DNA of 64,000 bases from Gammaproteobacteria bacterium (GCA_021773245.1 JAJFKK010000124.1:31336-95335); one strand, 5' to 3'; counted from the first letter of the stretch, positions 1 through 64,000 are shown. Translations and numbers: made by a program. The notes: a model not told the origin generated them from the sequence alone.

Positions 1-831
1 GAACATATCATCATCACCGAGACCGGCCATGCTTCTAAATGCTTGCTCGGCTTCCTGCTGGATAACATCAACAACATCATCAACTGTAATACGACCAAGC
101 AATAAGCCTTGATCGTCAACTACCGCAGCTGAAACCAGATCACGTTGTTCGAATAATTTAGCGACTTCAGTTTTAGGTGTGCTGGCAGAAAGGTAGGCCT
201 CTTCTTCCATCCATTCGCCAACAGACGTTTCAGGTCCTCTCACCAGTAACTCCGTTAACGGTAAGACGCCAAGGTAATTATTGTCGCGATCAACTACCAT
301 TAAATTATCTGTTTTTGTCGGTATTTGTCCTAATAAGCGTAAGTAACGTGCAACTGCATCAAGCGAAACATCAGCGCGAACAGAAATGATGTCGATGTTC
401 ATTAAACCGCCAGCAGTGTCTTCCGGATAAGTTAGTACCGAGGCAAGCCTTTGACGATGCTGTTCATCCATTGAAAGCAATACGGTGTCGGCAACGTCTT
501 CAGGAAGATCTTGCAAAATGTCGGCGATATCATCTGCATCAAGATCTTTGGTTGCGTCAGCAACTTGAGCCGGGTGCATGTTTTCAAGGAATTCTGTACG
601 AACCGCATCTTGCATATGCGACAGTACATCGCCTTCAAGTTCAGTATCGACTAGCTCCCATACATTTTCACGTTCACGACCGGGCCTGCTTTCGATGACA
701 TCGGCAATTTCAGATGGGTGAAGTGAAGCGATAGCATCTCGAGCAAGATCGGTATCGTTTTGATCCAATGCCTCATGCAATGAATCAACAGCAGATACTT
801 CGGTTTCTTCTTGTGTGGTCTTCTCGTCCAT
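1..831 (-). CDS. mgtE: Mg2+ transporter MgtE; N-terminus is in the window, C-terminal membrane domain runs off the window edge
   Basis: Manual minus-strand translation from ATG at 829-831 gives MDEKTTQEETEVS... with MgtE N-domain and CBS-like region. Absent from the ORF track because no stop lies inside the window. Confidence 0.7.
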   Translation of the reverse strand, partial: MDEKTTQEETEVSAVDSLHEALDQNDTDLARDAIASLHPSEIADVIESRPGRERENVWELVDTELEGDVLSHMQDAVRTEFLENMHPAQVADATKDLDADDIADILQDLPEDVADTVLLSMDEQHRQRLASVLTYPEDTAGGLMNIDIISVRADVSLDAVARYLRLLGQIPTKTDNLMVVDRDNNYLGVLPLTELLVRGPETSVGEWMEEEAYLSASTPKTEVAKLFEQRDLVSAAVVDDQGLLLGRITVDDVVDVIQQEAEQAFRSMAGLGDDDMF

Positions 832-940
832 AATTGTTGCCTATATGTCCAAGGTACTTGAACATTATTATGAATCAGAGTTTATCAGTGCTTGCTGTGC
901 AATGCTAAAGCTGTCTCAAAATATGAGAAGCATGAACGAT

Positions 941-2689
941 CTAAACTGTTTCCAATTGAAATTCTTGAAGTAATACTTTTATCTCAGCACCACACGTAGC
1001 TTTGAGTATTTTATTTATTAAATTTTCCAGCTCACTTATATCTGTATTGTTAATAATTTTCTTAACTTCCAGTAATGATGCTGGATGCACACTGAACTCT
1101 CTTAAGCCTAAGCCAAGTAATAGCTGGGTGTGTTCTATTTCTCCGGCCATTTCGCCACACATCGCCACAGGAATGTTTGCTTTTTTTCCAGCTTTAATAG
1201 TGGCCTGGATTAAACGTAATACGGCAGGATGCAAGGGATCATATAAATAGTTGACCTCATCATTAACACGATCAATGGCCATGGTATATTGGATTAAATC
1301 GTTTGTGCCAATAGAAAGAAAGTCTAATTTCTTGGCAAAGATATCTGCGCAAACTGCAGCAGCAGGGACTTCTATCATGCCGCCAATTTCTATATCAGAA
1401 TCATATTCAATGGATTCAGCATCAAGTCCTTCTTTTAGATCATCGATCATCTGTAGAACCTGTTGCATCTCCTGAGTATTCGTCAACATTGGAATCATGA
1501 TCCGCACAGGACCAAACGCTGACGCCCTTAGAATCGCTCGTAACTGTGGTCTGAATAATTCCGGTTCTTTTAAGCACAATCTAATTGCGCGCAATCCTAA
1601 CGCTGGATTAGACTTAACAGGTCCCGCTTGTTTGCCAGCACCGTCTACTTGTTTGTCTGCGCCTAAATCAAGAGTTCGGATTGTTAGCGGCAAGCCTCGT
1701 AATGCTTTAAGAACCTCTTTGTAGGTTTCAAAATGCTCTTCTTCATCGGGAGGGGTGTCTCGGTTCATGTAAAGAAACTCGGTTCGATACAAGCCAACAC
1801 CTTTTGCTCCAACATTTCTAACCGTTTCAAAATCTTTAGGCAGCTCAATATTTGCCATGAGCTCAACAGAAACCCCATCTATTGATTCAGTTGGTGCGTT
1901 TTTAAGCCTGCCTAATGATGAGTAATAACGCTTTACTTCCTTTTGTTTTCTTTCATAAAAAAGCTGAATTTTTTTATCGGGATTTATTATTACGGTGCCA
2001 GTGGTGCCATCAATGATGGCAGTGTCATTGTTTTTTATTAGGCGCTGTGCATTATGCAGCCCAATTACGGCTGGAATACCTAAACTTCTGGCAAGAATAG
2101 CCGTATGCGATGTCGGCCCGCCAAACTCTGTTGCAAAAGCAGCGATGCCATAATGTTGCATTAGTACCGTATCAGCTGGTGTTAAATCATCTGCGATGAT
2201 GACTTTATTTTTTAAATGATCATCCGGGACTTCATGTAGCAAAGGTTTTTGTTTCAATAATATACGCAGGATACGGTTTACAACATGATCAACATCATCT
2301 CTGCGTGTACTTAAATAAGCATCCTCCATTTCATCAAAGACATTAACCAGAGCATCGCGCTGTAATTTCAGTGCCCATTCCGCATTACAGAGTCGTTCTT
2401 TAATAATACGTTTCGGTTCTTCTGTTAATGCGTTGTCTTCCATCATTAACAAGTGCGTGTCTATAAAAGCAGAAATATCTACTGATGTTGAGCTTGGGAT
2501 ATGATCTCGTATTGCTCGAAGCTGTTGACGTGCATTAGATATGGCATCATTAAAACGTGAGACTTCATTTTCAATTTGTGTTTTTCGAACATTGTATTCA
2601 CGAACATCAAGTTGATCATGTTGAATAATGTGAACTGAGCCAATGGCAATGCCACGAGAAACACTCACACCATGAAGTGAGATGGTCAC
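941..2689 (-). CDS. ptsI: PTS enzyme I (phosphoenolpyruvate-protein phosphotransferase); no GAF domain, so EI rather than EI-Ntr
   Basis: 582 aa. N-terminal HPr-binding and phosphohistidine region plus C-terminal PEP-utilising domain. Overlaps the HPr gene stop by 4 bp. Confidence 0.9.
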   Translation of the reverse strand: MTISLHGVSVSRGIAIGSVHIIQHDQLDVREYNVRKTQIENEVSRFNDAISNARQQLRAIRDHIPSSTSVDISAFIDTHLLMMEDNALTEEPKRIIKERLCNAEWALKLQRDALVNVFDEMEDAYLSTRRDDVDHVVNRILRILLKQKPLLHEVPDDHLKNKVIIADDLTPADTVLMQHYGIAAFATEFGGPTSHTAILARSLGIPAVIGLHNAQRLIKNNDTAIIDGTTGTVIINPDKKIQLFYERKQKEVKRYYSSLGRLKNAPTESIDGVSVELMANIELPKDFETVRNVGAKGVGLYRTEFLYMNRDTPPDEEEHFETYKEVLKALRGLPLTIRTLDLGADKQVDGAGKQAGPVKSNPALGLRAIRLCLKEPELFRPQLRAILRASAFGPVRIMIPMLTNTQEMQQVLQMIDDLKEGLDAESIEYDSDIEIGGMIEVPAAAVCADIFAKKLDFLSIGTNDLIQYTMAIDRVNDEVNYLYDPLHPAVLRLIQATIKAGKKANIPVAMCGEMAGEIEHTQLLLGLGLREFSVHPASLLEVKKIINNTDISELENLINKILKATCGAEIKVLLQEFQLETV

Positions 2690-2955
2690 TCGTCTTCTCC
2701 AAACCTGTCGTTGATTAATGCATCAAGTGCTTCCATCGCTGCATCTTCGTCTGGGCCAATAGTTTTTATGTCGATGCTTGAGCCTTTGCCCGCTGCTAAC
2801 ATCATAATTCCCATAATGCTTTTGCCGCTGACTTCTTTGTGGCCGGAGTAGACATTTATTTCTGACTGAAAGTTTGATGCAACTTTTACAAACTTAGCCG
2901 CCGCTCGTGCATGTAAGCCCAGTTTGTTAATTATTGTTATCGTTTTTTGATTCAT
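2686..2955 (-). CDS. ptsH: Phosphocarrier protein HPr/NPr
   Basis: 89 aa. His15 motif GLHARAA and regulatory Ser46 motif GKSIMG. Confidence 0.85.
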   Translation of the reverse strand: MNQKTITIINKLGLHARAAAKFVKVASNFQSEINVYSGHKEVSGKSIMGIMMLAAGKGSSIDIKTIGPDEDAAMEALDALINDRFGEDE

Positions 2956-3353
2956 TATTTTTTTTCGTATGGAGCAATGCTGACTCCATCAACTCCGCCG
3001 CTGTAAGCTTTTTCGGTTAAGTTAGCAAGATTTAAATCAGGGTAATTGAAAACACGAATTAACATAGATAAATTTATCCCGGTTACAATGTTAATGTCCT
3101 TGTGTATCTGTAGTCGGTGTGCAATGTTGCTCGGCGTGGATCCGAGGAGGTCGGTTAGAACTAAAACGCCGTCGCCCACATCTAGCTCTTCAAGAAATGA
3201 CTTTGCTGTCTCAAGTTCTTTATCCGGATCACATTCACGACTTGCAGAAAGAAGTCTTACCTTTAATGGATTGTTTTCAATCATATTGTTTGCCGTGTCA
3301 AACAAGGCATCACCTATGCCGTCATGCGAAATGATTAAAATACCTACACTCAT
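2955..3353 (-). CDS. PTS EIIA component, mannose/fructose family
   Basis: MSVGILIISHDGIGDAL... matches EIIA-Man. Track ORF trimmed to the internal Met at 3353 because the longer version overlaps rapZ. Confidence 0.7.
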   Translation of the reverse strand: MSVGILIISHDGIGDALFDTANNMIENNPLKVRLLSASRECDPDKELETAKSFLEELDVGDGVLVLTDLLGSTPSNIAHRLQIHKDINIVTGINLSMLIRVFNYPDLNLANLTEKAYSGGVDGVSIAPYEKK

Positions 3354-3354
3354 A

Positions 3355-4224
3355 CTATAAATCCCGATGTCTAATGATAACTTGCTTGTCTGAGCTACTA
3401 AATATGGCCGCAAGTTGTTCAACAATAAATACAGAACGATGATGACCGCCAGTGCAGCCAAAGGCAATACTTAAATAACTGCGATTGTCAGCTTCAAATC
3501 GTGGTATCCAACGTTCTAGAAAATGCTCTAAATCTGATAACATTTGTTTAACATCATTTTGTTTTAATAAGAATTCAATGATGGGCTCATCTTTTCCAGA
3601 GTATTTCCGCAAATCTTTATTCCAATATGGGTTAGGAAGACACCTTAAATCAAAAACAAAATCAGCATCTTTAGGAATACCATTTTTATATCCAAAAGAC
3701 ATAAACTGTAAAGAAAGTGTCGCATCTTCTCTTTGAGCAATGCGATTTCGTACTATGTCGCGTAACTCATTTAATTGCATGTGGCTAGTGTCAATAGCTA
3801 AGTCGGCAGCTTCAGCAAGTTCACCAATAATATAACGTTCTAGTTTGATGGCATCTGTTAATGAAGTTTCGTCTGAAGAAAGTGGGTGTTTTCTTCGAGT
3901 TTCACTAAAACGTTTTGTTAATACATCATCGCTTGCTTCAATAAAAACCAGATCTGTTGAGATATTCTTTTCTCGTAGAGACGAAATTGTTTTTGGAAGA
4001 AAGGAAAAGTCATCCTGAGTATTTCTTGCATCTATGCCGATAACAATTTGTTTTGCCAGCTTGCTGTCTGCAGATGAAAACTGATCGATTAATTCATTGA
4101 GTAAACTAACAGGGAGGTTGTCAATCGTATAATAGGATAGATCTTCAAGCGTGTTTAGAACAACGGTTTTTCCTGCGCCAGATAAGCCACTAACAATGAT
4201 AAGTCGACGCGTCTGTTCATTCAT
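3355..4224 (-). CDS. rapZ: RNase adaptor protein RapZ (YhbJ), P-loop NTPase
   Basis: MNEQTRRLIIVSGLSGAGKTVVLNTLEDLSYYTIDNLP N-terminus is typical of RapZ. Confidence 0.9.
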   Translation of the reverse strand: MNEQTRRLIIVSGLSGAGKTVVLNTLEDLSYYTIDNLPVSLLNELIDQFSSADSKLAKQIVIGIDARNTQDDFSFLPKTISSLREKNISTDLVFIEASDDVLTKRFSETRRKHPLSSDETSLTDAIKLERYIIGELAEAADLAIDTSHMQLNELRDIVRNRIAQREDATLSLQFMSFGYKNGIPKDADFVFDLRCLPNPYWNKDLRKYSGKDEPIIEFLLKQNDVKQMLSDLEHFLERWIPRFEADNRSYLSIAFGCTGGHHRSVFIVEQLAAIFSSSDKQVIIRHRDL

Positions 4225-5196
4225 TTATTCTTCGCCTGATTCCATCAGTTTTCTTTGCCGTTTTGCAAATATTTTCGATGCATTGTAACCACTATCACGC
4301 AAGATATGGTTACGTGCGGCACACTCCAGCATAACAGCAAGGTTGCGACCCGGTGCTACAGGCAGGGTAATTTGCGGAACCTCCATATCCAGTATGCTTT
4401 GAGTATCATAACTTCCCTCCAGCCGATCAACAGACAGCAAGTCATTTGCATCCATCTGTTGTAATTGTACGATTAGTTTAAGGTATTTATTTTTTTTGAT
4501 TGCGCTGTCGCCAAATAATTCTCGTACATTGATAATGCCGAGTCCTCTGACTTCGAGAAAATCTTGTAGTGCTTTTGGGCAAGTGCCGTTAACAATGTCC
4601 GGTGCAATTTTAGAGAAAAGAGGTGCGTCGTCTGCAATTAAACGGTGACCCCGAGAAATCAGTTCCAGTGCAAGTTCGCTTTTACCTATACCACTTGGGC
4701 CTGTTATCAATACGCCAATCGCCATAACTTCCATGTAAACACCATGTAGCGTCAACATATCGGCGAATAGATTGGTTAAAAAGTAATGTAATACGTTAGC
4801 TAGTTTGTTGCCATCTTTTGGCGTTGCAAGCAGGGGGGTGTTGTATTCGTTGCTTTTACGTTTAAGCAAAGTGGGAGCGTTGCAGCCATCAGCAACAATA
4901 ATACAAACAGGCCTACTATTAAATAATTGGGCGATGGAGTCTTGCATGGAAATATCTCTTAATCCTTCAAGATATTTAATTTCCGTTTTGCCAATGATCT
5001 GTACCTGATGGGGGTGGATCAGGTTTAAATGGCCTACCCATGAAACGCTACTTGAATGTTCAGCCGACGTTTGTTCTTCGTCCTGGATAAGTGCGTGTTT
5101 AGCGCCTTCTTGTCCGGCAACCCACTCAAGTTTTAATTTATCGCGATGAATATTGTAGAGATCATCAATGCTTAACTGGTTAGTGAGTCCTGCCAT
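4225..5196 (-). CDS. hprK: HPr kinase/phosphorylase, full length with N-terminal domain
   Basis: 323 aa. Walker A GPSGIGKSE and HprK C-terminal domain. Start is adjacent to the rapZ stop. Confidence 0.9.
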   Translation of the reverse strand: MAGLTNQLSIDDLYNIHRDKLKLEWVAGQEGAKHALIQDEEQTSAEHSSSVSWVGHLNLIHPHQVQIIGKTEIKYLEGLRDISMQDSIAQLFNSRPVCIIVADGCNAPTLLKRKSNEYNTPLLATPKDGNKLANVLHYFLTNLFADMLTLHGVYMEVMAIGVLITGPSGIGKSELALELISRGHRLIADDAPLFSKIAPDIVNGTCPKALQDFLEVRGLGIINVRELFGDSAIKKNKYLKLIVQLQQMDANDLLSVDRLEGSYDTQSILDMEVPQITLPVAPGRNLAVMLECAARNHILRDSGYNASKIFAKRQRKLMESGEE

Positions 5197-5200
5197 AGGA

Positions 5201-5647
5201 TCATGCCGTCAAGATAGAATATATTTCATCCGAGGAACGAGATCGTCTCAGTTTACGAATGGTTGTTTTATCGCTAAACATTTCAGCCAGCGTTGCCAAT
5301 GTTTGCAGGTGTTCTTCGGTTGAGTCTTCTGGAACGATTAAAGCAAAAAGCAGATCAACAGGGGTTTTATCTATAGCGTCATAATCAACAGCAGTATCAA
5401 GTTGGATAAAAGCAGCAATAGTTTTTTTACCGCTTTTTAGCCTACCATGCGGAATCGCTACGCCATTACCAATACCCGTGCTTCCTAGCCTTTCGCGAGC
5501 AATCAAACAGTCAAATACTTCAGTTTGCGCTGTTTCATTGTCAGAATGAGCGATTGTTTTTGCCAAAGTGTCCAGCGCATCTTTTTTGCTATGGCAGCCC
5601 ATTTTTGGCAAAACACAATCGGGTGATAAAATATCTGAAATATTCAT
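5201..5647 (-). CDS. ptsN: Nitrogen-regulatory PTS EIIA-Ntr
   Basis: 148 aa. Active-site region GNGVAIPHGR. Conserved position after hpf. Confidence 0.85.
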   Translation of the reverse strand: MNISDILSPDCVLPKMGCHSKKDALDTLAKTIAHSDNETAQTEVFDCLIARERLGSTGIGNGVAIPHGRLKSGKKTIAAFIQLDTAVDYDAIDKTPVDLLFALIVPEDSTEEHLQTLATLAEMFSDKTTIRKLRRSRSSDEIYSILTA

Positions 5648-5683
5648 ATTGTTATTATAATTTTAATAAAAAACTCGAAGCGC

Positions 5684-6010
5684 TTAATCTTCAAGTTGGT
5701 TTTGTATGCTGCTTTCTCCGCGATGATGGTCAGTTAATTTTTCTTTATGTTTTTTTAACTGACGATCAAGTTTGTCTACTAATCCATCTATAGCTGCATA
5801 CATATCTTCCTGTTCGTTTTCAGCAAATAAATTACCGCGATTAACATGTACTGTTGCTTCTGCCTTTTGTCGTTCTTTTTCTACGCTTAAAATAACGTGT
5901 GTATTGTTGATATGTTCGAAGTGTCGTTCCAGTTTTTGGAATTTATTTTCTACATAAGCTTTTAATGAGTCAGTTATGTCTACATGTCTACCGGTTACAT
6001 CAATTTGCAT
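5684..6010 (-). CDS. hpf: Ribosome hibernation promoting factor
   Basis: MQIDVTGRHVDITDSLKAYVENKF... is a canonical HPF/YfiA N-terminus. Confidence 0.9.
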   Translation of the reverse strand: MQIDVTGRHVDITDSLKAYVENKFQKLERHFEHINNTHVILSVEKERQKAEATVHVNRGNLFAENEQEDMYAAIDGLVDKLDRQLKKHKEKLTDHHRGESSIQNQLED

Positions 6011-6035
6011 AGAACCCCCTTTAACAATTTTATTT

Positions 6036-7511
6036 TTAGGCTAATCTTTTACGTTCATTTGAAGGCGGAATAGCCATGGCCTCTCTGTATTTTGCTACAG
6101 TTCTTCGTGCTACATTAATCCCTTGTTCTTCCAATATGGCAGCTATTTTACTGTCACTTAATGGTTTTTGTGGTGTTTCAGCGGCGACTAATTTTTTTAT
6201 CAGTGCGCGAATAGCCGTTGACGAACAGGCGCCACCATAACTTGTACTAACATGACTGGAGAAAAAATATTTTAATTCAAATATTCCCCGAGGTGTATGC
6301 ATATATTTACGAGTCGTTACACGCGAGATAGTTGATTCATGCATGCCTAACGTTTCGGCAACATCATGCAGCACTAAAGGCTTCATTGCTTCTTCTCCAT
6401 AGTCGAGAAAAGCCCGTTGTCTTTCTACAATACAGGTTGTTACGCGCAATAATGTTTCACTTCGGCTACGCAGGCTTTTTATAAACCATCGTGCTTCCTG
6501 TAAATGGGATTTAAGTGAATTGTTGTCGTCACTATTGTCAGCGCGACGAATCATATTGGCGTATGAAGAATTTATTTTTAGACTGGGCATAGAATCAGTA
6601 TTTAAATCAACTTTCCAAACCCCTTTTACCTTTTTAACATAAACATCAGGCACCACATATTCGGTACGCGCTACGCTAACTTGGTTTCCCGGCCTAGGGT
6701 TCATGGATTGAATTAAAGCAACTACTTCTGTTAATTCTTCCTTGTCCAATTTCATTTTGCGCATGAGTTGGTTGTAATCATGGCCGGCCAGTAAGTCGAG
6801 ATAATTATTGACCAGGTTTTTTGCTTCATCCAGCCAAACGGTTTCTTTGTCACATTGTTTTAACTGAAGACTTAAACATTCTTTTATATCCCTTGAAGCA
6901 ACACCGATAGGATCCATGGATTGAATCATTCTTAAAACAGCTTCGACTTCTTCTGCGCCAATTTCTTCTTCTTCCAGATCATTGTCGTCGATAGCAGCGA
7001 GAATATCTTCAAGTGACTCAGTTAAATAGCCATCATCATCGAGTGAGTCAACGATAGTCATGGCGATAATCTTGTCCGTATCTGACGTTGGTGTCAGGTT
7101 AAGTTGCCATTCCAGATGTTCGCGTAATGTTTTTTCTTTTGAATCCTGATTTTCAAAACCATCGTAGCTACTGTCAGAGCCTGTTTTTGTAAAACTAGGC
7201 GTGCTGTCATAAACATCGTCCCAGCCACTATCAACGGCAAGTTCATCCGGCATCGTGTCCTGGTTCATTTCCGTGACTTGATCGGCTTGCTCATCAGACT
7301 CTTTCTTTAGCTTTGTTTCTTCTGCTTTGCCAGGGCTTTCTTCCGATGTACTTTGTGCGTCATCGACTTCCAGCATCATATTTGATTCGAGTGCATCTTG
7401 AACTTCAGCTTGTAGTTCAATGCTTGATAACTGCAACAAGCGGATAGCCTGTTGTAGTTGTGGTGTCATCGTTAGGCTTTGGCCTATTTTTAATTGTAAT
7501 GATGCTTTCAT
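6036..7511 (-). CDS. rpoN: RNA polymerase sigma-54 factor
   Basis: 491 aa. Gln-rich N-terminus, acidic region, and C-terminal RpoN box [10 protein letters not shown]. Confidence 0.95.
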
Positions 7512-7568
7512 ATTATTAAGTGTAACTTAAAATTTCATTGTTTGAAGCGGATCCAAAAAGCAATGAAA

Positions 7569-8294
7569 TTAAAGTGAAAACTCGTCTCCCAAATAAACTT
7601 CCCTAACTTTATCATTATTTAAAATTTGTTCTGTAGATCCTTCGGCAAGAATCTTGCCATCATGTACTACATAAGCACGATCACAGATACCTAGCGTTTC
7701 TCGAACATTATGATCAGTGATTAATATGCCGATTCCATGGTCGCAGAGGCGATGGATTAATCGTTGTATGTCATTGATTGAAATAGGGTCTATGCCCGCG
7801 AAAGGCTCATCCAGCAACAAAAAACGAGGTTCAGAAGCTAATGCTCTGGCGATTTCCAGTCGTCGGCGCTCACCACCAGAAAGGCTCATGCCGAGGTTGT
7901 CTCGTAGGTGAGTAATGTGGAATTCCTGTAGTAATAATTCCAGACGTTGTTTTGCTTTATCGCGGTCATTTGGCAAACGAGTTTCGAGTATCGCCATAAT
8001 ATTTTCTTCAACCGTCAATTTTCTGAACACGGATGCTTCTTGCGGCAGGTAGCCTAAGCCGAGGTGAGAACGCTCATCCATTGATAAACGGCTGATTTCA
8101 CGATTATCCAGATGAATAGTGCCGTTATCTGATGGTACAAGGCCGACAATCATATAAAAACTGGTTGTTTTGCCGGCACCGTTGGCTCCTAATAAACCAA
8201 TTGTTTCTCCACTTTGAACGCTTAGGCTGACATCAGAAACGACCTTTCTTGACCGATAAGACTTGGATAGATGACGTACGGATAAAATGCTCAT
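7569..8294 (-). CDS. lptB: LPS export ABC transporter ATPase LptB
   Basis: Near-collinear with E. coli LptB: Walker [10 protein letters not shown], signature LSGGERRR, C-terminus VYLGDEF. Confidence 0.95.
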
Positions 8295-8386
8295 GGCAAT
8301 ATGTCTTAAAACAGATTAGCAAATAACACTAATGGGCCGTTCAGTGATACACCTTATAATTAGTTAGATACAAAAGTTTAGATCCT

Positions 8387-8965
8387 TTATTGCTGCTTTT
8401 TCTTTTTAATTATTATTTTAACACGACCATCATTTTTCTTGTTGGTCTCGCCATCGTTAGCCTTCGTTGTTCTGGTCGAGCCTTTTGCTATTACCTTGCT
8501 AAGTACGGTGTCATATTCTATGCGTTTGCCACTCATTCGAGAGCCGTTTGGTTTTGTTACTAACGCCTTTTCTTTCAGGATAATGTAATCCTTAAGTGCA
8601 TAATACTCCATTTGTAATGCTTCGGCCTCATCATATGTTTCACTGTCATCGGGCAGCTGTCGATAGGTTGCCGGTTTGCCTTGCATGATTACCAGTTCCA
8701 TATCGCCACTCTCTGCAAAATGCACCGTCATAGTGTGCCCCGTCATTCGGATGCTACCTTGCGTTACTACAACGTCGCCACGGTATGTTGTCACGCCCTT
8801 TAGATCGTCCATTTCAGCTGAATCTGCTTCTATTTCGATATCTTTTTGTTTGTCAGTCGATAAAGCGAACACTGTATTCATCATTAAGATGAAAGTAGCG
8901 CCTAAAATAAATTTTAGAGTTATATTAAGGCGCTGGCGCACTTGATTCGATAGTTGTCTGTACAT
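8387..8965 (-). CDS. lptA: LPS transport periplasmic protein LptA
   Basis: OstA-like fold with VTTYRGDVVVTQGSIRMTG. Start chosen at Met17 (MYRQLS..., signal peptide) rather than the track start at 9013. Confidence 0.8.
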   Translation of the reverse strand: MYRQLSNQVRQRLNITLKFILGATFILMMNTVFALSTDKQKDIEIEADSAEMDDLKGVTTYRGDVVVTQGSIRMTGHTMTVHFAESGDMELVIMQGKPATYRQLPDDSETYDEAEALQMEYYALKDYIILKEKALVTKPNGSRMSGKRIEYDTVLSKVIAKGSTRTTKANDGETNKKNDGRVKIIIKKKKQQ

Positions 8966-9500
8966 TGTTAAGAAACTCCATTCGTTGTTCTTGTAAATAT
9001 GCGCGCATTCCAATAGAAGTTGTGGTTGATTTTTTACTAATTAACGTCGCCGCTTTATCGGTTTCAGCATATTTTTGATCAACTAATACACGTGCATCTT
9101 CGGTTATTAATTCAAGTTTAAGTTTTCCATCATCATCATTTTGATGAAGATAGACATTGCCGTTTAATAAAATAACGTCATTATTTGATGTTACCCAACC
9201 GGTATCGGACTTAACATTGATAGGCGGTTTATCTTTGCGAAAAATTTTTAATTCTGGCTCGTGCAATTCCGATGTGTTGTCGTCAGGGTAATGTGCCATA
9301 TAAACAGCATTTAAACGATTCTTTGGTGTGCCATCCTGATTCATCGTTAAAGTGGTGAAATTTTCCAAATAGTAATCCGGATAATGAGCCAACTTACTTA
9401 ATTTAGTTGCATCATCATCACTGAGTTTGTCTAAAGCCCAATAACTGAAAGCAGCGATAATGACGAGAATAAGTGCTAGTTGCCATCTACCTGTGAACAT
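8925..9500 (-). CDS. lptC: LPS export system protein LptC
   Basis: 191 aa with N-terminal TM anchor. Position between kdsC and lptA. Confidence 0.75.
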   Translation of the reverse strand: MFTGRWQLALILVIIAAFSYWALDKLSDDDATKLSKLAHYPDYYLENFTTLTMNQDGTPKNRLNAVYMAHYPDDNTSELHEPELKIFRKDKPPINVKSDTGWVTSNNDVILLNGNVYLHQNDDDGKLKLELITEDARVLVDQKYAETDKAATLISKKSTTTSIGMRAYLQEQRMEFLNNVQTTIESSAPAP

Positions 9501-9534
9501 AATTATTTTCTAAATTTGCTCAGACAAGATAAGC

Positions 9535-10065
9535 TCAGGATAGGTACGCTTTAATGCGTTCGTCAAATTTGCCTTGGGCTTTCATAATAAATTCACATAC
9601 TTCTCTAACGGCCCCTTGTCCACCTTGATCTTCAGTTACCCAGTTTGCATGTTCTTTTACTTCGGGTCTGGCATCAGCTACAGCAATAGCCAGCCCTACT
9701 TTTGTCATAGCAGGCAAGTCGATAACATCATCACCAACGTAGGCAATTTGCTCTCGTGCCAGCCCTAGCTCTTCAATGAGTTTCATTAACCTTGCGCCTT
9801 TGTCTTTTTCGCCTTGATAAACATATTTGATACCAAGAGACTCCATTCGTTCAGCAACAATTTTTGACGAGCGTGCTGTGATCACAGCAATATTACAACC
9901 TGACTCAAGTAGCATAACCAAACCATGCCCATCTCGCACATGAAATGACTTATATTCATTACCACTTTCGCCCAAAATAAGTTTGCCATCAGTTAAGACG
10001 CCATCGACATCAAATACAGCAAGTTTAACGTGGCTTGCTTTTTCCATTAGCGCTTTCTTGTCCAT
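9535..10065 (-). CDS. kdsC: KDO 8-phosphate phosphatase (HAD family)
   Basis: AVFDVDGVLTDG and GDDVIDLP HAD motifs. Confidence 0.9.
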   Translation of the reverse strand: MDKKALMEKASHVKLAVFDVDGVLTDGKLILGESGNEYKSFHVRDGHGLVMLLESGCNIAVITARSSKIVAERMESLGIKYVYQGEKDKGARLMKLIEELGLAREQIAYVGDDVIDLPAMTKVGLAIAVADARPEVKEHANWVTEDQGGQGAVREVCEFIMKAQGKFDERIKAYLS

Positions 10066-11048
10066 TAGACTACGCGAGCTCGTAATAAATCATGCATATT
10101 TAAAATACCTATTAATCTATTTTCGTCATTAACAACGACTAGCGCATTAATGCTATGTGATTCCATCAGCGCAAGCGCTGAAGCAGCAAGTGAATCGGCA
10201 GTGATGCTTTTTCCATCTTTTGTCATTACATCTTTAACGAGACAAGTTTTTACATCAATGCTTGAGTCGAGTGCTCGTCGCAAATCACCATCAGTAAAAA
10301 TGCCTAAAACATTATCATCATCATCAAGAATAGTTGTTATGCCTAAGCCTTTTTGCGTCATCTCAATGAGTGCTTCACTAAGCAAGGCTTGTTCAGAAAC
10401 TTTGGGAATGCCATCTCCAGTATGCATAATTTCACTAACATGCAGTAATAAACGCCGACCTAATGTTCCGCCAGGATGAGATAAAGCAAAATCGTTTTCA
10501 CTAAAGCCGCGTGCTTCAAGTAAAGCAATCGCGATTGCATCGCCCATCGCCAACGTTGCTGTTGTGCTTGCTGTTGGAGCAAGACCAAGTGGGCATGCTT
10601 CTTTGTTTACGCTCACATCAATATTAACCGTTGCTGATTTTGCCAATGTTGATTCGGAATTACCGGTTAGTGCGATCATTGGAGTGTTTAATCTTTTAAT
10701 GACGGGCAATAAAGCGATTACTTCATCTGTTTCCCCAGAATTGGATAGCACCATAACAATATCTTTACTGGTGATCATGCCCGAGTCACCATGACTGGCT
10801 TCGCCGGGATGAACAAAAAAAGCAGGGGTGCCAGTACTTGCTAAGGTTGCCGCAATTTTATTACCGATGTGTCCTGATTTGCCCATACCAATGACAATGA
10901 CACGTCCGTCACATTTGAGTATTTCATTACAAGCAGCAACAAACTTTTCATCAATACGATCAATTAAGCCTGCAAGTGCTGATTGCTCGGTTTTTATAAC
11001 CGCTTTTCCTAGCGTTTTAAGTTTGTCAGAACTAATTATTTCATTCAT
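10065..11048 (-). CDS. kdsD: Arabinose-5-phosphate isomerase (SIS plus tandem CBS)
   Basis: SIS domain GMGKSGHIG followed by CBS pair. Conserved position. Confidence 0.9.
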   Translation of the reverse strand: MNEIISSDKLKTLGKAVIKTEQSALAGLIDRIDEKFVAACNEILKCDGRVIVIGMGKSGHIGNKIAATLASTGTPAFFVHPGEASHGDSGMITSKDIVMVLSNSGETDEVIALLPVIKRLNTPMIALTGNSESTLAKSATVNIDVSVNKEACPLGLAPTASTTATLAMGDAIAIALLEARGFSENDFALSHPGGTLGRRLLLHVSEIMHTGDGIPKVSEQALLSEALIEMTQKGLGITTILDDDDNVLGIFTDGDLRRALDSSIDVKTCLVKDVMTKDGKSITADSLAASALALMESHSINALVVVNDENRLIGILNMHDLLRARVV

Positions 11049-11052
11049 TTTT

Positions 11053-12036
11053 TTATGTCAGAGCTATGCTTTGCGAGAACAACACATATTGATATGCGAA
11101 AAAACAAAACAATAGTATGGCTCCTTCAGGTCGTACAAGTTTACCCTTGCTTGTGATGAATACCATAGCGCCTATCAATAAAGTTAAGCCAATCATGGTT
11201 GGAAAATCTCGGTGTAAAACTTCTTCGGCGAAATAATCAGGGTTAATTAAAGTTGGGATGCCTAATACGGCAAGCATATTAAACATATTTGAGCCGATAA
11301 TATTGCCCACAGCAATGTCGGCCTCGTTTTTCTTTAAACTAATAATAGAGGCTGCAAGTTCAGGTAGGCTTGTGCCGATTGCGACAATAGTTAAACCTAT
11401 AACGAGATCCGGGACACCAAAAAATTCGGCGATAGAGACAGCGCCTCGTACTAGCAGGTCTGCCCCGAGTAATAACAAGACAAGCCCAATTAACAATTTC
11501 ATTATTGCTTTGCCTAATGCGTCCGGTTTGTTTGATTCATCGGAAAATTCTTGAGCAAATTCGGTTAGGAGAGGGTCGTCAGCACTGCTTCGTTTTGCAA
11601 TCCAAGTAATCCAGCTAATGGAAATAACAAGTGAGGCGAGCAATATTGCTGCATCAATTCGGCTAAGGTGGCCGTCTAGCATTACCGCAAGAGCAATCAT
11701 GGTGGCAGCACACATTAGCCCGTATTCTTTTTTTAATGTATTTGATGCAATCGTTATGGGGAAGATGAGCACACTAAAACCAAGAACTAAGCCGATATTA
11801 GTAATGTTAGAGCCGAGTGCATTACCAATAGCAATGGAGGTTTTGCCTTGCCAGGCAGAAACTGAGCCGACAATAATTTCAGGCGCGGAAGTGGCAAACC
11901 CAACAATTGTTAATCCAATTATTAACGGCGGCATACCTAATTGACGGGCTATGTTCGAAGCGCCATCAACAAAAATATCGGCGCCATATATAAGAAGTGC
12001 AAAGCCAATAAGAACTAATAAACATGAAACCAGCAT
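11053..12036 (-). CDS. yrbG: CaCA-family cation:proton antiporter (YrbG-like)
   Basis: 327 aa, two internal repeats with GNALGSNITN and GNIIGSNMFN alpha-repeat motifs. Confidence 0.8.
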   Translation of the reverse strand: MLVSCLLVLIGFALLIYGADIFVDGASNIARQLGMPPLIIGLTIVGFATSAPEIIVGSVSAWQGKTSIAIGNALGSNITNIGLVLGFSVLIFPITIASNTLKKEYGLMCAATMIALAVMLDGHLSRIDAAILLASLVISISWITWIAKRSSADDPLLTEFAQEFSDESNKPDALGKAIMKLLIGLVLLLLGADLLVRGAVSIAEFFGVPDLVIGLTIVAIGTSLPELAASIISLKKNEADIAVGNIIGSNMFNMLAVLGIPTLINPDYFAEEVLHRDFPTMIGLTLLIGAMVFITSKGKLVRPEGAILLFCFFAYQYVLFSQSIALT

Positions 12037-12165
12037 ATGCTAGCTATACTCCAATAAGAAAATTAACGAGATGATGCCAGAATAAGCGTGATCTGAGAAA
12101 TTTATAGTTATAGCCAAGATACTTAGGTTTTTACCTGAATCCGAAAAAATCATAGACTTCTAAGA

Positions 12166-12446
12166 GCCTGCTATTGTTTCATCTTTGTCTCTGTTGTCAT
12201 CGTAAAGGTGTCAATCACCAACAGTAGGCACTTTAGGCGAGGCGAGAGGAATGAGGTTTAGTCATTCTAAATGAATGACGAGCAACGTAGAGTGGCGCCT
12301 TTACGATGACAACCCGCAGGGCAGGGACTATTTTTGCACCCAGTGTCGTTGTCAATCACTCATGTAGAATACTACACTACGTTCTTTCCGCCTCACTGGG
12401 TGCAAAAATAGTCTCCAGCAGAGGTAAAGATGAAACAATAGCAGGC
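12166..12446. repeat. 281-bp nested inverted-repeat element (candidate MITE or structured RNA) in the yrbG/amgK divergent intergenic region
   Basis: 31-bp terminal inverted repeats (12166-12196 vs 12416-12446, about 28/31 matching) enclose two internal hairpins: 12193-12210/12297-12314 and an exact 19-bp pair 12327-12345/12394-12412. A small palindrome lies at 12261-12279 and direct repeat tgtcaatcac occurs at 12209 and 12350. Confidence 0.5.
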
Positions 12447-12475
12447 CCTGAGTTAAACTAATTATTAGACTTTGA

Positions 12476-13459
12476 ATGTCCAAACGTTATGAATCCTTGA
12501 AACACTGGTTAAGTGAAATACTTGAGACTAGTGACTTTGAATTAAAACCGGCATCGGAAGATGCCAGCTTCCGATCTTATTATCGTCTTTTCCTACAAGA
12601 CAAAACATTTATTGTTATGGATGCGCCGCCGCCGCAAGAAGACTGCAAACCCTTTGTAAAAGTAACCAATGCACTACTCGCCTGCGAGACAAATGTGCCG
12701 ACGATTCATAATCTGGATTTAGATCAGGGGTTTTTGCTCTTAGATGATTTTGGTGATGATTTATATCTCGATAAGCTCAATTCATCATCAGCAAATAAAC
12801 TATATTCTGATGCGATATCAGCATTAGCCGAGTTTCAGATATTGGCAGAAGTAAAAGAGTTGGATGACTATAATGAGCCTTTGTTACGGCGTGAAATGAG
12901 GTTGTTTACGGAATGGTTATTAGGAAAACATCTAAAGGTTGAACTGAGTAATGCCCAAACTAATTCAATGGCTTTGTTGTTTGATACGCTAGTGGATAAT
13001 GCACAGCAACAACCGCAAACCTTTGTTCATCGAGACTTTCACTCCAGAAACCTAATGATTACCAAAGCGAATAATCCCGGTATCATTGATTATCAAGATG
13101 CTGTTAATGGTCCGATTAGTTATGACCTCGTGTCTTTATTAAAGGATTGTTATATTAAATGGTCTAAAAATGAAATTAATGGTTGGCTTGAATATTATCT
13201 GAATCAACTTTCGCAGCGTGGATTTGAAGTTGACCGCGAGCAATTTCAGCGTTGGTTTGATTTAATGGGTGTTCAGCGTCATTTAAAAGCCAGCGGTATT
13301 TTTGCGAGGCTGTCTCATCGAGATGGTAAGCATGAGTATTTAAAAGATGTTCCACGAACGCTTTCTTATATCATTGACCTGCAAGAGGATTACCAAGAGT
13401 TAGTCCCATTGTGTTTAATAATAGAAGAATTTGTTTTGCCAAAGCTTGAGGAAACATAA
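12476..13459 (+). CDS. amgK: N-acetylmuramate/N-acetylglucosamine kinase (aminoglycoside phosphotransferase fold)
   Basis: APH-like kinase fold with HRDFHSRN catalytic motif. Paired with a downstream nucleotidyltransferase as in Pseudomonas amgK-murU. Confidence 0.8.
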   Translation: MSKRYESLKHWLSEILETSDFELKPASEDASFRSYYRLFLQDKTFIVMDAPPPQEDCKPFVKVTNALLACETNVPTIHNLDLDQGFLLLDDFGDDLYLDKLNSSSANKLYSDAISALAEFQILAEVKELDDYNEPLLRREMRLFTEWLLGKHLKVELSNAQTNSMALLFDTLVDNAQQQPQTFVHRDFHSRNLMITKANNPGIIDYQDAVNGPISYDLVSLLKDCYIKWSKNEINGWLEYYLNQLSQRGFEVDREQFQRWFDLMGVQRHLKASGIFARLSHRDGKHEYLKDVPRTLSYIIDLQEDYQELVPLCLIIEEFVLPKLEET

Positions 13460-13463
13460 TTAA

Positions 13464-14126
13464 ATGCATGCAATGATTTTAGCTGCAGGGCGTGGTGAAC
13501 GAATGCGTCCTTTGACTGATAAGATTCCCAAGCCATTGTTAGAAGTTGCAGGTAAAGCGTTAATTGTTCATCAGGTAGAAGCGCTTGAATCTGCCGGTGT
13601 CAAAAATATTGTTATTAATACAGGCCATTTTGGCGAGCAAATTCAGTATGAGCTTGGTACCGGGGCAGCATTTGGCGTGGATATTCTCTATTCAGATGAA
13701 GGCGACAACATACTCGAAACAGCAGGCGGTATTATTAAAGCGTTGCCGTTATTAGGCGATGATCCCTTCATTGTTACTAATGCGGATATCTTTACTGATT
13801 TTAATTATCGATCTTTGCCTGAGGAGCCTGACTTTGATGCGCATCTCGTATTAGTGGATAACCCGCCACACAATCCGCAAGGTGATTTTGCTTTTGAAAA
13901 TGGTCGTATTATTGAACAAGGCAGCAAGAAATTAACTTATAGTGGTATCGCTGTTTTTTATCCGCACTTCTTCGAAAGTTCCAGTCCAGGTCGCGCTTCC
14001 CTTGCGCCTTTATTGCATCGCGCTATAAAAACTGGCGGATTAGGTGGCCAGCATTTCATGGGCATATGGAATGATATTGGCACGCCATCTCGCCTCAAGG
14101 AGATAAATGAAAATATAGCGAATTAA
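13464..14126 (+). CDS. murU: N-acetylmuramate alpha-1-phosphate uridylyltransferase
   Basis: MHAMILAAGRGERMRPLTDKIPKPLL nucleotidyltransferase G-loop. 5 bp after amgK. Confidence 0.8.
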   Translation: MHAMILAAGRGERMRPLTDKIPKPLLEVAGKALIVHQVEALESAGVKNIVINTGHFGEQIQYELGTGAAFGVDILYSDEGDNILETAGGIIKALPLLGDDPFIVTNADIFTDFNYRSLPEEPDFDAHLVLVDNPPHNPQGDFAFENGRIIEQGSKKLTYSGIAVFYPHFFESSSPGRASLAPLLHRAIKTGGLGGQHFMGIWNDIGTPSRLKEINENIAN

Positions 14127-14316
14127 GAAAGTAAGTGCCAACTTTCATTTTCAAGCCGGTTTTTCTAGATTGAATCTTTTTGTCGCATTCACTGTCTAAT
14201 TGTTGCGATGCAACATATAGCGTGATACGGTTCACACTATGATAAAGCTGGTTTCTATATATTGTAGTTCCAAATATTTATACCACTATATATAGAATAA
14301 GCGCGTTAAAGAGAGT

Positions 14317-16563
14317 ATGATTCGCGCCAATTTCAGCCGTTTTGTCGTTAATTTAATACAATCCGATTTGAATTTAATGAAAATTATTTGTTCGCATAAA
14401 TTTGGCTTAAGTTTAAGAGTCCTGCTCCTCGCATTAATTGCGCCAGCATCAATTCAGGCTAATGAAAAAATTGCGGACATTGATTTCTGTCAGGTGCCGG
14501 ATGCTGCTTATCAACAGCTGGATGTATCTGAAACTTATTCTTCACTAGAAAATCTTCACGACGTTAAAACAATTAATGAACGCGGCATGTTGCGTGTTTT
14601 GTTACATAAGAAAAAAAATGACTGCACTATTAGTCAGACAGAACAGCAACTCATTCAAGAATTTACAAATATTCATGACCTAGATCTGATCTGGATCTAT
14701 GTTGAAAACGATTGGGAGTTACTTCCAGAGCTGATAAAGGGTAACGGTGATATTATTGTTGCTCAGGATCAAAGTCTATCCGCGAGCATTGAAGATGAAG
14801 TCAATTTCAGTCATTCATGGGCTAATGCAACATACAAAGTGGTTGGTCGTGCTGATAACAGTCGAATTAGTCGTTTTGAAGATCTTTCTGGGCGCCAGGT
14901 TGTTGCATATAAAGACTCCCCTGTCTGGAATACCTTAGTTGAATTATCTGAGTCGCAAACGGGACTGGTTTTAAAAGAAATTCCATCGACGCTATCTTAT
15001 CTAGAAGTTATGGATCGTATTAAAACGGGAGAATATGACTTGGCAGTTGCTGATAGTCTTTTCCTTGATACGTTTTTACCTTTGAACACAGAGTTACAAG
15101 CGAGCTTTAGTTTATCGAATGAACGAAATATGGCTTGGGCAGTAAGAACAGACGATAAAGAATTACACAAAACATTAAATCAATATTTGAATCAACAACA
15201 TGTGACGCATGACGTTGCCAGCACCCATTTTGATGATCTTGCCTTAATAAAAGATAGAGGTGTGTTGCGCGTTATAACCAGCGGGAATCCATCACACTAT
15301 TATCTGGACGAAGGCAAGTTACGTGGGTTTGAATATGAATTGTTAAATGAATTTGCCTCAGAACACATGCTTCGTCTTGATGTTGTCTTAGCGAATTCAC
15401 AAGAAGAAATGTTCACATTACTTACAGAAGGCAAAGGTGATGTGATTGCTGCTTCTTTACCTGGCAGCTTGATTGCGGAAAAAGATTCAATCGAATATAG
15501 CGAAGCATATCATTATGCCAGTCCTGTAATCGTTGGTCGTGATACCGATAACGCGATAATCGACATCCGTGATTTAGCAGGAAGAAGAATAACATTAGCT
15601 GAAGATAGTCCGTATTGGGATTACATGATGCAACTTAAACAGCAAGGCATAGAGTTTGACTTAGTTAAGGCCGATACCGGTGTAAACATGGAAGGCGCAT
15701 TATTGATGATTGCCTTAGGCATGTATGATTTGACTGTTGTTGGAAACCATCAAGTCGAATCAGCATACACAAAAGGAATAGGTATAAGAACACAGCTTGT
15801 GCTGACAGAGCCACTAGCACATCGTTGGGCCGTAAGGACTGAAGATCAGCAATTAAATAATGCATTGAATGAATATATTGAACAAACATTTCGAAGTGAA
15901 AAATATAATGTGTTACATGCAAAATATTTTGAACAGGCAAAAATACTAAATAACAATGATAGAGTTACTACATTTAGTTCCTTGTCGCCTTATGATGAAT
16001 TAACTCAACGCTATGCCGATGAATATGGTTTTGACTGGCGTTTGATTACTGCCTTGATGTTTCAGGAAAGTCAGTTTGACCCACAAGCAACATCTTATGC
16101 TGGCGCAGAAGGGTTAATGCAATTAATTCCGGCAACAGCCGAATTCATGGGAGTTAGCGATACTCGTAATGTGGACAGCAGTATTAATGCTGGTATTCGT
16201 TATCTGGATTATTTAAGAGCTAAGTTTGAAGACACATTATTGTTGGAAGACCGTATGTGGTTTACGCTTGCTTCCTACAATGCCGGTTATGGTCGTGTGA
16301 AACGTGCGCGGATACTGGCAGAAGAAATGGGCCTAGATAAGAATCAGTGGTTTGATAATGTTGAATTAGCGATGATGAAGCTTGCTAAGCCGTATATAAA
16401 AAATGGTGAAGAAGTTCGTTATTGTCGTTGTGGCCAAACGGTTGTTTATGTTCGTGAAATACGCACACGTTATTTCAATTACATACGTTTAGTAGAAACA
16501 CAAATGATCGCAAGACTTTCTCCGTCGGAAAGAAAAACGAACTATATTAGATCTATAAACTAA
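14317..16563 (+). CDS. mltF: Membrane-bound lytic murein transglycosylase F (two SBP-like domains plus SLT domain)
   Basis: 748 aa. C-terminal SLT catalytic region ESQFDP...GAEGLMQLIP. True start may be the internal Met at about 14377 (MKIICSHKF signal peptide). Confidence 0.85.
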   Translation: MIRANFSRFVVNLIQSDLNLMKIICSHKFGLSLRVLLLALIAPASIQANEKIADIDFCQVPDAAYQQLDVSETYSSLENLHDVKTINERGMLRVLLHKKKNDCTISQTEQQLIQEFTNIHDLDLIWIYVENDWELLPELIKGNGDIIVAQDQSLSASIEDEVNFSHSWANATYKVVGRADNSRISRFEDLSGRQVVAYKDSPVWNTLVELSESQTGLVLKEIPSTLSYLEVMDRIKTGEYDLAVADSLFLDTFLPLNTELQASFSLSNERNMAWAVRTDDKELHKTLNQYLNQQHVTHDVASTHFDDLALIKDRGVLRVITSGNPSHYYLDEGKLRGFEYELLNEFASEHMLRLDVVLANSQEEMFTLLTEGKGDVIAASLPGSLIAEKDSIEYSEAYHYASPVIVGRDTDNAIIDIRDLAGRRITLAEDSPYWDYMMQLKQQGIEFDLVKADTGVNMEGALLMIALGMYDLTVVGNHQVESAYTKGIGIRTQLVLTEPLAHRWAVRTEDQQLNNALNEYIEQTFRSEKYNVLHAKYFEQAKILNNNDRVTTFSSLSPYDELTQRYADEYGFDWRLITALMFQESQFDPQATSYAGAEGLMQLIPATAEFMGVSDTRNVDSSINAGIRYLDYLRAKFEDTLLLEDRMWFTLASYNAGYGRVKRARILAEEMGLDKNQWFDNVELAMMKLAKPYIKNGEEVRYCRCGQTVVYVREIRTRYFNYIRLVETQMIARLSPSERKTNYIRSIN

Positions 16564-16589
16564 TTTTAGTTTTATAAACGCTACTAAAT

Positions 16590-16826
16590 CTATTCCGAAA
16601 GTAGTCTTAGTAAGCTTTGAGCGTGATTTGCCGCTACAAGCCCTCTGTCAGTAAGATAGCCGCCATCAACATGATCCGTTAAGCCTTTTTCAAAAAGCCG
16701 TGCAGCAGCATCAACAGTTTCTTTAGCAGCTTCGTGAGAATGAACTTTTAATCCACTAGCTGTTGAACCAAGATCAAATTGACTTAATAGTTTAATTTCT
16801 TCCATCTTTTCATTTGTATGATGCAT
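16590..16826 (-). CDS. Hypothetical protein (78 aa)
   Basis: ORF only. No family recognised. Confidence 0.4.
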   Translation of the reverse strand: MHHTNEKMEEIKLLSQFDLGSTASGLKVHSHEAAKETVDAAARLFEKGLTDHVDGGYLTDRGLVAANHAQSLLRLLSE

Positions 16827-16875
16827 AGTCTTTCCTCTTCTGAACTGATGAATGATGACATTATTTTATACTAAG

Positions 16876-17244
16876 TTATTCATTGTATGTTTCTAAATTA
16901 TTCGATTTTGTTTCAAATAAAGGGGTTCCTTCAGAATCGACAATGCAGCTATAAAATTCGAGGGAAAATCGATTTAACTCTGCCTCGTTATCTTGATCAT
17001 TTAAGTACTGACGCCAGTTACTGCTTTCCATGCAACCTTTAATCTGAGTCTTGACCGTAGTGATACATGTTTTGTTGTTATCGCCACAGAGTTTTATTAA
17101 GTCGTGTTCGAGTGTCTTTCTAAATGCAAATTCTTCAATTTGTTGTTCACTGCAGCCAAAAGTGAACAAGAAAATAAACAATAAAGATATTATTCCCATT
17201 GGTAACAGTATGTTATCTGGTCGCGGTTTCGTATATTTCTCCAC
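16876..17244 (-). CDS. Hypothetical Cys-rich lipoprotein (122 aa)
   Basis: Signal peptide with lipobox LFTFGC. Several Cys residues. No family recognised. Confidence 0.45.
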   Translation of the reverse strand: MEKYTKPRPDNILLPMGIISLLFIFLFTFGCSEQQIEEFAFRKTLEHDLIKLCGDNNKTCITTVKTQIKGCMESSNWRQYLNDQDNEAELNRFSLEFYSCIVDSEGTPLFETKSNNLETYNE

Positions 17245-17262
17245 TCTATTTCAATAATACTG

Positions 17263-17940
17263 TTATTTATAAAGTGTCGGATCAATTAATAGTGCAGCTT
17301 CAAATCCTTCTTTTCTAAAACGGCAGGAATCACAAACGCCGCAGGCTTTCCCTTCATCATCGGCTTGATAACAGGATACAGTTAATGCGTAATCTACATT
17401 AAGCGTGCTTCCTTTTTTTATGATATCTGCTTTGCTTAACTCAATGAGTGGCGTGTGTATTTTGAATGAAGCCCCTTCGACGCCTGCTTTTGTTGCTAAC
17501 GTCGCCAGCTGTTCATAGGCTTTAATATATTCGGGTCTGCAATCAGGATAGCCTGAATAATCAATCGCATTTACTCCGATAAAGATATCATTAGCATCAA
17601 TAACCTCTGCCCAAGCTAAAGCATAACTTAAAAATATAGTATTTCGTGCTGGCACATAGGTGACAGGAATCCCTTCAGAAGCTTCTTCAGGTACATCAAT
17701 AGAAGAATCTGTTAGTGCTGATCCACCAATTTGTCCCATATCAAGATGGATAGTTTTGTGATCAATGACATCAAATGATTCAGCTACTTTTATAGCCGCG
17801 TTTAATTCGCTTATATGTCGTTGCCCATAATCAAAGCTTAAGGCATAACAATCAAAGCCAAGATCTTTTGCGATGGCTAATGTAGTCGTTGAATCAAGTC
17901 CTCCTGAAACGAGAACGATAGCTTTGTTAAAATTGGTCAC
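17263..17940 (-). CDS. queC: 7-cyano-7-deazaguanine synthase
   Basis: [13 protein letters not shown]-loop and C-terminal Zn-binding cysteines CGVCDSC. Confidence 0.9.
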
Positions 17941-17981
17941 GGTATTTAAAAATAATTAGTTTAAAGAAAAATAAATTTAAT

Positions 17982-18668
17982 TTATTTGCCGGGAACATTG
18001 CCCCACAAATATTTATGAAGTTGTACTTGCATACGAACATTCAAACGATCATCTAATATCCAATTAGCTAAGTCAGTTGAGTTTTGTGTTTCGTGTGCAG
18101 GTGAAAAAAGAACTTCACAATAGTCTGTTAATTTAAACTCGTTTAGTTTTTGTTTTGCCCATTCATAATCAGCTTGATTACAAATAACAAATTTTATCTG
18201 ATCGGTTTTATTCAGGTATTCAAGGTTTTCAAATTTGTTTTTAGCTTCTTCTTCTGAAGCGGGTGTTTTAATATCGACTATTTTCATGACACGTTCATCA
18301 ACATTAGCAATATCAATAGCGCCACTGGTCTCTAAAGAAACGTCATAACCTTCATCGCAAAGTCTGGCGAGTAATTCATGACAAGCACGTTGTGCTAATG
18401 GCTCGCCACCGGTGACGGTGACGTGTTTAGCACGATATTGGCTTACCTCTTGAATGATGTCGTTTATAGTGTTCTTTTCCCCTTCATGAAAAGCGTAGGC
18501 CGTATCGCAATACTGACAGCGAAGAGGGCAGCCTGTTAAACGAATGAAGATTGTTGGTAAACCAACCTTGGTGGATTCTCCCTGAAGAGAATAAAAAATT
18601 TCATTAATGCGTAACTCAGACGAAGTTTGATCTTGCGCTTTTGAGTCAGGTTGAGCGCCGGGTTTCAT
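17982..18668 (-). CDS. queE: 7-carboxy-7-deazaguanine synthase (radical SAM)
   Basis: CPLRCQYCDT radical-SAM cluster motif. Adjacent to queC. Confidence 0.9.
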   Translation of the reverse strand: MKPGAQPDSKAQDQTSSELRINEIFYSLQGESTKVGLPTIFIRLTGCPLRCQYCDTAYAFHEGEKNTINDIIQEVSQYRAKHVTVTGGEPLAQRACHELLARLCDEGYDVSLETSGAIDIANVDERVMKIVDIKTPASEEEAKNKFENLEYLNKTDQIKFVICNQADYEWAKQKLNEFKLTDYCEVLFSPAHETQNSTDLANWILDDRLNVRMQVQLHKYLWGNVPGK

Positions 18669-18669
18669 T

Positions 18670-19515
18670 TTAAGTGTTAGGTTCTTTTGCGGAACCTATC
18701 TTTCTTAAGCGATCATCAGCAAGTCGTGCTGCAGTCGTTCCAGGGTATTGTGTTTTTACTTCTTCTAGGGTTTTATGTGCATCATCGGCATTGCCCAACT
18801 CATCATAGCTATAACCAATTTTTAATAAGGCATGTGATGCTTTTTTGCTATTTGGAAAAGTATTTATCAATGCTTGATATTCATTAATTGCTAATTCGTA
18901 TTTTTGCAATACGTAGTTGGTTTCACCTAACCAATACTGTGCGTTATCACAGAAAGCACTATCTGGATAATCTTTTATAAAAGATTTAAACGCGACATGG
19001 GCTTGATCATACTGAGACTCTTTGAGCAATTTAAATGCTTTTTGATAAACAGCTTCAGCTTTTGCTGGATCGACAGGCTCCATATCAGTATTTTCTTCAG
19101 TTGCTATGGTTTCTTCTGTATCGGTTGTTGCTTCCTGACCACCTTCAGTTTCTGGTGTAGCAGGCTCATTATCATTGCTTGCAGCAGGTTTGTTTGACTC
19201 TATACGTTGTAGGCGTTTATCAACATCCGTATATAAATCACGTTGCTTATTTTTAAGCTGATCTATGGTATGTGTTTGTACTTCAATTTGGCCGCGTAGT
19301 GTACTTACTTCAACTTTTAATGACTCTAATAATTCAAGCATATCTAGTAGTGCTTTATTATTAAGCGACTTTTCTATTTTTGACAGACGTCCGTTAATGT
19401 CTTCGGTTATCGGTTCAAATACTGGAGCCTTGTCTTTATTTGTTTCTGTCTCTCCTGCCAATGCAGCATTAAAAATAAAAAAGCTAATTAAACAAAGTAA
19501 AAGTCGCATACACAT
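18670..19515 (-). CDS. cpoB: Tol-Pal system protein CpoB/YbgF (coiled coil plus TPR)
   Basis: Signal peptide, coiled-coil N-domain, C-terminal TPR. Located after pal. Confidence 0.85.
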   Translation of the reverse strand: MCMRLLLCLISFFIFNAALAGETETNKDKAPVFEPITEDINGRLSKIEKSLNNKALLDMLELLESLKVEVSTLRGQIEVQTHTIDQLKNKQRDLYTDVDKRLQRIESNKPAASNDNEPATPETEGGQEATTDTEETIATEENTDMEPVDPAKAEAVYQKAFKLLKESQYDQAHVAFKSFIKDYPDSAFCDNAQYWLGETNYVLQKYELAINEYQALINTFPNSKKASHALLKIGYSYDELGNADDAHKTLEEVKTQYPGTTAARLADDRLRKIGSAKEPNT

Positions 19516-19531
19516 AAGCCATCAATAATTA

Positions 19532-20071
19532 TTAATATAAAATCTCAACCCGTCGATTTTGTTGCCAGGAAGATTCATCATGTCCATCAATTGCAGGTCG
19601 TTCTTCACCATAGCTGACTAATCTAATTTGGCTTGAAGATGCCCCTAATATCAACATTTGCTGTTTGACTGCTTGAGCACGACTTTCACCGAGCGCCAGA
19701 TTATATTCACGTGATCCACGTTCATCCGCATGCCCTTCTAGTGTAATAGTTGTTGAAGGGTTTTGGCTTAGATAAGCTGCATGTGCCTCAATAGCTGAGC
19801 GATATTCGGAACTTATTTCGTTACTATTGTATTCGAAATAAATGATACGAATTGATAAGGCACTTTGTGGATCGTCAAGTGCATCAAAACCAGAAGTTGA
19901 GTTGTCATCAGTACCATAAGCCTGAGCGCCACTCTCATCAGTTACGTTGACATTGGCGGCATTGCTACTGAGGTCTTCTACAGTTACAGGTTCTTCTTCT
20001 TTAACTTGCTCGTTGCTACAGCCAAAAAGTAGGCCAGCTAAACTTACAACTAATAATAAGCGGATAGACAT
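19532..20071 (-). CDS. pal: Peptidoglycan-associated lipoprotein
   Basis: Lipobox LFGCS and OmpA-like C-domain with NRRVEI. Confidence 0.9.
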   Translation of the reverse strand: MSIRLLLVVSLAGLLFGCSNEQVKEEEPVTVEDLSSNAANVNVTDESGAQAYGTDDNSTSGFDALDDPQSALSIRIIYFEYNSNEISSEYRSAIEAHAAYLSQNPSTTITLEGHADERGSREYNLALGESRAQAVKQQMLILGASSSQIRLVSYGEERPAIDGHDESSWQQNRRVEILY

Positions 20072-20149
20072 ATTTTTTCTCCTTCCCAGTCTTAATATAG
20101 ACTGCTAATTAAACAGCATAACATTCAAAAGCCAGCATTATAAAGTGGC

Positions 20150-21445
20150 TTATTTTAAAAAAGGCCCCCACGCGGGTTCGCGCACATCACCTTGTTGTAA
20201 ACCTAGTCGTTGATGAATACGGCCATCAGTCGATACAGCGGCAAGCTGACCGCCACGGACACCTGTGGTTGCATAAATGACCATGCCGCCGTTTGGTGCA
20301 AAACTGGGGGACTCATCCAACCTTGCATCTGTTAATACATCAATAGAGCCATTGGCAAGATTAAGTATTCCGATACGATATGAGCCAGAAACAGCATGAA
20401 CCAAGGTTATTGATTTACCATCGGGAGAATATTCGGGGCGGGCATTATATTTCCCTTCAAAACTAATACGTTTAGGATCGCCACCATTGACACTGACTTC
20501 ATAAATTTGTGGTCCGCCACTGCGGTCAGACGTAAATGCTAATTTTTGTCCACTGGGTGACCAGCTTGGTTCGGTATCAATGCCGCCGTGGCGGGTAATA
20601 CGCTGTAATGACTTATCATTAAGACTCATTATATAAATTTCGGTATTACCATCTTTAGATAAAGTCAAAGCCAAACGTGAGCCATCCGGCGACCAATCTG
20701 GCGAACTGTTAATCCCAGCAAATGAAGATACTAGCTCGCGTTGACCGGTTAAAATGTTTTGCACATAAATAGCTGAGTTTTTTCCTTCGAAAGAAACATA
20801 GGCAATTTTTTTACCATCTGGAGACCAAGATGGAGAAAGCAGAGGTTCTGCTGATTCCAGCAATATTTGTGCATTGTAGCCATCCGCGTCTGCAATTTGC
20901 AGGGAATGGACTTTTTTATTCTTAATCTTGTTAACTGTTATGTAAGCAACGCGGGTATCAAAGGCGCCAGGTATTCCTACAAGCTTTTCAAAAATGATGT
21001 CACTAATTTGATGAGCAACGCGACGAAGTAAATCCGGCTTGGCAGGTATGCGAAAACCAGCAATCTGTTTTCCTCGATAAATATCAACCAGACGAAAACT
21101 GACTTCATAATCGCCAGCATCCGTCAGGTTTAGTTTACCGATCAGGATGTTTTCCATGCCTAGCTTACGCCAGTCACCAAAATTAATACTGTCATATTCA
21201 CTTGGTCGTTGTGGTAAATCTGCTTCGTCCATAACATCAAAGCGGCCACTGCGTTGCAGGTCATTGCTAATAATCGATGTTAAGTCGATTGGCGCCACAC
21301 TGCTGGCTTGTGACCAGCCAAACGGTACGATGGCAATTGGTAAGGACTGCTCTATTCCTTGTGTTATTTTTATGTCGAGAACAGCTTGAGCTTGCAGCGA
21401 GACAAGTAACAAGCTGGCAATCATTAATTTAAATAAAACTTTCAT
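20150..21445 (-). CDS. tolB: Tol-Pal system beta-propeller protein TolB
   Basis: 431 aa with repeated PxWSPDG propeller motifs. Confidence 0.95.
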   Translation of the reverse strand: MKVLFKLMIASLLLVSLQAQAVLDIKITQGIEQSLPIAIVPFGWSQASSVAPIDLTSIISNDLQRSGRFDVMDEADLPQRPSEYDSINFGDWRKLGMENILIGKLNLTDAGDYEVSFRLVDIYRGKQIAGFRIPAKPDLLRRVAHQISDIIFEKLVGIPGAFDTRVAYITVNKIKNKKVHSLQIADADGYNAQILLESAEPLLSPSWSPDGKKIAYVSFEGKNSAIYVQNILTGQRELVSSFAGINSSPDWSPDGSRLALTLSKDGNTEIYIMSLNDKSLQRITRHGGIDTEPSWSPSGQKLAFTSDRSGGPQIYEVSVNGGDPKRISFEGKYNARPEYSPDGKSITLVHAVSGSYRIGILNLANGSIDVLTDARLDESPSFAPNGGMVIYATTGVRGGQLAAVSTDGRIHQRLGLQQGDVREPAWGPFLK

Positions 21446-21471
21446 GTGATGTTCTATCCTAACCTTCTATC

Positions 21472-22386
21472 TTATGGTTCAAAAGTGAATCTTATATTAC
21501 GCATCTTCTCAAACAGTCTTGTTTCATCCGGCGCGGGCAATGGTGAAGCTGAATATACGGCAGTTTCAGCTCGTTTATCAAATAAGTCATTACCACTAGA
21601 TTTTACAATAGATGCTTCGACAACTTTACCGCCTTCAATCATCCTTATCAGAATTACACAGGACAAGCCTTCATCCAGTCCAAGCTGGTTAAACTTGCTT
21701 TCAATAGAACGTTGAATAGCGCCAATATATCTATCTATTTCTTTACCGTCTTGTAGTTCTTGCTCTGCTTCTTGTTCAGCAACAAGTTCGGCTTCTATCT
21801 CATCTTGTAGCGCTTTTTCACGTGCTTTTCGATCTTCTTCCTCTTTCGCCTTGCGTTTTTTCTCTTCGGCTTTCTTTTTTTCTTCCTCTAGCTTTTTCTT
21901 TTCTGCTTCTTTCTTTTGAATATCTTCTTCCAGTTTCTTTTTTTCTTTAGCTTCTTTTTTCTTTTTCTCTTCTTCGAGTTTTTTCTTCTTTTCAAGTTCC
22001 TTTTTTTCTTTTTCCAGTTTCTTTAAGCGTAACTTCTCATCCTTAAGTTTTTTTTGTTCCAGTTCTTTTTTCTTTTTTATCTCTTTAAGTTTTTTTTCTT
22101 CATTTTGAAGTTTCTTTTTTATTTCTGCTTCTTTTTTCTCAAGTTCTTTTTTGCGATTTAATTCATCTTCTTTCTTTTTATTTTCTTTATCCTTTATACG
22201 TTTTAGTTCTTTTTCAACCTGTTTCTTATCAACCGTCGCTGCTTTTACGATATTTGCCATCGGTTTAGGCTGCGGTATTGGTTTTGATGAAAAATTAAAA
22301 CTAAAGATCAGCACAATACCCAATATAAAGTGAAGGGCTAGAGACAATAAAAATGACCGTGAGGTCAGAAACCAATCTTCACGCAT
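21472..22386 (-). CDS. tolA: Tol-Pal system protein TolA
   Basis: N-terminal TM anchor, long Lys/Glu-rich helical domain, C-terminal TolA domain. Confidence 0.8.
   Translation of the reverse strand: MREDWFLTSRSFLLSLALHFILGIVLIFSFNFSSKPIPQPKPMANIVKAATVDKKQVEKELKRIKDKENKKKEDELNRKKELEKKEAEIKKKLQNEEKKLKEIKKKKELEQKKLKDEKLRLKKLEKEKKELEKKKKLEEEKKKKEAKEKKKLEEDIQKKEAEKKKLEEEKKKAEEKKRKAKEEEDRKAREKALQDEIEAELVAEQEAEQELQDGKEIDRYIGAIQRSIESKFNQLGLDEGLSCVILIRMIEGGKVVEASIVKSSGNDLFDKRAETAVYSASPLPAPDETRLFEKMRNIRFTFEP
21780..22230 (-). repeat. Low-complexity K/E-rich coding repeats within tolA
   Basis: Tandem degenerate KKEAEKKKLEEEKKK units visible in both DNA and protein. Confidence 0.6.
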
Positions 22387-22389
22387 AAA

Positions 22390-22812
22390 TTAATTTTCAG
22401 GTGGATCTGTCATCATGCCGACAGAAGGCGCGCCGGCGCGTTGTAGTAAAGACATGACTTGCACGACTTGTCCGTAGGGAACGCTAGCGTCACCACCTAT
22501 TAACACAGGTATATCAGGCGTATATTTTAATAAAGCGCTGACACGGTTAACCAATACATCTGGCGTTACTGGTTTATCTTGATCGTCACCATAATTAATA
22601 AAAAAGTTTCCGTCCTTATCAACATTAACTATCACAGGTTCTTTTTCATTCGGAGGTAAAGGCTCGGAAGCCGTTTGTGGCAAATCTACTTTAATGCCTT
22701 GGCTTAAAAGTGGCGCAGTGACCATAAATATAATGAGCAAGACCAGCATAACATCAATGTAAGGCACAACATTGATTTCAGACATCGGTTTCTTTTTAAT
22801 TCGTTGTCGCAT
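22390..22812 (-). CDS. tolR: Tol-Pal system protein TolR (ExbD family)
   Basis: ExbD/TolR fold with a single TM. Confidence 0.9.
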   Translation of the reverse strand: MRQRIKKKPMSEINVVPYIDVMLVLLIIFMVTAPLLSQGIKVDLPQTASEPLPPNEKEPVIVNVDKDGNFFINYGDDQDKPVTPDVLVNRVSALLKYTPDIPVLIGGDASVPYGQVVQVMSLLQRAGAPSVGMMTDPPEN

Positions 22813-22973
22813 TCTTTAATTAAGTCGGTTTGATAATGTTTCTAAAGTTATAATTTTTGTGCGAGAACAAGGAAGCACTGCACGGAGATTCTGAGTGTAT
22901 GTATGAATACATGATGAATCGAGTACAGCGCTGACGCTGTAATCGTGCGAAAAGTGTAGTTTTAAGAGCATTA

Positions 22974-23648
22974 TCATGAATGAGCGTGTCGGTGCAAGAT
23001 CGACGAAAACTCTTCCATAAAATTATCGTAACGATTAATTAACCGTTCAACATCATAGGAATAACGGTTATAAGCAATTACGGCAGGAATAGCCGCAAAC
23101 AAGCCCATTGCGGTTGCGACTAATGCTTCACTAATACCCGGAGCTACCATAGCAATCGTCGCTTGCTGTACAGTGCCTAATGCCTGAAAGCTATTCATAA
23201 TTCCCCAGACGGTCCCGAATAAACCAACATAAGGGCTAGTCGATCCAACCGTTGCTAGAAAAGATAAATTGGTTTCAAGGTGATCCATTTCTCTATTCAT
23301 AGCGATACGCATGGAGCGTTGCGAGCCATCAAGCACGGCGTCTGCATCAATGTTTTCCTGCTTATTTAAACGGGCAAATTCTTTAAAGCCAGCTTCAAAT
23401 ATTTTTTCCATGCCACTGGGCTGATGATGTCGCGCTGATATTTTAGTGTATAAAGGACTCAGATCTTCTGCTGACCAAAATTCATCTTCAAAATGTTCAG
23501 AATCATTTTTTGCACGTTTTAGTATGACGCGTTTATTGATAATCATGGTCCACGATACAATGGATGCTGCTACTAGTATTAGCATCACAAGTTGAACCAG
23601 TAAACTGGCATTCAGGACGAGATCGATAATTGAATGATCAGTGGTCAT
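22974..23648 (-). CDS. tolQ: Tol-Pal system protein TolQ (MotA/ExbB family)
   Basis: 224 aa, 3 TM, conserved TolQ C-terminal region. Confidence 0.9.
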   Translation of the reverse strand: MTTDHSIIDLVLNASLLVQLVMLILVAASIVSWTMIINKRVILKRAKNDSEHFEDEFWSAEDLSPLYTKISARHHQPSGMEKIFEAGFKEFARLNKQENIDADAVLDGSQRSMRIAMNREMDHLETNLSFLATVGSTSPYVGLFGTVWGIMNSFQALGTVQQATIAMVAPGISEALVATAMGLFAAIPAVIAYNRYSYDVERLINRYDNFMEEFSSILHRHAHS

Positions 23649-24048
23649 TAGCTAACTCCGTAAGTAATGCTTCAGGCATCGGCGATGCTTTTAATGTTGT
23701 TGCGTTTAAGCAGGCGACTTTCACTTCTGCCTGAGTCAATAATTCTTCTTTTTCATTTTTAATAAATTGTTGAAACGTAATACTGGCGCCACGATGATTT
23801 AATAATGTTGATGTTACGGTTAATAAGTCATCAAGTCGCCCTGGTTTTTTATAATCAATCGTTACGTTTTTCACTGCAAATATTAAGTTATGATCTTTAA
23901 TGAGTTGTTCATGTTCAAAGCCAACGCTTCTTAACCACTCGGTACGTGCCCGTTCCATAAATCGTAAATAGTTTGCATAAAATACCACGCCGCCAGCATC
24001 GGTATCTTCATAATAGACTCGTACTTGCCATTTAAATTCTGCGCTCAA
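23638..24048 (-). CDS. ybgC: Tol-Pal-associated acyl-CoA thioesterase YbgC (hotdog fold)
   Basis: 4HBT hotdog thioesterase with YYEDTD motif. Overlaps the tolQ start. Confidence 0.85.
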   Translation of the reverse strand: MSAEFKWQVRVYYEDTDAGGVVFYANYLRFMERARTEWLRSVGFEHEQLIKDHNLIFAVKNVTIDYKKPGRLDDLLTVTSTLLNHRGASITFQQFIKNEKEELLTQAEVKVACLNATTLKASPMPEALLTELANDH

Positions 24049-24066
24049 TTCAATTAAACTCTTTTG

Positions 24067-25113
24067 TCACTCTGTAGCGTCATTAAACAAATCATCTGCT
24101 TTCATAAGATCTTTTGGAACATCCAATCCAAAATGTAACCAGGCCGTTTTAGTTGCTATACGACCTCTGGAAGTTCGCATTAAAAAACCTTGCTGAATTA
24201 AATAAGGTTCAAGTACATCTTCAATAGTATCTCGTTCTTCACTTATCGCAGCAGCAAGACTATCCACACCAACAGGGCCACCATCAAATTTTTGTAATAT
24301 TGCGAGTAATAATTTGCGATCCATCATATCGAAACCATGTGCATCGACATTCAACATATCAAGAGCACGTGTAGAGATTTCTCCAGTGATGACGCCATCT
24401 CCTTTCACTTGAGCATAATCACGAACGCGACGTAATAATCGATTGGCGATCCGCGGTGTTCCGCGAGAACGTGCAGCAATTTCTCCCGCTCCCTTTGCTT
24501 CAATTTCTACTTCAAGAATTTTTGCTGATCGAATAACAATTTCACCCAGTTCTTGCGGCGAATAAAATTCAAGCCGTTGTACAATACCAAAACGGTCACG
24601 TAAGGGAGATGTAAGTAAGCCGGCGCGTGTTGTCGCACCAACCAGGGTAAAAGGTGGCACATCAAGTTTAATGGCGCGTGCCGCAGGTCCTTCGCCGATC
24701 ATAATATCGATTTGGTAATCTTCCATTGCTGGATACAGCACTTCTTCGACAACGGCTCCTAGACGGTGTATCTCATCAATAAAAAGTACATCGTGCGGTT
24801 CAAGATTTGTTAACAAGGCAGCCAAGTCGCCTGGTCGTTCCAGTACTGGGCCAGAAGTTTGTCGCATATTGACGCCCATTTCGTTGGCGATAATGTGTGC
24901 CAGCGTTGTTTTACCTAATCCGGGTGGGCCAAAGATTAAAACATGGTCAAGTGATTCAGCACGTTGTCGAGCAGCGCCGATAAAGATCTCCATTTGCTCG
25001 TGCACAGACGCTTGGCCAAGATAATCCTGTAAACGTTTTGGGCGTAAAGCATTATCAGCAACATCATCTTCTGCTGAGTTTTGGGGTGAAATGACTTCGT
25101 TTGGTTCGACCAT
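24067..25113 (-). CDS. ruvB: Holliday junction branch migration helicase RuvB
   Basis: AAA+ Walker [10 protein letters not shown] and conserved RuvB C-domain. Confidence 0.95.
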
Positions 25114-25272
25114 GTCGGGTGTCTATTTTCCCTGTAAACGTATGAATAAGCTAGTCGGGTTATTGATATTCATTTAAATATTAAAATCTGACAATGTTAT
25201 GACTTTAAAAAGGAAAACTACCGATTTTTTTCATTAACAAAATAGGATTTTAATCATTTATTGAGCTGACAG

Positions 25273-25740
25273 TTACTTGTCTTTCTTTTTTTGCTCTGGC
25301 AAAGCAAGAATACGAATAGTTCGTGTGGCGAGATGAACTTCGCGAAGGAAGAATGTGAGGCTAATAACGAGGGTTAATGTGGCACTCATGAACAGTATGC
25401 CTATTAGCCAGTTCAATTTTAAATGCAGGAGTGCTTCAAAAAAGAACATCGATACTACAGAGCATACTAACAAGGCTGAAAGCACACACATGTTAATCGC
25501 TGCGCTAGCTACATGGCGACGTTGCTCAAGGCTCTCTAATTCGGTTTTGATCTCGTCTGGTAACGTCCCATCAATATTTGAAGTGGTTTCCGAGAGACAA
25601 CGGCCTCGGTCGATTATTCGAGCTAGTCGGTTTGTCATTACGCTGAGTAACCCTGCAATGCCGGTAAGCAAGAATACGGGCGCTAAAGCTAGTTGAACTG
25701 CGTTGGTTACATCGCCGATATTTTCTATCCAATTGAACAT
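25273..25740 (-). CDS. DUF2721-like small membrane protein, inserted between ruvA and ruvB
   Basis: 155 aa with predicted TM helices. Resembles DUF2721 proteins by recollection only. Confidence 0.5.
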   Translation of the reverse strand: MFNWIENIGDVTNAVQLALAPVFLLTGIAGLLSVMTNRLARIIDRGRCLSETTSNIDGTLPDEIKTELESLEQRRHVASAAINMCVLSALLVCSVVSMFFFEALLHLKLNWLIGILFMSATLTLVISLTFFLREVHLATRTIRILALPEQKKKDK

Positions 25741-25832
25741 AAATTCATTTTTACTTTTTTTTTAAACTAAAAAGAGATTCTTGCTTTATTAATGTATAAA
25801 TATTTTTAGGAAGCAAAAGTATAAGACAGCGT

Positions 25833-26432
25833 CTATTTTTTAACGGAGTTCTTTAATGCTTCACGGATTAGTTCTTCACTGCTCATGTCATCATTTGCCA
25901 CAGCAAGTACAAATTTGCTAGCTTCTTGTGGTTTATAGCCTAGTCCAATTAATGCGCTTACAGCTTCATTAACTGGATCGTTGCTAATATTTGGTTTGTC
26001 ATTACTTCGAGAAGCAGAAGTCGCCGGCACATCGTCAAGTTTGTCGCGCATTTCTATGATAAGTCGTTCAGCTGTCTTTTTACCAACGCCGGGTAATTTA
26101 ACTAAACGGTCGGCATCATTATTTTTTACGCACATGGCAAACTCATCTGCTTCTATGCCGGATAAAATAGTAAGCCCCATTTTTGCCCCGACACCATTAA
26201 CCTTGATTAAGGTTCTAAATAGATGTCGTTCACCTTCGGTGGCAAAACCAAATAACAAATGTGCGTCATCACGTACAACCAGATGGGTAAATATTTCCAC
26301 TTCATTCTTGACTTCGGGCAACGCGTAAAATGTCGTCATTGGTGCTTCTATTTCATAACCAACACCTTGGACATCCAATAACAACAATGGTGGTTGTTTT
26401 TTAATAATAATGCCACGTAGAAAACCGATCAT
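25833..26432 (-). CDS. ruvA: Holliday junction DNA helicase RuvA
   Basis: MIGFLRGIIIKKQPPLLLLDVQGVGYEI N-terminus. Confidence 0.95.
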   Translation of the reverse strand: MIGFLRGIIIKKQPPLLLLDVQGVGYEIEAPMTTFYALPEVKNEVEIFTHLVVRDDAHLLFGFATEGERHLFRTLIKVNGVGAKMGLTILSGIEADEFAMCVKNNDADRLVKLPGVGKKTAERLIIEMRDKLDDVPATSASRSNDKPNISNDPVNEAVSALIGLGYKPQEASKFVLAVANDDMSSEELIREALKNSVKK

Positions 26433-26959
26433 TGTAAGCGTCCATAACGTATGCCACTAACGCCTTGCATACGTAATAAGCCTTCACGCGAGTTAGCATG
26501 GCAAAGCGCTATTGCTAATGCATCAGCGGCATCGGCTGTCGGTTGCTTATCTAAACAAAGTAATATCTTGATCATATGTTGCACTTGTTCTTTCGCCGCA
26601 TGGCCTTTGCCAACAGTAGCTTGTTTTACCTGATTGGCGGTATATTCGTAAACAGGCAAGTCTTGTATCGCACAGGCAGCAATAGCAACACCGCGTGCCT
26701 GACCCAGTTTTATTGCTGAATCTGCATTGCGATTCATAAATATTTTTTCAATAGAAACTTCTTCGGGTTTAAATTCTTCAATGATGGCCGTTAAGCCTTC
26801 GTGGATGACTTTTAGTTTATCGGCAAGTGTTTCGCCTTTGACTTTAATAATGCCGTTGCTGATATGTTTAGAGTGATTACCTTTGGAGTCAATGATGCCG
26901 TAGCCAGTTATTATAGAGCCGGGGTCAATACCAAGAACTCTTATCGATTGTGAGCTCAT
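26429..26959 (-). CDS. ruvC: Crossover junction endodeoxyribonuclease RuvC
   Basis: ILGIDPGS N-terminus. Overlaps ruvA by 4 bp. Confidence 0.95.
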   Translation of the reverse strand: MSSQSIRVLGIDPGSIITGYGIIDSKGNHSKHISNGIIKVKGETLADKLKVIHEGLTAIIEEFKPEEVSIEKIFMNRNADSAIKLGQARGVAIAACAIQDLPVYEYTANQVKQATVGKGHAAKEQVQHMIKILLCLDKQPTADAADALAIALCHANSREGLLRMQGVSGIRYGRLQ

Positions 26960-27008
26960 GCCAGAATTGATAAAAGTTTAGACAATGAGAATGATGCTTT
27001 TGTCATTG

Positions 27009-27755
27009 TTAATCTAATTGAGCCAATACTTCTTCAGAGATTTCTGCGTTTGAATAAACTTTTTGTACATCATCCAAATCTTCCAGTAAATCGAGCAGTT
27101 TTAACATTGAGGAGGCTTCTTTTAAGTTGAGTTCGCTGGAAGTTGAAGCGCGCATGGTGATTTCTGCATTTTCAGGTTCAAAGCCAGCTGTTATTAATGC
27201 TTCTTTTGCATCTACAAAGTTATCAGGTTCCGTGATCACATCAACAGAACCATCATCATTACTTACGACATCATCTGCACCGCCTTCCAAAGCGGCTTCC
27301 AAAATGGCATCTTCATCTGCACCACTTGGGTAAGAAATAAGACCTACTTTAGTAAATAGGTAAGCAACAGAACCATCTGTGCCTAAATTGCCGTTAAATT
27401 TAGTGAAAGCATGACGTACTTCAGCAACAGTACGATTTTTATTGTCAGTCATGGTGTCAACCAAAACGGCTACACCACCTGGACCGTAGCCTTCATAACG
27501 AAGCTCATCAACATTACCACCTTCTTCACCACCAGCACCACGCTTAACAGCTCGCTCAATGGTGTCTCGGGTCATATTATTTGATAGACCATTATCGATT
27601 GCCGCACGCAATCGAGGGTTAGCGTCTGAGTCGCCACCGCCTAATTTTGCAGCAACAGTAATTTCTCGAATAAGTTTGGTGAAGAGCTTTCCTCGTTTGG
27701 CGTCTTGTTTGCCTTTCCGGTGTTGGATATTCGCCCATTTACTATGACCTGCCAT
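27009..27755 (-). CDS. yebC: YebC/PmpR-family transcriptional regulatory protein
   Basis: [15 protein letters not shown]... hallmark N-terminus. Start moved to the internal Met at 27755. Confidence 0.9.
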
Positions 27756-27947
27756 GTGTTTTTCCGTATTTGTGATGTTGGTTGAAGAGTAAGAGTGTGA
27801 TTCTAACATTCAAGTCAAGGATGCCCAAGACAGGAAAAAATATGATCTGAATCAAACTTATATGTTATTTGATTCATTATTCGAGTTTGACTAAGAGTAT
27901 AATGATCTATTAATTTTAATATCGGCAATCAATTTGAGGCACTTATC

Positions 27948-28949
27948 ATGGCGAACGGCAAAGTAATAACTAAAGTAGAAAATGTAACTGCAGCTAGTGG
28001 TAAAACCGTGAAAAATAGTAACAAAGACGAGAAGGCGGCTTCTCGTAAACGTTCTGGGGCGGTTTTACATGAGCTTGCTGAAAAACGTCATAATCCTGAT
28101 GAGATTCGCCGAGCATTTGAGACAGGCGAGTATCCTTATCAATCGAAAATGCGCAGAGCGACGTATGAAAAACAAAAATCAATGTTGCAAGTTGAATTGA
28201 TTAAAGCCCAACAATGGGTGAAAGAGTCTGGCCAAAAGATAGTTTTGCTCTTTGAAGGACGTGATGCAGCGGGTAAGGGCGGTACAATAAAGCGTTATAT
28301 GGAGCATATGAACCCACGTAGCGCGCGCGTGGTGGCACTAGAAAAACCGACCGAGGAAGAATTTGGCCAATGGTATTTTCAACGCTATATTAATAATCTG
28401 CCAACAACTGGAGAAATAGTGCTATTTGATCGCTCCTGGTATAACCGAGCGGGTGTTGAGCGAGTAATGGGGTTTTGTAAACCTAGCGAATACCTTGAAT
28501 TTATGCGTCAAACGCCAGAACTTGAGCAAATGTTTGTGCGCAGTGGTATCCGAATGTTTAAGTACTGGTTTTCAATTACTCGTGAAGAGCAGGCTCGTCG
28601 TTTCGCTGCTCGCAGTGACGACCCACTTAAGCAGTGGAAACTGTCACCAATTGATAAAGCCTCTGTTGATCTTTGGGATGATTACACCGAGGCGAAAGAA
28701 GCCATGTTTTTTTATACTGATACGGCAGACTCACCTTGGAATATTGTTAAATCAGATGATAAGAAACGAGCTCGCTTGAATTGTATGAGGCACTTTTTGT
28801 GGAACCTGCCGTATCCTGATAAGAATCATCATGTTGTGCATCAGCCAGATCCATTAATTGTTGGATCAGGTAGTCATGTTGTCCATGCCAGCGAACATAT
28901 ACTCGGCAAGAGTCTGCACCCGAAAACGCGGCGTAAAGAGAAAGAGTAG
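27948..28949 (+). CDS. ppk2: Polyphosphate kinase 2 family protein
   Basis: Walker A GRDAAGKGG and PPK2 lid/Walker B region. Confidence 0.85.
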   Translation: MANGKVITKVENVTAASGKTVKNSNKDEKAASRKRSGAVLHELAEKRHNPDEIRRAFETGEYPYQSKMRRATYEKQKSMLQVELIKAQQWVKESGQKIVLLFEGRDAAGKGGTIKRYMEHMNPRSARVVALEKPTEEEFGQWYFQRYINNLPTTGEIVLFDRSWYNRAGVERVMGFCKPSEYLEFMRQTPELEQMFVRSGIRMFKYWFSITREEQARRFAARSDDPLKQWKLSPIDKASVDLWDDYTEAKEAMFFYTDTADSPWNIVKSDDKKRARLNCMRHFLWNLPYPDKNHHVVHQPDPLIVGSGSHVVHASEHILGKSLHPKTRRKEKE

Positions 28950-28967
28950 TTTTTGATTCTTTAGTTA

Positions 28968-29001
28968 GCGGGATGCCTGAATTATATTAGGCATCTCCCG
29001 C
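28968..29001. terminator. Imperfect hairpin between convergent ppk2 and nadA (possible bidirectional terminator)
   Basis: gcgggatgcct ... aggcatctcccgc stem with one bulge. Overlaps the nadA stop. Confidence 0.35.
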
Positions 29002-30054
29002 CAGCTTCTTTTGATCTTTGGTAAAATCAAGCAAGCGTTGAATAGAGCCTTTCGCTTTTTGAACAATATTAGCATCAACAAAAATTTCATTTTCGCCCGT
29101 CTCTAGAACACGCGCTAATTTTCTTAGGCTATTCATTGCCATCCATGGACAATGCGCGCAGCTAATACAGGTTGCGCTTTTGCCCGCAGTTGGAGCTTCG
29201 ATCAAAATTTTATCTGGTGCCGCTTCTTTTATTTTGTGGAAGATGCCTTTATCCGTCGCAATGATGAATTCTTTGGCTTTCATTTCGACAACAGCATTTA
29301 TAATGCCGGTGGTTGAGCTAACCAAATCGGCCTGTTCAATAACTGATGCCGGAGATTCAGGATGAACTAATACTTTTGCATCAGGGTGATGTGCGCGAAG
29401 TGTTTCGAGCTCCTGTCCTTTAAATTCTTCGTGAACAATACAGGCGCCTTGCCAGATGAGCATGTCAGCACCGGTTTCTTTTTGCACGTAATCGCCGAGA
29501 TATTTGTCTGGTGCCCAGATGATTTTTTTACCTTCTGCTGCTAAATGTTTAATCACATCAACCGCACTGCCTGAAGTCACCATCCAGTCGGCTCGCGCTT
29601 TGACAGCCGCACTGGTATTGGCGTATACGACGACAATGTGATCAGGGTGTGCATCACAAAAAGCGGAGAATTCATCTGCAGGACAACCTAGATCCAATGA
29701 ACAGTTTGCAGCGAGATCCGGCATGAGGATGCGTTTTTTCGGACTTAGGATTTTGGCTGTCTCACCCATGAACTTCACGCCACAAACAATCAGCGTTTCA
29801 GCATCGGATTCATAACCAAAACGAGCCATATCCAGCGAATCAGAAACATAGCCGCCGGTTTCATCTGCGAGGGTTTGTAAATCAGGCTCAGTATAATAAT
29901 GAGCGACCATGACAGCGTTTTGTTGCTTAAGTAGTGATTTAATTTTTTTGTTTAATTCCGCACGCTCGGAATCATCGATCTGTTCAACAACAGTCGGAGG
30001 GATTTGTTCTTTTTCCAGAGAATATGAACGATTCAGAATGGAGTCAGTTGTCAT
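28987..30054 (-). CDS. nadA: Quinolinate synthase A
   Basis: 355 aa with NadA Cys ligands and conserved core. Confidence 0.95.
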
Positions 30055-30135
30055 AATAAAATACAGGTTTAACTAGTGATGATTTACTAGGTAACTTTAG
30101 ACAAGTTTAAGACGAGAAGAAACTCTTATTCGGCC

Positions 30136-31929
30136 CTAGCTTTCGTTCTCGGTATCAGGTTTATTCGACTTTGCCAATTTAATCCCCAGTTCACGAAGTT
30201 GCCTTGTATTAGCTGCAGATGGCGCAGACGTTAATAAGCAACTCGCGCTTTGTGTTTTTGGAAAGGCAATAACATCACGAATCGAATCGCAACCTGCCAT
30301 TAGCATGACAGTACGATCTAGACCAAAGGCGATACCACCATGTGGCGGACAACCGAATTCAAGCGCGTCTAATAAGAAACCAAATTTTTCTTGTGCTTCT
30401 TCTTCACCAATACCGAGTAATTCCAATACTGCTGATTGCATTTCAGCGTCATGGATACGAATAGAACCGCCGCCGAGTTCTGTGCCGTTTAGTATCATGT
30501 CATAAGCGCGAGATAATGTTTGCCCAGGGTTTTCTTTGATCGATGCAATATCTTTTGTATTCGGCGCAGTAAAAGGATGATGCAGCGAATCCCAACGTTT
30601 TTCATCTTCGTTATATTCAAACATAGGGAAGTCGACAACCCATAATGGTGCCCAGTCTCCTTTAAGTAGATCAAGATCTTCAGCAACTTTATTACGTAGT
30701 GCACCAAGTGCATCGTTAACGACTTTTGTTTTATCCGCGCCAAAGAAAATTAAATCACCATCTTTCGAGTTGGTACGCTCAACTATGTTTGCAGCAACTT
30801 CTTCAGGCAAGAATTTCAATATAGGTGATTGCAAACCTTCTGCGCCAGCCGCGACATCATTAACTTTAATATACGCTAATCCTCTCGCACCATAATTAGC
30901 AACGTATTTGGTATAGTCGTCGATCTGTTTACGTGAAAGCGAGCTTCCGCCAGGAACATGTAATGTCGCAACACGGCCATTTTCCATATTGGCAGGGCCA
31001 GAGAAAACTTTAAATTCAACGTTTTTCATTAAATCGCTGACATCGATTAACTCTAATGGGTTTCTGAGATCCGGTTTATCGCTACCAAAGCGCTCCATTG
31101 CTTCTGCGTAAGTCATGCGCGGGAAAGGCGAAGGTAAATCAACATTCAAAACGTTTTTGAACAGTAAACACATCATTCCTTCCATCATGCCGGTAATTTC
31201 ATCCTCATTCATAAATGAGGTTTCGATATCAAGTTGGGTAAATTCGGGTTGACGATCAGCGCGTAAATCTTCATCACGGAAGCAACGCACGATTTGGTAA
31301 TAACGATCCATGCCGGACATCATTAACAATTGTTTAAATAATTGTGGTGATTGTGGCAGAGCAAAGAAATTTCCTGGATGTGTACGGCTAGGCACTAAAT
31401 AGTCTCGTGCTCCTTCAGGCGTTGCTTTGGTCAACATCGGGGTTTCAATATCGAGGAAACCATTATCGTCAAGATAGTTACGCATTTCTTTAGCAATCTG
31501 CGAACGTAAATGGAGATTACGTTGCATAAAAGGTCGACGTAAATCGATATAACGATAACGTAGTTTTATATCATCATGGACATGTTCGTCGTCCATTTGA
31601 ATCGGTGGTGTTTTAGATTTATTCAGAATTTCTATGTTATGACCCAGAATTTCAATCTCACCTGTAGGCATATCCGGATTAACTGTTCCTTCTGGTCGGG
31701 CACGAACTTTACCGGTAATTTTTATAACAAACTCATTTCTTACGGAATCAGCTATGGCGAAAGGTTCTGCTCGGTCAGGATCAAAAACAATCTGGGCAAT
31801 ACCTTCTCGGTCGCGAAGGTCAATAAAAATGACACCACCGTGGTCTCGGCGACGATGAACCCAACCGCAAAGCTCGATTTCTTGATCAATATGACTACTA
31901 TTTAATTCTCCGCAATAGTGACTGCGCAT
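30136..31929 (-). CDS. aspS: Aspartate--tRNA ligase
   Basis: 597 aa. OB-fold anticodon-binding N-domain and class II motifs, including GGGSIRIH. Confidence 0.95.
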
Positions 31930-32000
31930 TGTTTCTTCCGTCTGGTCTGAATAAGGGGCGGAATAGTACGAGTCGCAAGCCGTTTACGCAACTATAACGG

Positions 32001-32639
32001 TTAAGAAGTAACCTGCTTATTAGGTATTTCAGTGCGAATCGGGCCATCGGGAGTAATAACGCCCATGGAAATGATAAATTTAAAGCCTTCTTCAATAGTC
32101 ATATCCAGTTCGGTGATGTCTTCTCGAGGTGTCATTATGATAAATCCGGAAGTCGGGTTAGGCGTAGTGGGTATAAATACGGCAACTAATCCTTCCGGTA
32201 AGTCATCAATATCGGTGCTGACATTATCATTACTTAGAAAACCTATGCTCCATAGACCTTTGCGTGGATATTGTAGCATCACGACTTTACGAAAAGATTT
32301 GCCTTTGGAATCAAAAAGTGTGGTCGAAATCTGTTTAACACTGTTGTAGATCGTTCTGACTAAAGGAATACGGTTCAATACTGATTCCCAGAAGCCAACT
32401 AGTTTTCGTCCAAATAAATTGGCCGCCAACATGCCTGTTATTAATAGGGTAGATATCGCGAGAATAACGCCGAATCCGGGGATAGAAAAGCCTAAAACCG
32501 TTTCTGGCTGCCATTCTGGGGGCAATAACAAGATGGTCTTATCGAGTAAATCAACAACCAGTTTAACAATGACAACCGTTGCTGCGAGCGGTAACCATAC
32601 AAGTAAGCCAGCAATGAGATATTTTCGTAAAGAACCCAT
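32001..32639 (-). CDS. DUF502-family membrane protein
   Basis: N-terminal TM pair plus conserved DUF502-like core. Recollection only. Confidence 0.6.
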   Translation of the reverse strand: MGSLRKYLIAGLLVWLPLAATVVIVKLVVDLLDKTILLLPPEWQPETVLGFSIPGFGVILAISTLLITGMLAANLFGRKLVGFWESVLNRIPLVRTIYNSVKQISTTLFDSKGKSFRKVVMLQYPRKGLWSIGFLSNDNVSTDIDDLPEGLVAVFIPTTPNPTSGFIIMTPREDITELDMTIEEGFKFIISMGVITPDGPIRTEIPNKQVTS

Positions 32640-32651
32640 TTATTTAAGCTA

Positions 32652-32972
32652 TTACTTTGAATCAGAGCTGTTTGTTGAAGATGGCGAGCTTTTTTTCTCG
32701 GTACTTGCCGTCTTTTTTGTCTCAGAACTTACTGAAGTTTTAGTGTCAGGTTTCGTGCTGCTGCTCTTTTTTTCGTCTTTTTTCGGTTTTTTGTCTTTAA
32801 AATCTGTTTCATACCAACCTGTACCCTTCAACTTGAATGCCGCAGCTGAAACCAGTTTACGAAGACTATCTTTGCCACATTCTGGACAGGTTTTTGCTGG
32901 ATCATCACTAATTTTCTGTAATTTTTCTAATCTGTGATCACATTCATCACATTTATATTCATAAATCGGCAC
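32652..32972 (-). CDS. FmdB-family zinc-ribbon protein
   Basis: [13 protein letters not shown]...CPECG Cys-x2-Cys pairs and Ser/Lys-rich tail. Confidence 0.7.
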
Positions 32973-33163
32973 TTAAAAGGCTCCATTGTGTTTATGTTTG
33001 TCTTGAATAGGGCAGAAAATAGGGGCATAGACAATTAAAAGCAAGATATAACGACTCTTTAACAGTTTATATTTTACCCACAGGCATTTCTTGGGTATCA
33101 TCGCCGCCTTTGTTGTGCAGGCAAGATCTTCTCCGCCACAGAACATTCATAAAATCTCACACC

Positions 33164-33239
33164 GGGCCGTTAGCTCAGCCGGTAGAGCAGTGGATTTTTA
33201 ATCCATTGGTCGGGCGTTCGAATCGCCCACGGCCCACCA
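33164..33239 (+). tRNA. tRNA-Lys (anticodon TTT)
   Basis: 76-nt cloverleaf GGGCCGTTAGCTCAGCCGGTAGAGCAG..., anticodon loop TTTTTAA, T-arm GTTCGAATC, 3' CCA encoded. Confidence 0.9.
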
Positions 33240-33251
33240 TTTTCTAGATCA

Positions 33252-34334
33252 TTAATTTTTCTTAGAGTTTGAAGGATATAACAATTTCTTAGCATGGATA
33301 AGCTTTCCTGTCTGAGCTGCATTATAGCCGGGCAATTTATTGATTTTATTTTGAAGCTTATTATCTTTGATTATGGCTCGAATTTTATTTTTAAGCTCTT
33401 CAGGCAAAGATTTATTCAAAGCAATAACGTAGGTTTCGTGAATTAACGGCAAGAATGAAAGTTTAAATTGATTAGCTGCGGCTTTTAGCCCAAACCCGAC
33501 ATCAGCTTGACCGCTTGAGATCATTGCCGCTACTGCGGTGTGAGTGAACTCTTCTTTTTTATAGCCATTAATCTTATTTTTGTTGATTCCTTCTGATTTA
33601 ATTAATTGATCGAAAATTGCGCGAGTACCTGAGCCTTGTTGTCGGTTTATAAATTTGATCGCGCGACGTGTGATGCCGGTTAGCTCTTTTAGATGTTTAG
33701 ACAGAGCAGGTTTGAAGATTAGCCCTTGTTGTCTTGTTGCGAGATGGATGTATAGGTGTTTTGTATCATCAAGCAATGGCAGGTATTCAGGCGCTAATTG
33801 TTTCGCAAGGCTGGCATCTGGAAAATGAAAACCGACAATATTATATTTAGAAAACTGTAGTTGCTTAAGGGCATCAAGACTGCCACGCGCATTGAAGTCT
33901 ATCTCCAGGTTTTCTTCTTCACATAAGTCCTGTAAAAAGTTAATAGATAAATCATGACTAGTAAATGCAGTGATTTTTTCCTTTTTATTACTTTGTCCTA
34001 ATAACGTATCAATTTCGATATTTAGTTTATCAGCGCTAGCGTGTAAGGCATCAGCATAGTTCGAATCAATCGCAAGTTTTGTTTGTATTAGTTTTTGACC
34101 TAATGGCGTCAAGCTGGTGCCTTTACCCCTCGCCAAAGTACATAACGGAGTATTAAACGCGTCGTTCCAGTGGCGGATGATTTCCCAAGCTGTGCGGTAA
34201 GAGATGCCGACATCAACAGCTGCTGCTTGTAATGAAGCAGTTAGATTAATGCTTGCTAATAGATCTAATAATCGCGGATCTAACTCTTGTTCTGAATCAG
34301 AAATTAGCCAGCGCACGTCAAAGTCGATCTTCAT
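33252..34334 (-). CDS. ModE-N-terminal-like winged-HTH regulator fused to a periplasmic-binding-protein-like domain (one-component oxyanion sensor)
   Basis: N-terminus LQAAAVDVGISYRTAWEII...RGKGTSLTPLGQKLI matches the ModE HTH. The C-terminal about 230 aa resembles a type-2 PBP fold. Lies divergent to the porin/TupA pair. Confidence 0.65.
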   Translation of the reverse strand: MKIDFDVRWLISDSEQELDPRLLDLLASINLTASLQAAAVDVGISYRTAWEIIRHWNDAFNTPLCTLARGKGTSLTPLGQKLIQTKLAIDSNYADALHASADKLNIEIDTLLGQSNKKEKITAFTSHDLSINFLQDLCEEENLEIDFNARGSLDALKQLQFSKYNIVGFHFPDASLAKQLAPEYLPLLDDTKHLYIHLATRQQGLIFKPALSKHLKELTGITRRAIKFINRQQGSGTRAIFDQLIKSEGINKNKINGYKKEEFTHTAVAAMISSGQADVGFGLKAAANQFKLSFLPLIHETYVIALNKSLPEELKNKIRAIIKDNKLQNKINKLPGYNAAQTGKLIHAKKLLYPSNSKKN

Positions 34335-34433
34335 TTATATGCAATATCCTTCATATTTAGTTTTAAAATATTAACGCTAATATAGAGAATAATAAAACAA
34401 TATATATGTAATATATTGCATATATTTAGGTGA

Positions 34434-35834
34434 TTGAGGATTTTTAAAATGAAAAAATTAAGATTTGTTACTTTGCTCTTATCGATAATTGCGATTTTAT
34501 CAACGTCAGTAGCCCATGCTGGAACCAATCAAGCATTGGTAGAATTGTTAAAGGCATTAGAAGAAAACGGAACGATAAGTAAAGATGTTTATGAATTGGT
34601 TGTTGAAGTTGCCAATCAGGGAGAAACAAATCAAGCAAAAGCTATTGTAGCAAAAGAAGATGTGAAGAAGATGATTCAGGAAGAAGTGAAAGTTGTTGCA
34701 AAGAAACAGGCTAAAGATCAGCCAAAAATAACAATGAAGGATAAGTTTGTTGTTGAATCGGGTGACGGTGATTTCAGTTTACGTGTCGGAGGCCGAATAC
34801 AAGCCGACGCAGCAGCTTATTCAGAAGATATTCGTCGGCAAAATGATGGAACAGAAATGCGAAGAGCGCGTTTATTTGTACAGGGAAAATTTTGGGATGC
34901 CTGGAAATATAAGTTGCAATATGATTTTGTAAATACAGGTAGCGCCGGAATTGCAGATGCCTATCTTCAATATGCCGGAATGCCTTGGAAAGTTACGGTA
35001 GGCCATTTCAAACAGCCTTTCAGTTTGCAAAACATGACTAGCTCAAAATACATAACCTTTACAGAACGTGGTTTGCCACATTTGTTTACACCTGGACGTG
35101 CAATAGGTGTCGGCGCTGGCCGTAGTGGAAACAATTGGAGCTTGAACGCCGGTATATTTGGTGAAGGGATTGACGCAGCTAGCGGTGATGAAGATGAAGG
35201 CTTCGCGTTGACGGGTCGTGCAAGCTATGCACCGATATTAAATAAACAACAGCATTTACATCTTGGTTCATCACTTTCTTATCGCAATAGTGGCTCAAAC
35301 GATACTCTTACTTTTCGTGACCGCCCAGAATCACATGTGACTAATGTGCGTGAAGTTAATACCGGTTCGATCAATGCGGATTCAAATTTACGTGCTGTAG
35401 CTGAGCTTGCATACACGTATGGACCATTTTCGTTGCAAGGTGAATATTATTATGTCGATATAGATCGAGATTCAGCGACACTCTCTGATCTAGATTTTTC
35501 AGGTTATTACGCTGAAGGTAGCTGGTTTTTAACCGATGACATGCGTAATTACAGTGGTAGAAAAGGTTCATATGGAAAAATCAAACCAGGATCAGTTGTA
35601 GGAAAAGGCGGTTTAGGGGCATGGCAATTGGCAATGCGTTTTAGCAGCGTTGATTTAAATGACGCAGACATAGCAGGGGGTGAAGAACAAAATTTTAGTT
35701 TGGGCATGAATTGGTTTGCTACAAATAATATTCGTATGAGTGCTAACTATGTCAAAGTGCTAGATGTTAAAGGTGGTGCCGGTGATGGTGATGAGCCAGA
35801 AGCTTTTCAGGTACGCGCTCAAGCTGAATTCTAG
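34434..35834 (+). CDS. OprO/OprP-family anion-selective porin
   Basis: 466 aa, signal peptide, beta-barrel periodicity, C-terminal aromatic residue. Resembles phosphate-selective porins. Confidence 0.7.
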   Translation: MRIFKMKKLRFVTLLLSIIAILSTSVAHAGTNQALVELLKALEENGTISKDVYELVVEVANQGETNQAKAIVAKEDVKKMIQEEVKVVAKKQAKDQPKITMKDKFVVESGDGDFSLRVGGRIQADAAAYSEDIRRQNDGTEMRRARLFVQGKFWDAWKYKLQYDFVNTGSAGIADAYLQYAGMPWKVTVGHFKQPFSLQNMTSSKYITFTERGLPHLFTPGRAIGVGAGRSGNNWSLNAGIFGEGIDAASGDEDEGFALTGRASYAPILNKQQHLHLGSSLSYRNSGSNDTLTFRDRPESHVTNVREVNTGSINADSNLRAVAELAYTYGPFSLQGEYYYVDIDRDSATLSDLDFSGYYAEGSWFLTDDMRNYSGRKGSYGKIKPGSVVGKGGLGAWQLAMRFSSVDLNDADIAGGEEQNFSLGMNWFATNNIRMSANYVKVLDVKGGAGDGDEPEAFQVRAQAEF

Positions 35835-35869
35835 TTTTAGTAAATAATGAGAATCAAAGGAATATATAA

Positions 35870-36679
35870 ATGAAAAGTTTTTTATCATCAAGTTTGTTAA
35901 TCTTGTTGTTAGGTGTTTCTTTCCAGTCAGTTGCGGAAGTGGAACGATTAAAAATGGCAACAACGACCAGCACAGATAACTCAGGTTTGTTAGCGGTTTT
36001 AAATCCACCGTTTGAAAAAAAATATGATGTTAAATTAGATATTATTTCTGTAGGAACAGGCAAAGCAATACGGCTCGGTAAAAATGGGGATGTAGACTTT
36101 ATTCTCGTTCATGCGCCGGGAGCAGAAAAGGAATTTGTTGATGAAGGTTATGGCGTTGAGCGTGAACCTGTTATGCATAATGATTTTGTTATTGTTGGTC
36201 CTGCAAATGATCCAGTTGATTTAAAAAGTGCTAAGAATATTACTGATGCAATGAAGAAGTTATTGGAAAAAGAAGCTATCTTTGTCTCGAGGGGTGATGA
36301 TTCAGGCACGCATAAAAAAGAAAAAAATCTTTGGAGCAAGGTAGGAGGTGAACCTTCAGGTGTGTGGTATCTGGCTGTTGGTCAAGGTATGGGAGTTGTA
36401 TTAAGAATTGCTGATGATAAAGAAGCTTATACATTGACAGATAGAGGTACTTATTTAGCATACAAAGATAAAATGAAACTGAAAGTGTTATATGGAAATG
36501 ATGAAGCGTTATTCAATCCTTATCATGTGATTATGGTGAACCCAGAAAAACATCCGCATACAAAAATTGATCTGGCTAGAAAATATTCAGAATTTATTCG
36601 TGGTGAAGAAGGGCAAGCGTTAATACAAAATTTTAAAGTAAATGGTGAGTTGTTATTTCATCCAGACGTAATCAAATAA
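35870..36679 (+). CDS. tupA: TupA-like tungstate/oxyanion periplasmic binding protein; orphan, no permease or ATPase adjacent
   Basis: Signal peptide, then TTTSTDNSGLL, which matches the TupA tungstate-binding signature TTTSxxxSGLL. Confidence 0.7.
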   Translation: MKSFLSSSLLILLLGVSFQSVAEVERLKMATTTSTDNSGLLAVLNPPFEKKYDVKLDIISVGTGKAIRLGKNGDVDFILVHAPGAEKEFVDEGYGVEREPVMHNDFVIVGPANDPVDLKSAKNITDAMKKLLEKEAIFVSRGDDSGTHKKEKNLWSKVGGEPSGVWYLAVGQGMGVVLRIADDKEAYTLTDRGTYLAYKDKMKLKVLYGNDEALFNPYHVIMVNPEKHPHTKIDLARKYSEFIRGEEGQALIQNFKVNGELLFHPDVIK

Positions 36680-36710
36680 GCTCATCGCACAATTGTTATT
36701 TTGTCCTCTG

Positions 36711-36775
36711 GTGTCGTTAAAACTGTACTCAATCGGTCACTTATATGCATAAGCTCCCTCTCTCCGTGCAGTTTT
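36711..36775. terminator. Hairpin between convergent tupA-like and CPBP protease genes
   Basis: ttaaaactgtac ... gtgcagtttt arms with a tatgcata palindrome in the loop. Confidence 0.3.
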
Positions 36776-36834
36776 GCCTAACCAGTGAACAAAATTCCTG
36801 CTTGTGCAAAGACCTTATGCAATTTTAAAAATGC

Positions 36835-37710
36835 TTACTTGATCTTCTTTTGTATTTTTACGAAATAAAATATTGTAAATAGAAAAATAATAATGAAGCT
36901 AATCCAGCCAAATGTTGAATTATATTGGCTGACTAAATAATCATAAGTGCCACCATAGGTTCTATTGGTGGTGTAGTCAGAAATTTTTATCAGCATAACA
37001 ATGCCGGCATGTACCCCAATGCAGGCAGAGATGCTTTTATGCTTTAAGCGGAGCAACGCTAGTAACACACCAAAGATAAACAGTGTTGAAAAATAATCAA
37101 TGATAGACCATTCGTGAAAACGGCGGAATGCCTCTGGCATCATTGTTAGTCCGGTAGTCCAGCCTATTTCACTGTCAGCAGGAATATCGCGATAACGAAT
37201 AAAATGTACTGCCGCATAGACTAAGCTTGAAAAGAAAGTAGCTATGACGGCACCTGTTTCTTTATATAAACCAGTAAACAACGCGCCGCGGAATATAGAC
37301 TCTTCGATAGTCGCAATTAAAACGCCAACAATAATAGCCTTGGTTATTAGTAGTAGAATCGAATCTATAGAGTAATTACGAGTAGTGTCTATTTCATGTA
37401 TGCCAAGTAAAAAAAGTACTATTTCGATCAATAGCATAATACTCAAGCCGTAAACAAAGCCATTAAACATACCTTTTAAAAAAGTAATAAACTTTTCGTT
37501 ATAACCGAATGCTTTAAATGAAAGTAAGTTATAAAGTTGTAAATAAATGCCGCTGATAACCAAGCCGCTAATTAAAGTTGCGTAAGTCAGGTATTTACGA
37601 AAAGCGAGTTCAAGTACTGGATCGAGTAATAGTTTTAAAGGGTAGGCTAATACCGCACCAACAATAAAGGCGAGTACGATGAATAAGCAAAAAACGATTA
37701 TGGCGCGCAT
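36835..37710 (-). CDS. CPBP-family intramembrane metalloprotease (CAAX protease-like)
   Basis: Multi-TM protein with EESIFRGALF (EExxxR) and downstream His motifs. Confidence 0.7.
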   Translation of the reverse strand: MRAIIVFCLFIVLAFIVGAVLAYPLKLLLDPVLELAFRKYLTYATLISGLVISGIYLQLYNLLSFKAFGYNEKFITFLKGMFNGFVYGLSIMLLIEIVLFLLGIHEIDTTRNYSIDSILLLITKAIIVGVLIATIEESIFRGALFTGLYKETGAVIATFFSSLVYAAVHFIRYRDIPADSEIGWTTGLTMMPEAFRRFHEWSIIDYFSTLFIFGVLLALLRLKHKSISACIGVHAGIVMLIKISDYTTNRTYGGTYDYLVSQYNSTFGWISFIIIFLFTIFYFVKIQKKIK

Positions 37711-37734
37711 GAGGTTGTTTCTGGATAATTGAGA

Positions 37735-38049
37735 CTAATTAATTAATGTCTCGAATTTATCAGTCTTATCTTGAGTGTCAAGCCAGCTAAGCTCTAGTTT
37801 GTCTCCAGCTTTTGCTCCTGCAAACATGAATGAAAGGTAAGGGTTTTTAGAAACAGCTCGGCTCCAATCACAAGAAAATACGATTTGATCATTATGTTTT
37901 ACTGTAACAAGTTTAATGAAATGTGCAGGGACAAGATTTCCGCTATCTATGTCAACTCTGAAACCCGTTTCCATCGGGTGGCGTATAATCGCGCGTACCG
38001 TAGTAATATTATTCCTGGTTTTAGTTTTTAAACGAATCGAAGAAGACAT
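37735..38049 (-). CDS. soxZ: Thiosulfate-oxidation carrier complex protein SoxZ
   Basis: 104 aa with a SoxZ-like sequence. Immediately follows soxY. Confidence 0.85.
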   Translation of the reverse strand: MSSSIRLKTKTRNNITTVRAIIRHPMETGFRVDIDSGNLVPAHFIKLVTVKHNDQIVFSCDWSRAVSKNPYLSFMFAGAKAGDKLELSWLDTQDKTDKFETLIN

Positions 38050-38498
38050 TATCCGCAGCCTCCCTCGTGAACTTCAACGAATGTTTTTGTTGAAAAAAAC
38101 TTTCCATTTGATTTTACGATAACAATGATGTCTGAGGGTTGTTCCATTTTTATTCGCGTAGAGACAAAGCCAACACAACCAGGGGAAAGATCAAAGTTTG
38201 CAATTAATGGCGTTGGGTTTTTATCAACAAAAATCGTAATAGATTCAAGATTGGATAAATTAGTATTTATTTTTAGTGGTACGACAGCCCCATTTTCGAC
38301 TTCAGGGTGTACGCCTATTTTAATCTGATCGGTTTCTTCAAATTGTTGTTCTGGAAAGTAACTATTAATAGCATGGTTATAATCGGTGGCATCAAATGCC
38401 TCTTGGTTCCATTTTGCCAAAGCAGATAGCGGCTTAAGCAAGCCAAATAATAAGGTTGAACCAGATGCAAGGTACTGAAGGAGTTCTCTACGTAACAT
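38049..38498 (-). CDS. soxY: Sulfur carrier protein SoxY
   Basis: Tat signal RRELL and C-terminal GGCG carrier-cysteine motif. Confidence 0.85.
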   Translation of the reverse strand: MLRRELLQYLASGSTLLFGLLKPLSALAKWNQEAFDATDYNHAINSYFPEQQFEETDQIKIGVHPEVENGAVVPLKINTNLSNLESITIFVDKNPTPLIANFDLSPGCVGFVSTRIKMEQPSDIIVIVKSNGKFFSTKTFVEVHEGGCG

Positions 38499-38499
38499 T

Positions 38500-39996
38500 T
38501 TATAAGTTTAGGTTTTCTTCTAGTTCCAGTTCGTACTCAAATTCAGCCAGACGTGCTGTTGCACGTTGTTCTTGATAATAATCGAGTTTGTATTGTTGTT
38601 TTATGAATTTAAGCTTATCGATAGCAAGTTTGGTATTGGCAGCAAGAAAATAATATTCGGCTTGTATAAAAGCTGTTTCAATTTCATTGCCCAGCATAGC
38701 TTCCGCCTGACCCAATAAAGAATATGTATTTAAATCATGAGAATAATGGCGTTCATAATTTTTTAATATATCTCTTGCTTCCTTTGCTTTTTTTACATCA
38801 AGTAGGGCACGGCTATATGCCTTAATGACAGGTTTGTAGTCAGGGAATAATTGGTAAGCTTTTTTGAAAATGGTAAAAGCAGCATCATAATTTGATTGTT
38901 TGGTTTGTAATTTAGCTGCTAATAAAAGATAAGCGATATTATCAGTGTCATCTTTTAATAAATAATCAATTTGTTGTTTTGCACGAACATAATCGCTATC
39001 AATAATATAGGCATAAGCTAAACCATAACGAATCGGTAACTTATCTTTTGCTGTGCCTGTATTTTTATTAAGTTCTCCGCGTAGATGGTTTGCCGCTTCT
39101 TTTCCGGTTTTGAATGAACCGACGAGTAATTTGTAACGAATTAATTCATAAGAGTGAGTATTCTCATAAACTTTCTCCGGATATTCTTCTGCACGAGCGA
39201 TTGAGTCCGAAATACGAGATGTCGTTAACGGGTGCGAGCGCAAAAATTCTGGTGCAGCGCTTTGAGAGTATCGAGAAATACGCTGTAATGTTTCAAAAAA
39301 TCCCGGCATACCGCGTGGGTTAAAATTAGCTCTTACTAGCGTTTGCATGCCGACGCGATCTGCTTCTTCTTCATTTGCGCGAGTAAAGTTAATCTGGTTT
39401 TGTGTGCTTAAACCTGTGACGCTTGCTAATGCTGCCGCACCCGCTTCAGGGTTGACGACTGCAACAAGAATAGCACCGACCATTGCTGCGGCTGTAGGTA
39501 TGCTAAGTAAACTTTGTTGTTCAAACTGGCGTGCGAGATGTCGTTGCGTAACGTGAGCGATTTCATGCGCCATTACTGCCGCTAATTCACTTTCGTTGCT
39601 TGAGTTGAGAATAACGCCACTATTAATGCCTATTACACCACCGGGGCCGGCAAATGCATTAATGGCGGTGTTGTTAACAACAAAAAAGGTGAATGACTGC
39701 TCTGCATTGTCACTATGAGAAGCAAGTTGATAACCGATAGATTGAATATATGACTCTACTTCTGGATCATTTACAACACGTTCAAACTGGCGAACCTGAT
39801 TTAGAAAAAGTTTTCCTAGTCGTCGTTCAAATTCTGGTGAGACGACACTCCCTGCGGAATCACCGAAATCGGGTAAATCATCTGTCGCCGCAGCGAAAGC
39901 CAGGATCGGTATTAGGATAAGAAAGGTGAACGTTGATTTTAAGTAACGTCGTTGTATTTTTATAAGAAATTGCATAAATCTAATATGGTGTTGCAT
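38500..39996 (-). CDS. bepA: M48 zinc metalloprotease with TPR domain (BepA/YfgC-like)
   Basis: HEIAHVTQRH zinc motif plus C-terminal TPR repeats. Signal peptide present. Confidence 0.8.
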   Translation of the reverse strand: MQHHIRFMQFLIKIQRRYLKSTFTFLILIPILAFAAATDDLPDFGDSAGSVVSPEFERRLGKLFLNQVRQFERVVNDPEVESYIQSIGYQLASHSDNAEQSFTFFVVNNTAINAFAGPGGVIGINSGVILNSSNESELAAVMAHEIAHVTQRHLARQFEQQSLLSIPTAAAMVGAILVAVVNPEAGAAALASVTGLSTQNQINFTRANEEEADRVGMQTLVRANFNPRGMPGFFETLQRISRYSQSAAPEFLRSHPLTTSRISDSIARAEEYPEKVYENTHSYELIRYKLLVGSFKTGKEAANHLRGELNKNTGTAKDKLPIRYGLAYAYIIDSDYVRAKQQIDYLLKDDTDNIAYLLLAAKLQTKQSNYDAAFTIFKKAYQLFPDYKPVIKAYSRALLDVKKAKEARDILKNYERHYSHDLNTYSLLGQAEAMLGNEIETAFIQAEYYFLAANTKLAIDKLKFIKQQYKLDYYQEQRATARLAEFEYELELEENLNL

Positions 39997-40046
39997 CCTA
40001 TAGCAACATATTATCTCTCGTTTGCTTTATCATTACAGTTTATACC

Positions 40047-40197
40047 CATGATACTTCGAAATGCAGGTTTATAGCACGCCTGTTTTCATCCAGAGCTGCG
40101 TTGCTCCTCCTTACAGGGAGCGGCCATGTGCGTCGTCTCGTCTAGCTCTGTATAAAAACAAACGCACTCTAAATCCAGCATTTCGAAGTATCATAGG
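40047..40197. repeat. About 150-bp element bounded by near-perfect 20-bp inverted repeats, upstream of pfp
   Basis: catgatacttcgaaatgcagg (40047-40067) versus ccagcatttcgaagtatcatag (40175-40196), with a 16-bp exact core. Internal sub-palindromes cagagct/agctctg and gctcc/ggagc. Confidence 0.45.
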
Positions 40198-40263
40198 TAT
40201 CTCACAACAAATAGACCGTATTTATTGCGATTTGTTTAAAAATATATCAGGAGAATTAAGAAT

Positions 40264-41529
40264 ATGGCAGTGCCCAAGAATGCATTTTATGCTCAGTCTG
40301 GTGGAGTAACGGCTGTTATCAACGCTAGTGCCTGTGGTCTGATTGAGACAGCAAGAAAACATAGGGACAAGATCGCAAATGTTTATGCAGGTCGTAACGG
40401 TATTATTGGTGCATTAACCGAAGACTTAATTGATACGAACCTTGAATCAGAAGCAGATATTGCTGCGCTTCGTCATACGCCGTCCGGAGCATTTGGGTCT
40501 TGTCGTTACAAGCTTAAAGGTTTGGAAGAAAACAAGGCAGAATATGAGCGTTTGATTGAAGTTTTCAAAGCGCATGATATAGGCTATTTCTTTTATAACG
40601 GCGGCGGGGATTCAGCTGACACCTGCCATAAGATTTCTCAAATTTCAGAGAAAATGGGTTTCCCTATTCAAGCGGTTCATGTTCCTAAAACGGTAGATAA
40701 TGACTTACCGATCACCGATGTTTGCCCGGGTTTCGGTTCAGTTGCCAAATATATTGCGATATCCACTCGTGAAGCGTCATTCGATGTTTGTTCGATGGCA
40801 AAAACATCAACAAAAGTATTCGTGCTCGAAGTGATGGGTCGTCATGCTGGCTGGATTGCTGCCGCTGGTGGATTAGCAGCTGATGCCGACAATGATATTC
40901 CTGTCGTTATTCTTTTTCCTGAAGTGGAGTTTAATCAAGAAGCATTCATTGCAAAGGTCAAAGAAAAAATAGAACAATATGGTTATTGCTCTATTGTTGT
41001 TTCAGAAGGCGCCCATTGGTCTGATGGAAAATTTTTAGCTGAACAAGGTACGCGAGATGCATTTGGTCATGCTCAGTTAGGTGGTGCAGCGCCGGTAGTT
41101 GCTAATATGGTTAAGGATGCCTTGGGACATAAGTTTCATTGGGCAGTTGCAGATTATTTGCAACGGGCAGCCAGACATATCGCTTCAAAGACCGATGTTG
41201 AACAAGCATATGCGTTGGGAAAGGCCGCAGTTGAAATGGCAATAGCTGGAGAAAATGCGGTTATGCCAACGATTGATAGAAAATCAGACGTTCCTTATGT
41301 ATGGGAAATTGGTAAAGCAAAATTGGAAAACGTCGCCAATGTTGAAAAAATGATGCCTAAAGATTTTATTACCGAAGATGGTTTTGGTATTACTGAAGCG
41401 TGTCGTCGTTACCTTGCACCATTGATAGAAGGTGAAGACTATCCTCCTTATGAAAATGGTTTGCCTAAATATGTAACATTAAAAAATAATCCCGTAGATA
41501 AAATTCTAAATACAGCGTTTGAGCTTTAG
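40264..41529 (+). CDS. pfp: Pyrophosphate-dependent 6-phosphofructokinase
   Basis: 421 aa. PFK fold with GGDGS-like NGGGDS and the long-type PPi-PFK architecture. Confidence 0.85.
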   Translation: MAVPKNAFYAQSGGVTAVINASACGLIETARKHRDKIANVYAGRNGIIGALTEDLIDTNLESEADIAALRHTPSGAFGSCRYKLKGLEENKAEYERLIEVFKAHDIGYFFYNGGGDSADTCHKISQISEKMGFPIQAVHVPKTVDNDLPITDVCPGFGSVAKYIAISTREASFDVCSMAKTSTKVFVLEVMGRHAGWIAAAGGLAADADNDIPVVILFPEVEFNQEAFIAKVKEKIEQYGYCSIVVSEGAHWSDGKFLAEQGTRDAFGHAQLGGAAPVVANMVKDALGHKFHWAVADYLQRAARHIASKTDVEQAYALGKAAVEMAIAGENAVMPTIDRKSDVPYVWEIGKAKLENVANVEKMMPKDFITEDGFGITEACRRYLAPLIEGEDYPPYENGLPKYVTLKNNPVDKILNTAFEL

Positions 41530-41538
41530 GTTCATAAG

Positions 41539-42156
41539 ATGTCAGACAAGTTATATTATGCTTACGATCCAATGTGTAGCTGGTGTTATGCATTCAGGCC
41601 AACATTCAATACGCTAATAGAGAAATTACCAAAGCAGCTTGAGGTTATTTCTTTACTAGGTGGTTTAGCAGTGGATAGTGATAAGCCCATGCCTGAAGAA
41701 ACGCAAGCGTTTGTAAAAGCGAATTGGCAAAGAATTGAAGAGCAGGTTCCGGGAACAAAATTTAATTATGATTTCTGGAAACATTGCCAGCCACGAAGAA
41801 GTACTTATCCGGCATGTCGGGCGGTTATTGCGGCTCGGGAGCAAGGCGAAGAATATGATCTAGAAATGATCTATGCCATTCAACAAGCGTATTATTTACA
41901 AGCTCGAAACCCTTCCGATATTACAACGCTATGTGAATTAGCCGTTGAGATTGGTTTGGATAAAGATAAGTTCGCTAATGATATTCAGTCATTGGAAGTA
42001 GATGAGATGTTGCGACAAGAAATAAAGCAATCACGACGTTTAGGATTAAATAGCTTTCCAGGGTTTTTGCTGGAAACAGCAAATCAGAGCGTCAGAATTG
42101 ATCCTGATTATTTGACTATTGATGTTATGTTGGAAAAGATAAACCGATATTTTTAA
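41539..42156 (+). CDS. DsbA-family thioredoxin-fold protein (COG3531-like predicted disulfide isomerase)
   Basis: YAYDPMCSWCYAF N-terminal CxxC in a DsbA/FrnE-like context. Confidence 0.7.
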   Translation: MSDKLYYAYDPMCSWCYAFRPTFNTLIEKLPKQLEVISLLGGLAVDSDKPMPEETQAFVKANWQRIEEQVPGTKFNYDFWKHCQPRRSTYPACRAVIAAREQGEEYDLEMIYAIQQAYYLQARNPSDITTLCELAVEIGLDKDKFANDIQSLEVDEMLRQEIKQSRRLGLNSFPGFLLETANQSVRIDPDYLTIDVMLEKINRYF

Positions 42157-42211
42157 TCATTAGATATTTTCTGTAACCTCAATACACTTTAATTTAAGAT
42201 AATAAAAAATA

Positions 42212-43837
42212 ATGACACGTTTTATCCACGGATTTTCTTTAGATAATTTACGCGGCGATATTTATGGTGGCTTAACGGCTGCTGTTGTTGCTTTACCTCT
42301 CGCTCTTGCTTTTGGTGTTGCTTCTGGTGCTGGTCCATTAGCAGGCATGTATGGCGCAATACTGGTTGGTTTTTTTGCTGCTATTTTCGGTGGCACACCA
42401 TCTCAAGTCTCTGGCCCTACTGGCCCGATGACGGTGGTTATGACTGGCATTATCATGCACTTTGCAGGGAACCCGGCGATGGCATTTACCGTTGTTATGC
42501 TTGGTGGCGTATTTCAAATTATTTTTGGTATGTTGAAGTTTGGACGTTTTATCAACCTTGTGCCTTATCCGGTAGTCTCCGGATTCATGAGCGGTATTGG
42601 TTGTATTATCATTATCTTGCAACTTGCGCCGCTAGTAGGTGGAGAATCCGTTAAGGGGATTTTGCAATCCGTCTTGGCTTTGCCTAATTTAATTCACCAG
42701 ATGCAAACTCACGCGTTTAGCTTGGGACTCATTGCATTAGCCATTGTTTGTTTTCTTCCTAAACAGATTAGCCGTTATATCCCTGGTCCTTTATTAGCAT
42801 TAATCGTTGGCACAATAGCGGGAGTCATGTTTTTTAAAGATGCGAGTGTTATCGGTGAGATCCCAACCGGTTTGCCTAGTATGCAATTACCCGTTTTTTC
42901 AGTGGAAGAATTTGCCACCATTATTCAATTCTCTTTGATTCTTGCGTTTCTTGGATCAATTGATTCCTTATTAACGTCATTAATTGCGGATAGTGTTACT
43001 AGAACACATCATAAATCTGATCGTGAATTAGTCGGCCAAGGTATCGGTAATATTGTTGCTGGGTTGTTTGGCGCTATTCCTGGTGCAGGTGCAACGATGC
43101 GAACCGTAGTTAATGTTCGTGCTGGAGGACGTACGCCGATCTCGGGAGCGTTACATGCCATCGTTTTATTGTTAATGGTGTTAGGTTTGGGAGGTCTCGC
43201 TGAACATATTCCTCATGCCGTACTTGCAGGTATTTTGCTTAAAGTCGGTTATGACATTATTGATTGGAATTACGTTAAACGTCTTCATCAGGTTCCACGA
43301 TCCGGTGTACTGATAATGTTAACCACACTAGTGTTAACAGTATTGGTTGATCTTGTTACAGCTGTTGCGGTAGGAACAATTATGGCGAGCATGCTATTTG
43401 TTAAACGTATGGCAAATACTCAGGCAGAAAGCATGAAGATTGTAGGCGGAGCCGGTGATTGGCATGCATTGACTGAAGAAGAAGTTGCCTTATTTGATCG
43501 TGCCAATGGCCGTATTGTTTTATTTCATATAGAAGGGCCAATGAGTTTCGGATCGACTAAAGACATTGTGCAATTATTAACGGCTGATCGTGAACAAGAT
43601 GTACTTATTCTTGATTTTACCGATGTCACGTTTATCGACAGTAGCGCAACATTTGCAGTTGAAGAAGTAGTCAGACAAGCACAGGATGATAATGACTCAG
43701 TTATTATTTGCGGCATGAGTGAATCAGTCGAAAAAGTAATACGAAGTATTGGCGTGAATAAACTTTTGCCATATGAATATATAAAGAAAACAAGACTACA
43801 AGCGTTGCAATTTTCAGAGGAGATACTGAAAAAGTAG
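42212..43837 (+). CDS. SulP-family anion transporter with C-terminal STAS domain
   Basis: 541 aa. SulP signature region SQVSGPTGPMTV and a STAS domain at the C-terminus. Confidence 0.85.
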   Translation: MTRFIHGFSLDNLRGDIYGGLTAAVVALPLALAFGVASGAGPLAGMYGAILVGFFAAIFGGTPSQVSGPTGPMTVVMTGIIMHFAGNPAMAFTVVMLGGVFQIIFGMLKFGRFINLVPYPVVSGFMSGIGCIIIILQLAPLVGGESVKGILQSVLALPNLIHQMQTHAFSLGLIALAIVCFLPKQISRYIPGPLLALIVGTIAGVMFFKDASVIGEIPTGLPSMQLPVFSVEEFATIIQFSLILAFLGSIDSLLTSLIADSVTRTHHKSDRELVGQGIGNIVAGLFGAIPGAGATMRTVVNVRAGGRTPISGALHAIVLLLMVLGLGGLAEHIPHAVLAGILLKVGYDIIDWNYVKRLHQVPRSGVLIMLTTLVLTVLVDLVTAVAVGTIMASMLFVKRMANTQAESMKIVGGAGDWHALTEEEVALFDRANGRIVLFHIEGPMSFGSTKDIVQLLTADREQDVLILDFTDVTFIDSSATFAVEEVVRQAQDDNDSVIICGMSESVEKVIRSIGVNKLLPYEYIKKTRLQALQFSEEILKK

Positions 43838-44090
43838 GCCAAAGCAAACTCCTTTCCCATAGGTGACCAAATATTTCTGTTTTCCAGTTTGAGAAAAGCA
43901 TCAATAATATAAGTGATTGATATTAATATATAATACTTCCTCTCCCCTTGTTTTTTGATAGCCAATTTCTTGAGTAATTGACCAAGAAAAGAAGTCTCTA
44001 AATCAGCTATAATTATATTTCTCATGGGCATAAGGACGTTGTTTGAGAGTAATACCGAAATAATAAAAATTATTAAATCCGGAATAAGAG

Positions 44091-45338
44091 ATGGCTGATA
44101 GTTTAATTGGGGAAATCATCGCCTGTCACGAGTGCGATAACCTGCATCATTATGAATTGATCCCTGTTGGTGCAAAAGCCAATTGCCTGCACTGTGGAAA
44201 TTTATTATATAGACACGTTCCCGATTCTATAAACCGAACTTTAGCCTTATATCTTACTGCTCTATTCCTTTTTATTATTGCTAATACCTTTCCTTTTCTT
44301 TCTCTTGAGCTAGGTGGCCGGGTAGTTGAGAATATTTTATTTTCCAGTGGTTGGGCGATGTATGAGTTAGGTATGGGTGAATTAGGCGTCCTTATTTTTT
44401 TAACGAGTATTTTGTTTCCGTTAATTGTTATTGTTGGCATGCTCTATTTATTAATACCTGCAAGTTTAGGGAAAGTTGCACCACATATGGGACAAGTCTA
44501 CCGTATTATCAATGCATTACTTCCCTGGAGTTTGATTGGTGTGTTTATGCTGGGTGTGTTGATAGGCATTGTTAAACTACAAGATCTGGCTAATGTCATT
44601 TTCGGCCCTGCAATTATTGCCTTAGCCTTATTATTGCTTGTCTATACTGCGGCGAGGGCAAGTTTTAATCCTCATGAATTATGGTCATTAACCGAACATA
44701 CATCGTTGGACCTTTCCAGTGATGAACTAGCGAATAAAAATATTATCAATTGTCATACTTGTGGTTTTCTTAGCCTCGAATCAGGTGAACATCAACATTG
44801 CTTACGATGTGATTCACAATTACATCATAGAATAAATAACAGTGTTGAAACGACATGGGCATTATTAATTTCAGCAGTTGTACTTCTAATACCAGCAAAT
44901 CTTTATCCGGTAATGACGGTGATACGTTTTGGTCAGGGCGAACCAAATACGATTTTGAGTGGTGTCCTGCATTTAATCGAATCTGGCATGTGGGGTTTGG
45001 CGATGATTGTATTTGTTGCCAGCATTGTCGTTCCAGTAACGAAATTAATTATTTTGAGTTTTTTATTAATTAGTGTTCAAAAAAAATCAGTTTGGCGTCC
45101 GCGCGACCGAACCTTGCTTTATCGTGTGACGGAAGTAGTTGGTGCCTGGTCTATGGTTGATATTTTTCTGGTTGGCTTGTTATCCGCATTAGTAAGTTTG
45201 GGTGCTTTATCAACAATACGTCCGGGAGTTGGTGCAATTTTCTTTGCCGGAGCAGTAGTAGTGACGATGTTTGCCGCGCAAAGTTTTGATTCGCGCCTGA
45301 TTTGGGATAATGTTAGGGAAAAAGAAACTGAAAATTAG
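44091..45338 (+). CDS. pqiA: Intermembrane transport protein PqiA
   Basis: Two PqiA repeats, each beginning with a CxxC...CxxC zinc-ribbon-like motif, and 8 TM. Confidence 0.85.
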   Translation: MADSLIGEIIACHECDNLHHYELIPVGAKANCLHCGNLLYRHVPDSINRTLALYLTALFLFIIANTFPFLSLELGGRVVENILFSSGWAMYELGMGELGVLIFLTSILFPLIVIVGMLYLLIPASLGKVAPHMGQVYRIINALLPWSLIGVFMLGVLIGIVKLQDLANVIFGPAIIALALLLLVYTAARASFNPHELWSLTEHTSLDLSSDELANKNIINCHTCGFLSLESGEHQHCLRCDSQLHHRINNSVETTWALLISAVVLLIPANLYPVMTVIRFGQGEPNTILSGVLHLIESGMWGLAMIVFVASIVVPVTKLIILSFLLISVQKKSVWRPRDRTLLYRVTEVVGAWSMVDIFLVGLLSALVSLGALSTIRPGVGAIFFAGAVVVTMFAAQSFDSRLIWDNVREKETEN

Positions 45339-45340
45339 AA

Positions 45341-47035
45341 ATGGAAATCTCAAGCCCAAAAGTTAGCAAACGTTCTGGCCCTTCTGTTGTCTGGATAATT
45401 CCATTCCTTACTTTGCTTGTCGGTGGCTGGCTAATAGTAAAAACGCTCTCCGAACAAGGCCCGCAGGCGAGTATTAGTTTTAAAACGGCGGAAGGCATTG
45501 AAGTAGGCAAGACTAAAATCAAATATAAGAGTGTTGATATTGGTGTTGTTGAACATATTAAATTTAGTGATGATTTTTCTAATGTCATTTTAACTGCGGA
45601 ATTTAGTCAAGGATCAGAGAAGTTCTTGCATCGCGGTACTCGCTTTTGGGTGGTTAAACCTCAACTTGGGTTACAAGGCGCGTCTGGATTGAGCACTTTA
45701 ATATCCGGCGCTTATATTGAAATTGAACCAGGGCCCGGTGCTCAACAACGGCATTTTATCGGTTTAGAAAAGCAACCTGTCATTAAAGCCGATGAACAGG
45801 GAAAGGAGATTGTATTAATTACGAATAAACTTGGTTCAATAGATCGAGGCTCGCCTATTTATTTTCAAGGTTTGCTAGCTGGTGAAGTTCTTGGTCATGA
45901 ACTCGGCAATGATCAGAAGAGTGTTTACATTCATGCTTTTATTAAAGATCCGTTTGATCAACTAATTCGTGGTAATACTAATTTTTGGAATGTTAGCGGT
46001 ATTAATGTCTCAATGAGTGCGGATGGCTTTAAAGTAAAAACCGAATCACTTCGCTCTATGATGTTTGGCGGTATCGCGTTTGATACACCGGAAACACTAG
46101 AGTTAGTCACGACTGATGTTGATAACCTGGTTTTTACTTTGCATGATAGTTTTGAAGCGATTCAGGAAAACTCTTATACCCGAAAGCTTAAGTTTATTAT
46201 GTTCTTTGACAGTTCAGTCCGTGGCTTAACTATTGGTGCGCCGGTTGAGTTTAAAGGTATTAAAGTTGGCTCTGTACTCGATGTTAGACTTGAATTTGAT
46301 AGTGATGACACATCATTTCGTATTCCAGTATTAATTGAAATTGAACTACAACGAATTATTGAACGTGGAAATGAAGATAGTGGTTCGACATATGAAACAT
46401 TGGGTAAATTAGTTGAGCGTGGACTTCGTGCGCGTTTGCAAACAGGGAGTTTGTTGACCAGCCAATTGTATGTTGAATTGGATATGCATCCTGATTCTCC
46501 CATCAATATTAGTGGTGAAGAAACAGCATTCCCAGAATTACCGACTTTACCAACAGCTAATTTTGGCGCAATAACTCAATCTGCTGAAAAATTATTGGCG
46601 AAACTAAATGCAATTGATATTGATAATGTTTCAACTGTATTACTTGAAACAATAACTAATGCAAATAGCACGTTGCAGATTGCAGACGAAACAATCACCA
46701 ACGCTAATGCGTTAATTACTTTACCAGGCATTCCGACGGCAATAGAAGATATGCAAGCTTCATTAAGTAATTTTAAAAATATAATGCAGAAAATAGATGC
46801 TTCTAATATTACAGAGGCGATCGATGCCGGTCATCTTGCTCTGGAAAGTTTAACCGTTACATTAGGTAAAACGAATAATATTTTAGAACCAAATTCACCG
46901 GCACAATATAACTTGATAAAACTAACTGGTGAACTTGAAGAGACCGCACGTTCAATACGATCATTGGTCGAGACTTTGGAGCGCAATCCGCAAGCTTTAA
47001 TTTTTGGCAAGGATAAAAAGGCCAAAGGAGAATAA
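45341..47035 (+). CDS. pqiB: Intermembrane transport protein PqiB (triple MCE domains)
   Basis: 564 aa, N-terminal TM, three MCE-like domains, C-terminal helical needle. Confidence 0.85.
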   Translation: MEISSPKVSKRSGPSVVWIIPFLTLLVGGWLIVKTLSEQGPQASISFKTAEGIEVGKTKIKYKSVDIGVVEHIKFSDDFSNVILTAEFSQGSEKFLHRGTRFWVVKPQLGLQGASGLSTLISGAYIEIEPGPGAQQRHFIGLEKQPVIKADEQGKEIVLITNKLGSIDRGSPIYFQGLLAGEVLGHELGNDQKSVYIHAFIKDPFDQLIRGNTNFWNVSGINVSMSADGFKVKTESLRSMMFGGIAFDTPETLELVTTDVDNLVFTLHDSFEAIQENSYTRKLKFIMFFDSSVRGLTIGAPVEFKGIKVGSVLDVRLEFDSDDTSFRIPVLIEIELQRIIERGNEDSGSTYETLGKLVERGLRARLQTGSLLTSQLYVELDMHPDSPINISGEETAFPELPTLPTANFGAITQSAEKLLAKLNAIDIDNVSTVLLETITNANSTLQIADETITNANALITLPGIPTAIEDMQASLSNFKNIMQKIDASNITEAIDAGHLALESLTVTLGKTNNILEPNSPAQYNLIKLTGELEETARSIRSLVETLERNPQALIFGKDKKAKGE

Positions 47036-47040
47036 TAATT

Positions 47041-47655
47041 ATGTGGAACACACGATATAAAGTAATAACTTTGTTATTTGTCGTTAGCTTATTAAGTGCG
47101 TGTATGGGAAGCGGCGCGACAACGCCAATAAGATATTACCTTGTTGAACCGGTAGAGTATCCAGGCAGATCACTTAAGGCAGTCAGGCCACTAAGTATAG
47201 AAATTCTTGATCTGCATATTCCTCAGTATCTGGAACGATTTCAGATTGCTTCACGCAGTAGTGAAAGTCGACTTGAGTTCTCTGATGATAATCAGTGGGG
47301 AGAAAACTTACGTAAGAATTTGCTACGAAGTATGGCGAGAAACTTATCAAGGCAGCTTTCAACGATTGATATAGGTACACCTTTGAATCGATCGTCATCA
47401 TTACCAGATTATCGTGTGCAAATTCATATTGAGCAATTTGAACAAGATATTGATAACAAGGTGAAGTTAATGGCTCGATGGCAATTAACCAGCGGTGAAG
47501 AATCAAAGTCACTTGGCGTATTTGGTGCTGAATTAGCAAGTGAACAAGTTATTGAAAAAGATAATTACGATCAAATGATCTTATCCATGCGTCAGCTATA
47601 CGGTGAGCTTAGTGAACGGATAGCCGATAGTATAATTGCCCAAGAAAATAATTAG
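47041..47655 (+). CDS. pqiC: PqiC/YmbA-family lipoprotein
   Basis: Lipobox LLSACMG and ABC-transport-auxiliary lipoprotein fold. Immediately after pqiB. Confidence 0.75.
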   Translation: MWNTRYKVITLLFVVSLLSACMGSGATTPIRYYLVEPVEYPGRSLKAVRPLSIEILDLHIPQYLERFQIASRSSESRLEFSDDNQWGENLRKNLLRSMARNLSRQLSTIDIGTPLNRSSSLPDYRVQIHIEQFEQDIDNKVKLMARWQLTSGEESKSLGVFGAELASEQVIEKDNYDQMILSMRQLYGELSERIADSIIAQENN

Positions 47656-48586
47656 AAAACTAACTGGGAAAGTTATACAAAATTTAACAATGAAACTCCG
47701 GTCTCAACAAAACACGGTTATCGTTGCACTTATGACTTCATGTCTATTTGTACAGAATAGTTTTGCTTTAATAAGTGAAGAAACTAGTGGCATTGAAATA
47801 ATGGAAGAAGTACAAAAACGACATCAGCAATTTCCTTATATTTATGAAGAACAGTCTATGGTTATGGAAGATAGACATGGTAAACGTGATACACGTAAAG
47901 CCAGACGTTATTCAAGAATGGAAGAAGATGGTTCGGTAAAGTTTCTTTTATTATTTGATTATCCAAAGGAAGTAAAAGGTGTTGCCTTGTTAGCTAATCG
48001 TGACGCGAATGGTAATACAAATAAATATATCTATTTGCCTGCATTAGGTGAACAGCTAATCGAAAGTACGGGTGAAGGAAGTAATGACAATTTTCTCGGC
48101 ACTGATTTTTCAGTTGAAAATTTAACAGGTGAAATACTTATTGAACATGCTTATGTTCGACGTAATGATAAAGAAATTAAAGGTATAAAATATTTTGTGA
48201 TTGATGTTTATAGTGCAAATGGACTCATGTCAGAAAAACAAGTTTTAAGACGACACTTTATTCAACAAGACAATCTATACATTACTCTTACTCATCATTT
48301 TGATAAGCAAGGTCGAGTTTCACGTATACAAAGTCACCATGATCTCAAGCCCGTTGATGGTGATATGTGGCGTGCTAACATGATTCTTATGGTAGATAAG
48401 AGAGAACGACATCAATCATTAATAAAAATATCAAAGCGAATTTTTTCGCATGATTATGTTCCGGCTGAAGTTTTTACCGCTAAGTGGTTATATGAAAATT
48501 ATCCTTATATTGAATCTCCGGATAATTCAGATGTTGAAGAAGATTCGGTAGTGTCGAACGAGACAACAGAGGAAAATGCAGAATGA
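47636..48586 (+). CDS. LolA-like outer-membrane lipoprotein-sorting family protein (partner of MMPL exporters)
   Basis: Signal peptide (likely true start near 47690, MKLRSQQ...). About 260-aa LolA-like periplasmic domain. Overlaps the downstream MMPL gene by 4 bp. Confidence 0.6.
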   Translation: MPKKIIRKLTGKVIQNLTMKLRSQQNTVIVALMTSCLFVQNSFALISEETSGIEIMEEVQKRHQQFPYIYEEQSMVMEDRHGKRDTRKARRYSRMEEDGSVKFLLLFDYPKEVKGVALLANRDANGNTNKYIYLPALGEQLIESTGEGSNDNFLGTDFSVENLTGEILIEHAYVRRNDKEIKGIKYFVIDVYSANGLMSEKQVLRRHFIQQDNLYITLTHHFDKQGRVSRIQSHHDLKPVDGDMWRANMILMVDKRERHQSLIKISKRIFSHDYVPAEVFTAKWLYENYPYIESPDNSDVEEDSVVSNETTEENAE

Positions 48587-51318
48587 TCGTAAAAATGTGT
48601 CTATTGGGTTATAAGCATCGTGTTCCAGTGACACTATTGTTGCTACTTGTAACCTTGTTTTCTCTTTTTGGCATGCAACGTTTACAAGTTGATACCGGTA
48701 TAGATAGTTTAATTCCTGCTGATGATCCTGCACGCCAGGTTTATCAAAGAGTCATGGGTGAATTTGGTACAGATAATAAAACCATTATCTATATTAAGGA
48801 TAAGAATTTATGGACGCCAGAAAAACTGACTCGAATTGAACAGCTACATCTGGCGGTAGAAAAAATTGAAGGAGTTACTCGAGTTGATAGCTTATTCAGC
48901 TTACATACGATTCATGGTGATGATGGTAAAATTGTTTCACGACCTGTATTACGATCTGCACCAAAAACAGAGGAAGATGCACTAAGTGCAAAAGAAAGCG
49001 CATTAGCTAACCCACTTTATCTTGGAAATTATTTCTCAAATGATGGTGAAGTAACAGCAATGATAGTTTCTGTTGCTGATGTAGAAGATAAAAATGATTT
49101 TAGTCGAACTATCTATCAAGCACTAGAAGATCAAATTGAAGTTCATCGTTCCGAGTTTAACCGCCTTACACAGGTTGGGCCACCAAGAATTAATGCTGAA
49201 TTAAAGCAGAGTCTTTATGAAGATTTCTTATTACTAGGGCCGTTGTCTGCCTTAATTCTGGTTCTGTCTATTTTAATATTTATGCGTAGTTGGTTATCTG
49301 CGATGGTGCCATTAGTAACGTCGTTGATAACTATTATCTGGACTTTTGGTCTATTAGGCTGGTTAGGTATTCCACTTAATATACTCAGCGCAATGATACC
49401 TTCATTAATTATTGTCATAGGATCAACCGAAGATACGCATTTGATGGCTGCATTTTTACGTGGTCTTGATGAAGATGTTGAAGGAGACTCTCGTCAGCAT
49501 GCGGTTAAATACATGGCAAAACATATTGGTTTGCCATTGGTTCTTACCGTGTTAACAACGGCAATGGGTTTTGCCAGTAATCTTTTTAGTAATATTGAGT
49601 TGATTCAACATTTCTCAATTGCGGCAACTTTCGCTATGTTGGCAAATGGTTTTATTACGGTGCTGGTTTTACCATTGATGCTGTCTTTGTTTGCTCCTGA
49701 TAAAAACATCAGTCTCGTTAAAGACAAGAATACAAAAAGTGTTCCTAATCGGATAATGAAATTATTTCGTTATTCTCAAGATCATTTTCCTTTGTCGACG
49801 TTGCTAGTAACCGCGGTCTTATGCATATTTTTTGTTATGCAGGCAGCCAAGTTATATGTCACAAATGATCCGCTTTCTTATTTTCCAAGCGATCGTCCAT
49901 TAATACAGGATGTTAAACAAATTCATGAAGATCTTGCTGGCGTAAAAATATTCTTTATATCGCTTGAATCTAAACAAGCTAAAGCATTTCAAGATCCAAA
50001 AAATATTAAAAAATTATCTGCGATACAGGAATTTCTTGATAGTCAGGGCGCTTATGATCGCACGATATCTTTAGCCGATCACTTGAAGTTTATGAATCGC
50101 GAATTTCGTAACACTTCTGTTGAGGGCTCTATCCCTGAAACGCGACAATTAGTTGCTCAGTACCTGATGTTTTTTCATCGTAGTGATTTGGATAGTTATG
50201 TCAGCCATGATTACAGTCGTGCCAATATTGTTGTACGTCATAACATTACGGACTCGCATACACTTAACCAATATATTGAAGAACTGGAAAGTGTTTTGGA
50301 GCAAATTGTTGGTCCAGATATGAGATCTTATATTGTTGGTGAAAATCTAATGGTAAATCACGCCGCTGAAAGTTTAATGGTGGAGCAAGTAAAAGCATTG
50401 GTTTTACTGATGACATTAATTTTCTTGATCATGTCGGCAATGTTTACTTCTTTTAAAGGTGGTTTTATTTCACTGGTACCAGCTATTATTCCAATTACCT
50501 TAATGTTTGGCATCATGGGCTTTCTTGATATTCCATTAAATCCGGGCACGGCGATGGTCGCCGTAATCGCAATTGGTATTGCAATTGATGGCACGATTCA
50601 TCTATTAGCGAGATACAATGAGCTTTGTCGTCGCACCTCTGATTATGTTGAGGCAGTTAATACGGCTGTGCAAGAAGAGGCCACGCCGCTTATTGTCTCG
50701 AGCATTGCACTTGCATTTGGATTTGGAATTTTAATCTTTTCAAATTTTACTATTGTTGCACAGTTTGGCGCTTTGGCTGCAGCAACAATGTTATTTTCTA
50801 TCTTTGCTAATCTTTTGATTACGCCGATAATAATGTCACGTATTCGCTTGATTGGTCTTTATCAAATTTTGGCAATGTCAGTCGATCGTGAAGTTCTTGA
50901 CGGTAGTCCGTTATTACAAAACATGACCAACTATCAGCGGCGTAAAGCAATTCTAATATCAGAACTACATGAATTTGAAAAAGGAGAATTACTTGTAGAG
51001 CAGGATACAATTGGTCGAGATATGTATCTTATACTTTCTGGTGAAGTAGAAGTAATTCGAAAAGATGATGGTGAATCTCGTTCATTGGCTGTTTTGAAAC
51101 CGGGACAAATTTTTGGTGAGATTGGTTATATTCGTGAAACTGAAAGAACAGCGGATGTATTAGCGCTAGAGAATGTTTCAGCCTTACGTTTTGACTATGA
51201 ACGTATGCAAAAAGACTTAAAGTTTTTTCCAAATATTGTTGCTAAGCTAAATTTCAATATTAGTTATATCCTCGGTAAACGCTTGGCAGATATGGTCGGT
51301 AGCTCGAAAAGTAAATAA
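48583..51318 (+). CDS. MMPL/RND-superfamily exporter (COG1033-like, 12 TM, two periplasmic loops) fused to a C-terminal cyclic-nucleotide-binding (CAP-type) domain
   Basis: 911 aa. Two 6-TM bundles with SSD-like cores. C-terminal about 135 aa (approximately 50905-51315) carries FGEIGYI...RTADV, the hallmark cNMP-binding beta-roll/phosphate-binding cassette. Confidence 0.8.
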   Translation: MIVKMCLLGYKHRVPVTLLLLLVTLFSLFGMQRLQVDTGIDSLIPADDPARQVYQRVMGEFGTDNKTIIYIKDKNLWTPEKLTRIEQLHLAVEKIEGVTRVDSLFSLHTIHGDDGKIVSRPVLRSAPKTEEDALSAKESALANPLYLGNYFSNDGEVTAMIVSVADVEDKNDFSRTIYQALEDQIEVHRSEFNRLTQVGPPRINAELKQSLYEDFLLLGPLSALILVLSILIFMRSWLSAMVPLVTSLITIIWTFGLLGWLGIPLNILSAMIPSLIIVIGSTEDTHLMAAFLRGLDEDVEGDSRQHAVKYMAKHIGLPLVLTVLTTAMGFASNLFSNIELIQHFSIAATFAMLANGFITVLVLPLMLSLFAPDKNISLVKDKNTKSVPNRIMKLFRYSQDHFPLSTLLVTAVLCIFFVMQAAKLYVTNDPLSYFPSDRPLIQDVKQIHEDLAGVKIFFISLESKQAKAFQDPKNIKKLSAIQEFLDSQGAYDRTISLADHLKFMNREFRNTSVEGSIPETRQLVAQYLMFFHRSDLDSYVSHDYSRANIVVRHNITDSHTLNQYIEELESVLEQIVGPDMRSYIVGENLMVNHAAESLMVEQVKALVLLMTLIFLIMSAMFTSFKGGFISLVPAIIPITLMFGIMGFLDIPLNPGTAMVAVIAIGIAIDGTIHLLARYNELCRRTSDYVEAVNTAVQEEATPLIVSSIALAFGFGILIFSNFTIVAQFGALAAATMLFSIFANLLITPIIMSRIRLIGLYQILAMSVDREVLDGSPLLQNMTNYQRRKAILISELHEFEKGELLVEQDTIGRDMYLILSGEVEVIRKDDGESRSLAVLKPGQIFGEIGYIRETERTADVLALENVSALRFDYERMQKDLKFFPNIVAKLNFNISYILGKRLADMVGSSKSK

Positions 51319-51433
51319 TTTTATTATTCACTGGCATTCTATAAAATACAATTATCCGTTTTTCAAACAATTAATTATTAATGACCTCCTCTGTTTCGTA
51401 AAAGCTAGTCTTGGTTTTTTAATTAGTCCTTAT

Positions 51434-52066
51434 TTGGTTAATAAAATGAAATCAGTTATTAAAAAAAATATTATCTTATTGATTATTCTTTTATCAGCAG
51501 GACATACAGGGTTCGCATTTTCAGAAACAAGGGGAAAAGAGCTTTTCCCTGATAATATTATTGTTGAATATAATAATGAAAAATTAGATTTGTCATTGAC
51601 GGGTATAGCTATTCGAAAGAAATTTTTTCTAAAAATTTATAGGATGGCTCATTATCTTGAACAGAACTCCAGAATGTCATTCAAAAATAATGAGATCTAT
51701 TCATCTATATTGCAACATAGTGGTGCAAAGCAAATCTCGATGGTTTTTCTGCGGTCCTTGGCGGCGAAGCAGATTCAGGACTCCTTGATAACGGGTCTTA
51801 AATTGAATATGAAAGAAGAAGATTATTTGCAAATTCTGCCTAATGTCGAGATTTTCATGCGTGCGATCTATGAAGATGTTAAAGAAAACGATGAATTTGT
51901 CATTCGATGGCATCCTGATGGTACAATGGTCTCACTTTTTCAGGGTAAAGAGATCAGTTCAATCAAGGATGAGAACTTTGCCAAAGCGTTATGGTCTATC
52001 TGGTTTGGTGATTTCTCAGTCGTAGATCGCGATTTACTTATAAAAGAACTGTTAACTAGTTCCTAA
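51434..52066 (+). CDS. Chalcone-isomerase-like (fatty-acid-binding) family secreted protein
   Basis: Signal peptide and LTGIAIRKKFFLKIYRMAHYLE, typical of bacterial CHI-like domain proteins. Confidence 0.55.
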   Translation: MVNKMKSVIKKNIILLIILLSAGHTGFAFSETRGKELFPDNIIVEYNNEKLDLSLTGIAIRKKFFLKIYRMAHYLEQNSRMSFKNNEIYSSILQHSGAKQISMVFLRSLAAKQIQDSLITGLKLNMKEEDYLQILPNVEIFMRAIYEDVKENDEFVIRWHPDGTMVSLFQGKEISSIKDENFAKALWSIWFGDFSVVDRDLLIKELLTSS

Positions 52067-52195
52067 ATTGTTTTAGTGAGTTTGTAAATAATTCTTTATA
52101 ATTTCCTGAGAAGGTTTATATTCCTGAATTCATTTCCTGATAGTTGCCATCCTGTCAAGATAATCAAAGAGTTACGTAAATTAAGAACATATTAG

Positions 52196-53005
52196 ATGAA
52201 AATTATTAAAGGTGAACTAAGCCACGGGCGATTTATTGTCCCATATCGAATTTATGGCGAAGCGAAGAAGACGATTGTTTGTATTAGTGGTGCAAAACAG
52301 ACAATGGCAGCTTGGCGTTCATTTGTTAGTCACTTCGTTTCCGAATACTCAGTCGTATTATTTGATATGCCTGGTCAAGGTAGAGCCTCAATTTTATCTG
52401 GTTCTTTAGGCATTACTTTCGATGAGCAAGTTGATGTTTTATATAATATTATTAATGAAACTAATCGAAATGGTACGGTTATATTAGCGGCAGCATCATG
52501 GGGAACAATTATCTCTGCAGCGATTGCAGCGCGTTACCCTGAATTAGTCGATAAAATGATCCTGGGTAGTTTTGGAGCTAAACCAAGCAAAGCGGTCATT
52601 GATATTATTAAAGCAGGACAAGGTTTGTTTAATGGTGATAAAACTGAACAGATTGCGCCTTTAATGATAGAAAAATTTGGTCAACATATTCCTGCCACTC
52701 AGAAAAAACAGATGATCGACCAATTTCGAGATATGAGTCGAGAACAGTTTGTCAGTTTTTACGAACATTGTGAATTTGTCGAAAAAGCATCTGATATTGA
52801 AGAATATATAGAATTAGGCAAGATTACAGCTTCGACGCTTATTTTGAGCGGTGAATATGATGCGATTCTTGATCAGGACGATATTGAAAAAGCGTCATCA
52901 AAGATTCCTGACTGTGAGTATAAAATGATTCCAGGTGCGGGGCATTTTTTACATTGGGAGCAATCAGACATTCTTTATACTTATAGCGAGTTCCTTTCCA
53001 GATAA
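52196..53005 (+). CDS. Alpha/beta-hydrolase fold protein
   Basis: Nucleophile elbow AASWG and C-terminal GAGHFLHWE His region. Confidence 0.7.
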   Translation: MKIIKGELSHGRFIVPYRIYGEAKKTIVCISGAKQTMAAWRSFVSHFVSEYSVVLFDMPGQGRASILSGSLGITFDEQVDVLYNIINETNRNGTVILAAASWGTIISAAIAARYPELVDKMILGSFGAKPSKAVIDIIKAGQGLFNGDKTEQIAPLMIEKFGQHIPATQKKQMIDQFRDMSREQFVSFYEHCEFVEKASDIEEYIELGKITASTLILSGEYDAILDQDDIEKASSKIPDCEYKMIPGAGHFLHWEQSDILYTYSEFLSR

Positions 53006-53007
53006 GA

Positions 53008-53856
53008 TTGTCAATGTCTATTAAGCTTTCACCTGTTGATAAAGTTTCGTCTATCGAACAGGAATCATTTCTTGCTTCATATTATAAACCTTTAAAGCCT
53101 GTTGTTATTCAGGAACCTTCAAAACCATGGCCGGCATTTAAAAAGTGGACTCCGGAATTCTTTAAAGAGCAGCATGGTAACAAACAAGTCAAAGTTTATG
53201 ACGGCAGTTTTGTTGTGGCTGGAAAGAATTATATGTCTAATGCAAAAACTATATCTTTTAAAAAGTATATTGATTTAGTAATGACGACTTCACAAGATCT
53301 TCGTATGTTTCTCTACAATATTAAATCAGAAATTCCAGAGTTAGTTGATGATATTAATTTTCCAACATTAATTAATAATGTTTCAAAAAGTTTTGTATTT
53401 ATGTTTTTCGGTTGTAAAAATTCAGTAACACAAATGCATTTTGATATTGATATGTCGCATGTTTTCCATACAGCGATACGTGGCCGAAAAACAGTTTATT
53501 TATTTCCTTATGAAGAGTCTAAAAACCTACACCGCTATCCGTTTACCTGTAGAAGTTATGTTGATGTTGAAAAACCGGATTTTGAAAAATACCCCGGGTT
53601 GAGAAAAGCACAAGGCTATAAGGTTCAGCTTGAAGCAGGCGAGACCTTATATATTCCGAGCGGTTATTGGCATCACTTTGTTTATGATGAAGCAGCTTAT
53701 GCAATATCGCTTCGATGTGCTAATCAGACATTGTTGGGTAAAGTTCATGGCTTTTATAATTTAATCATAATGCAAAGCATTGATCGTATAATGAATAAAA
53801 TCTTTCCGAAGAATTGGTTTGAGTGGAAAGAGGAACAAGCGTTAAAAGCTAATTAA
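53008..53856 (+). CDS. JmjC/cupin-8-like Fe(II)/2-oxoglutarate oxygenase-fold protein
   Basis: HFDID...H...HHF putative HxD/E...H facial triad in a cupin fold. 2 bp after the hydrolase gene. Confidence 0.6.
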   Translation: MSMSIKLSPVDKVSSIEQESFLASYYKPLKPVVIQEPSKPWPAFKKWTPEFFKEQHGNKQVKVYDGSFVVAGKNYMSNAKTISFKKYIDLVMTTSQDLRMFLYNIKSEIPELVDDINFPTLINNVSKSFVFMFFGCKNSVTQMHFDIDMSHVFHTAIRGRKTVYLFPYEESKNLHRYPFTCRSYVDVEKPDFEKYPGLRKAQGYKVQLEAGETLYIPSGYWHHFVYDEAAYAISLRCANQTLLGKVHGFYNLIIMQSIDRIMNKIFPKNWFEWKEEQALKAN

Positions 53857-53863
53857 TTTGAAA

Positions 53864-54376
53864 TCAAGCTAAAATTAATTCTTTAATTATTCTCCATTCT
53901 GAAAGTTTTTTCTCTCTACTCATAGCAGCATGTGCTGGACTAGTAGAAGGTAATTTGTGAAACGTTAAGTTTTCAGCATCTTTTAAAGTTTTTAAAACTT
54001 CTTTCTTAAAAAGTTGTTCTGCCTTAGCGCCATTAAAGAATACATTATTTATTTTCGGAAACTTTATAAAGAACGATTTAAAATCATTAGCTTCAATTGT
54101 TGATGGGTCAATATCTGAATCAAGACTGCCTTTTCGATAGCAACTTTTTAATACATCCCATAATGCAATATTGTTGTCGTACAATAATTGCTTACGTTGC
54201 TCATAATTTATTTTTTCATCAGAATTAAATAACTCACATATTATAGGCCAAAAACTATTACGTGGATGAGCATAGTATTGGTTTTCATCAAGTGATTTTT
54301 GTCCCGGCATAGAGCCGAGTATCAGTATCGTTGCATCTGGTTTTGCTATAGAAGGAAAGCCATTACTATCTGTCAT
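53864..54376 (-). CDS. DNA-deoxyinosine (hypoxanthine) glycosylase, UDG-superfamily
   Basis: ILILGSMPG ... HPRNSFW ... PSTSPA motifs of family-6 UDG-like glycosylases. Confidence 0.7.
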   Translation of the reverse strand: MTDSNGFPSIAKPDATILILGSMPGQKSLDENQYYAHPRNSFWPIICELFNSDEKINYEQRKQLLYDNNIALWDVLKSCYRKGSLDSDIDPSTIEANDFKSFFIKFPKINNVFFNGAKAEQLFKKEVLKTLKDAENLTFHKLPSTSPAHAAMSREKKLSEWRIIKELILA

Positions 54377-54390
54377 TTATGTTTTCCCAT

Positions 54391-54425
54391 AAAAAAAGCC
54401 GCATCATGATGATGCGGCTTTTTAC
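54391..54425 (-). terminator. Rho-independent terminator downstream of hppA
   Basis: On the minus strand, aaaaagccgcatcatcatgatgcggc is followed by uuuuuuu. A perfect 11-bp GC-rich stem plus U-run, 16 nt after the hppA stop. Confidence 0.7.
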
Positions 54426-54440
54426 TAATAGCAGTACAAT

Positions 54441-56480
54441 CTAAACTAACAATGGAGCAATCACTAAACTAACAATTGCCATTACATTAATCAGAATGTT
54501 CATTGCTGGACCAGAGGTATCCTTTAATGGATCACCAACGGTATCACCAACAACAACAGCAGCATGAAGATCTGTTCCTTTGCCACCAAGGTTACCTTTT
54601 TCAACATACTTCTTAGCGTTGTCCCAGGCACCACCCGCGTTTGCCATCATCAGTGCCATCATCACACAACAGATTAATGCGCCGCCCAACATGCCGCCTA
54701 AAGCTTGTGGACCAAGACCGAAGCCAACGACAACAGGAGCAAGTACCGCTAGTGAACCCGGAGCAATCATGCGTTTTAATGCAGCACGAGTTGCAATATC
54801 AATACAACGTGCATTATCAGGTTGTGCTGTACCTTCCATTAAACCAGGGATTTCTTTGAATTGGCGACGTATTTCCTTAATCATTTCAAAAGCCGCATCA
54901 CCAACCGCTGTCATGGTCATAGAGCTAACCAGGAATGGAAAAATACCGCCAAGGAACATGCCGCAAAGAACAATTGGATCATCAATTCTTAAGATAAGCT
55001 CTTCGCTTCCTCCAGATGCTTCATGTAAGGCTAGAGACACTTTCTCAATATAAGCACTGATTAATGCCAGCGCTGCAAGTGCAGCCGCACCAATAGCAAA
55101 GCCCTTACCGATTGCAGCAGTAGTATTTCCTACTTCATCAAGTGAATCAGTAATCTCACGTGTCTCTTTACCCATCCCAGACATTTCCGCAATACCACCG
55201 GCGTTATCTGCAACGGGGCCATACGCGTCAATTGCCATGGTAATGCCAACAGTACTCAACATACCAACAGCTGCAATACCAACACCGTAAAGACCAGCAT
55301 AATGACTCGCTGTAAAGATAATGGCGCAGATTGTAATAACAGGGATAGCTACCGATTGCATGCCTATTGCTAGACCACTAATCATCACGGTAGCAGGTCC
55401 TGTTTCACCGTCTTTTGCAATCTTTCTGACTGGAGCACCGCCGGTGTAATACTCGGTGACAAGGCCGATAACAATACCGCCTAAAGCACCTGAAATTACA
55501 GCTATCCAAACATTGGTAGAAGCTCCCATGTAACAAATCAATACATATGCAGCGATGATAAAAATAATAGAAGAACCCATCGTACCAATACGTAATGCTG
55601 TTTCAGGGCTTTTTGATGAAAAAAGTTTTACTGAGTAAATACCTATCATCGAACAAATCAAACCAACAGAAGCAAGGGCTAATGGCATAAAGGTTAATGT
55701 GCCTGTATCGCCTTCAGGTGCTAAGTTAGCTACTTCGGCTAAAGTCATCGTAGCTGCTAGAGCAATCGTTGCGATCATCGCACCACAATATGATTCAAAA
55801 ATATCAGAACCCATACCGGCAACGTCACCGACATTATCACCAACGTTATCTGCAATAACGCCAGGGTTACGTGGGTCATCTTCTGGGATGCCCGCTTCAA
55901 TCTTACCAACCAAATCAGCACCGACGTCAGCACACTTGGTAAAAATACCGCCACCAACACGTGAGAACAAAGCAACTGAAGATGCGCCCATAGCGAAACC
56001 TTCAATAGCGTGAATAGTATGTGTATCACCTGCGAAGAAATAGTAAAGAATACCAACACCAAATAAGCCCATTGCTGCAACTGTTAGTCCCATAATAGAA
56101 CCACCGAAGAATGCAATGTTTAAGGCTTCAGCTGCACCTTTGGTGTTCGCAGCAACCGCTGTTCTAACGTTAGCGTGAGTTGCGGTATACATGCCCCAAT
56201 AGCCCGCTGAACCTGAGCATACTGCACCAAGTAAAAAGGCCAATGCGGTATTCATACCTAAATCAGACATAGCAATCGCAGTAATACAAACTACGCAAAA
56301 TATAGCTAAACGTTTATATTCGCTGTTCATAAAGACCATTGCGCCTAAATGGATAGCATCAGAAATTTCTTTTAATTTTCCCTCACCGGCAGGTGATTTT
56401 TTAATACTGACAAAAACTAGAAAAGCGGCAAAAAGGCCGAATATGCCCAAACCAATGGGTATAAAAGCAATTGAATTCAT
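54441..56480 (-). CDS. hppA: Membrane-bound proton/sodium-translocating pyrophosphatase
   Basis: 679 aa, about 16 TM, with conserved DVGADLVGK and [11 protein letters not shown] motifs. Confidence 0.95.
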
Positions 56481-56693
56481 TAAAGCTTCCTCTTGATTAA
56501 CTTACTATATAGTTATTATTGAGCGGACTGATTGTTCTAAATTATGTGCTCCCCGGGTCATTCTTATACCGATATCAAGACTTTCTGTAAAGCCAAGTCT
56601 CTGCAAAGCGGCATATTTCCTTATCATCCCAAAATATTTTGTGCACGAAGTAATTTTATTTATAATATTTAGTCATAAATTCTATTAAATTGG

Positions 56694-57185
56694 GTGATAT
56701 TCATGATTAAACTGTCATATCGGCAATATTTACATGTTTTCATCATTTTCATCGCCTGCTTACCCGTAGCAGCGGAATCAATACGTGAATACCACCAACG
56801 ACAATGTGTGAAAGGTAATACAGTAAGTTGCGGTAAAGCAGCAGCAATGCTGGAAGGTGAGCGACATGCAGAGCGAATCGTTGAATTAGGTGACAACTTT
56901 GCAAAAACTGTAGATCGTTCAGCGCTGGAAGAGGGAAACAAACCGTTACTGAATGAGGCTTATACGGTTGTGCTTGCAGATTATTTTAAGCAAGAATCCG
57001 ACAATGGAATTAAAAGAGGAGTAGCAATTGATATCTTAGAGCTGTGCGCTAATCATTATCATGATCATTGGCGCAATCGAAAAATGTGGTGGCCGACGAA
57101 TGATGCTGGTGAACCGGATTGGTCAACGATATATTATTATATCGTTGAGCATTATTATGGTTATTGTTTGAGGCAATCGCTTTGA
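56694..57185 (+). CDS. Hypothetical secreted protein (163 aa)
   Basis: Signal-peptide-like N-terminus. His/Trp/Tyr-rich C-terminus. No family recognised. Confidence 0.4.
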   Translation: MIFMIKLSYRQYLHVFIIFIACLPVAAESIREYHQRQCVKGNTVSCGKAAAMLEGERHAERIVELGDNFAKTVDRSALEEGNKPLLNEAYTVVLADYFKQESDNGIKRGVAIDILELCANHYHDHWRNRKMWWPTNDAGEPDWSTIYYYIVEHYYGYCLRQSL

Positions 57186-57207
57186 TAGCGATCGCTGTAT
57201 AAAGTTT

Positions 57208-57957
57208 TTAGGCAGCTTTTTTAAGTTTATTTGTCGCAATACCGACTTCAAGTGCTTCAAACCAGTCAAGAAAGCGTTTGACATCATCGCCTTTAAAAAT
57301 TCGACCATGTTGGGGAGCCATCATTTCTATATCAAGATTACGTACTCGCGCGACCCAATCATTTTTTGCTTTATTTGATGGCATCCAACGCTGATGGAAA
57401 AGTGTCATATTCTGAGTATGTGCATCGAAGTCTTCAACAAACATCCCTGAACCGGCTGGTTCAAGTGCTGCGCCAATATCACCACTCATTAATATTTTTG
57501 CATTTGAGTCATAAACATTATAATTGCCGGACGCGTGTAGATAATGCGCAGGTATAAAAACCAATTTGCTGTTGTTTAATTCCAGCTCACAACCCTCATC
57601 AGGAATACCCATGTACTCAATATTCTCGCAACCGAAGTGCCGAATAAATCCTTCCCATAACCAAGGTGCATGTAAACGAGCATGAGGTAATGCTTTATCC
57701 CATAAACCTAAAGAAGAAATAATATCTGGATCTTGATGAGAGGCAAAAATATCACTGATATCATCTAAACGAACATGTCGAGTGATGGAGGCTAGCATCG
57801 CTGAAAAGGTTTCTATTCCGCCGGGGTCTAATAACAAAGAACGGTTGCCGTCTTTAATTAGGTATTGATTGGTATCAATAATTTTTTCAGGTTTATCCGG
57901 ATCCCGACCAAAGAAAATCCACTGGTATCCTTTATCAAACAATATATTGTCGTTCAT
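57208..57957 (-). CDS. Stand-alone MBL-fold protein lacking a flavodoxin domain; possible ODP-like di-iron O2/Fe sensor, which is inference
   Basis: 249 aa. Metallo-beta-lactamase fold with variant metal motif SHQDPD (HxDxD) and later His/Asp candidates. Size and domain content resemble the N-terminal lactamase-like domain of flavodiiron proteins. Confidence 0.6.
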   Translation of the reverse strand: MNDNILFDKGYQWIFFGRDPDKPEKIIDTNQYLIKDGNRSLLLDPGGIETFSAMLASITRHVRLDDISDIFASHQDPDIISSLGLWDKALPHARLHAPWLWEGFIRHFGCENIEYMGIPDEGCELELNNSKLVFIPAHYLHASGNYNVYDSNAKILMSGDIGAALEPAGSGMFVEDFDAHTQNMTLFHQRWMPSNKAKNDWVARVRNLDIEMMAPQHGRIFKGDDVKRFLDWFEALEVGIATNKLKKAA

Positions 57958-58001
57958 TTTTTACATTTCCTTAGCTGACATGTTTCTGTTTTGTGTGATA
58001 T

Positions 58002-58604
58002 TTAATTTAATAAGTCATCACAATCTTTAACGATCATTGCTATTTTACTTGTTGCCGTGTCCACGTTCTCAGCGACGACTCCCAGGCTGGTTTCGTGTTC
58101 TTCAGCTTGTGTGGCTTCAACTCTGGAGCAAGTGGATATCACTGCTGAAGCTCGCATTTGTGTTTTAATTTCAATTAATAAATCAACCAGTTTGCTTTTT
58201 TCTTTTTTTAAAGCGACGCCATGTTCGGAAAGTTCTTCTGAGGCCGCATCTATTAAGCGTTGTATCGATGATATTGCATCTTTGTCAGCATATTCTTTGG
58301 CAGTGAGAAACCTTTGATAGGCATCGTTTGCACGCAGTTCATCAACAGCAATTCTGGAGACTTCCAGTGCTTTAGTATTTATGCTTTTTACCAACGATAT
58401 CGTTTCGTGCCCCATTTCATCAATAAAGTCCGTAATAGGGCGGAAACCATTTGCCTTTTCGCCTGCCCGTTCGGCAATGGCTTTGGCATTTTTTGCCGCA
58501 AGTGAAATTTCCTTTGCGATGTGCATAACGGATATCAGGCTTCCGGCAACGGTTGCTGCTGAAGCAAAGAAAGGGCGTTCCTGTGTTCGTAGATTATTTT
58601 CCAT
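58002..58604 (-). CDS. Soluble MCP-signalling-domain-like protein (200 aa, no TM, no sensor domain)
   Basis: Residues about 20-65, LISVMHIAKEISLAAKNAKAIAERAGEKANGF, align with the chemoreceptor tip consensus I..[26 protein letters not shown]. The rest is predicted coiled coil. Confidence 0.5.
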   Translation of the reverse strand: MENNLRTQERPFFASAATVAGSLISVMHIAKEISLAAKNAKAIAERAGEKANGFRPITDFIDEMGHETISLVKSINTKALEVSRIAVDELRANDAYQRFLTAKEYADKDAISSIQRLIDAASEELSEHGVALKKEKSKLVDLLIEIKTQMRASAVISTCSRVEATQAEEHETSLGVVAENVDTATSKIAMIVKDCDDLLN

Positions 58605-58685
58605 AGTAAAAACAAAGCAATTACTATGCCTATTGAAGGAAGCTTCTTTCTAATAGAGAAGTGTGAAAAGAGGTATAAAGAACAT

Positions 58686-59234
58686 TTACGGTGATAGTAA
58701 ACTCTTGGTTTCAAATAAAGGTAAACCCATTACGCCGCTATAACTTCCCTCGAGTTGTTTAATAAAGACTGCTGCTTTTCCCTGAATGGCATAACCGCCG
58801 GCTTTGCCAATCGGTTCATTTGTTTCAACGTAATCGGCTATTTCTGTTTTTGTCAGTTTCTTGAATGTAACCTTACTTATACTAAGTAAAGTCTTCTCTT
58901 TTTTATGAATCAAACTGACTGCGGATAAAACAGTATGTGTCTTGTTTGACAATTTTTTCAGCATCGCAATCGCATCTTCTTTAGTCTCAGCCTTGCCTAA
59001 TATTTCGCCATCTAAAATAACAGCAGTATCGGCGGCTAAAACAGGAAAATCTTCATCGCTAAACGCATTTCCTGCGCGCGCTTTTTCCAAGGCAATGCGT
59101 TGAACATAATTTTCAGGCGTTTCTTTACTATCCCAACTTTCATCTATATCGATATCAATCAGTTCATGTTCAACACCAATTTGATCGAGCAATTCTCGAC
59201 GACGGGGAGATCTTGAAGCAAGATAGATTTTCAT
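58686..59234 (-). CDS. maf: Maf-family nucleoside triphosphate pyrophosphatase
   Basis: MKIYLASRSPRRRELL N-terminus. Confidence 0.85.
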   Translation of the reverse strand: MKIYLASRSPRRRELLDQIGVEHELIDIDIDESWDSKETPENYVQRIALEKARAGNAFSDEDFPVLAADTAVILDGEILGKAETKEDAIAMLKKLSNKTHTVLSAVSLIHKKEKTLLSISKVTFKKLTKTEIADYVETNEPIGKAGGYAIQGKAAVFIKQLEGSYSGVMGLPLFETKSLLSP

Positions 59235-59282
59235 GCGTTAATCTTTTTCTAGAGGCATGATATTTGGAAATGCAGGAATTAG

Positions 59283-59379
59283 AGTGCTTCTGTTTTTATT
59301 CAGAACAAGACGCGACGACGCGCATGGCCATCCCCTGCAAGAAGGAGCAACGATGTTCTGGATGAAAACAGAGGTGCTA
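59283..59379 (+). ncRNA. Candidate structured RNA: 25-bp stem with 5 G-U wobbles on the plus strand only, enclosing a 47-nt loop with SD plus a 9-codon ORF
   Basis: agugcuucuguuuuuauucagaaca pairs with uguucuggaugaaaacagaggugcu in full when G-U pairs are allowed on the plus-strand RNA. On the minus strand these become C-A mismatches. The loop carries gaaggag-N5-AUG UUC UGG AUG AAA ACA GAG GUG CUA UAA. Confidence 0.3.
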
Positions 59380-59399
59380 TAAACTTGCATTTCTAGATA

Positions 59400-60299
59400 T
59401 CATGTTTCTATGCCGCCAAATTCTTCAAGTAACTCTTTAATGAACTCATGTAACTGTAACACCATCACAGCAAAGTCTTGGTCAAACTGAGTTGCTCTAT
59501 CATCAGCTTCGCCTTCAGCTTGTTCTTGAATAATTTCTTCAAAACGAACACGTTTAATAGCAAAGTCATCCGATAAAACAAAACGAATTGCATCACGCCA
59601 AATCATTGCAAGTTGCGTAACACGTTTACCTGCTTTTAAATGACTTAATACTTCAGCGCTTTCCAGCTCCTGATTTTTACAACGAACGACGTTTTTACTT
59701 TCGCGAGGGTTCTGTAATTCACATTCATTATCAAGTTCAAATATTTTTGGCGCAGTGTCCTGTAACCAATGCGTCATAATATTTGCTGCATCACCATGAC
59801 ACTTTAAAGGCACGACAGGTAGGCTGCCTAAGGTTGCGCGTAGATGGTCCATAAATTCTTCAGCCTTATTCGCACTGGCAGAATCAATAATTAATAATTT
59901 ATGTTTAGGATCAAAATAGGCATAAACCAGATAGGAGCGCGTTAATGCACGTGGTAATAAGGAATGAATGACATCTTCTTTAAGAGTACGTTTTTCCTGA
60001 CGGTAAATAGGGCGCGTTTGTTCCTGTTCAAAATCAAGCACCTTCTCATCAACTACTTCGTTCACAGCTGCAGGAGGCAAGATCTTTTCTTGTTTACGCG
60101 CACAGATCATGACGTAATCACCGGTACGATGCGTATACATCTCGCTGTTCTTGCCTAAAGGCGGCACCCAGCCATATTTGGAAAAATCCATATTCGCGCA
60201 AGGGGTAAAGTTTTGCTCTGCTAAGGCGTCTTCTAACGTTTCAGGAGAAATATCAATATCTTTAGTAAGACGGTAAATACGAAGGTTTTTGAACCACAT
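59400..60299 (-). CDS. rdgC: Recombination-associated protein RdgC
   Basis: MWFKNLRIYRL... canonical RdgC N-terminus. 299 aa. Confidence 0.9.
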   Translation of the reverse strand: MWFKNLRIYRLTKDIDISPETLEDALAEQNFTPCANMDFSKYGWVPPLGKNSEMYTHRTGDYVMICARKQEKILPPAAVNEVVDEKVLDFEQEQTRPIYRQEKRTLKEDVIHSLLPRALTRSYLVYAYFDPKHKLLIIDSASANKAEEFMDHLRATLGSLPVVPLKCHGDAANIMTHWLQDTAPKIFELDNECELQNPRESKNVVRCKNQELESAEVLSHLKAGKRVTQLAMIWRDAIRFVLSDDFAIKRVRFEEIIQEQAEGEADDRATQFDQDFAVMVLQLHEFIKELLEEFGGIET

Positions 60300-60386
60300 T
60301 ATTATTATCTATTCTGTTTTGAAAAAGAGGCGGATTATCTCGTACCTGAGCTTAGGTAAGCAAGAGAAATAAAGCCATGACGCCTT

Positions 60387-60410
60387 GCGTTATATAACGG
60401 GGTGCGTTAT
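60387..60410 (+). promoter_or_regulatory. Putative HigA operator overlapping the higBA promoter
   Basis: Perfect 12-bp palindrome cgttatataacg (60388-60399) plus a third gcgttat half-site at 60404-60410, directly upstream of the higB start. Confidence 0.4.
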
Positions 60411-60419
60411 GCTTTATTG

Positions 60420-60701
60420 ATGATACGGAGTTTTAACTGCGAACAAACGGAATTGATCTGGAATGGTCAGGTAACTAGAAAATTACCTCATGCCATGCAG
60501 GCTGTAGCTCGTAGAAAATTAAGGATGATAAATAACTCTACCGTGTTGAATGATTTACGAATTCCGCCCGCTAATCGATTAGAAAAGCTGAAAGGAGGTA
60601 GAGCTGGACAATATAGCATTCGTATAAATAATCAGTGGCGAATATGTTTTGTCTGGGAAAATGGCGACGCATTAAGAGTCGAAATTGTTGATTATCACTA
60701 A
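60420..60701 (+). CDS. higB: HigB-family (RelE/ParE superfamily) mRNA interferase toxin
   Basis: MIRSFNCEQTELIWNG...LKGGRAGQYSIRINNQWRICFVWENGDALRVEIVDYH matches the plasmid-maintenance killer protein family. Start set at the ATG at 60420, not the GTG at 60402. Confidence 0.8.
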   Translation: MIRSFNCEQTELIWNGQVTRKLPHAMQAVARRKLRMINNSTVLNDLRIPPANRLEKLKGGRAGQYSIRINNQWRICFVWENGDALRVEIVDYH

Positions 60702-60716
60702 TACAGGTTTATTGAA

Positions 60717-61007
60717 ATGAAGAAATTACCAAATATACACCCCGGTGAAATCTTGCTGGAAGAATTTTTGCTACCGATGGAAATTAGCCAAAATCGTATC
60801 GCGCGTGATATTGGTGTGCCACCAAGGCGAATTAATGAAATTGTGCATGGCAAACGATCAGTAACAGCAGATACCGCCGTTCGATTGGCAAAATATTTTA
60901 ATGTATCAGAATCATTTTGGATGGGATTGCAATCAGACTATGATGTTGAAGAAGCGCATCGTGTATTGGGAAAAAAATTAGATAAGATTCCATCTTATGC
61001 AGCATGA
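60717..61007 (+). CDS. higA: HigA-family antitoxin (XRE-type HTH)
   Basis: IHPGEILLEEFLLPMEISQNRIARDIGVPPRRINEIVHGKRSVTADTAVRLAKYF matches the VapI/HigA consensus. 15 bp after higB. Confidence 0.85.
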   Translation: MKKLPNIHPGEILLEEFLLPMEISQNRIARDIGVPPRRINEIVHGKRSVTADTAVRLAKYFNVSESFWMGLQSDYDVEEAHRVLGKKLDKIPSYAA

Positions 61008-61016
61008 TAATTAAAT

Positions 61017-61298
61017 ATGAAATCGCCTGTAAAAAAATTATTAGAAAGTCACAAAAAGCTTATTCATTCAGAAATGATGAAAGTCACCTCGCATGTGCAA
61101 AGAGAAGATAAAGACAAGATCTGGTTGATTAATACAGTAACAATAGAAGGCTATGATGTGCCGTTTAGATTTAAACGAAAGAAACAATATCATAATCTTA
61201 AAGGAGCTTATGTGAATATGACTTATTATCCAATAGTCGAGAATGTTGGTGGGTTTGATATGGAGATTATGACTGTTGTTAGGATTAAGAAATCATAG
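61017..61298 (+). CDS. Hypothetical protein (93 aa) co-directional with higBA
   Basis: ORF only. No family recognised. Confidence 0.35.
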   Translation: MKSPVKKLLESHKKLIHSEMMKVTSHVQREDKDKIWLINTVTIEGYDVPFRFKRKKQYHNLKGAYVNMTYYPIVENVGGFDMEIMTVVRIKKS

Positions 61299-61390
61299 AT
61301 CTTGATTTCATTTTATTCGTAGTTTTTTTTAACTTATGTTTCGCTATCAAGCGAAACATAATCTTTAACGAAGGTATAAAATTAAAAGGA

Positions 61391-61861
61391 CTACTCGCGG
61401 TGATAAGGATGATTTTGCGTAATTGTCCATGCTCTATAAATTTGTTCAACCATCATTACTCTTACTAATCCATGCGGCAATGTCATTTCTGATAATGACC
61501 ACAATTGATGTGCTTTCTTTTTTATTGCGTCGCTTAATCCATCAGCGCCTCCAATAATAAAACTAATATGTTTGTTTTCGTCGTTCCAGTTTTGTAGTTG
61601 GTTTGCGAGTGATTGACTGCTGATTGATTTTCCGTGTTCGTCTAGTGCAATAATTAAACTGTTTGCTGCGAGTGTGGTGTTTATATTTTCTTCTTCTTTT
61701 AGTTTGTAGTTTTCTGCGCTGTTATTTTTGCCGCGAATGGCGGGATTGATTTCTATTAATTTAAAATTAATGTTTTTAGGCAATCGTTTTGCGTATTCCT
61801 TAAATCCTGATTCTATCCATGTTGGCATACGTTTGCCGACGGTGATTAAATCGATTTGCAT
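61391..61861 (-). CDS. rlmH: 23S rRNA (pseudouridine1915-N3)-methyltransferase RlmH
   Basis: 156 aa SPOUT fold with a conserved C-terminal region. Confidence 0.9.
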   Translation of the reverse strand: MQIDLITVGKRMPTWIESGFKEYAKRLPKNINFKLIEINPAIRGKNNSAENYKLKEEENINTTLAANSLIIALDEHGKSISSQSLANQLQNWNDENKHISFIIGGADGLSDAIKKKAHQLWSLSEMTLPHGLVRVMMVEQIYRAWTITQNHPYHRE

Positions 61862-61863
61862 AT

Positions 61864-62217
61864 TTAGTTTTCAGCTTGCGCTGCTTCTCTATCTTCTGAT
61901 GAGCTCCAGAGTTTCTCGAGTTGGTAGTATTCGCGTGTTTCCGGGTACATGATATGAACAATAATATCGCCGAGATCAACTAATACCCATTCGCCTTCTG
62001 TTTTACCTTCTACGCCTAATGGTTTAACGCCATTTTTCTTAGCAGCTTCAACAACCTTGTCTGCTAATGCAGCAACTTGTCGTTTTGATTTACCGCTGGC
62101 GATAATCATATAGTCAGAGATGCTGGTTAATTTACTGACTTCAAATACAACAACGTCTATTGCTTTAACGTCTTCAAGTGCAGCAAGGGTAATTTCAACA
62201 AGTTTTTTTATGTTCAT
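61864..62217 (-). CDS. rsfS: Ribosomal silencing factor RsfS (Iojap)
   Basis: LEDVKAIDVVVFEV...SDYMIIASG matches the Iojap family. Confidence 0.9.
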   Translation of the reverse strand: MNIKKLVEITLAALEDVKAIDVVVFEVSKLTSISDYMIIASGKSKRQVAALADKVVEAAKKNGVKPLGVEGKTEGEWVLVDLGDIIVHIMYPETREYYQLEKLWSSSEDREAAQAEN

Positions 62218-62858
62218 GCAGTGTCCAGGTAAAGGTGATTATCTTTAATATAAGTTTGAATTCTTTCAGGGAGTAAATTGTCGACGGTTTTATTTTTTGA
62301 ATAGCGCTGTCGAATCATGCTTGATGAGATATCAAGCATGGGAATGTTCATTAAGTAAATATGTCCAAATAAATTATTTTTAAGTAGCGTTTTATCAATT
62401 GTTCGATGCTTTTCTATCCATGCTTCTAATTTGGCTGATAGTCGATTATTTGATTCATCTGGCCGATTCGCAACGATAATATGCGCGTAGTGTAATAGTT
62501 CCTGCCAATCTTTCCAGCTATCAATTTTATTAAAGGCATCTCGGCCGAGAATTAAGCAGAGTGAATCGTTAGCAAGTTCATTCCGTAATGATTTTAGAGT
62601 ATTGATACTATAGGAGATATCCGTGCTTTTCAGTTCCCGCAAATCAATGGAAAGACCGGGTTCTTCTGCAAGGGCAAGTTCGAGCATGTTGCGCCGATGC
62701 ACTGATGATGCAACGGGTTTGTCTCGATGTGGCGGAATATTAAGCGGTATTAATCGAACTTGATCAAGTTTGAGATGTTCCTGTGCCTTGATAGCCAGTC
62801 GGAGGTGTCCGTTATGAATCGGGTCGAATGTACCGCCTAAGATGCCAATTAAATTCAT
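62214..62858 (-). CDS. nadD: Nicotinate-nucleotide adenylyltransferase
   Basis: GILGGTFDPIHNGHL (H/T)xGH motif. Confidence 0.9.
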   Translation of the reverse strand: MNLIGILGGTFDPIHNGHLRLAIKAQEHLKLDQVRLIPLNIPPHRDKPVASSVHRRNMLELALAEEPGLSIDLRELKSTDISYSINTLKSLRNELANDSLCLILGRDAFNKIDSWKDWQELLHYAHIIVANRPDESNNRLSAKLEAWIEKHRTIDKTLLKNNLFGHIYLMNIPMLDISSSMIRQRYSKNKTVDNLLPERIQTYIKDNHLYLDTA

Positions 62859-62861
62859 TAA

Positions 62862-64000
62862 TTAGGTTCGAATATGTCCGTCTCCCAAGACGATATATTT
62901 CTTCGAGGTTAGTCCTTCTAAACCAACAGGGCCACGTGCATGGAATTTATCCGTACTGATGCCAATTTCTGCACCGAGTCCGTATTCAAAGCCATCAGCA
63001 AAACGTGTTGATGCATTGACCATCACCGAGCTTGAATCAACTTCTCTTAAGAATCGACGAGAAGTCGTGTAGTTTTCTGTGACGATTGCTTCAGTATGCT
63101 GAGAGCTGTACTTGCTAATGTGGCTCATTGCTTCATCAACATCGGCGACAATTTTTAATGACATAATCGGAGCAAGGTATTCTGTACCGTAATCTTCTTC
63201 TGTCGCAATCTTAATGCCGTCTATTAGTTTGGCTGATTCTTTACAACCACGAATTTCAACGCCGGCTTTTTTGTATAAAGGTGCAAGTTTATCGAGAACT
63301 TCTTTTGCAACAGACTTAGCAACTAATAAACATTCCATCGTGTTACAGGTACCGTAACGTTGTGTTTTTGCATTCAAGGCAATCTTTACTGCTTTATCAA
63401 TATCAGCATCATTATCAATATAGACATGACATATACCATCGAGATGTTTAATGACAGGCATACGAGCTTCATTACTAATTCGTTCGATTAACCCTTTGCC
63501 GCCGCGTGGCACAATGACATCAACGTATTCAGGCATAGTCAATAACTCACCAACGGCTGCACGATCCGTTGTTGAAATAACTTGCACGGCTTCTTGTGGC
63601 AAGTCGGCTTCTACCATGCCAATGTTTATACACTTGGCAATCGCTTGATTTGAATTTAATGCTTCCGAGCCACCACGTAAGATAGCTGCATTACCAGATT
63701 TCAAACAAAGTGCGGCTGCATCGGCAGTAACATTCGGTCTTGATTCATAAATAATGCCGACAACACCAAGAGGCACACGCATGTTACCTACTTGTATGCC
63801 GCTAGGACGCATGGCTAGATCAGTAATGGTGCCGATAGGATCACTTAAGCTTGCGATTTGGTTTAAACCTTCAACCATAGAATCAATACGCGCATCAGTT
63901 AATTCAAGTCTGTCGACTAAGGATGCTTCTAGATTTTTTTCTTTTGCCGCTTTCAGATCTTCTTCATTGGCTTTAGCCAATGCATGTTTATGTTTAATAA
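62862..64000 (-). CDS. proA: Gamma-glutamyl phosphate reductase; N-terminal about 45 aa lie beyond the window
   Basis: Aldehyde-dehydrogenase-fold ProA. The reading frame is open to the window edge, and the track start at 63980 is a TTG alternative start. Confidence 0.9.

Follow-up and report, generated by a model that had tools for sequence, protein, structure and literature searches.

A conserved RND-superfamily protein with a fused cyclic-nucleotide-binding domain, encoded beside pqiABC and a lolA-like gene

The window analysed here is a 64,000-nucleotide stretch of DNA from a Gammaproteobacteria bacterium. It carries a gene for a 911-aa protein in which a membrane body of the RND superfamily is joined to a C-terminal cyclic-nucleotide-binding domain (CNBD). 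The protein is referred to below as RND::CNBD. The open reading frame (ORF), predicted in an earlier note made from the sequence alone, exists exactly as claimed (Table 1). The genes pqiA, pqiB, a pqiC-like gene and a gene for a LolA_like protein lie upstream on the same strand. The three downstream genes are lineage-specific, being found in the closest relatives only (L002, L003, L004, L006, L024 and L051), and are outside the conserved block described below.

Table 1. Genes, domains and motifs of the RND::CNBD locus, in window coordinates
Feature	Position	Strand	Basis
pqiA, 415 aa, first gene of conserved five-gene block	44091..45338	+	Pfam PqiA 2.6e-91 (2 stretches)
pqiB, 564 aa, three MlaD/MCE stretches	45341..47035	+	Pfam MlaD 1.1e-32
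pqiC-like lipoprotein gene, 204 aa	47041..47655	+	Pfam ABC_trans_aux 9.2e-28
LolA_like / TP_0789-like periplasmic protein gene	47690..48586	+	Pfam LolA_like (PF17131) 4.4e-22
ATGA stop/start overlap of LolA_like and RND::CNBD genes, 4 bp	48583..48586	+	sequence
RND::CNBD fusion gene, 911 aa	48583..51318	+	ORF, Pfam, NCBIfam, family searches, AF2
RND body, aa 1-751	48583..50835	+	AF2 model, Foldseek
RND body, first half: TM1 13-31, periplasmic domain 1 32-199, TM2-6 200-370, cytoplasmic linker 371-402
RND body, second half: TM7 403-421, periplasmic domain 2 422-586, TM8-12 587-751
TM4 motif G280-S-T-E283-D284-T-H286 (GxxxD-type charged relay)	49420..49440	+	alignment
TM10 motif G665-I-A-I-D669-G-T671-I-H673 (second half of pseudo-symmetric relay)	50575..50601	+	alignment
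Juxtamembrane linker, aa 752-770	50836..50892	+	AF2, family conservation
CNBD, aa ~771-905	50893..51297	+	PF00027, PDB sequence matches, AF2
Phosphate-binding cassette F844-G-E846-IGYIRETE-R855-T856-A857-DV, aa 844-859	51112..51159	+	alignment
Chalcone_3 gene, signal-peptide-bearing	51434/51446-52066	+	Pfam
Alpha/beta hydrolase gene	52196-53005	+	Pfam
Cupin_8/JmjC gene	53008-53856	+	Pfam

The pqiA product scored 282.8 bits against TIGR00155, above the cutoff of 260.35. The pqiB product reached 478 bits against NF008070 (PqiB; cutoff 525), and the pqiC-like product matched NF033620 (pqiC) at 1.1e-9, also below the cutoff. Because the equivalog cutoffs are not reached for PqiB and PqiC, the upstream genes are classed by these profile scores as Pqi-type, not as certified E. 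coli equivalogs. The LolA_like protein scored 79.1 bits against PF17131, for which the gathering score is 30. Its likely start is the ATG at 47690, as the longest ORF, beginning at the TTG at 47636, would overlap pqiC. By inspection, the N-terminus read from this ATG, MKLRSQQNTVIVALMTSCLFVQNSFA followed by LISEE, resembles a signal peptide.

Both halves of RND::CNBD gave significant matches in the HMM searches proposed in the earlier note: MMPL/HAE3 for the body and PF00027 for the C-terminus. In Pfam, the MMPL model matched in two stretches (4.1e-32, above the gathering score), with further matches to Sterol-sensing (2e-11) and Patched SSD (4e-11). The top full-length NCBIfam match was TIGR00921 (HAE3), which aligned aa 13-751 to profile positions 4-731. 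The AF2 model was confident (pLDDT 89.8, pTM 0.86), with most of the RND body at pLDDT 87-97, and contains 12 transmembrane (TM) helices arranged as two pseudo-repeats. The two-bundle RND/MMPL layout proposed earlier held up, but the large periplasmic domains do not follow each six-helix bundle as had been supposed; they lie between helices 1 and 2 of each bundle (TM1/2 and TM7/8). A Foldseek search with the model matched MmpL4/5, MmpL3, HpnN, NPC1 and Patched, with solved RNDs at E values of 1e-26 to 1e-18. The best of these align about 790 columns, which correspond to the RND body, and none of the listed matches covers the CNBD. The MMPL score, the topology and the solved-RND matches place the body in the RND superfamily.

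The protein is not a certified HAE3 member (TIGR00921, 219.5 bits against a cutoff of 351.9). We call it HAE3-like since this match was the top one and full-length, yet below the cutoff. It is also neither an HpnN hopanoid transporter (NF052374, 51.5 against 1100; TIGR03480, 110.4 against 751.85) nor a member of the MmpL family (TIGR00833 actII, 123.4 against 874.7), to which its likeness is structural only. As these scores fall below the NCBIfam curated cutoffs, a substrate is not transferable from HAE3, HpnN or MmpL. HpnN (PDB 5KHS/5KHN), whose presumed role is to move a lipid out of the inner membrane in the direction of the periplasm, has the same 12-TM RND fold with two periplasmic domains, but it is about 14% identical and has no CNBD, no coupled LolA-like partner and no Pqi linkage. 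MmpL4, MmpL5 and MmpL3 were the best structural matches, with a TM-score normalised to the target of about 0.75-0.81 (about 0.8 for MmpL4/5) at 12-16% identity. Partner binding in these transporters likewise involves the cytoplasmic face or C-terminus: MmpL3 has a C-terminal cytoplasmic domain, and the Foldseek entries include MmpL5-AcpM complexes. MmpL proteins have a protein-docking cytoplasmic region and an MmpS partner, whereas RND::CNBD has a predicted small-molecule sensor and a LolA-like partner.

The 12-TM topology of the AF2 model places the C-terminus of RND::CNBD in the cytoplasm, where cyclic nucleotides (cNMPs) are found. The linker leading to the CNBD carries a conserved R755-L-(V/I)-(T/G)-L-(W/Y)-(D/Q) motif in the family alignment and is modelled, at pLDDT 72-82, as including two short helices (759-764 and 769-774). 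Beyond it, the cNMP_binding model PF00027 matched aa 796-877 (E=3.8e-19), scoring 68.9 bits where the gathering score is 27.5. In the PDB, the domain matched PKG, PKA-R, SthK and CRP by sequence at 1e-15 to 1e-10. The AF2 model (pLDDT 84-90 in this region) contains alpha-A (783-792), a beta-roll of eight strands (794-871), alpha-B (872-881) and a long alpha-C (883-910). Within it, FGEIGYIRETERTADV forms a canonical phosphate-binding cassette, which lines up position by position with those of PKG I CNB-A and CNB-B, FGELAILYNCTRTATV and FGEKALQGEDVRTANV. Model match, fold and cassette together identify the region as a bona fide CAP-type CNBD; the earlier note had called such a module unmistakable in the last ~135 residues, and the PF00027 match and the motif at aa 844-859 bear this out. 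It is not part of a CRP/FNR transcription factor: there is no C-terminal helix-turn-helix, the protein ends about 6 residues after the C-helix, and the NCBIfam CRP and FtrB models match the CNBD portion only, far below their cutoffs.

The orthologue survey suggested in the earlier note found the fusion kept in all orthologues. More than 45 independent MAG contigs, at 53-87% identity, encode it as an uninterrupted ORF that ends in a stop codon of its own. Among the best 120 database matches, all but one partial sequence are fused. Of the 150 best cluster representatives at the 50%-identity level, 131 have the CNBD, with identities reaching down to about 28%; proteins without the fusion are interspersed among those with it. 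In one orthologue (L006/P0046, 889 aa) the protein stops about 22 residues short, and an assembly error in its contig is the probable cause. The earlier note had named a missing stop codon or an assembly chimera as what could undo its reading, and an artefact of this kind, or one caused by a frameshift, is now refuted and has a negligible probability. Apart from the early end of L006/P0046, nothing was found in its favor; the ORF is continuous in independent assemblies from different studies, it is present in hundreds of database proteins and in 131 distinct 50%-identity clusters, and sequence composition is uniform across the RND/CNBD junction. The RND::CNBD fusion defines a large, old bacterial family and is no rare oddity. 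Pipeline labels for it already exist, among them 'cyclic nucleotide-binding domain-containing protein' and 'predicted RND superfamily exporter protein/CRP-like cAMP-binding protein'. Our literature search turned up no description of a CNBD-bearing RND, in agreement with the earlier note, which knew of no characterised RND or MMPL lipid exporter gated directly by cAMP, cGMP or a related ligand; the architecture is known from automatic annotation only.

Conservation within the CNBD points to a cNMP as its probable ligand. Mean CNBD identity among orthologues is 82%, which is on a par with that of the TM core and exceeds that of the periplasmic domains, and FGE[IV]GY..RTA[DN]V is invariant in full-length orthologous loci. 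Among the 96 sequences of the family alignment, the cassette residues were found in 95 (G845), 87 (E846), 90 (R855), 78 (T/S856) and 85 (A857). In PKA, PKG and CAP, the Gly-Glu pair contacts the ribose 2'-OH, and Arg-Thr/Ser-Ala contacts the cyclic phosphate. Nucleotide selectivity is not settled by Thr856, since such a Thr occurs in cGMP-selective and cAMP-selective domains alike.

Gene neighborhoods were sampled for 12 distant family members. Two of them lie beside genes for a class III cyclase and a putative cNMP phosphodiesterase: the first has Metallophos and CHASE2-Guanylate_cyc neighbors, and the second HisKA-RR-Guanylate_cyc and an Apyc1-like metallo-beta-lactamase-fold protein. For P0146, no close relatives were found in which this adjacency could be followed. 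A scan of the 64-kb window and of 8-kb flanks around the close orthologues found no cyclase or phosphodiesterase gene; this absence is uninformative, yet it lends no support to cNMP control. Another possible explanation is that the CNBD works independently of cNMPs, as a dimerisation or scaffold module or as a receptor for some other small molecule, so that no second messenger would be involved. Some CNBD-fold domains of the CRP/FNR superfamily do have a different ligand or no ligand at all, about 35 of the 131 fused representatives fall outside the strict cassette pattern, and the family-invariant C-helix residues P883, N892 and R900 could form a protein-protein interface. We consider this unlikely given that the ribose- and phosphate-contact motifs are present, with G845, E846 and R855 at least 90% conserved against a family mean column identity of 34%, that the top sequence matches are the true cNMP sensors PKG, PKA-R and SthK, and that cyclase and phosphodiesterase genes adjoin two distant members.

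The LolA_like gene is syntenic in all orthologous loci and adjoins 7 of the 12 sampled distant members. GAGGA lies about 12 nt upstream of the RND::CNBD start. Of 47 orthologous loci, 41 preserve the -4 overlap with the LolA_like gene, as ATGA or GTGA, which strengthens the argument for translational coupling. The other loci show 2-3 nt between the genes, except for one at -1 and one at 186 nt. The earlier note named these two genes as a functional unit; the conserved unit extends further, since pqiABC also belongs to it. Wherever an orthologous locus reaches far enough upstream, it has the syntenic order pqiA-pqiB-pqiC-lolA-like-RND::CNBD, in Desulfobacterales MAGs at 53-56% identity too, and the block also occurs in two independent representatives at 46-52% identity; in P0126, all five genes overlap tightly. 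The functional unit in this lineage is this five-gene block. E. coli PqiABC has the same pqiA-pqiB-pqiC order, which here continues directly into the lolA-like and RND::CNBD genes. No report was found in the literature of pqiABC associated with such a pair.

Pairs of an RND and a LolA-superfamily/DUF1329 periplasmic protein are known from AmeABCD of Castellaniella defragrans (PMC6394551) and from the ApeL/ApeM(/ApeN) aryl-polyene clusters (PMC8253772), sometimes with a DUF1302 outer-membrane protein too. LolA-like and HAE3-type RND pairs have been proposed to export hydrophobic molecules (PMC6394551, PMC8253772). A LolA-superfamily partner and a DUF1302 protein also adjoin some distant RND::CNBD members. 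The AmeABCD and ApeLM RNDs, in contrast, are about 790 aa long, with no cytoplasmic sensor domain described, and have no Pqi genes. RND::CNBD could likewise serve AmeD-type solvent or xenobiotic efflux, or uptake of a hydrophobic nutrient, with cAMP matching its activity to carbon status, no specific part in envelope lipid homeostasis and the Pqi linkage reflecting co-regulation only. For the one LolA-like-associated HAE3 pump that has been studied experimentally, the link is to monoterpene tolerance (PMC6394551), and lipases, enoyl-CoA hydratases or beta-oxidation genes lie beside some distant members. We judge this role to be quite improbable, as the strict pqiABC synteny of the five genes holds across divergent lineages, their overlaps in P0126 argue for one machine, and the top structural matches are lipid transporters.

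The charged motifs of TM4 and TM10 are also retained. The TM4 motif is invariant in 17 orthologues and well kept among the 96 family sequences (G in 91, E in 81, D in 84 and H in 84), as is the TM10 motif (G in 88, D in 87, T in 91 and H in 92). Since they are retained, the protein is consistent with an active, ion-coupled transporter. Alternatively, the RND/SSD-like body may sense a membrane lipid or a periplasmic ligand while a cytoplasmic hub integrates the cNMP signal, with transport being secondary. SCAP and Patched are sensing precedents for SSD-like bodies; RND::CNBD matches the Sterol-sensing and Patched SSD models, as well as the NPC1 and Patched structures. Signaling domains have also been added in the family: P0131 has an N-terminal FHA, and in P0165, P0170, P0197 and P0208 the CNBD is followed by a GGDEF-like domain. 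Some of these FHA/GGDEF-type members adjoin histidine kinases and response regulators. In the long variants, however, the GGDEF domain is degenerate, with no GG[DE]EF motif, and the window protein ends after the CNBD C-helix with no output domain. These points, the strongly conserved GxxxD-type motifs, the coupling to a periplasmic LolA-like carrier gene and the shared operon with a lipid-transport system make a mainly sensory role doubtful.

The CNBD-gated channels MlotiK1, SthK, HCN and CNG offer, by analogy, the clearest mechanistic precedent for cNMP acting on a protein that moves solutes across a membrane. They likewise carry a C-terminal CNBD with a canonical cassette, attached through a short linker to the last TM helix, and the SthK CNBD matches aa 762-889 at 1e-9 to 1e-10. 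These channels are tetrameric pore-loop proteins with a gate, whereas in RND::CNBD, a predicted secondary transporter, the domain would be coupled to a transport cycle. Another CNBD tied to export is that of TIGR03896, 'bacteriocin-type transport-associated protein' (cyc_nuc_ocin), which matches aa 803-906 at 2.2e-10 with a score of 40 against a cutoff of 161. The TIGR03896 protein is a component of ABC-type bacteriocin export, and there is no RND among such CNBD-associated exporters compared here.

We think it somewhat probable that RND::CNBD is a PMF-driven, HAE3/MMPL-like lipid RND, tuned by a cNMP through its fused CNBD and working with the LolA-like carrier and PqiABC. From the features above we infer that a cNMP is the ligand and regulates transport, what kind of substrate is carried and which way, and that the protein cooperates with Pqi. 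The substrate would be some envelope component of hydrophobic or amphiphilic character, with a lipid the likeliest candidate. Attached at the cytoplasmic C-terminus, about 20 residues past TM12, the CNBD may bind cAMP or cGMP in its cassette and, as in the CNBD-gated channels, reposition the long C-helix. The conserved juxtamembrane linker could transmit this movement to TM12 and the neighboring TM10/TM4 charge relay, tuning the transport cycle by activation or by inhibition. On the periplasmic side, the transporter would work with the translationally coupled LolA-like carrier and, in this lineage, also with the trans-envelope MCE bridge formed by PqiABC from the same operon.

Joined in this way to a carrier and a Pqi bridge, the transporter would bring lipid traffic between the membranes under second-messenger control. 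The arrangement suggests that a second messenger directly controls envelope lipid traffic. If this is true, the movement of lipids between the inner and outer membrane would answer directly to such a signal.

The open reading frame that the earlier note had translated into a 911-aa fusion protein (RND::CNBD, an RND/MMPL body with a C-terminal cyclic-nucleotide-binding domain, CNBD) is borne out exactly by the sequence. Its C-terminus, read there as a CAP-type module, matches Pfam cNMP_binding (PF00027) over aa 796-877 (E=3.8e-19, 68.9 bits, gathering score 27.5), and at the level of sequence the domain belongs to the cNMP-binding family as defined. The RND/MMPL layout was recovered as well: Pfam MMPL matches in two stretches (4.1e-32), with further matches to Sterol-sensing (2e-11), Patched SSD (4e-11) and ACR_tran. 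The best NCBIfam model is the HAE3 subfamily TIGR00921 over aa 13-751, at 219.5 bits versus a curated cutoff of 351.9; the HpnN, MmpL/actII, Patched, BstA and SecDF models give weak, partial matches. RND::CNBD is HAE3/MMPL-like by fold and best model and, since it falls below the curated cutoffs of HAE3, HpnN and MmpL, it is assigned to no characterised subfamily.

Coordinates of the five-gene block in the window (nt) and of the segments of the RND::CNBD protein (aa, AlphaFold2 model)
Feature	Position	Strand	Remark
pqiA	44091-45338	+	
pqiB	45341-47035	+	
pqiC	47041-47655	+	
LolA_like gene	47690-48586	+	likely start
RND::CNBD gene	48583-51318	+	911 aa
TM1	aa 13-31		
Periplasmic domain 1	aa 32-199		
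TM2-6	aa 200-370		
Cytoplasmic linker	aa 371-402		poorly conserved, pLDDT 65-67
TM7	aa 403-421		
Periplasmic domain 2	aa 422-586		
TM8-12	aa 587-751		
Juxtamembrane linker	aa 752-770		pLDDT 72-82
CNBD	aa 771-911		pLDDT 84-90
CNBD alpha-A	aa 783-792		
CNBD beta-roll	aa 794-871		
CNBD alpha-B	aa 872-881		
CNBD alpha-C	aa 883-910		28 residues

The AlphaFold2 model, made from a 96-sequence family alignment, was confident (mean pLDDT 89.8, pTM 0.86). It contains the two periplasmic domains described earlier, but they do not follow each 6-TM bundle as had been claimed; the first helix of each repeat precedes them, which is the standard RND arrangement. This topology places the CNBD on the cytoplasmic side. 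Mechanistic precedent comes from the CNBD-gated channels SthK, MlotiK1 and HCN, where the CNBD, at the C-terminus, comes after the final TM helix. A Foldseek search against the PDB matched the RND body to MmpL4/5 (TM-score normalised to target ~0.8), MmpL3, HpnN, NPC1/NPC1L1, Patched and Dispatched. The best matches (MmpL4/5, MmpL3) span about 790 aligned columns, corresponding to the RND body, and none of the PDB matches listed is an RND carrying a CNBD.

The fusion could have been an artefact, produced by a missing stop codon or an assembly chimera. This explanation is refuted by the continuous fusion seen in independent contigs, loci and 50%-identity clusters. In a collection of 5.8 billion proteins, the best 120 matches share 70-100% identity and come from many independent contigs; all have a length of about 910 aa and contain PF00027, except one annotated as partial. 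We collected 54 homologous loci, all from MAGs (one-genome-per-species contigs) labelled Gammaproteobacteria, Thiotrichaceae, Pseudomonadales, Ca. Azotimanducaceae, Nitrospinota or Desulfobacterales, and the CNBD is present in those with a full-length match (53-87% identity). Base composition is uniform over the RND/CNBD junction.

An exhaustive HMMER search over 1.84 billion cluster representatives (50% identity) returned 5823 matches at E<=1e-30. Retention of the fusion in relatives was scored in the 150 best representatives by an HMM of the CNBD by itself; 131 have the domain at the C-terminus, some with as little as ~28% identity to the query. The fusion is thus found in at least 131 clusters at 50% identity, with MAG labels of Gammaproteobacteria, Desulfobacterales/Thermodesulfobacteriota, Nitrospinota and Gallionellaceae. 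Some of the 19 representatives without a CNBD are truncated gene calls. The full-length ones are dispersed among fused proteins, and their nearest neighbours are mostly fused, as judged by average-linkage clustering and nearest-neighbour analysis; this scatter fits a fusion that arose once, in an ancestor, with later sporadic losses or with truncated gene calls. One orthologue (P0046, 889 aa; locus L006, 8001-10670) is ~22 residues short and ends inside the CNBD C-helix. Since the record name of its 2.66-Mb contig ends in '_pilon', a frameshift error is likely, and a true truncation is possible.

Residue conservation was examined in both halves. GxxxD-type motifs are of the type found in the charge relays of RND/SSD proteins. 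Two such motifs, G280-S-T-E283-D284-T-H286 in TM4 and G665-I-A-I-D669-G-T671-I-H673 in TM10, are invariant among orthologues, and their residues are retained in 81-92 of the 96 family members. At the sequence level, their retention argues for an active ion-coupled transporter. The phosphate-binding cassette of the CNBD, F844-G-E846-IGYIRETE-R855-T-A-DV, aligns position for position with CNB-A (FGELAILYNCTRTATV) and CNB-B (FGEKALQGEDVRTANV) of PKG I. Its pattern FGE[IV]GY..RTA[DN]V is invariant in the full-length orthologous loci, and the family alignment of 96 retains G820 (96), G841 (94), G845 (95), E846 (87), R855 (90), T/S856 (78) and A857 (85). A CNBD that acts independently of cNMP is a rival explanation, against which this conserved cassette speaks. 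P883 (95/96), N892 (96/96) and R900 (89/96) in the C-helix are near-invariant and are candidates for a nucleotide lid or a transporter interface. Mean identity among orthologues is 82% for the CNBD, 81-88% for the TM bundles and 70-75% for the periplasmic domains.

The gaps along pqiA, pqiB, pqiC, the LolA_like gene and the RND::CNBD gene are 2, 5, 34 and -4 nt, successively. The last value is the 4-bp overlap claimed earlier, which was confirmed: ATGA at 48583-48586 joins the LolA_like stop to the RND::CNBD start, with GAGGA ~12 nt upstream. This overlap is kept in 41 of 47 loci, and four others have gaps of 2-3 nt. When the window proteins were compared with the 54 loci by tblastn, the five-gene block was found in every locus with sufficient upstream flank, including Desulfobacterales MAGs at 53-56% identity. 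The upstream PFK, DsbA and SulP genes and the downstream genes for Chalcone_3, alpha/beta hydrolase, Cupin_8, a UDG-family protein and H+-PPase are common only to the closest relatives, and therefore the conserved unit is the five-gene block. The coupling behind the proposed LolA-like/RND functional unit was upheld, but the unit had been drawn too small, as it also takes in pqiABC. Two independent representatives bear out the linkage: P0121 (52% identity) has PqiA-PqiB-LolA_like-RND::CNBD, and in P0126 (46%) the five genes are complete and overlap or abut at their ends. RND::CNBD could instead be a solvent or nutrient pump not tied to envelope lipids; the synteny with Pqi genes argues against this.

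No convincing internal terminator was found in the operon, where the promoter and terminator scan gave no more than background counts. At its longest, the LolA_like ORF begins at TTG 47636 and would run into the pqiC 3' end (47636-47690). ATG 47690 is the more likely start and yields a typical signal peptide, MKLRSQQNTVIVALMTSCLFVQNSFA followed by L. The Cys of LMTSC in the LolA_like N-terminus lies outside any canonical lipobox. The five-gene block is also present in ten Nitrospinota/Nitrospina-labelled MAGs (L007, L008, L010-L013, L034, L042, L046 and L052), whose RND::CNBD is 75-80% identical to the window protein. This implies either that the whole block moved between phyla recently or that these contigs are mis-binned or mislabelled.

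Twelve distant members were sampled for their gene neighbourhoods. A LolA_like/DUF1329 gene adjoins seven of them, once together with a gene for a DUF1302 outer-membrane protein, an AmeABCD-type arrangement. This DUF1302-DUF1329/LolA_like-RND::CNBD locus (L061 6329-20382, 31% identity) has a very large PKS gene (product >2900 aa) ~5.5 kb downstream. Beside a 45%-identity member (L060 2360-8033), the opposite strand carries LolA_like/DUF1329, a 447-aa unknown, aminotransferase, ACP, ketosynthase and ketoreductase genes. Together they could be a small gene cluster that makes an amino- or acyl-lipid, hence a candidate substrate source.

Two of the distant members have cyclase genes next to them. 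Directly after P0146 (35% identity; L057 5534-11289, also L058/L067), on the same strand, come genes for a 261-aa Metallophos phosphoesterase and a 740-aa CHASE2-Guanylate_cyc cyclase, in what looks like a self-contained cassette for cNMP synthesis, degradation and effector. A GAF-HD protein is encoded nearby, and the homologue search found no relative of P0146 above 40% identity; a metagenome scan with P0146 gave back its own contig alone. P0165 (L062 622-9249) neighbours a HisKA-RR-Guanylate_cyc cyclase and an Apyc1-like metallo-beta-lactamase-fold protein; a hybrid histidine kinase is also next door. By a rough estimate, two cyclase adjacencies in 12 exceed chance for a gene class making up well below 1% of most genomes, an anecdotal count. 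A phmmer search with the L057 and L062 neighbours as probes found no cyclase or phosphodiesterase in the 64-kb window or the orthologue flanks.

Further domains occur in some family members. P0131 (1075 aa) is FHA-RND-CNBD, with an N-terminal FHA phosphopeptide-binding domain (3.8e-13), and P0165, P0170, P0197 and P0208 are RND-CNBD-GGDEF. Members of this GGDEF subclade are ~1020-1070 aa long (L062 622-9249, L066 3783-6923, L068 2863-6045). The GG[DE]EF motif is absent from all 11 long variants checked, which gives their GGDEF domains a degenerate look. Variants with FHA or GGDEF domains favour the rival reading of the RND/SSD body as a sensor inside a signalling hub; the window protein has no output domain, however, and its conserved relay motifs also count against a sensor.

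Directly downstream of the block (51434-53856) are genes for Chalcone_3 (chalcone-isomerase-like, with a signal peptide by inspection), an alpha/beta hydrolase and a Cupin_8/JmjC-type putative hydroxylase. The Chalcone_3 fold is used by plant fatty-acid-binding proteins. This trio is kept only in the closest relatives (L002, L003, L004, L006, L024 and L051) and may be an accessory set, specific to this lineage, for modifying or binding lipids. A 421-aa phosphofructokinase (40264-41529), which from its size may be PPi-dependent, and a membrane H+-translocating pyrophosphatase (54441-56480) lie on either side of the region and hint at a pyrophosphate-based energy economy in the organism. In the rpoN cluster (3355-7511), HPr kinase/phosphorylase (hprK) and rapZ genes lie beside sigma-54, making it a PTS-Ntr-type regulatory cluster. 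The sole Rfam match in the window is one tRNA (33164-33236). A horizontally acquired island was rejected because of the core-chromosome content (rpoN/ptsN/hprK/rapZ, lptB, kdsD, Tol-Pal, ruvB, aspS, nadA, PFK, SulP, H+-PPase) and the even composition (GC ~37%). Among named relatives, the nearest are MAGs that carry the label Thiotrichaceae or Gammaproteobacteria.

Architecture, topology, conservation of residues, synteny and coupling are established by these data; for the ligand, its regulatory effect, the substrate, the direction of transport and the cooperation with Pqi, we infer the following. In the best-supported reading, RND::CNBD would be a PMF-driven RND transporter of a hydrophobic envelope component. 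Binding of cAMP or cGMP to the cytoplasmic CNBD would act allosterically, by way of the conserved linker to TM12, to tune the transport cycle, and the substrate would be passed to, or taken from, the co-translated LolA-like periplasmic carrier. In the lineage of the window, the transporter may work together with the PqiABC bridge. We propose only tentatively, and consider rather unlikely, that RND::CNBD and the LolA-like protein are the energised, second-messenger-gated part of a composite machine with PqiABC, in which the PMF-driven RND, set by cAMP or cGMP, feeds or empties the Pqi bridge.

Parts of this arrangement have precedents. The PqiABC system itself is already known, as are LolA-like and RND pairs (AmeABCD, PMC6394551; ApeL/ApeM). 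Literature searches on RND/MMPL/HAE3 proteins with a CNBD found no report of such a fusion, those on Pqi with LolA-like and RND found no report of a pqiABC-lolA-RND operon, and a search for mycobacterial CNBD-MFS precedents found no citable text. Automated pipelines label family members 'cyclic nucleotide-binding domain-containing protein' or 'predicted RND superfamily exporter protein/CRP-like cAMP-binding protein'; since both halves are labelled, the architecture is catalogued but uncharacterised. The size of the family makes it a tractable target. The isolated CNBD is small and could be expressed to assay binding, and proton-flux assays are available for reconstituted RNDs, for example MmpL3 (PMC9335285).

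What regulates and energises the passage of lipids from one Gram-negative membrane to the other is an open problem. In particular, Pqi/MCE bridges are not known to have a motor or a regulator, nor the Pqi bridge an energy source of its own. CNBD effectors include kinases, channels, transcription factors and GEFs, a list that RND secondary transporters would join. A large and conserved RND::CNBD family, operonic with PqiABC and a LolA-like carrier, offers a concrete connection, open to experiment, between second messengers and the lipid homeostasis of the envelope. If the composite machine with PqiABC, proposed tentatively above, is real, the family would supply the first RND transporters controlled directly by a nucleotide second messenger, and with them the first phospholipid route between the two membranes whose traffic is regulated.
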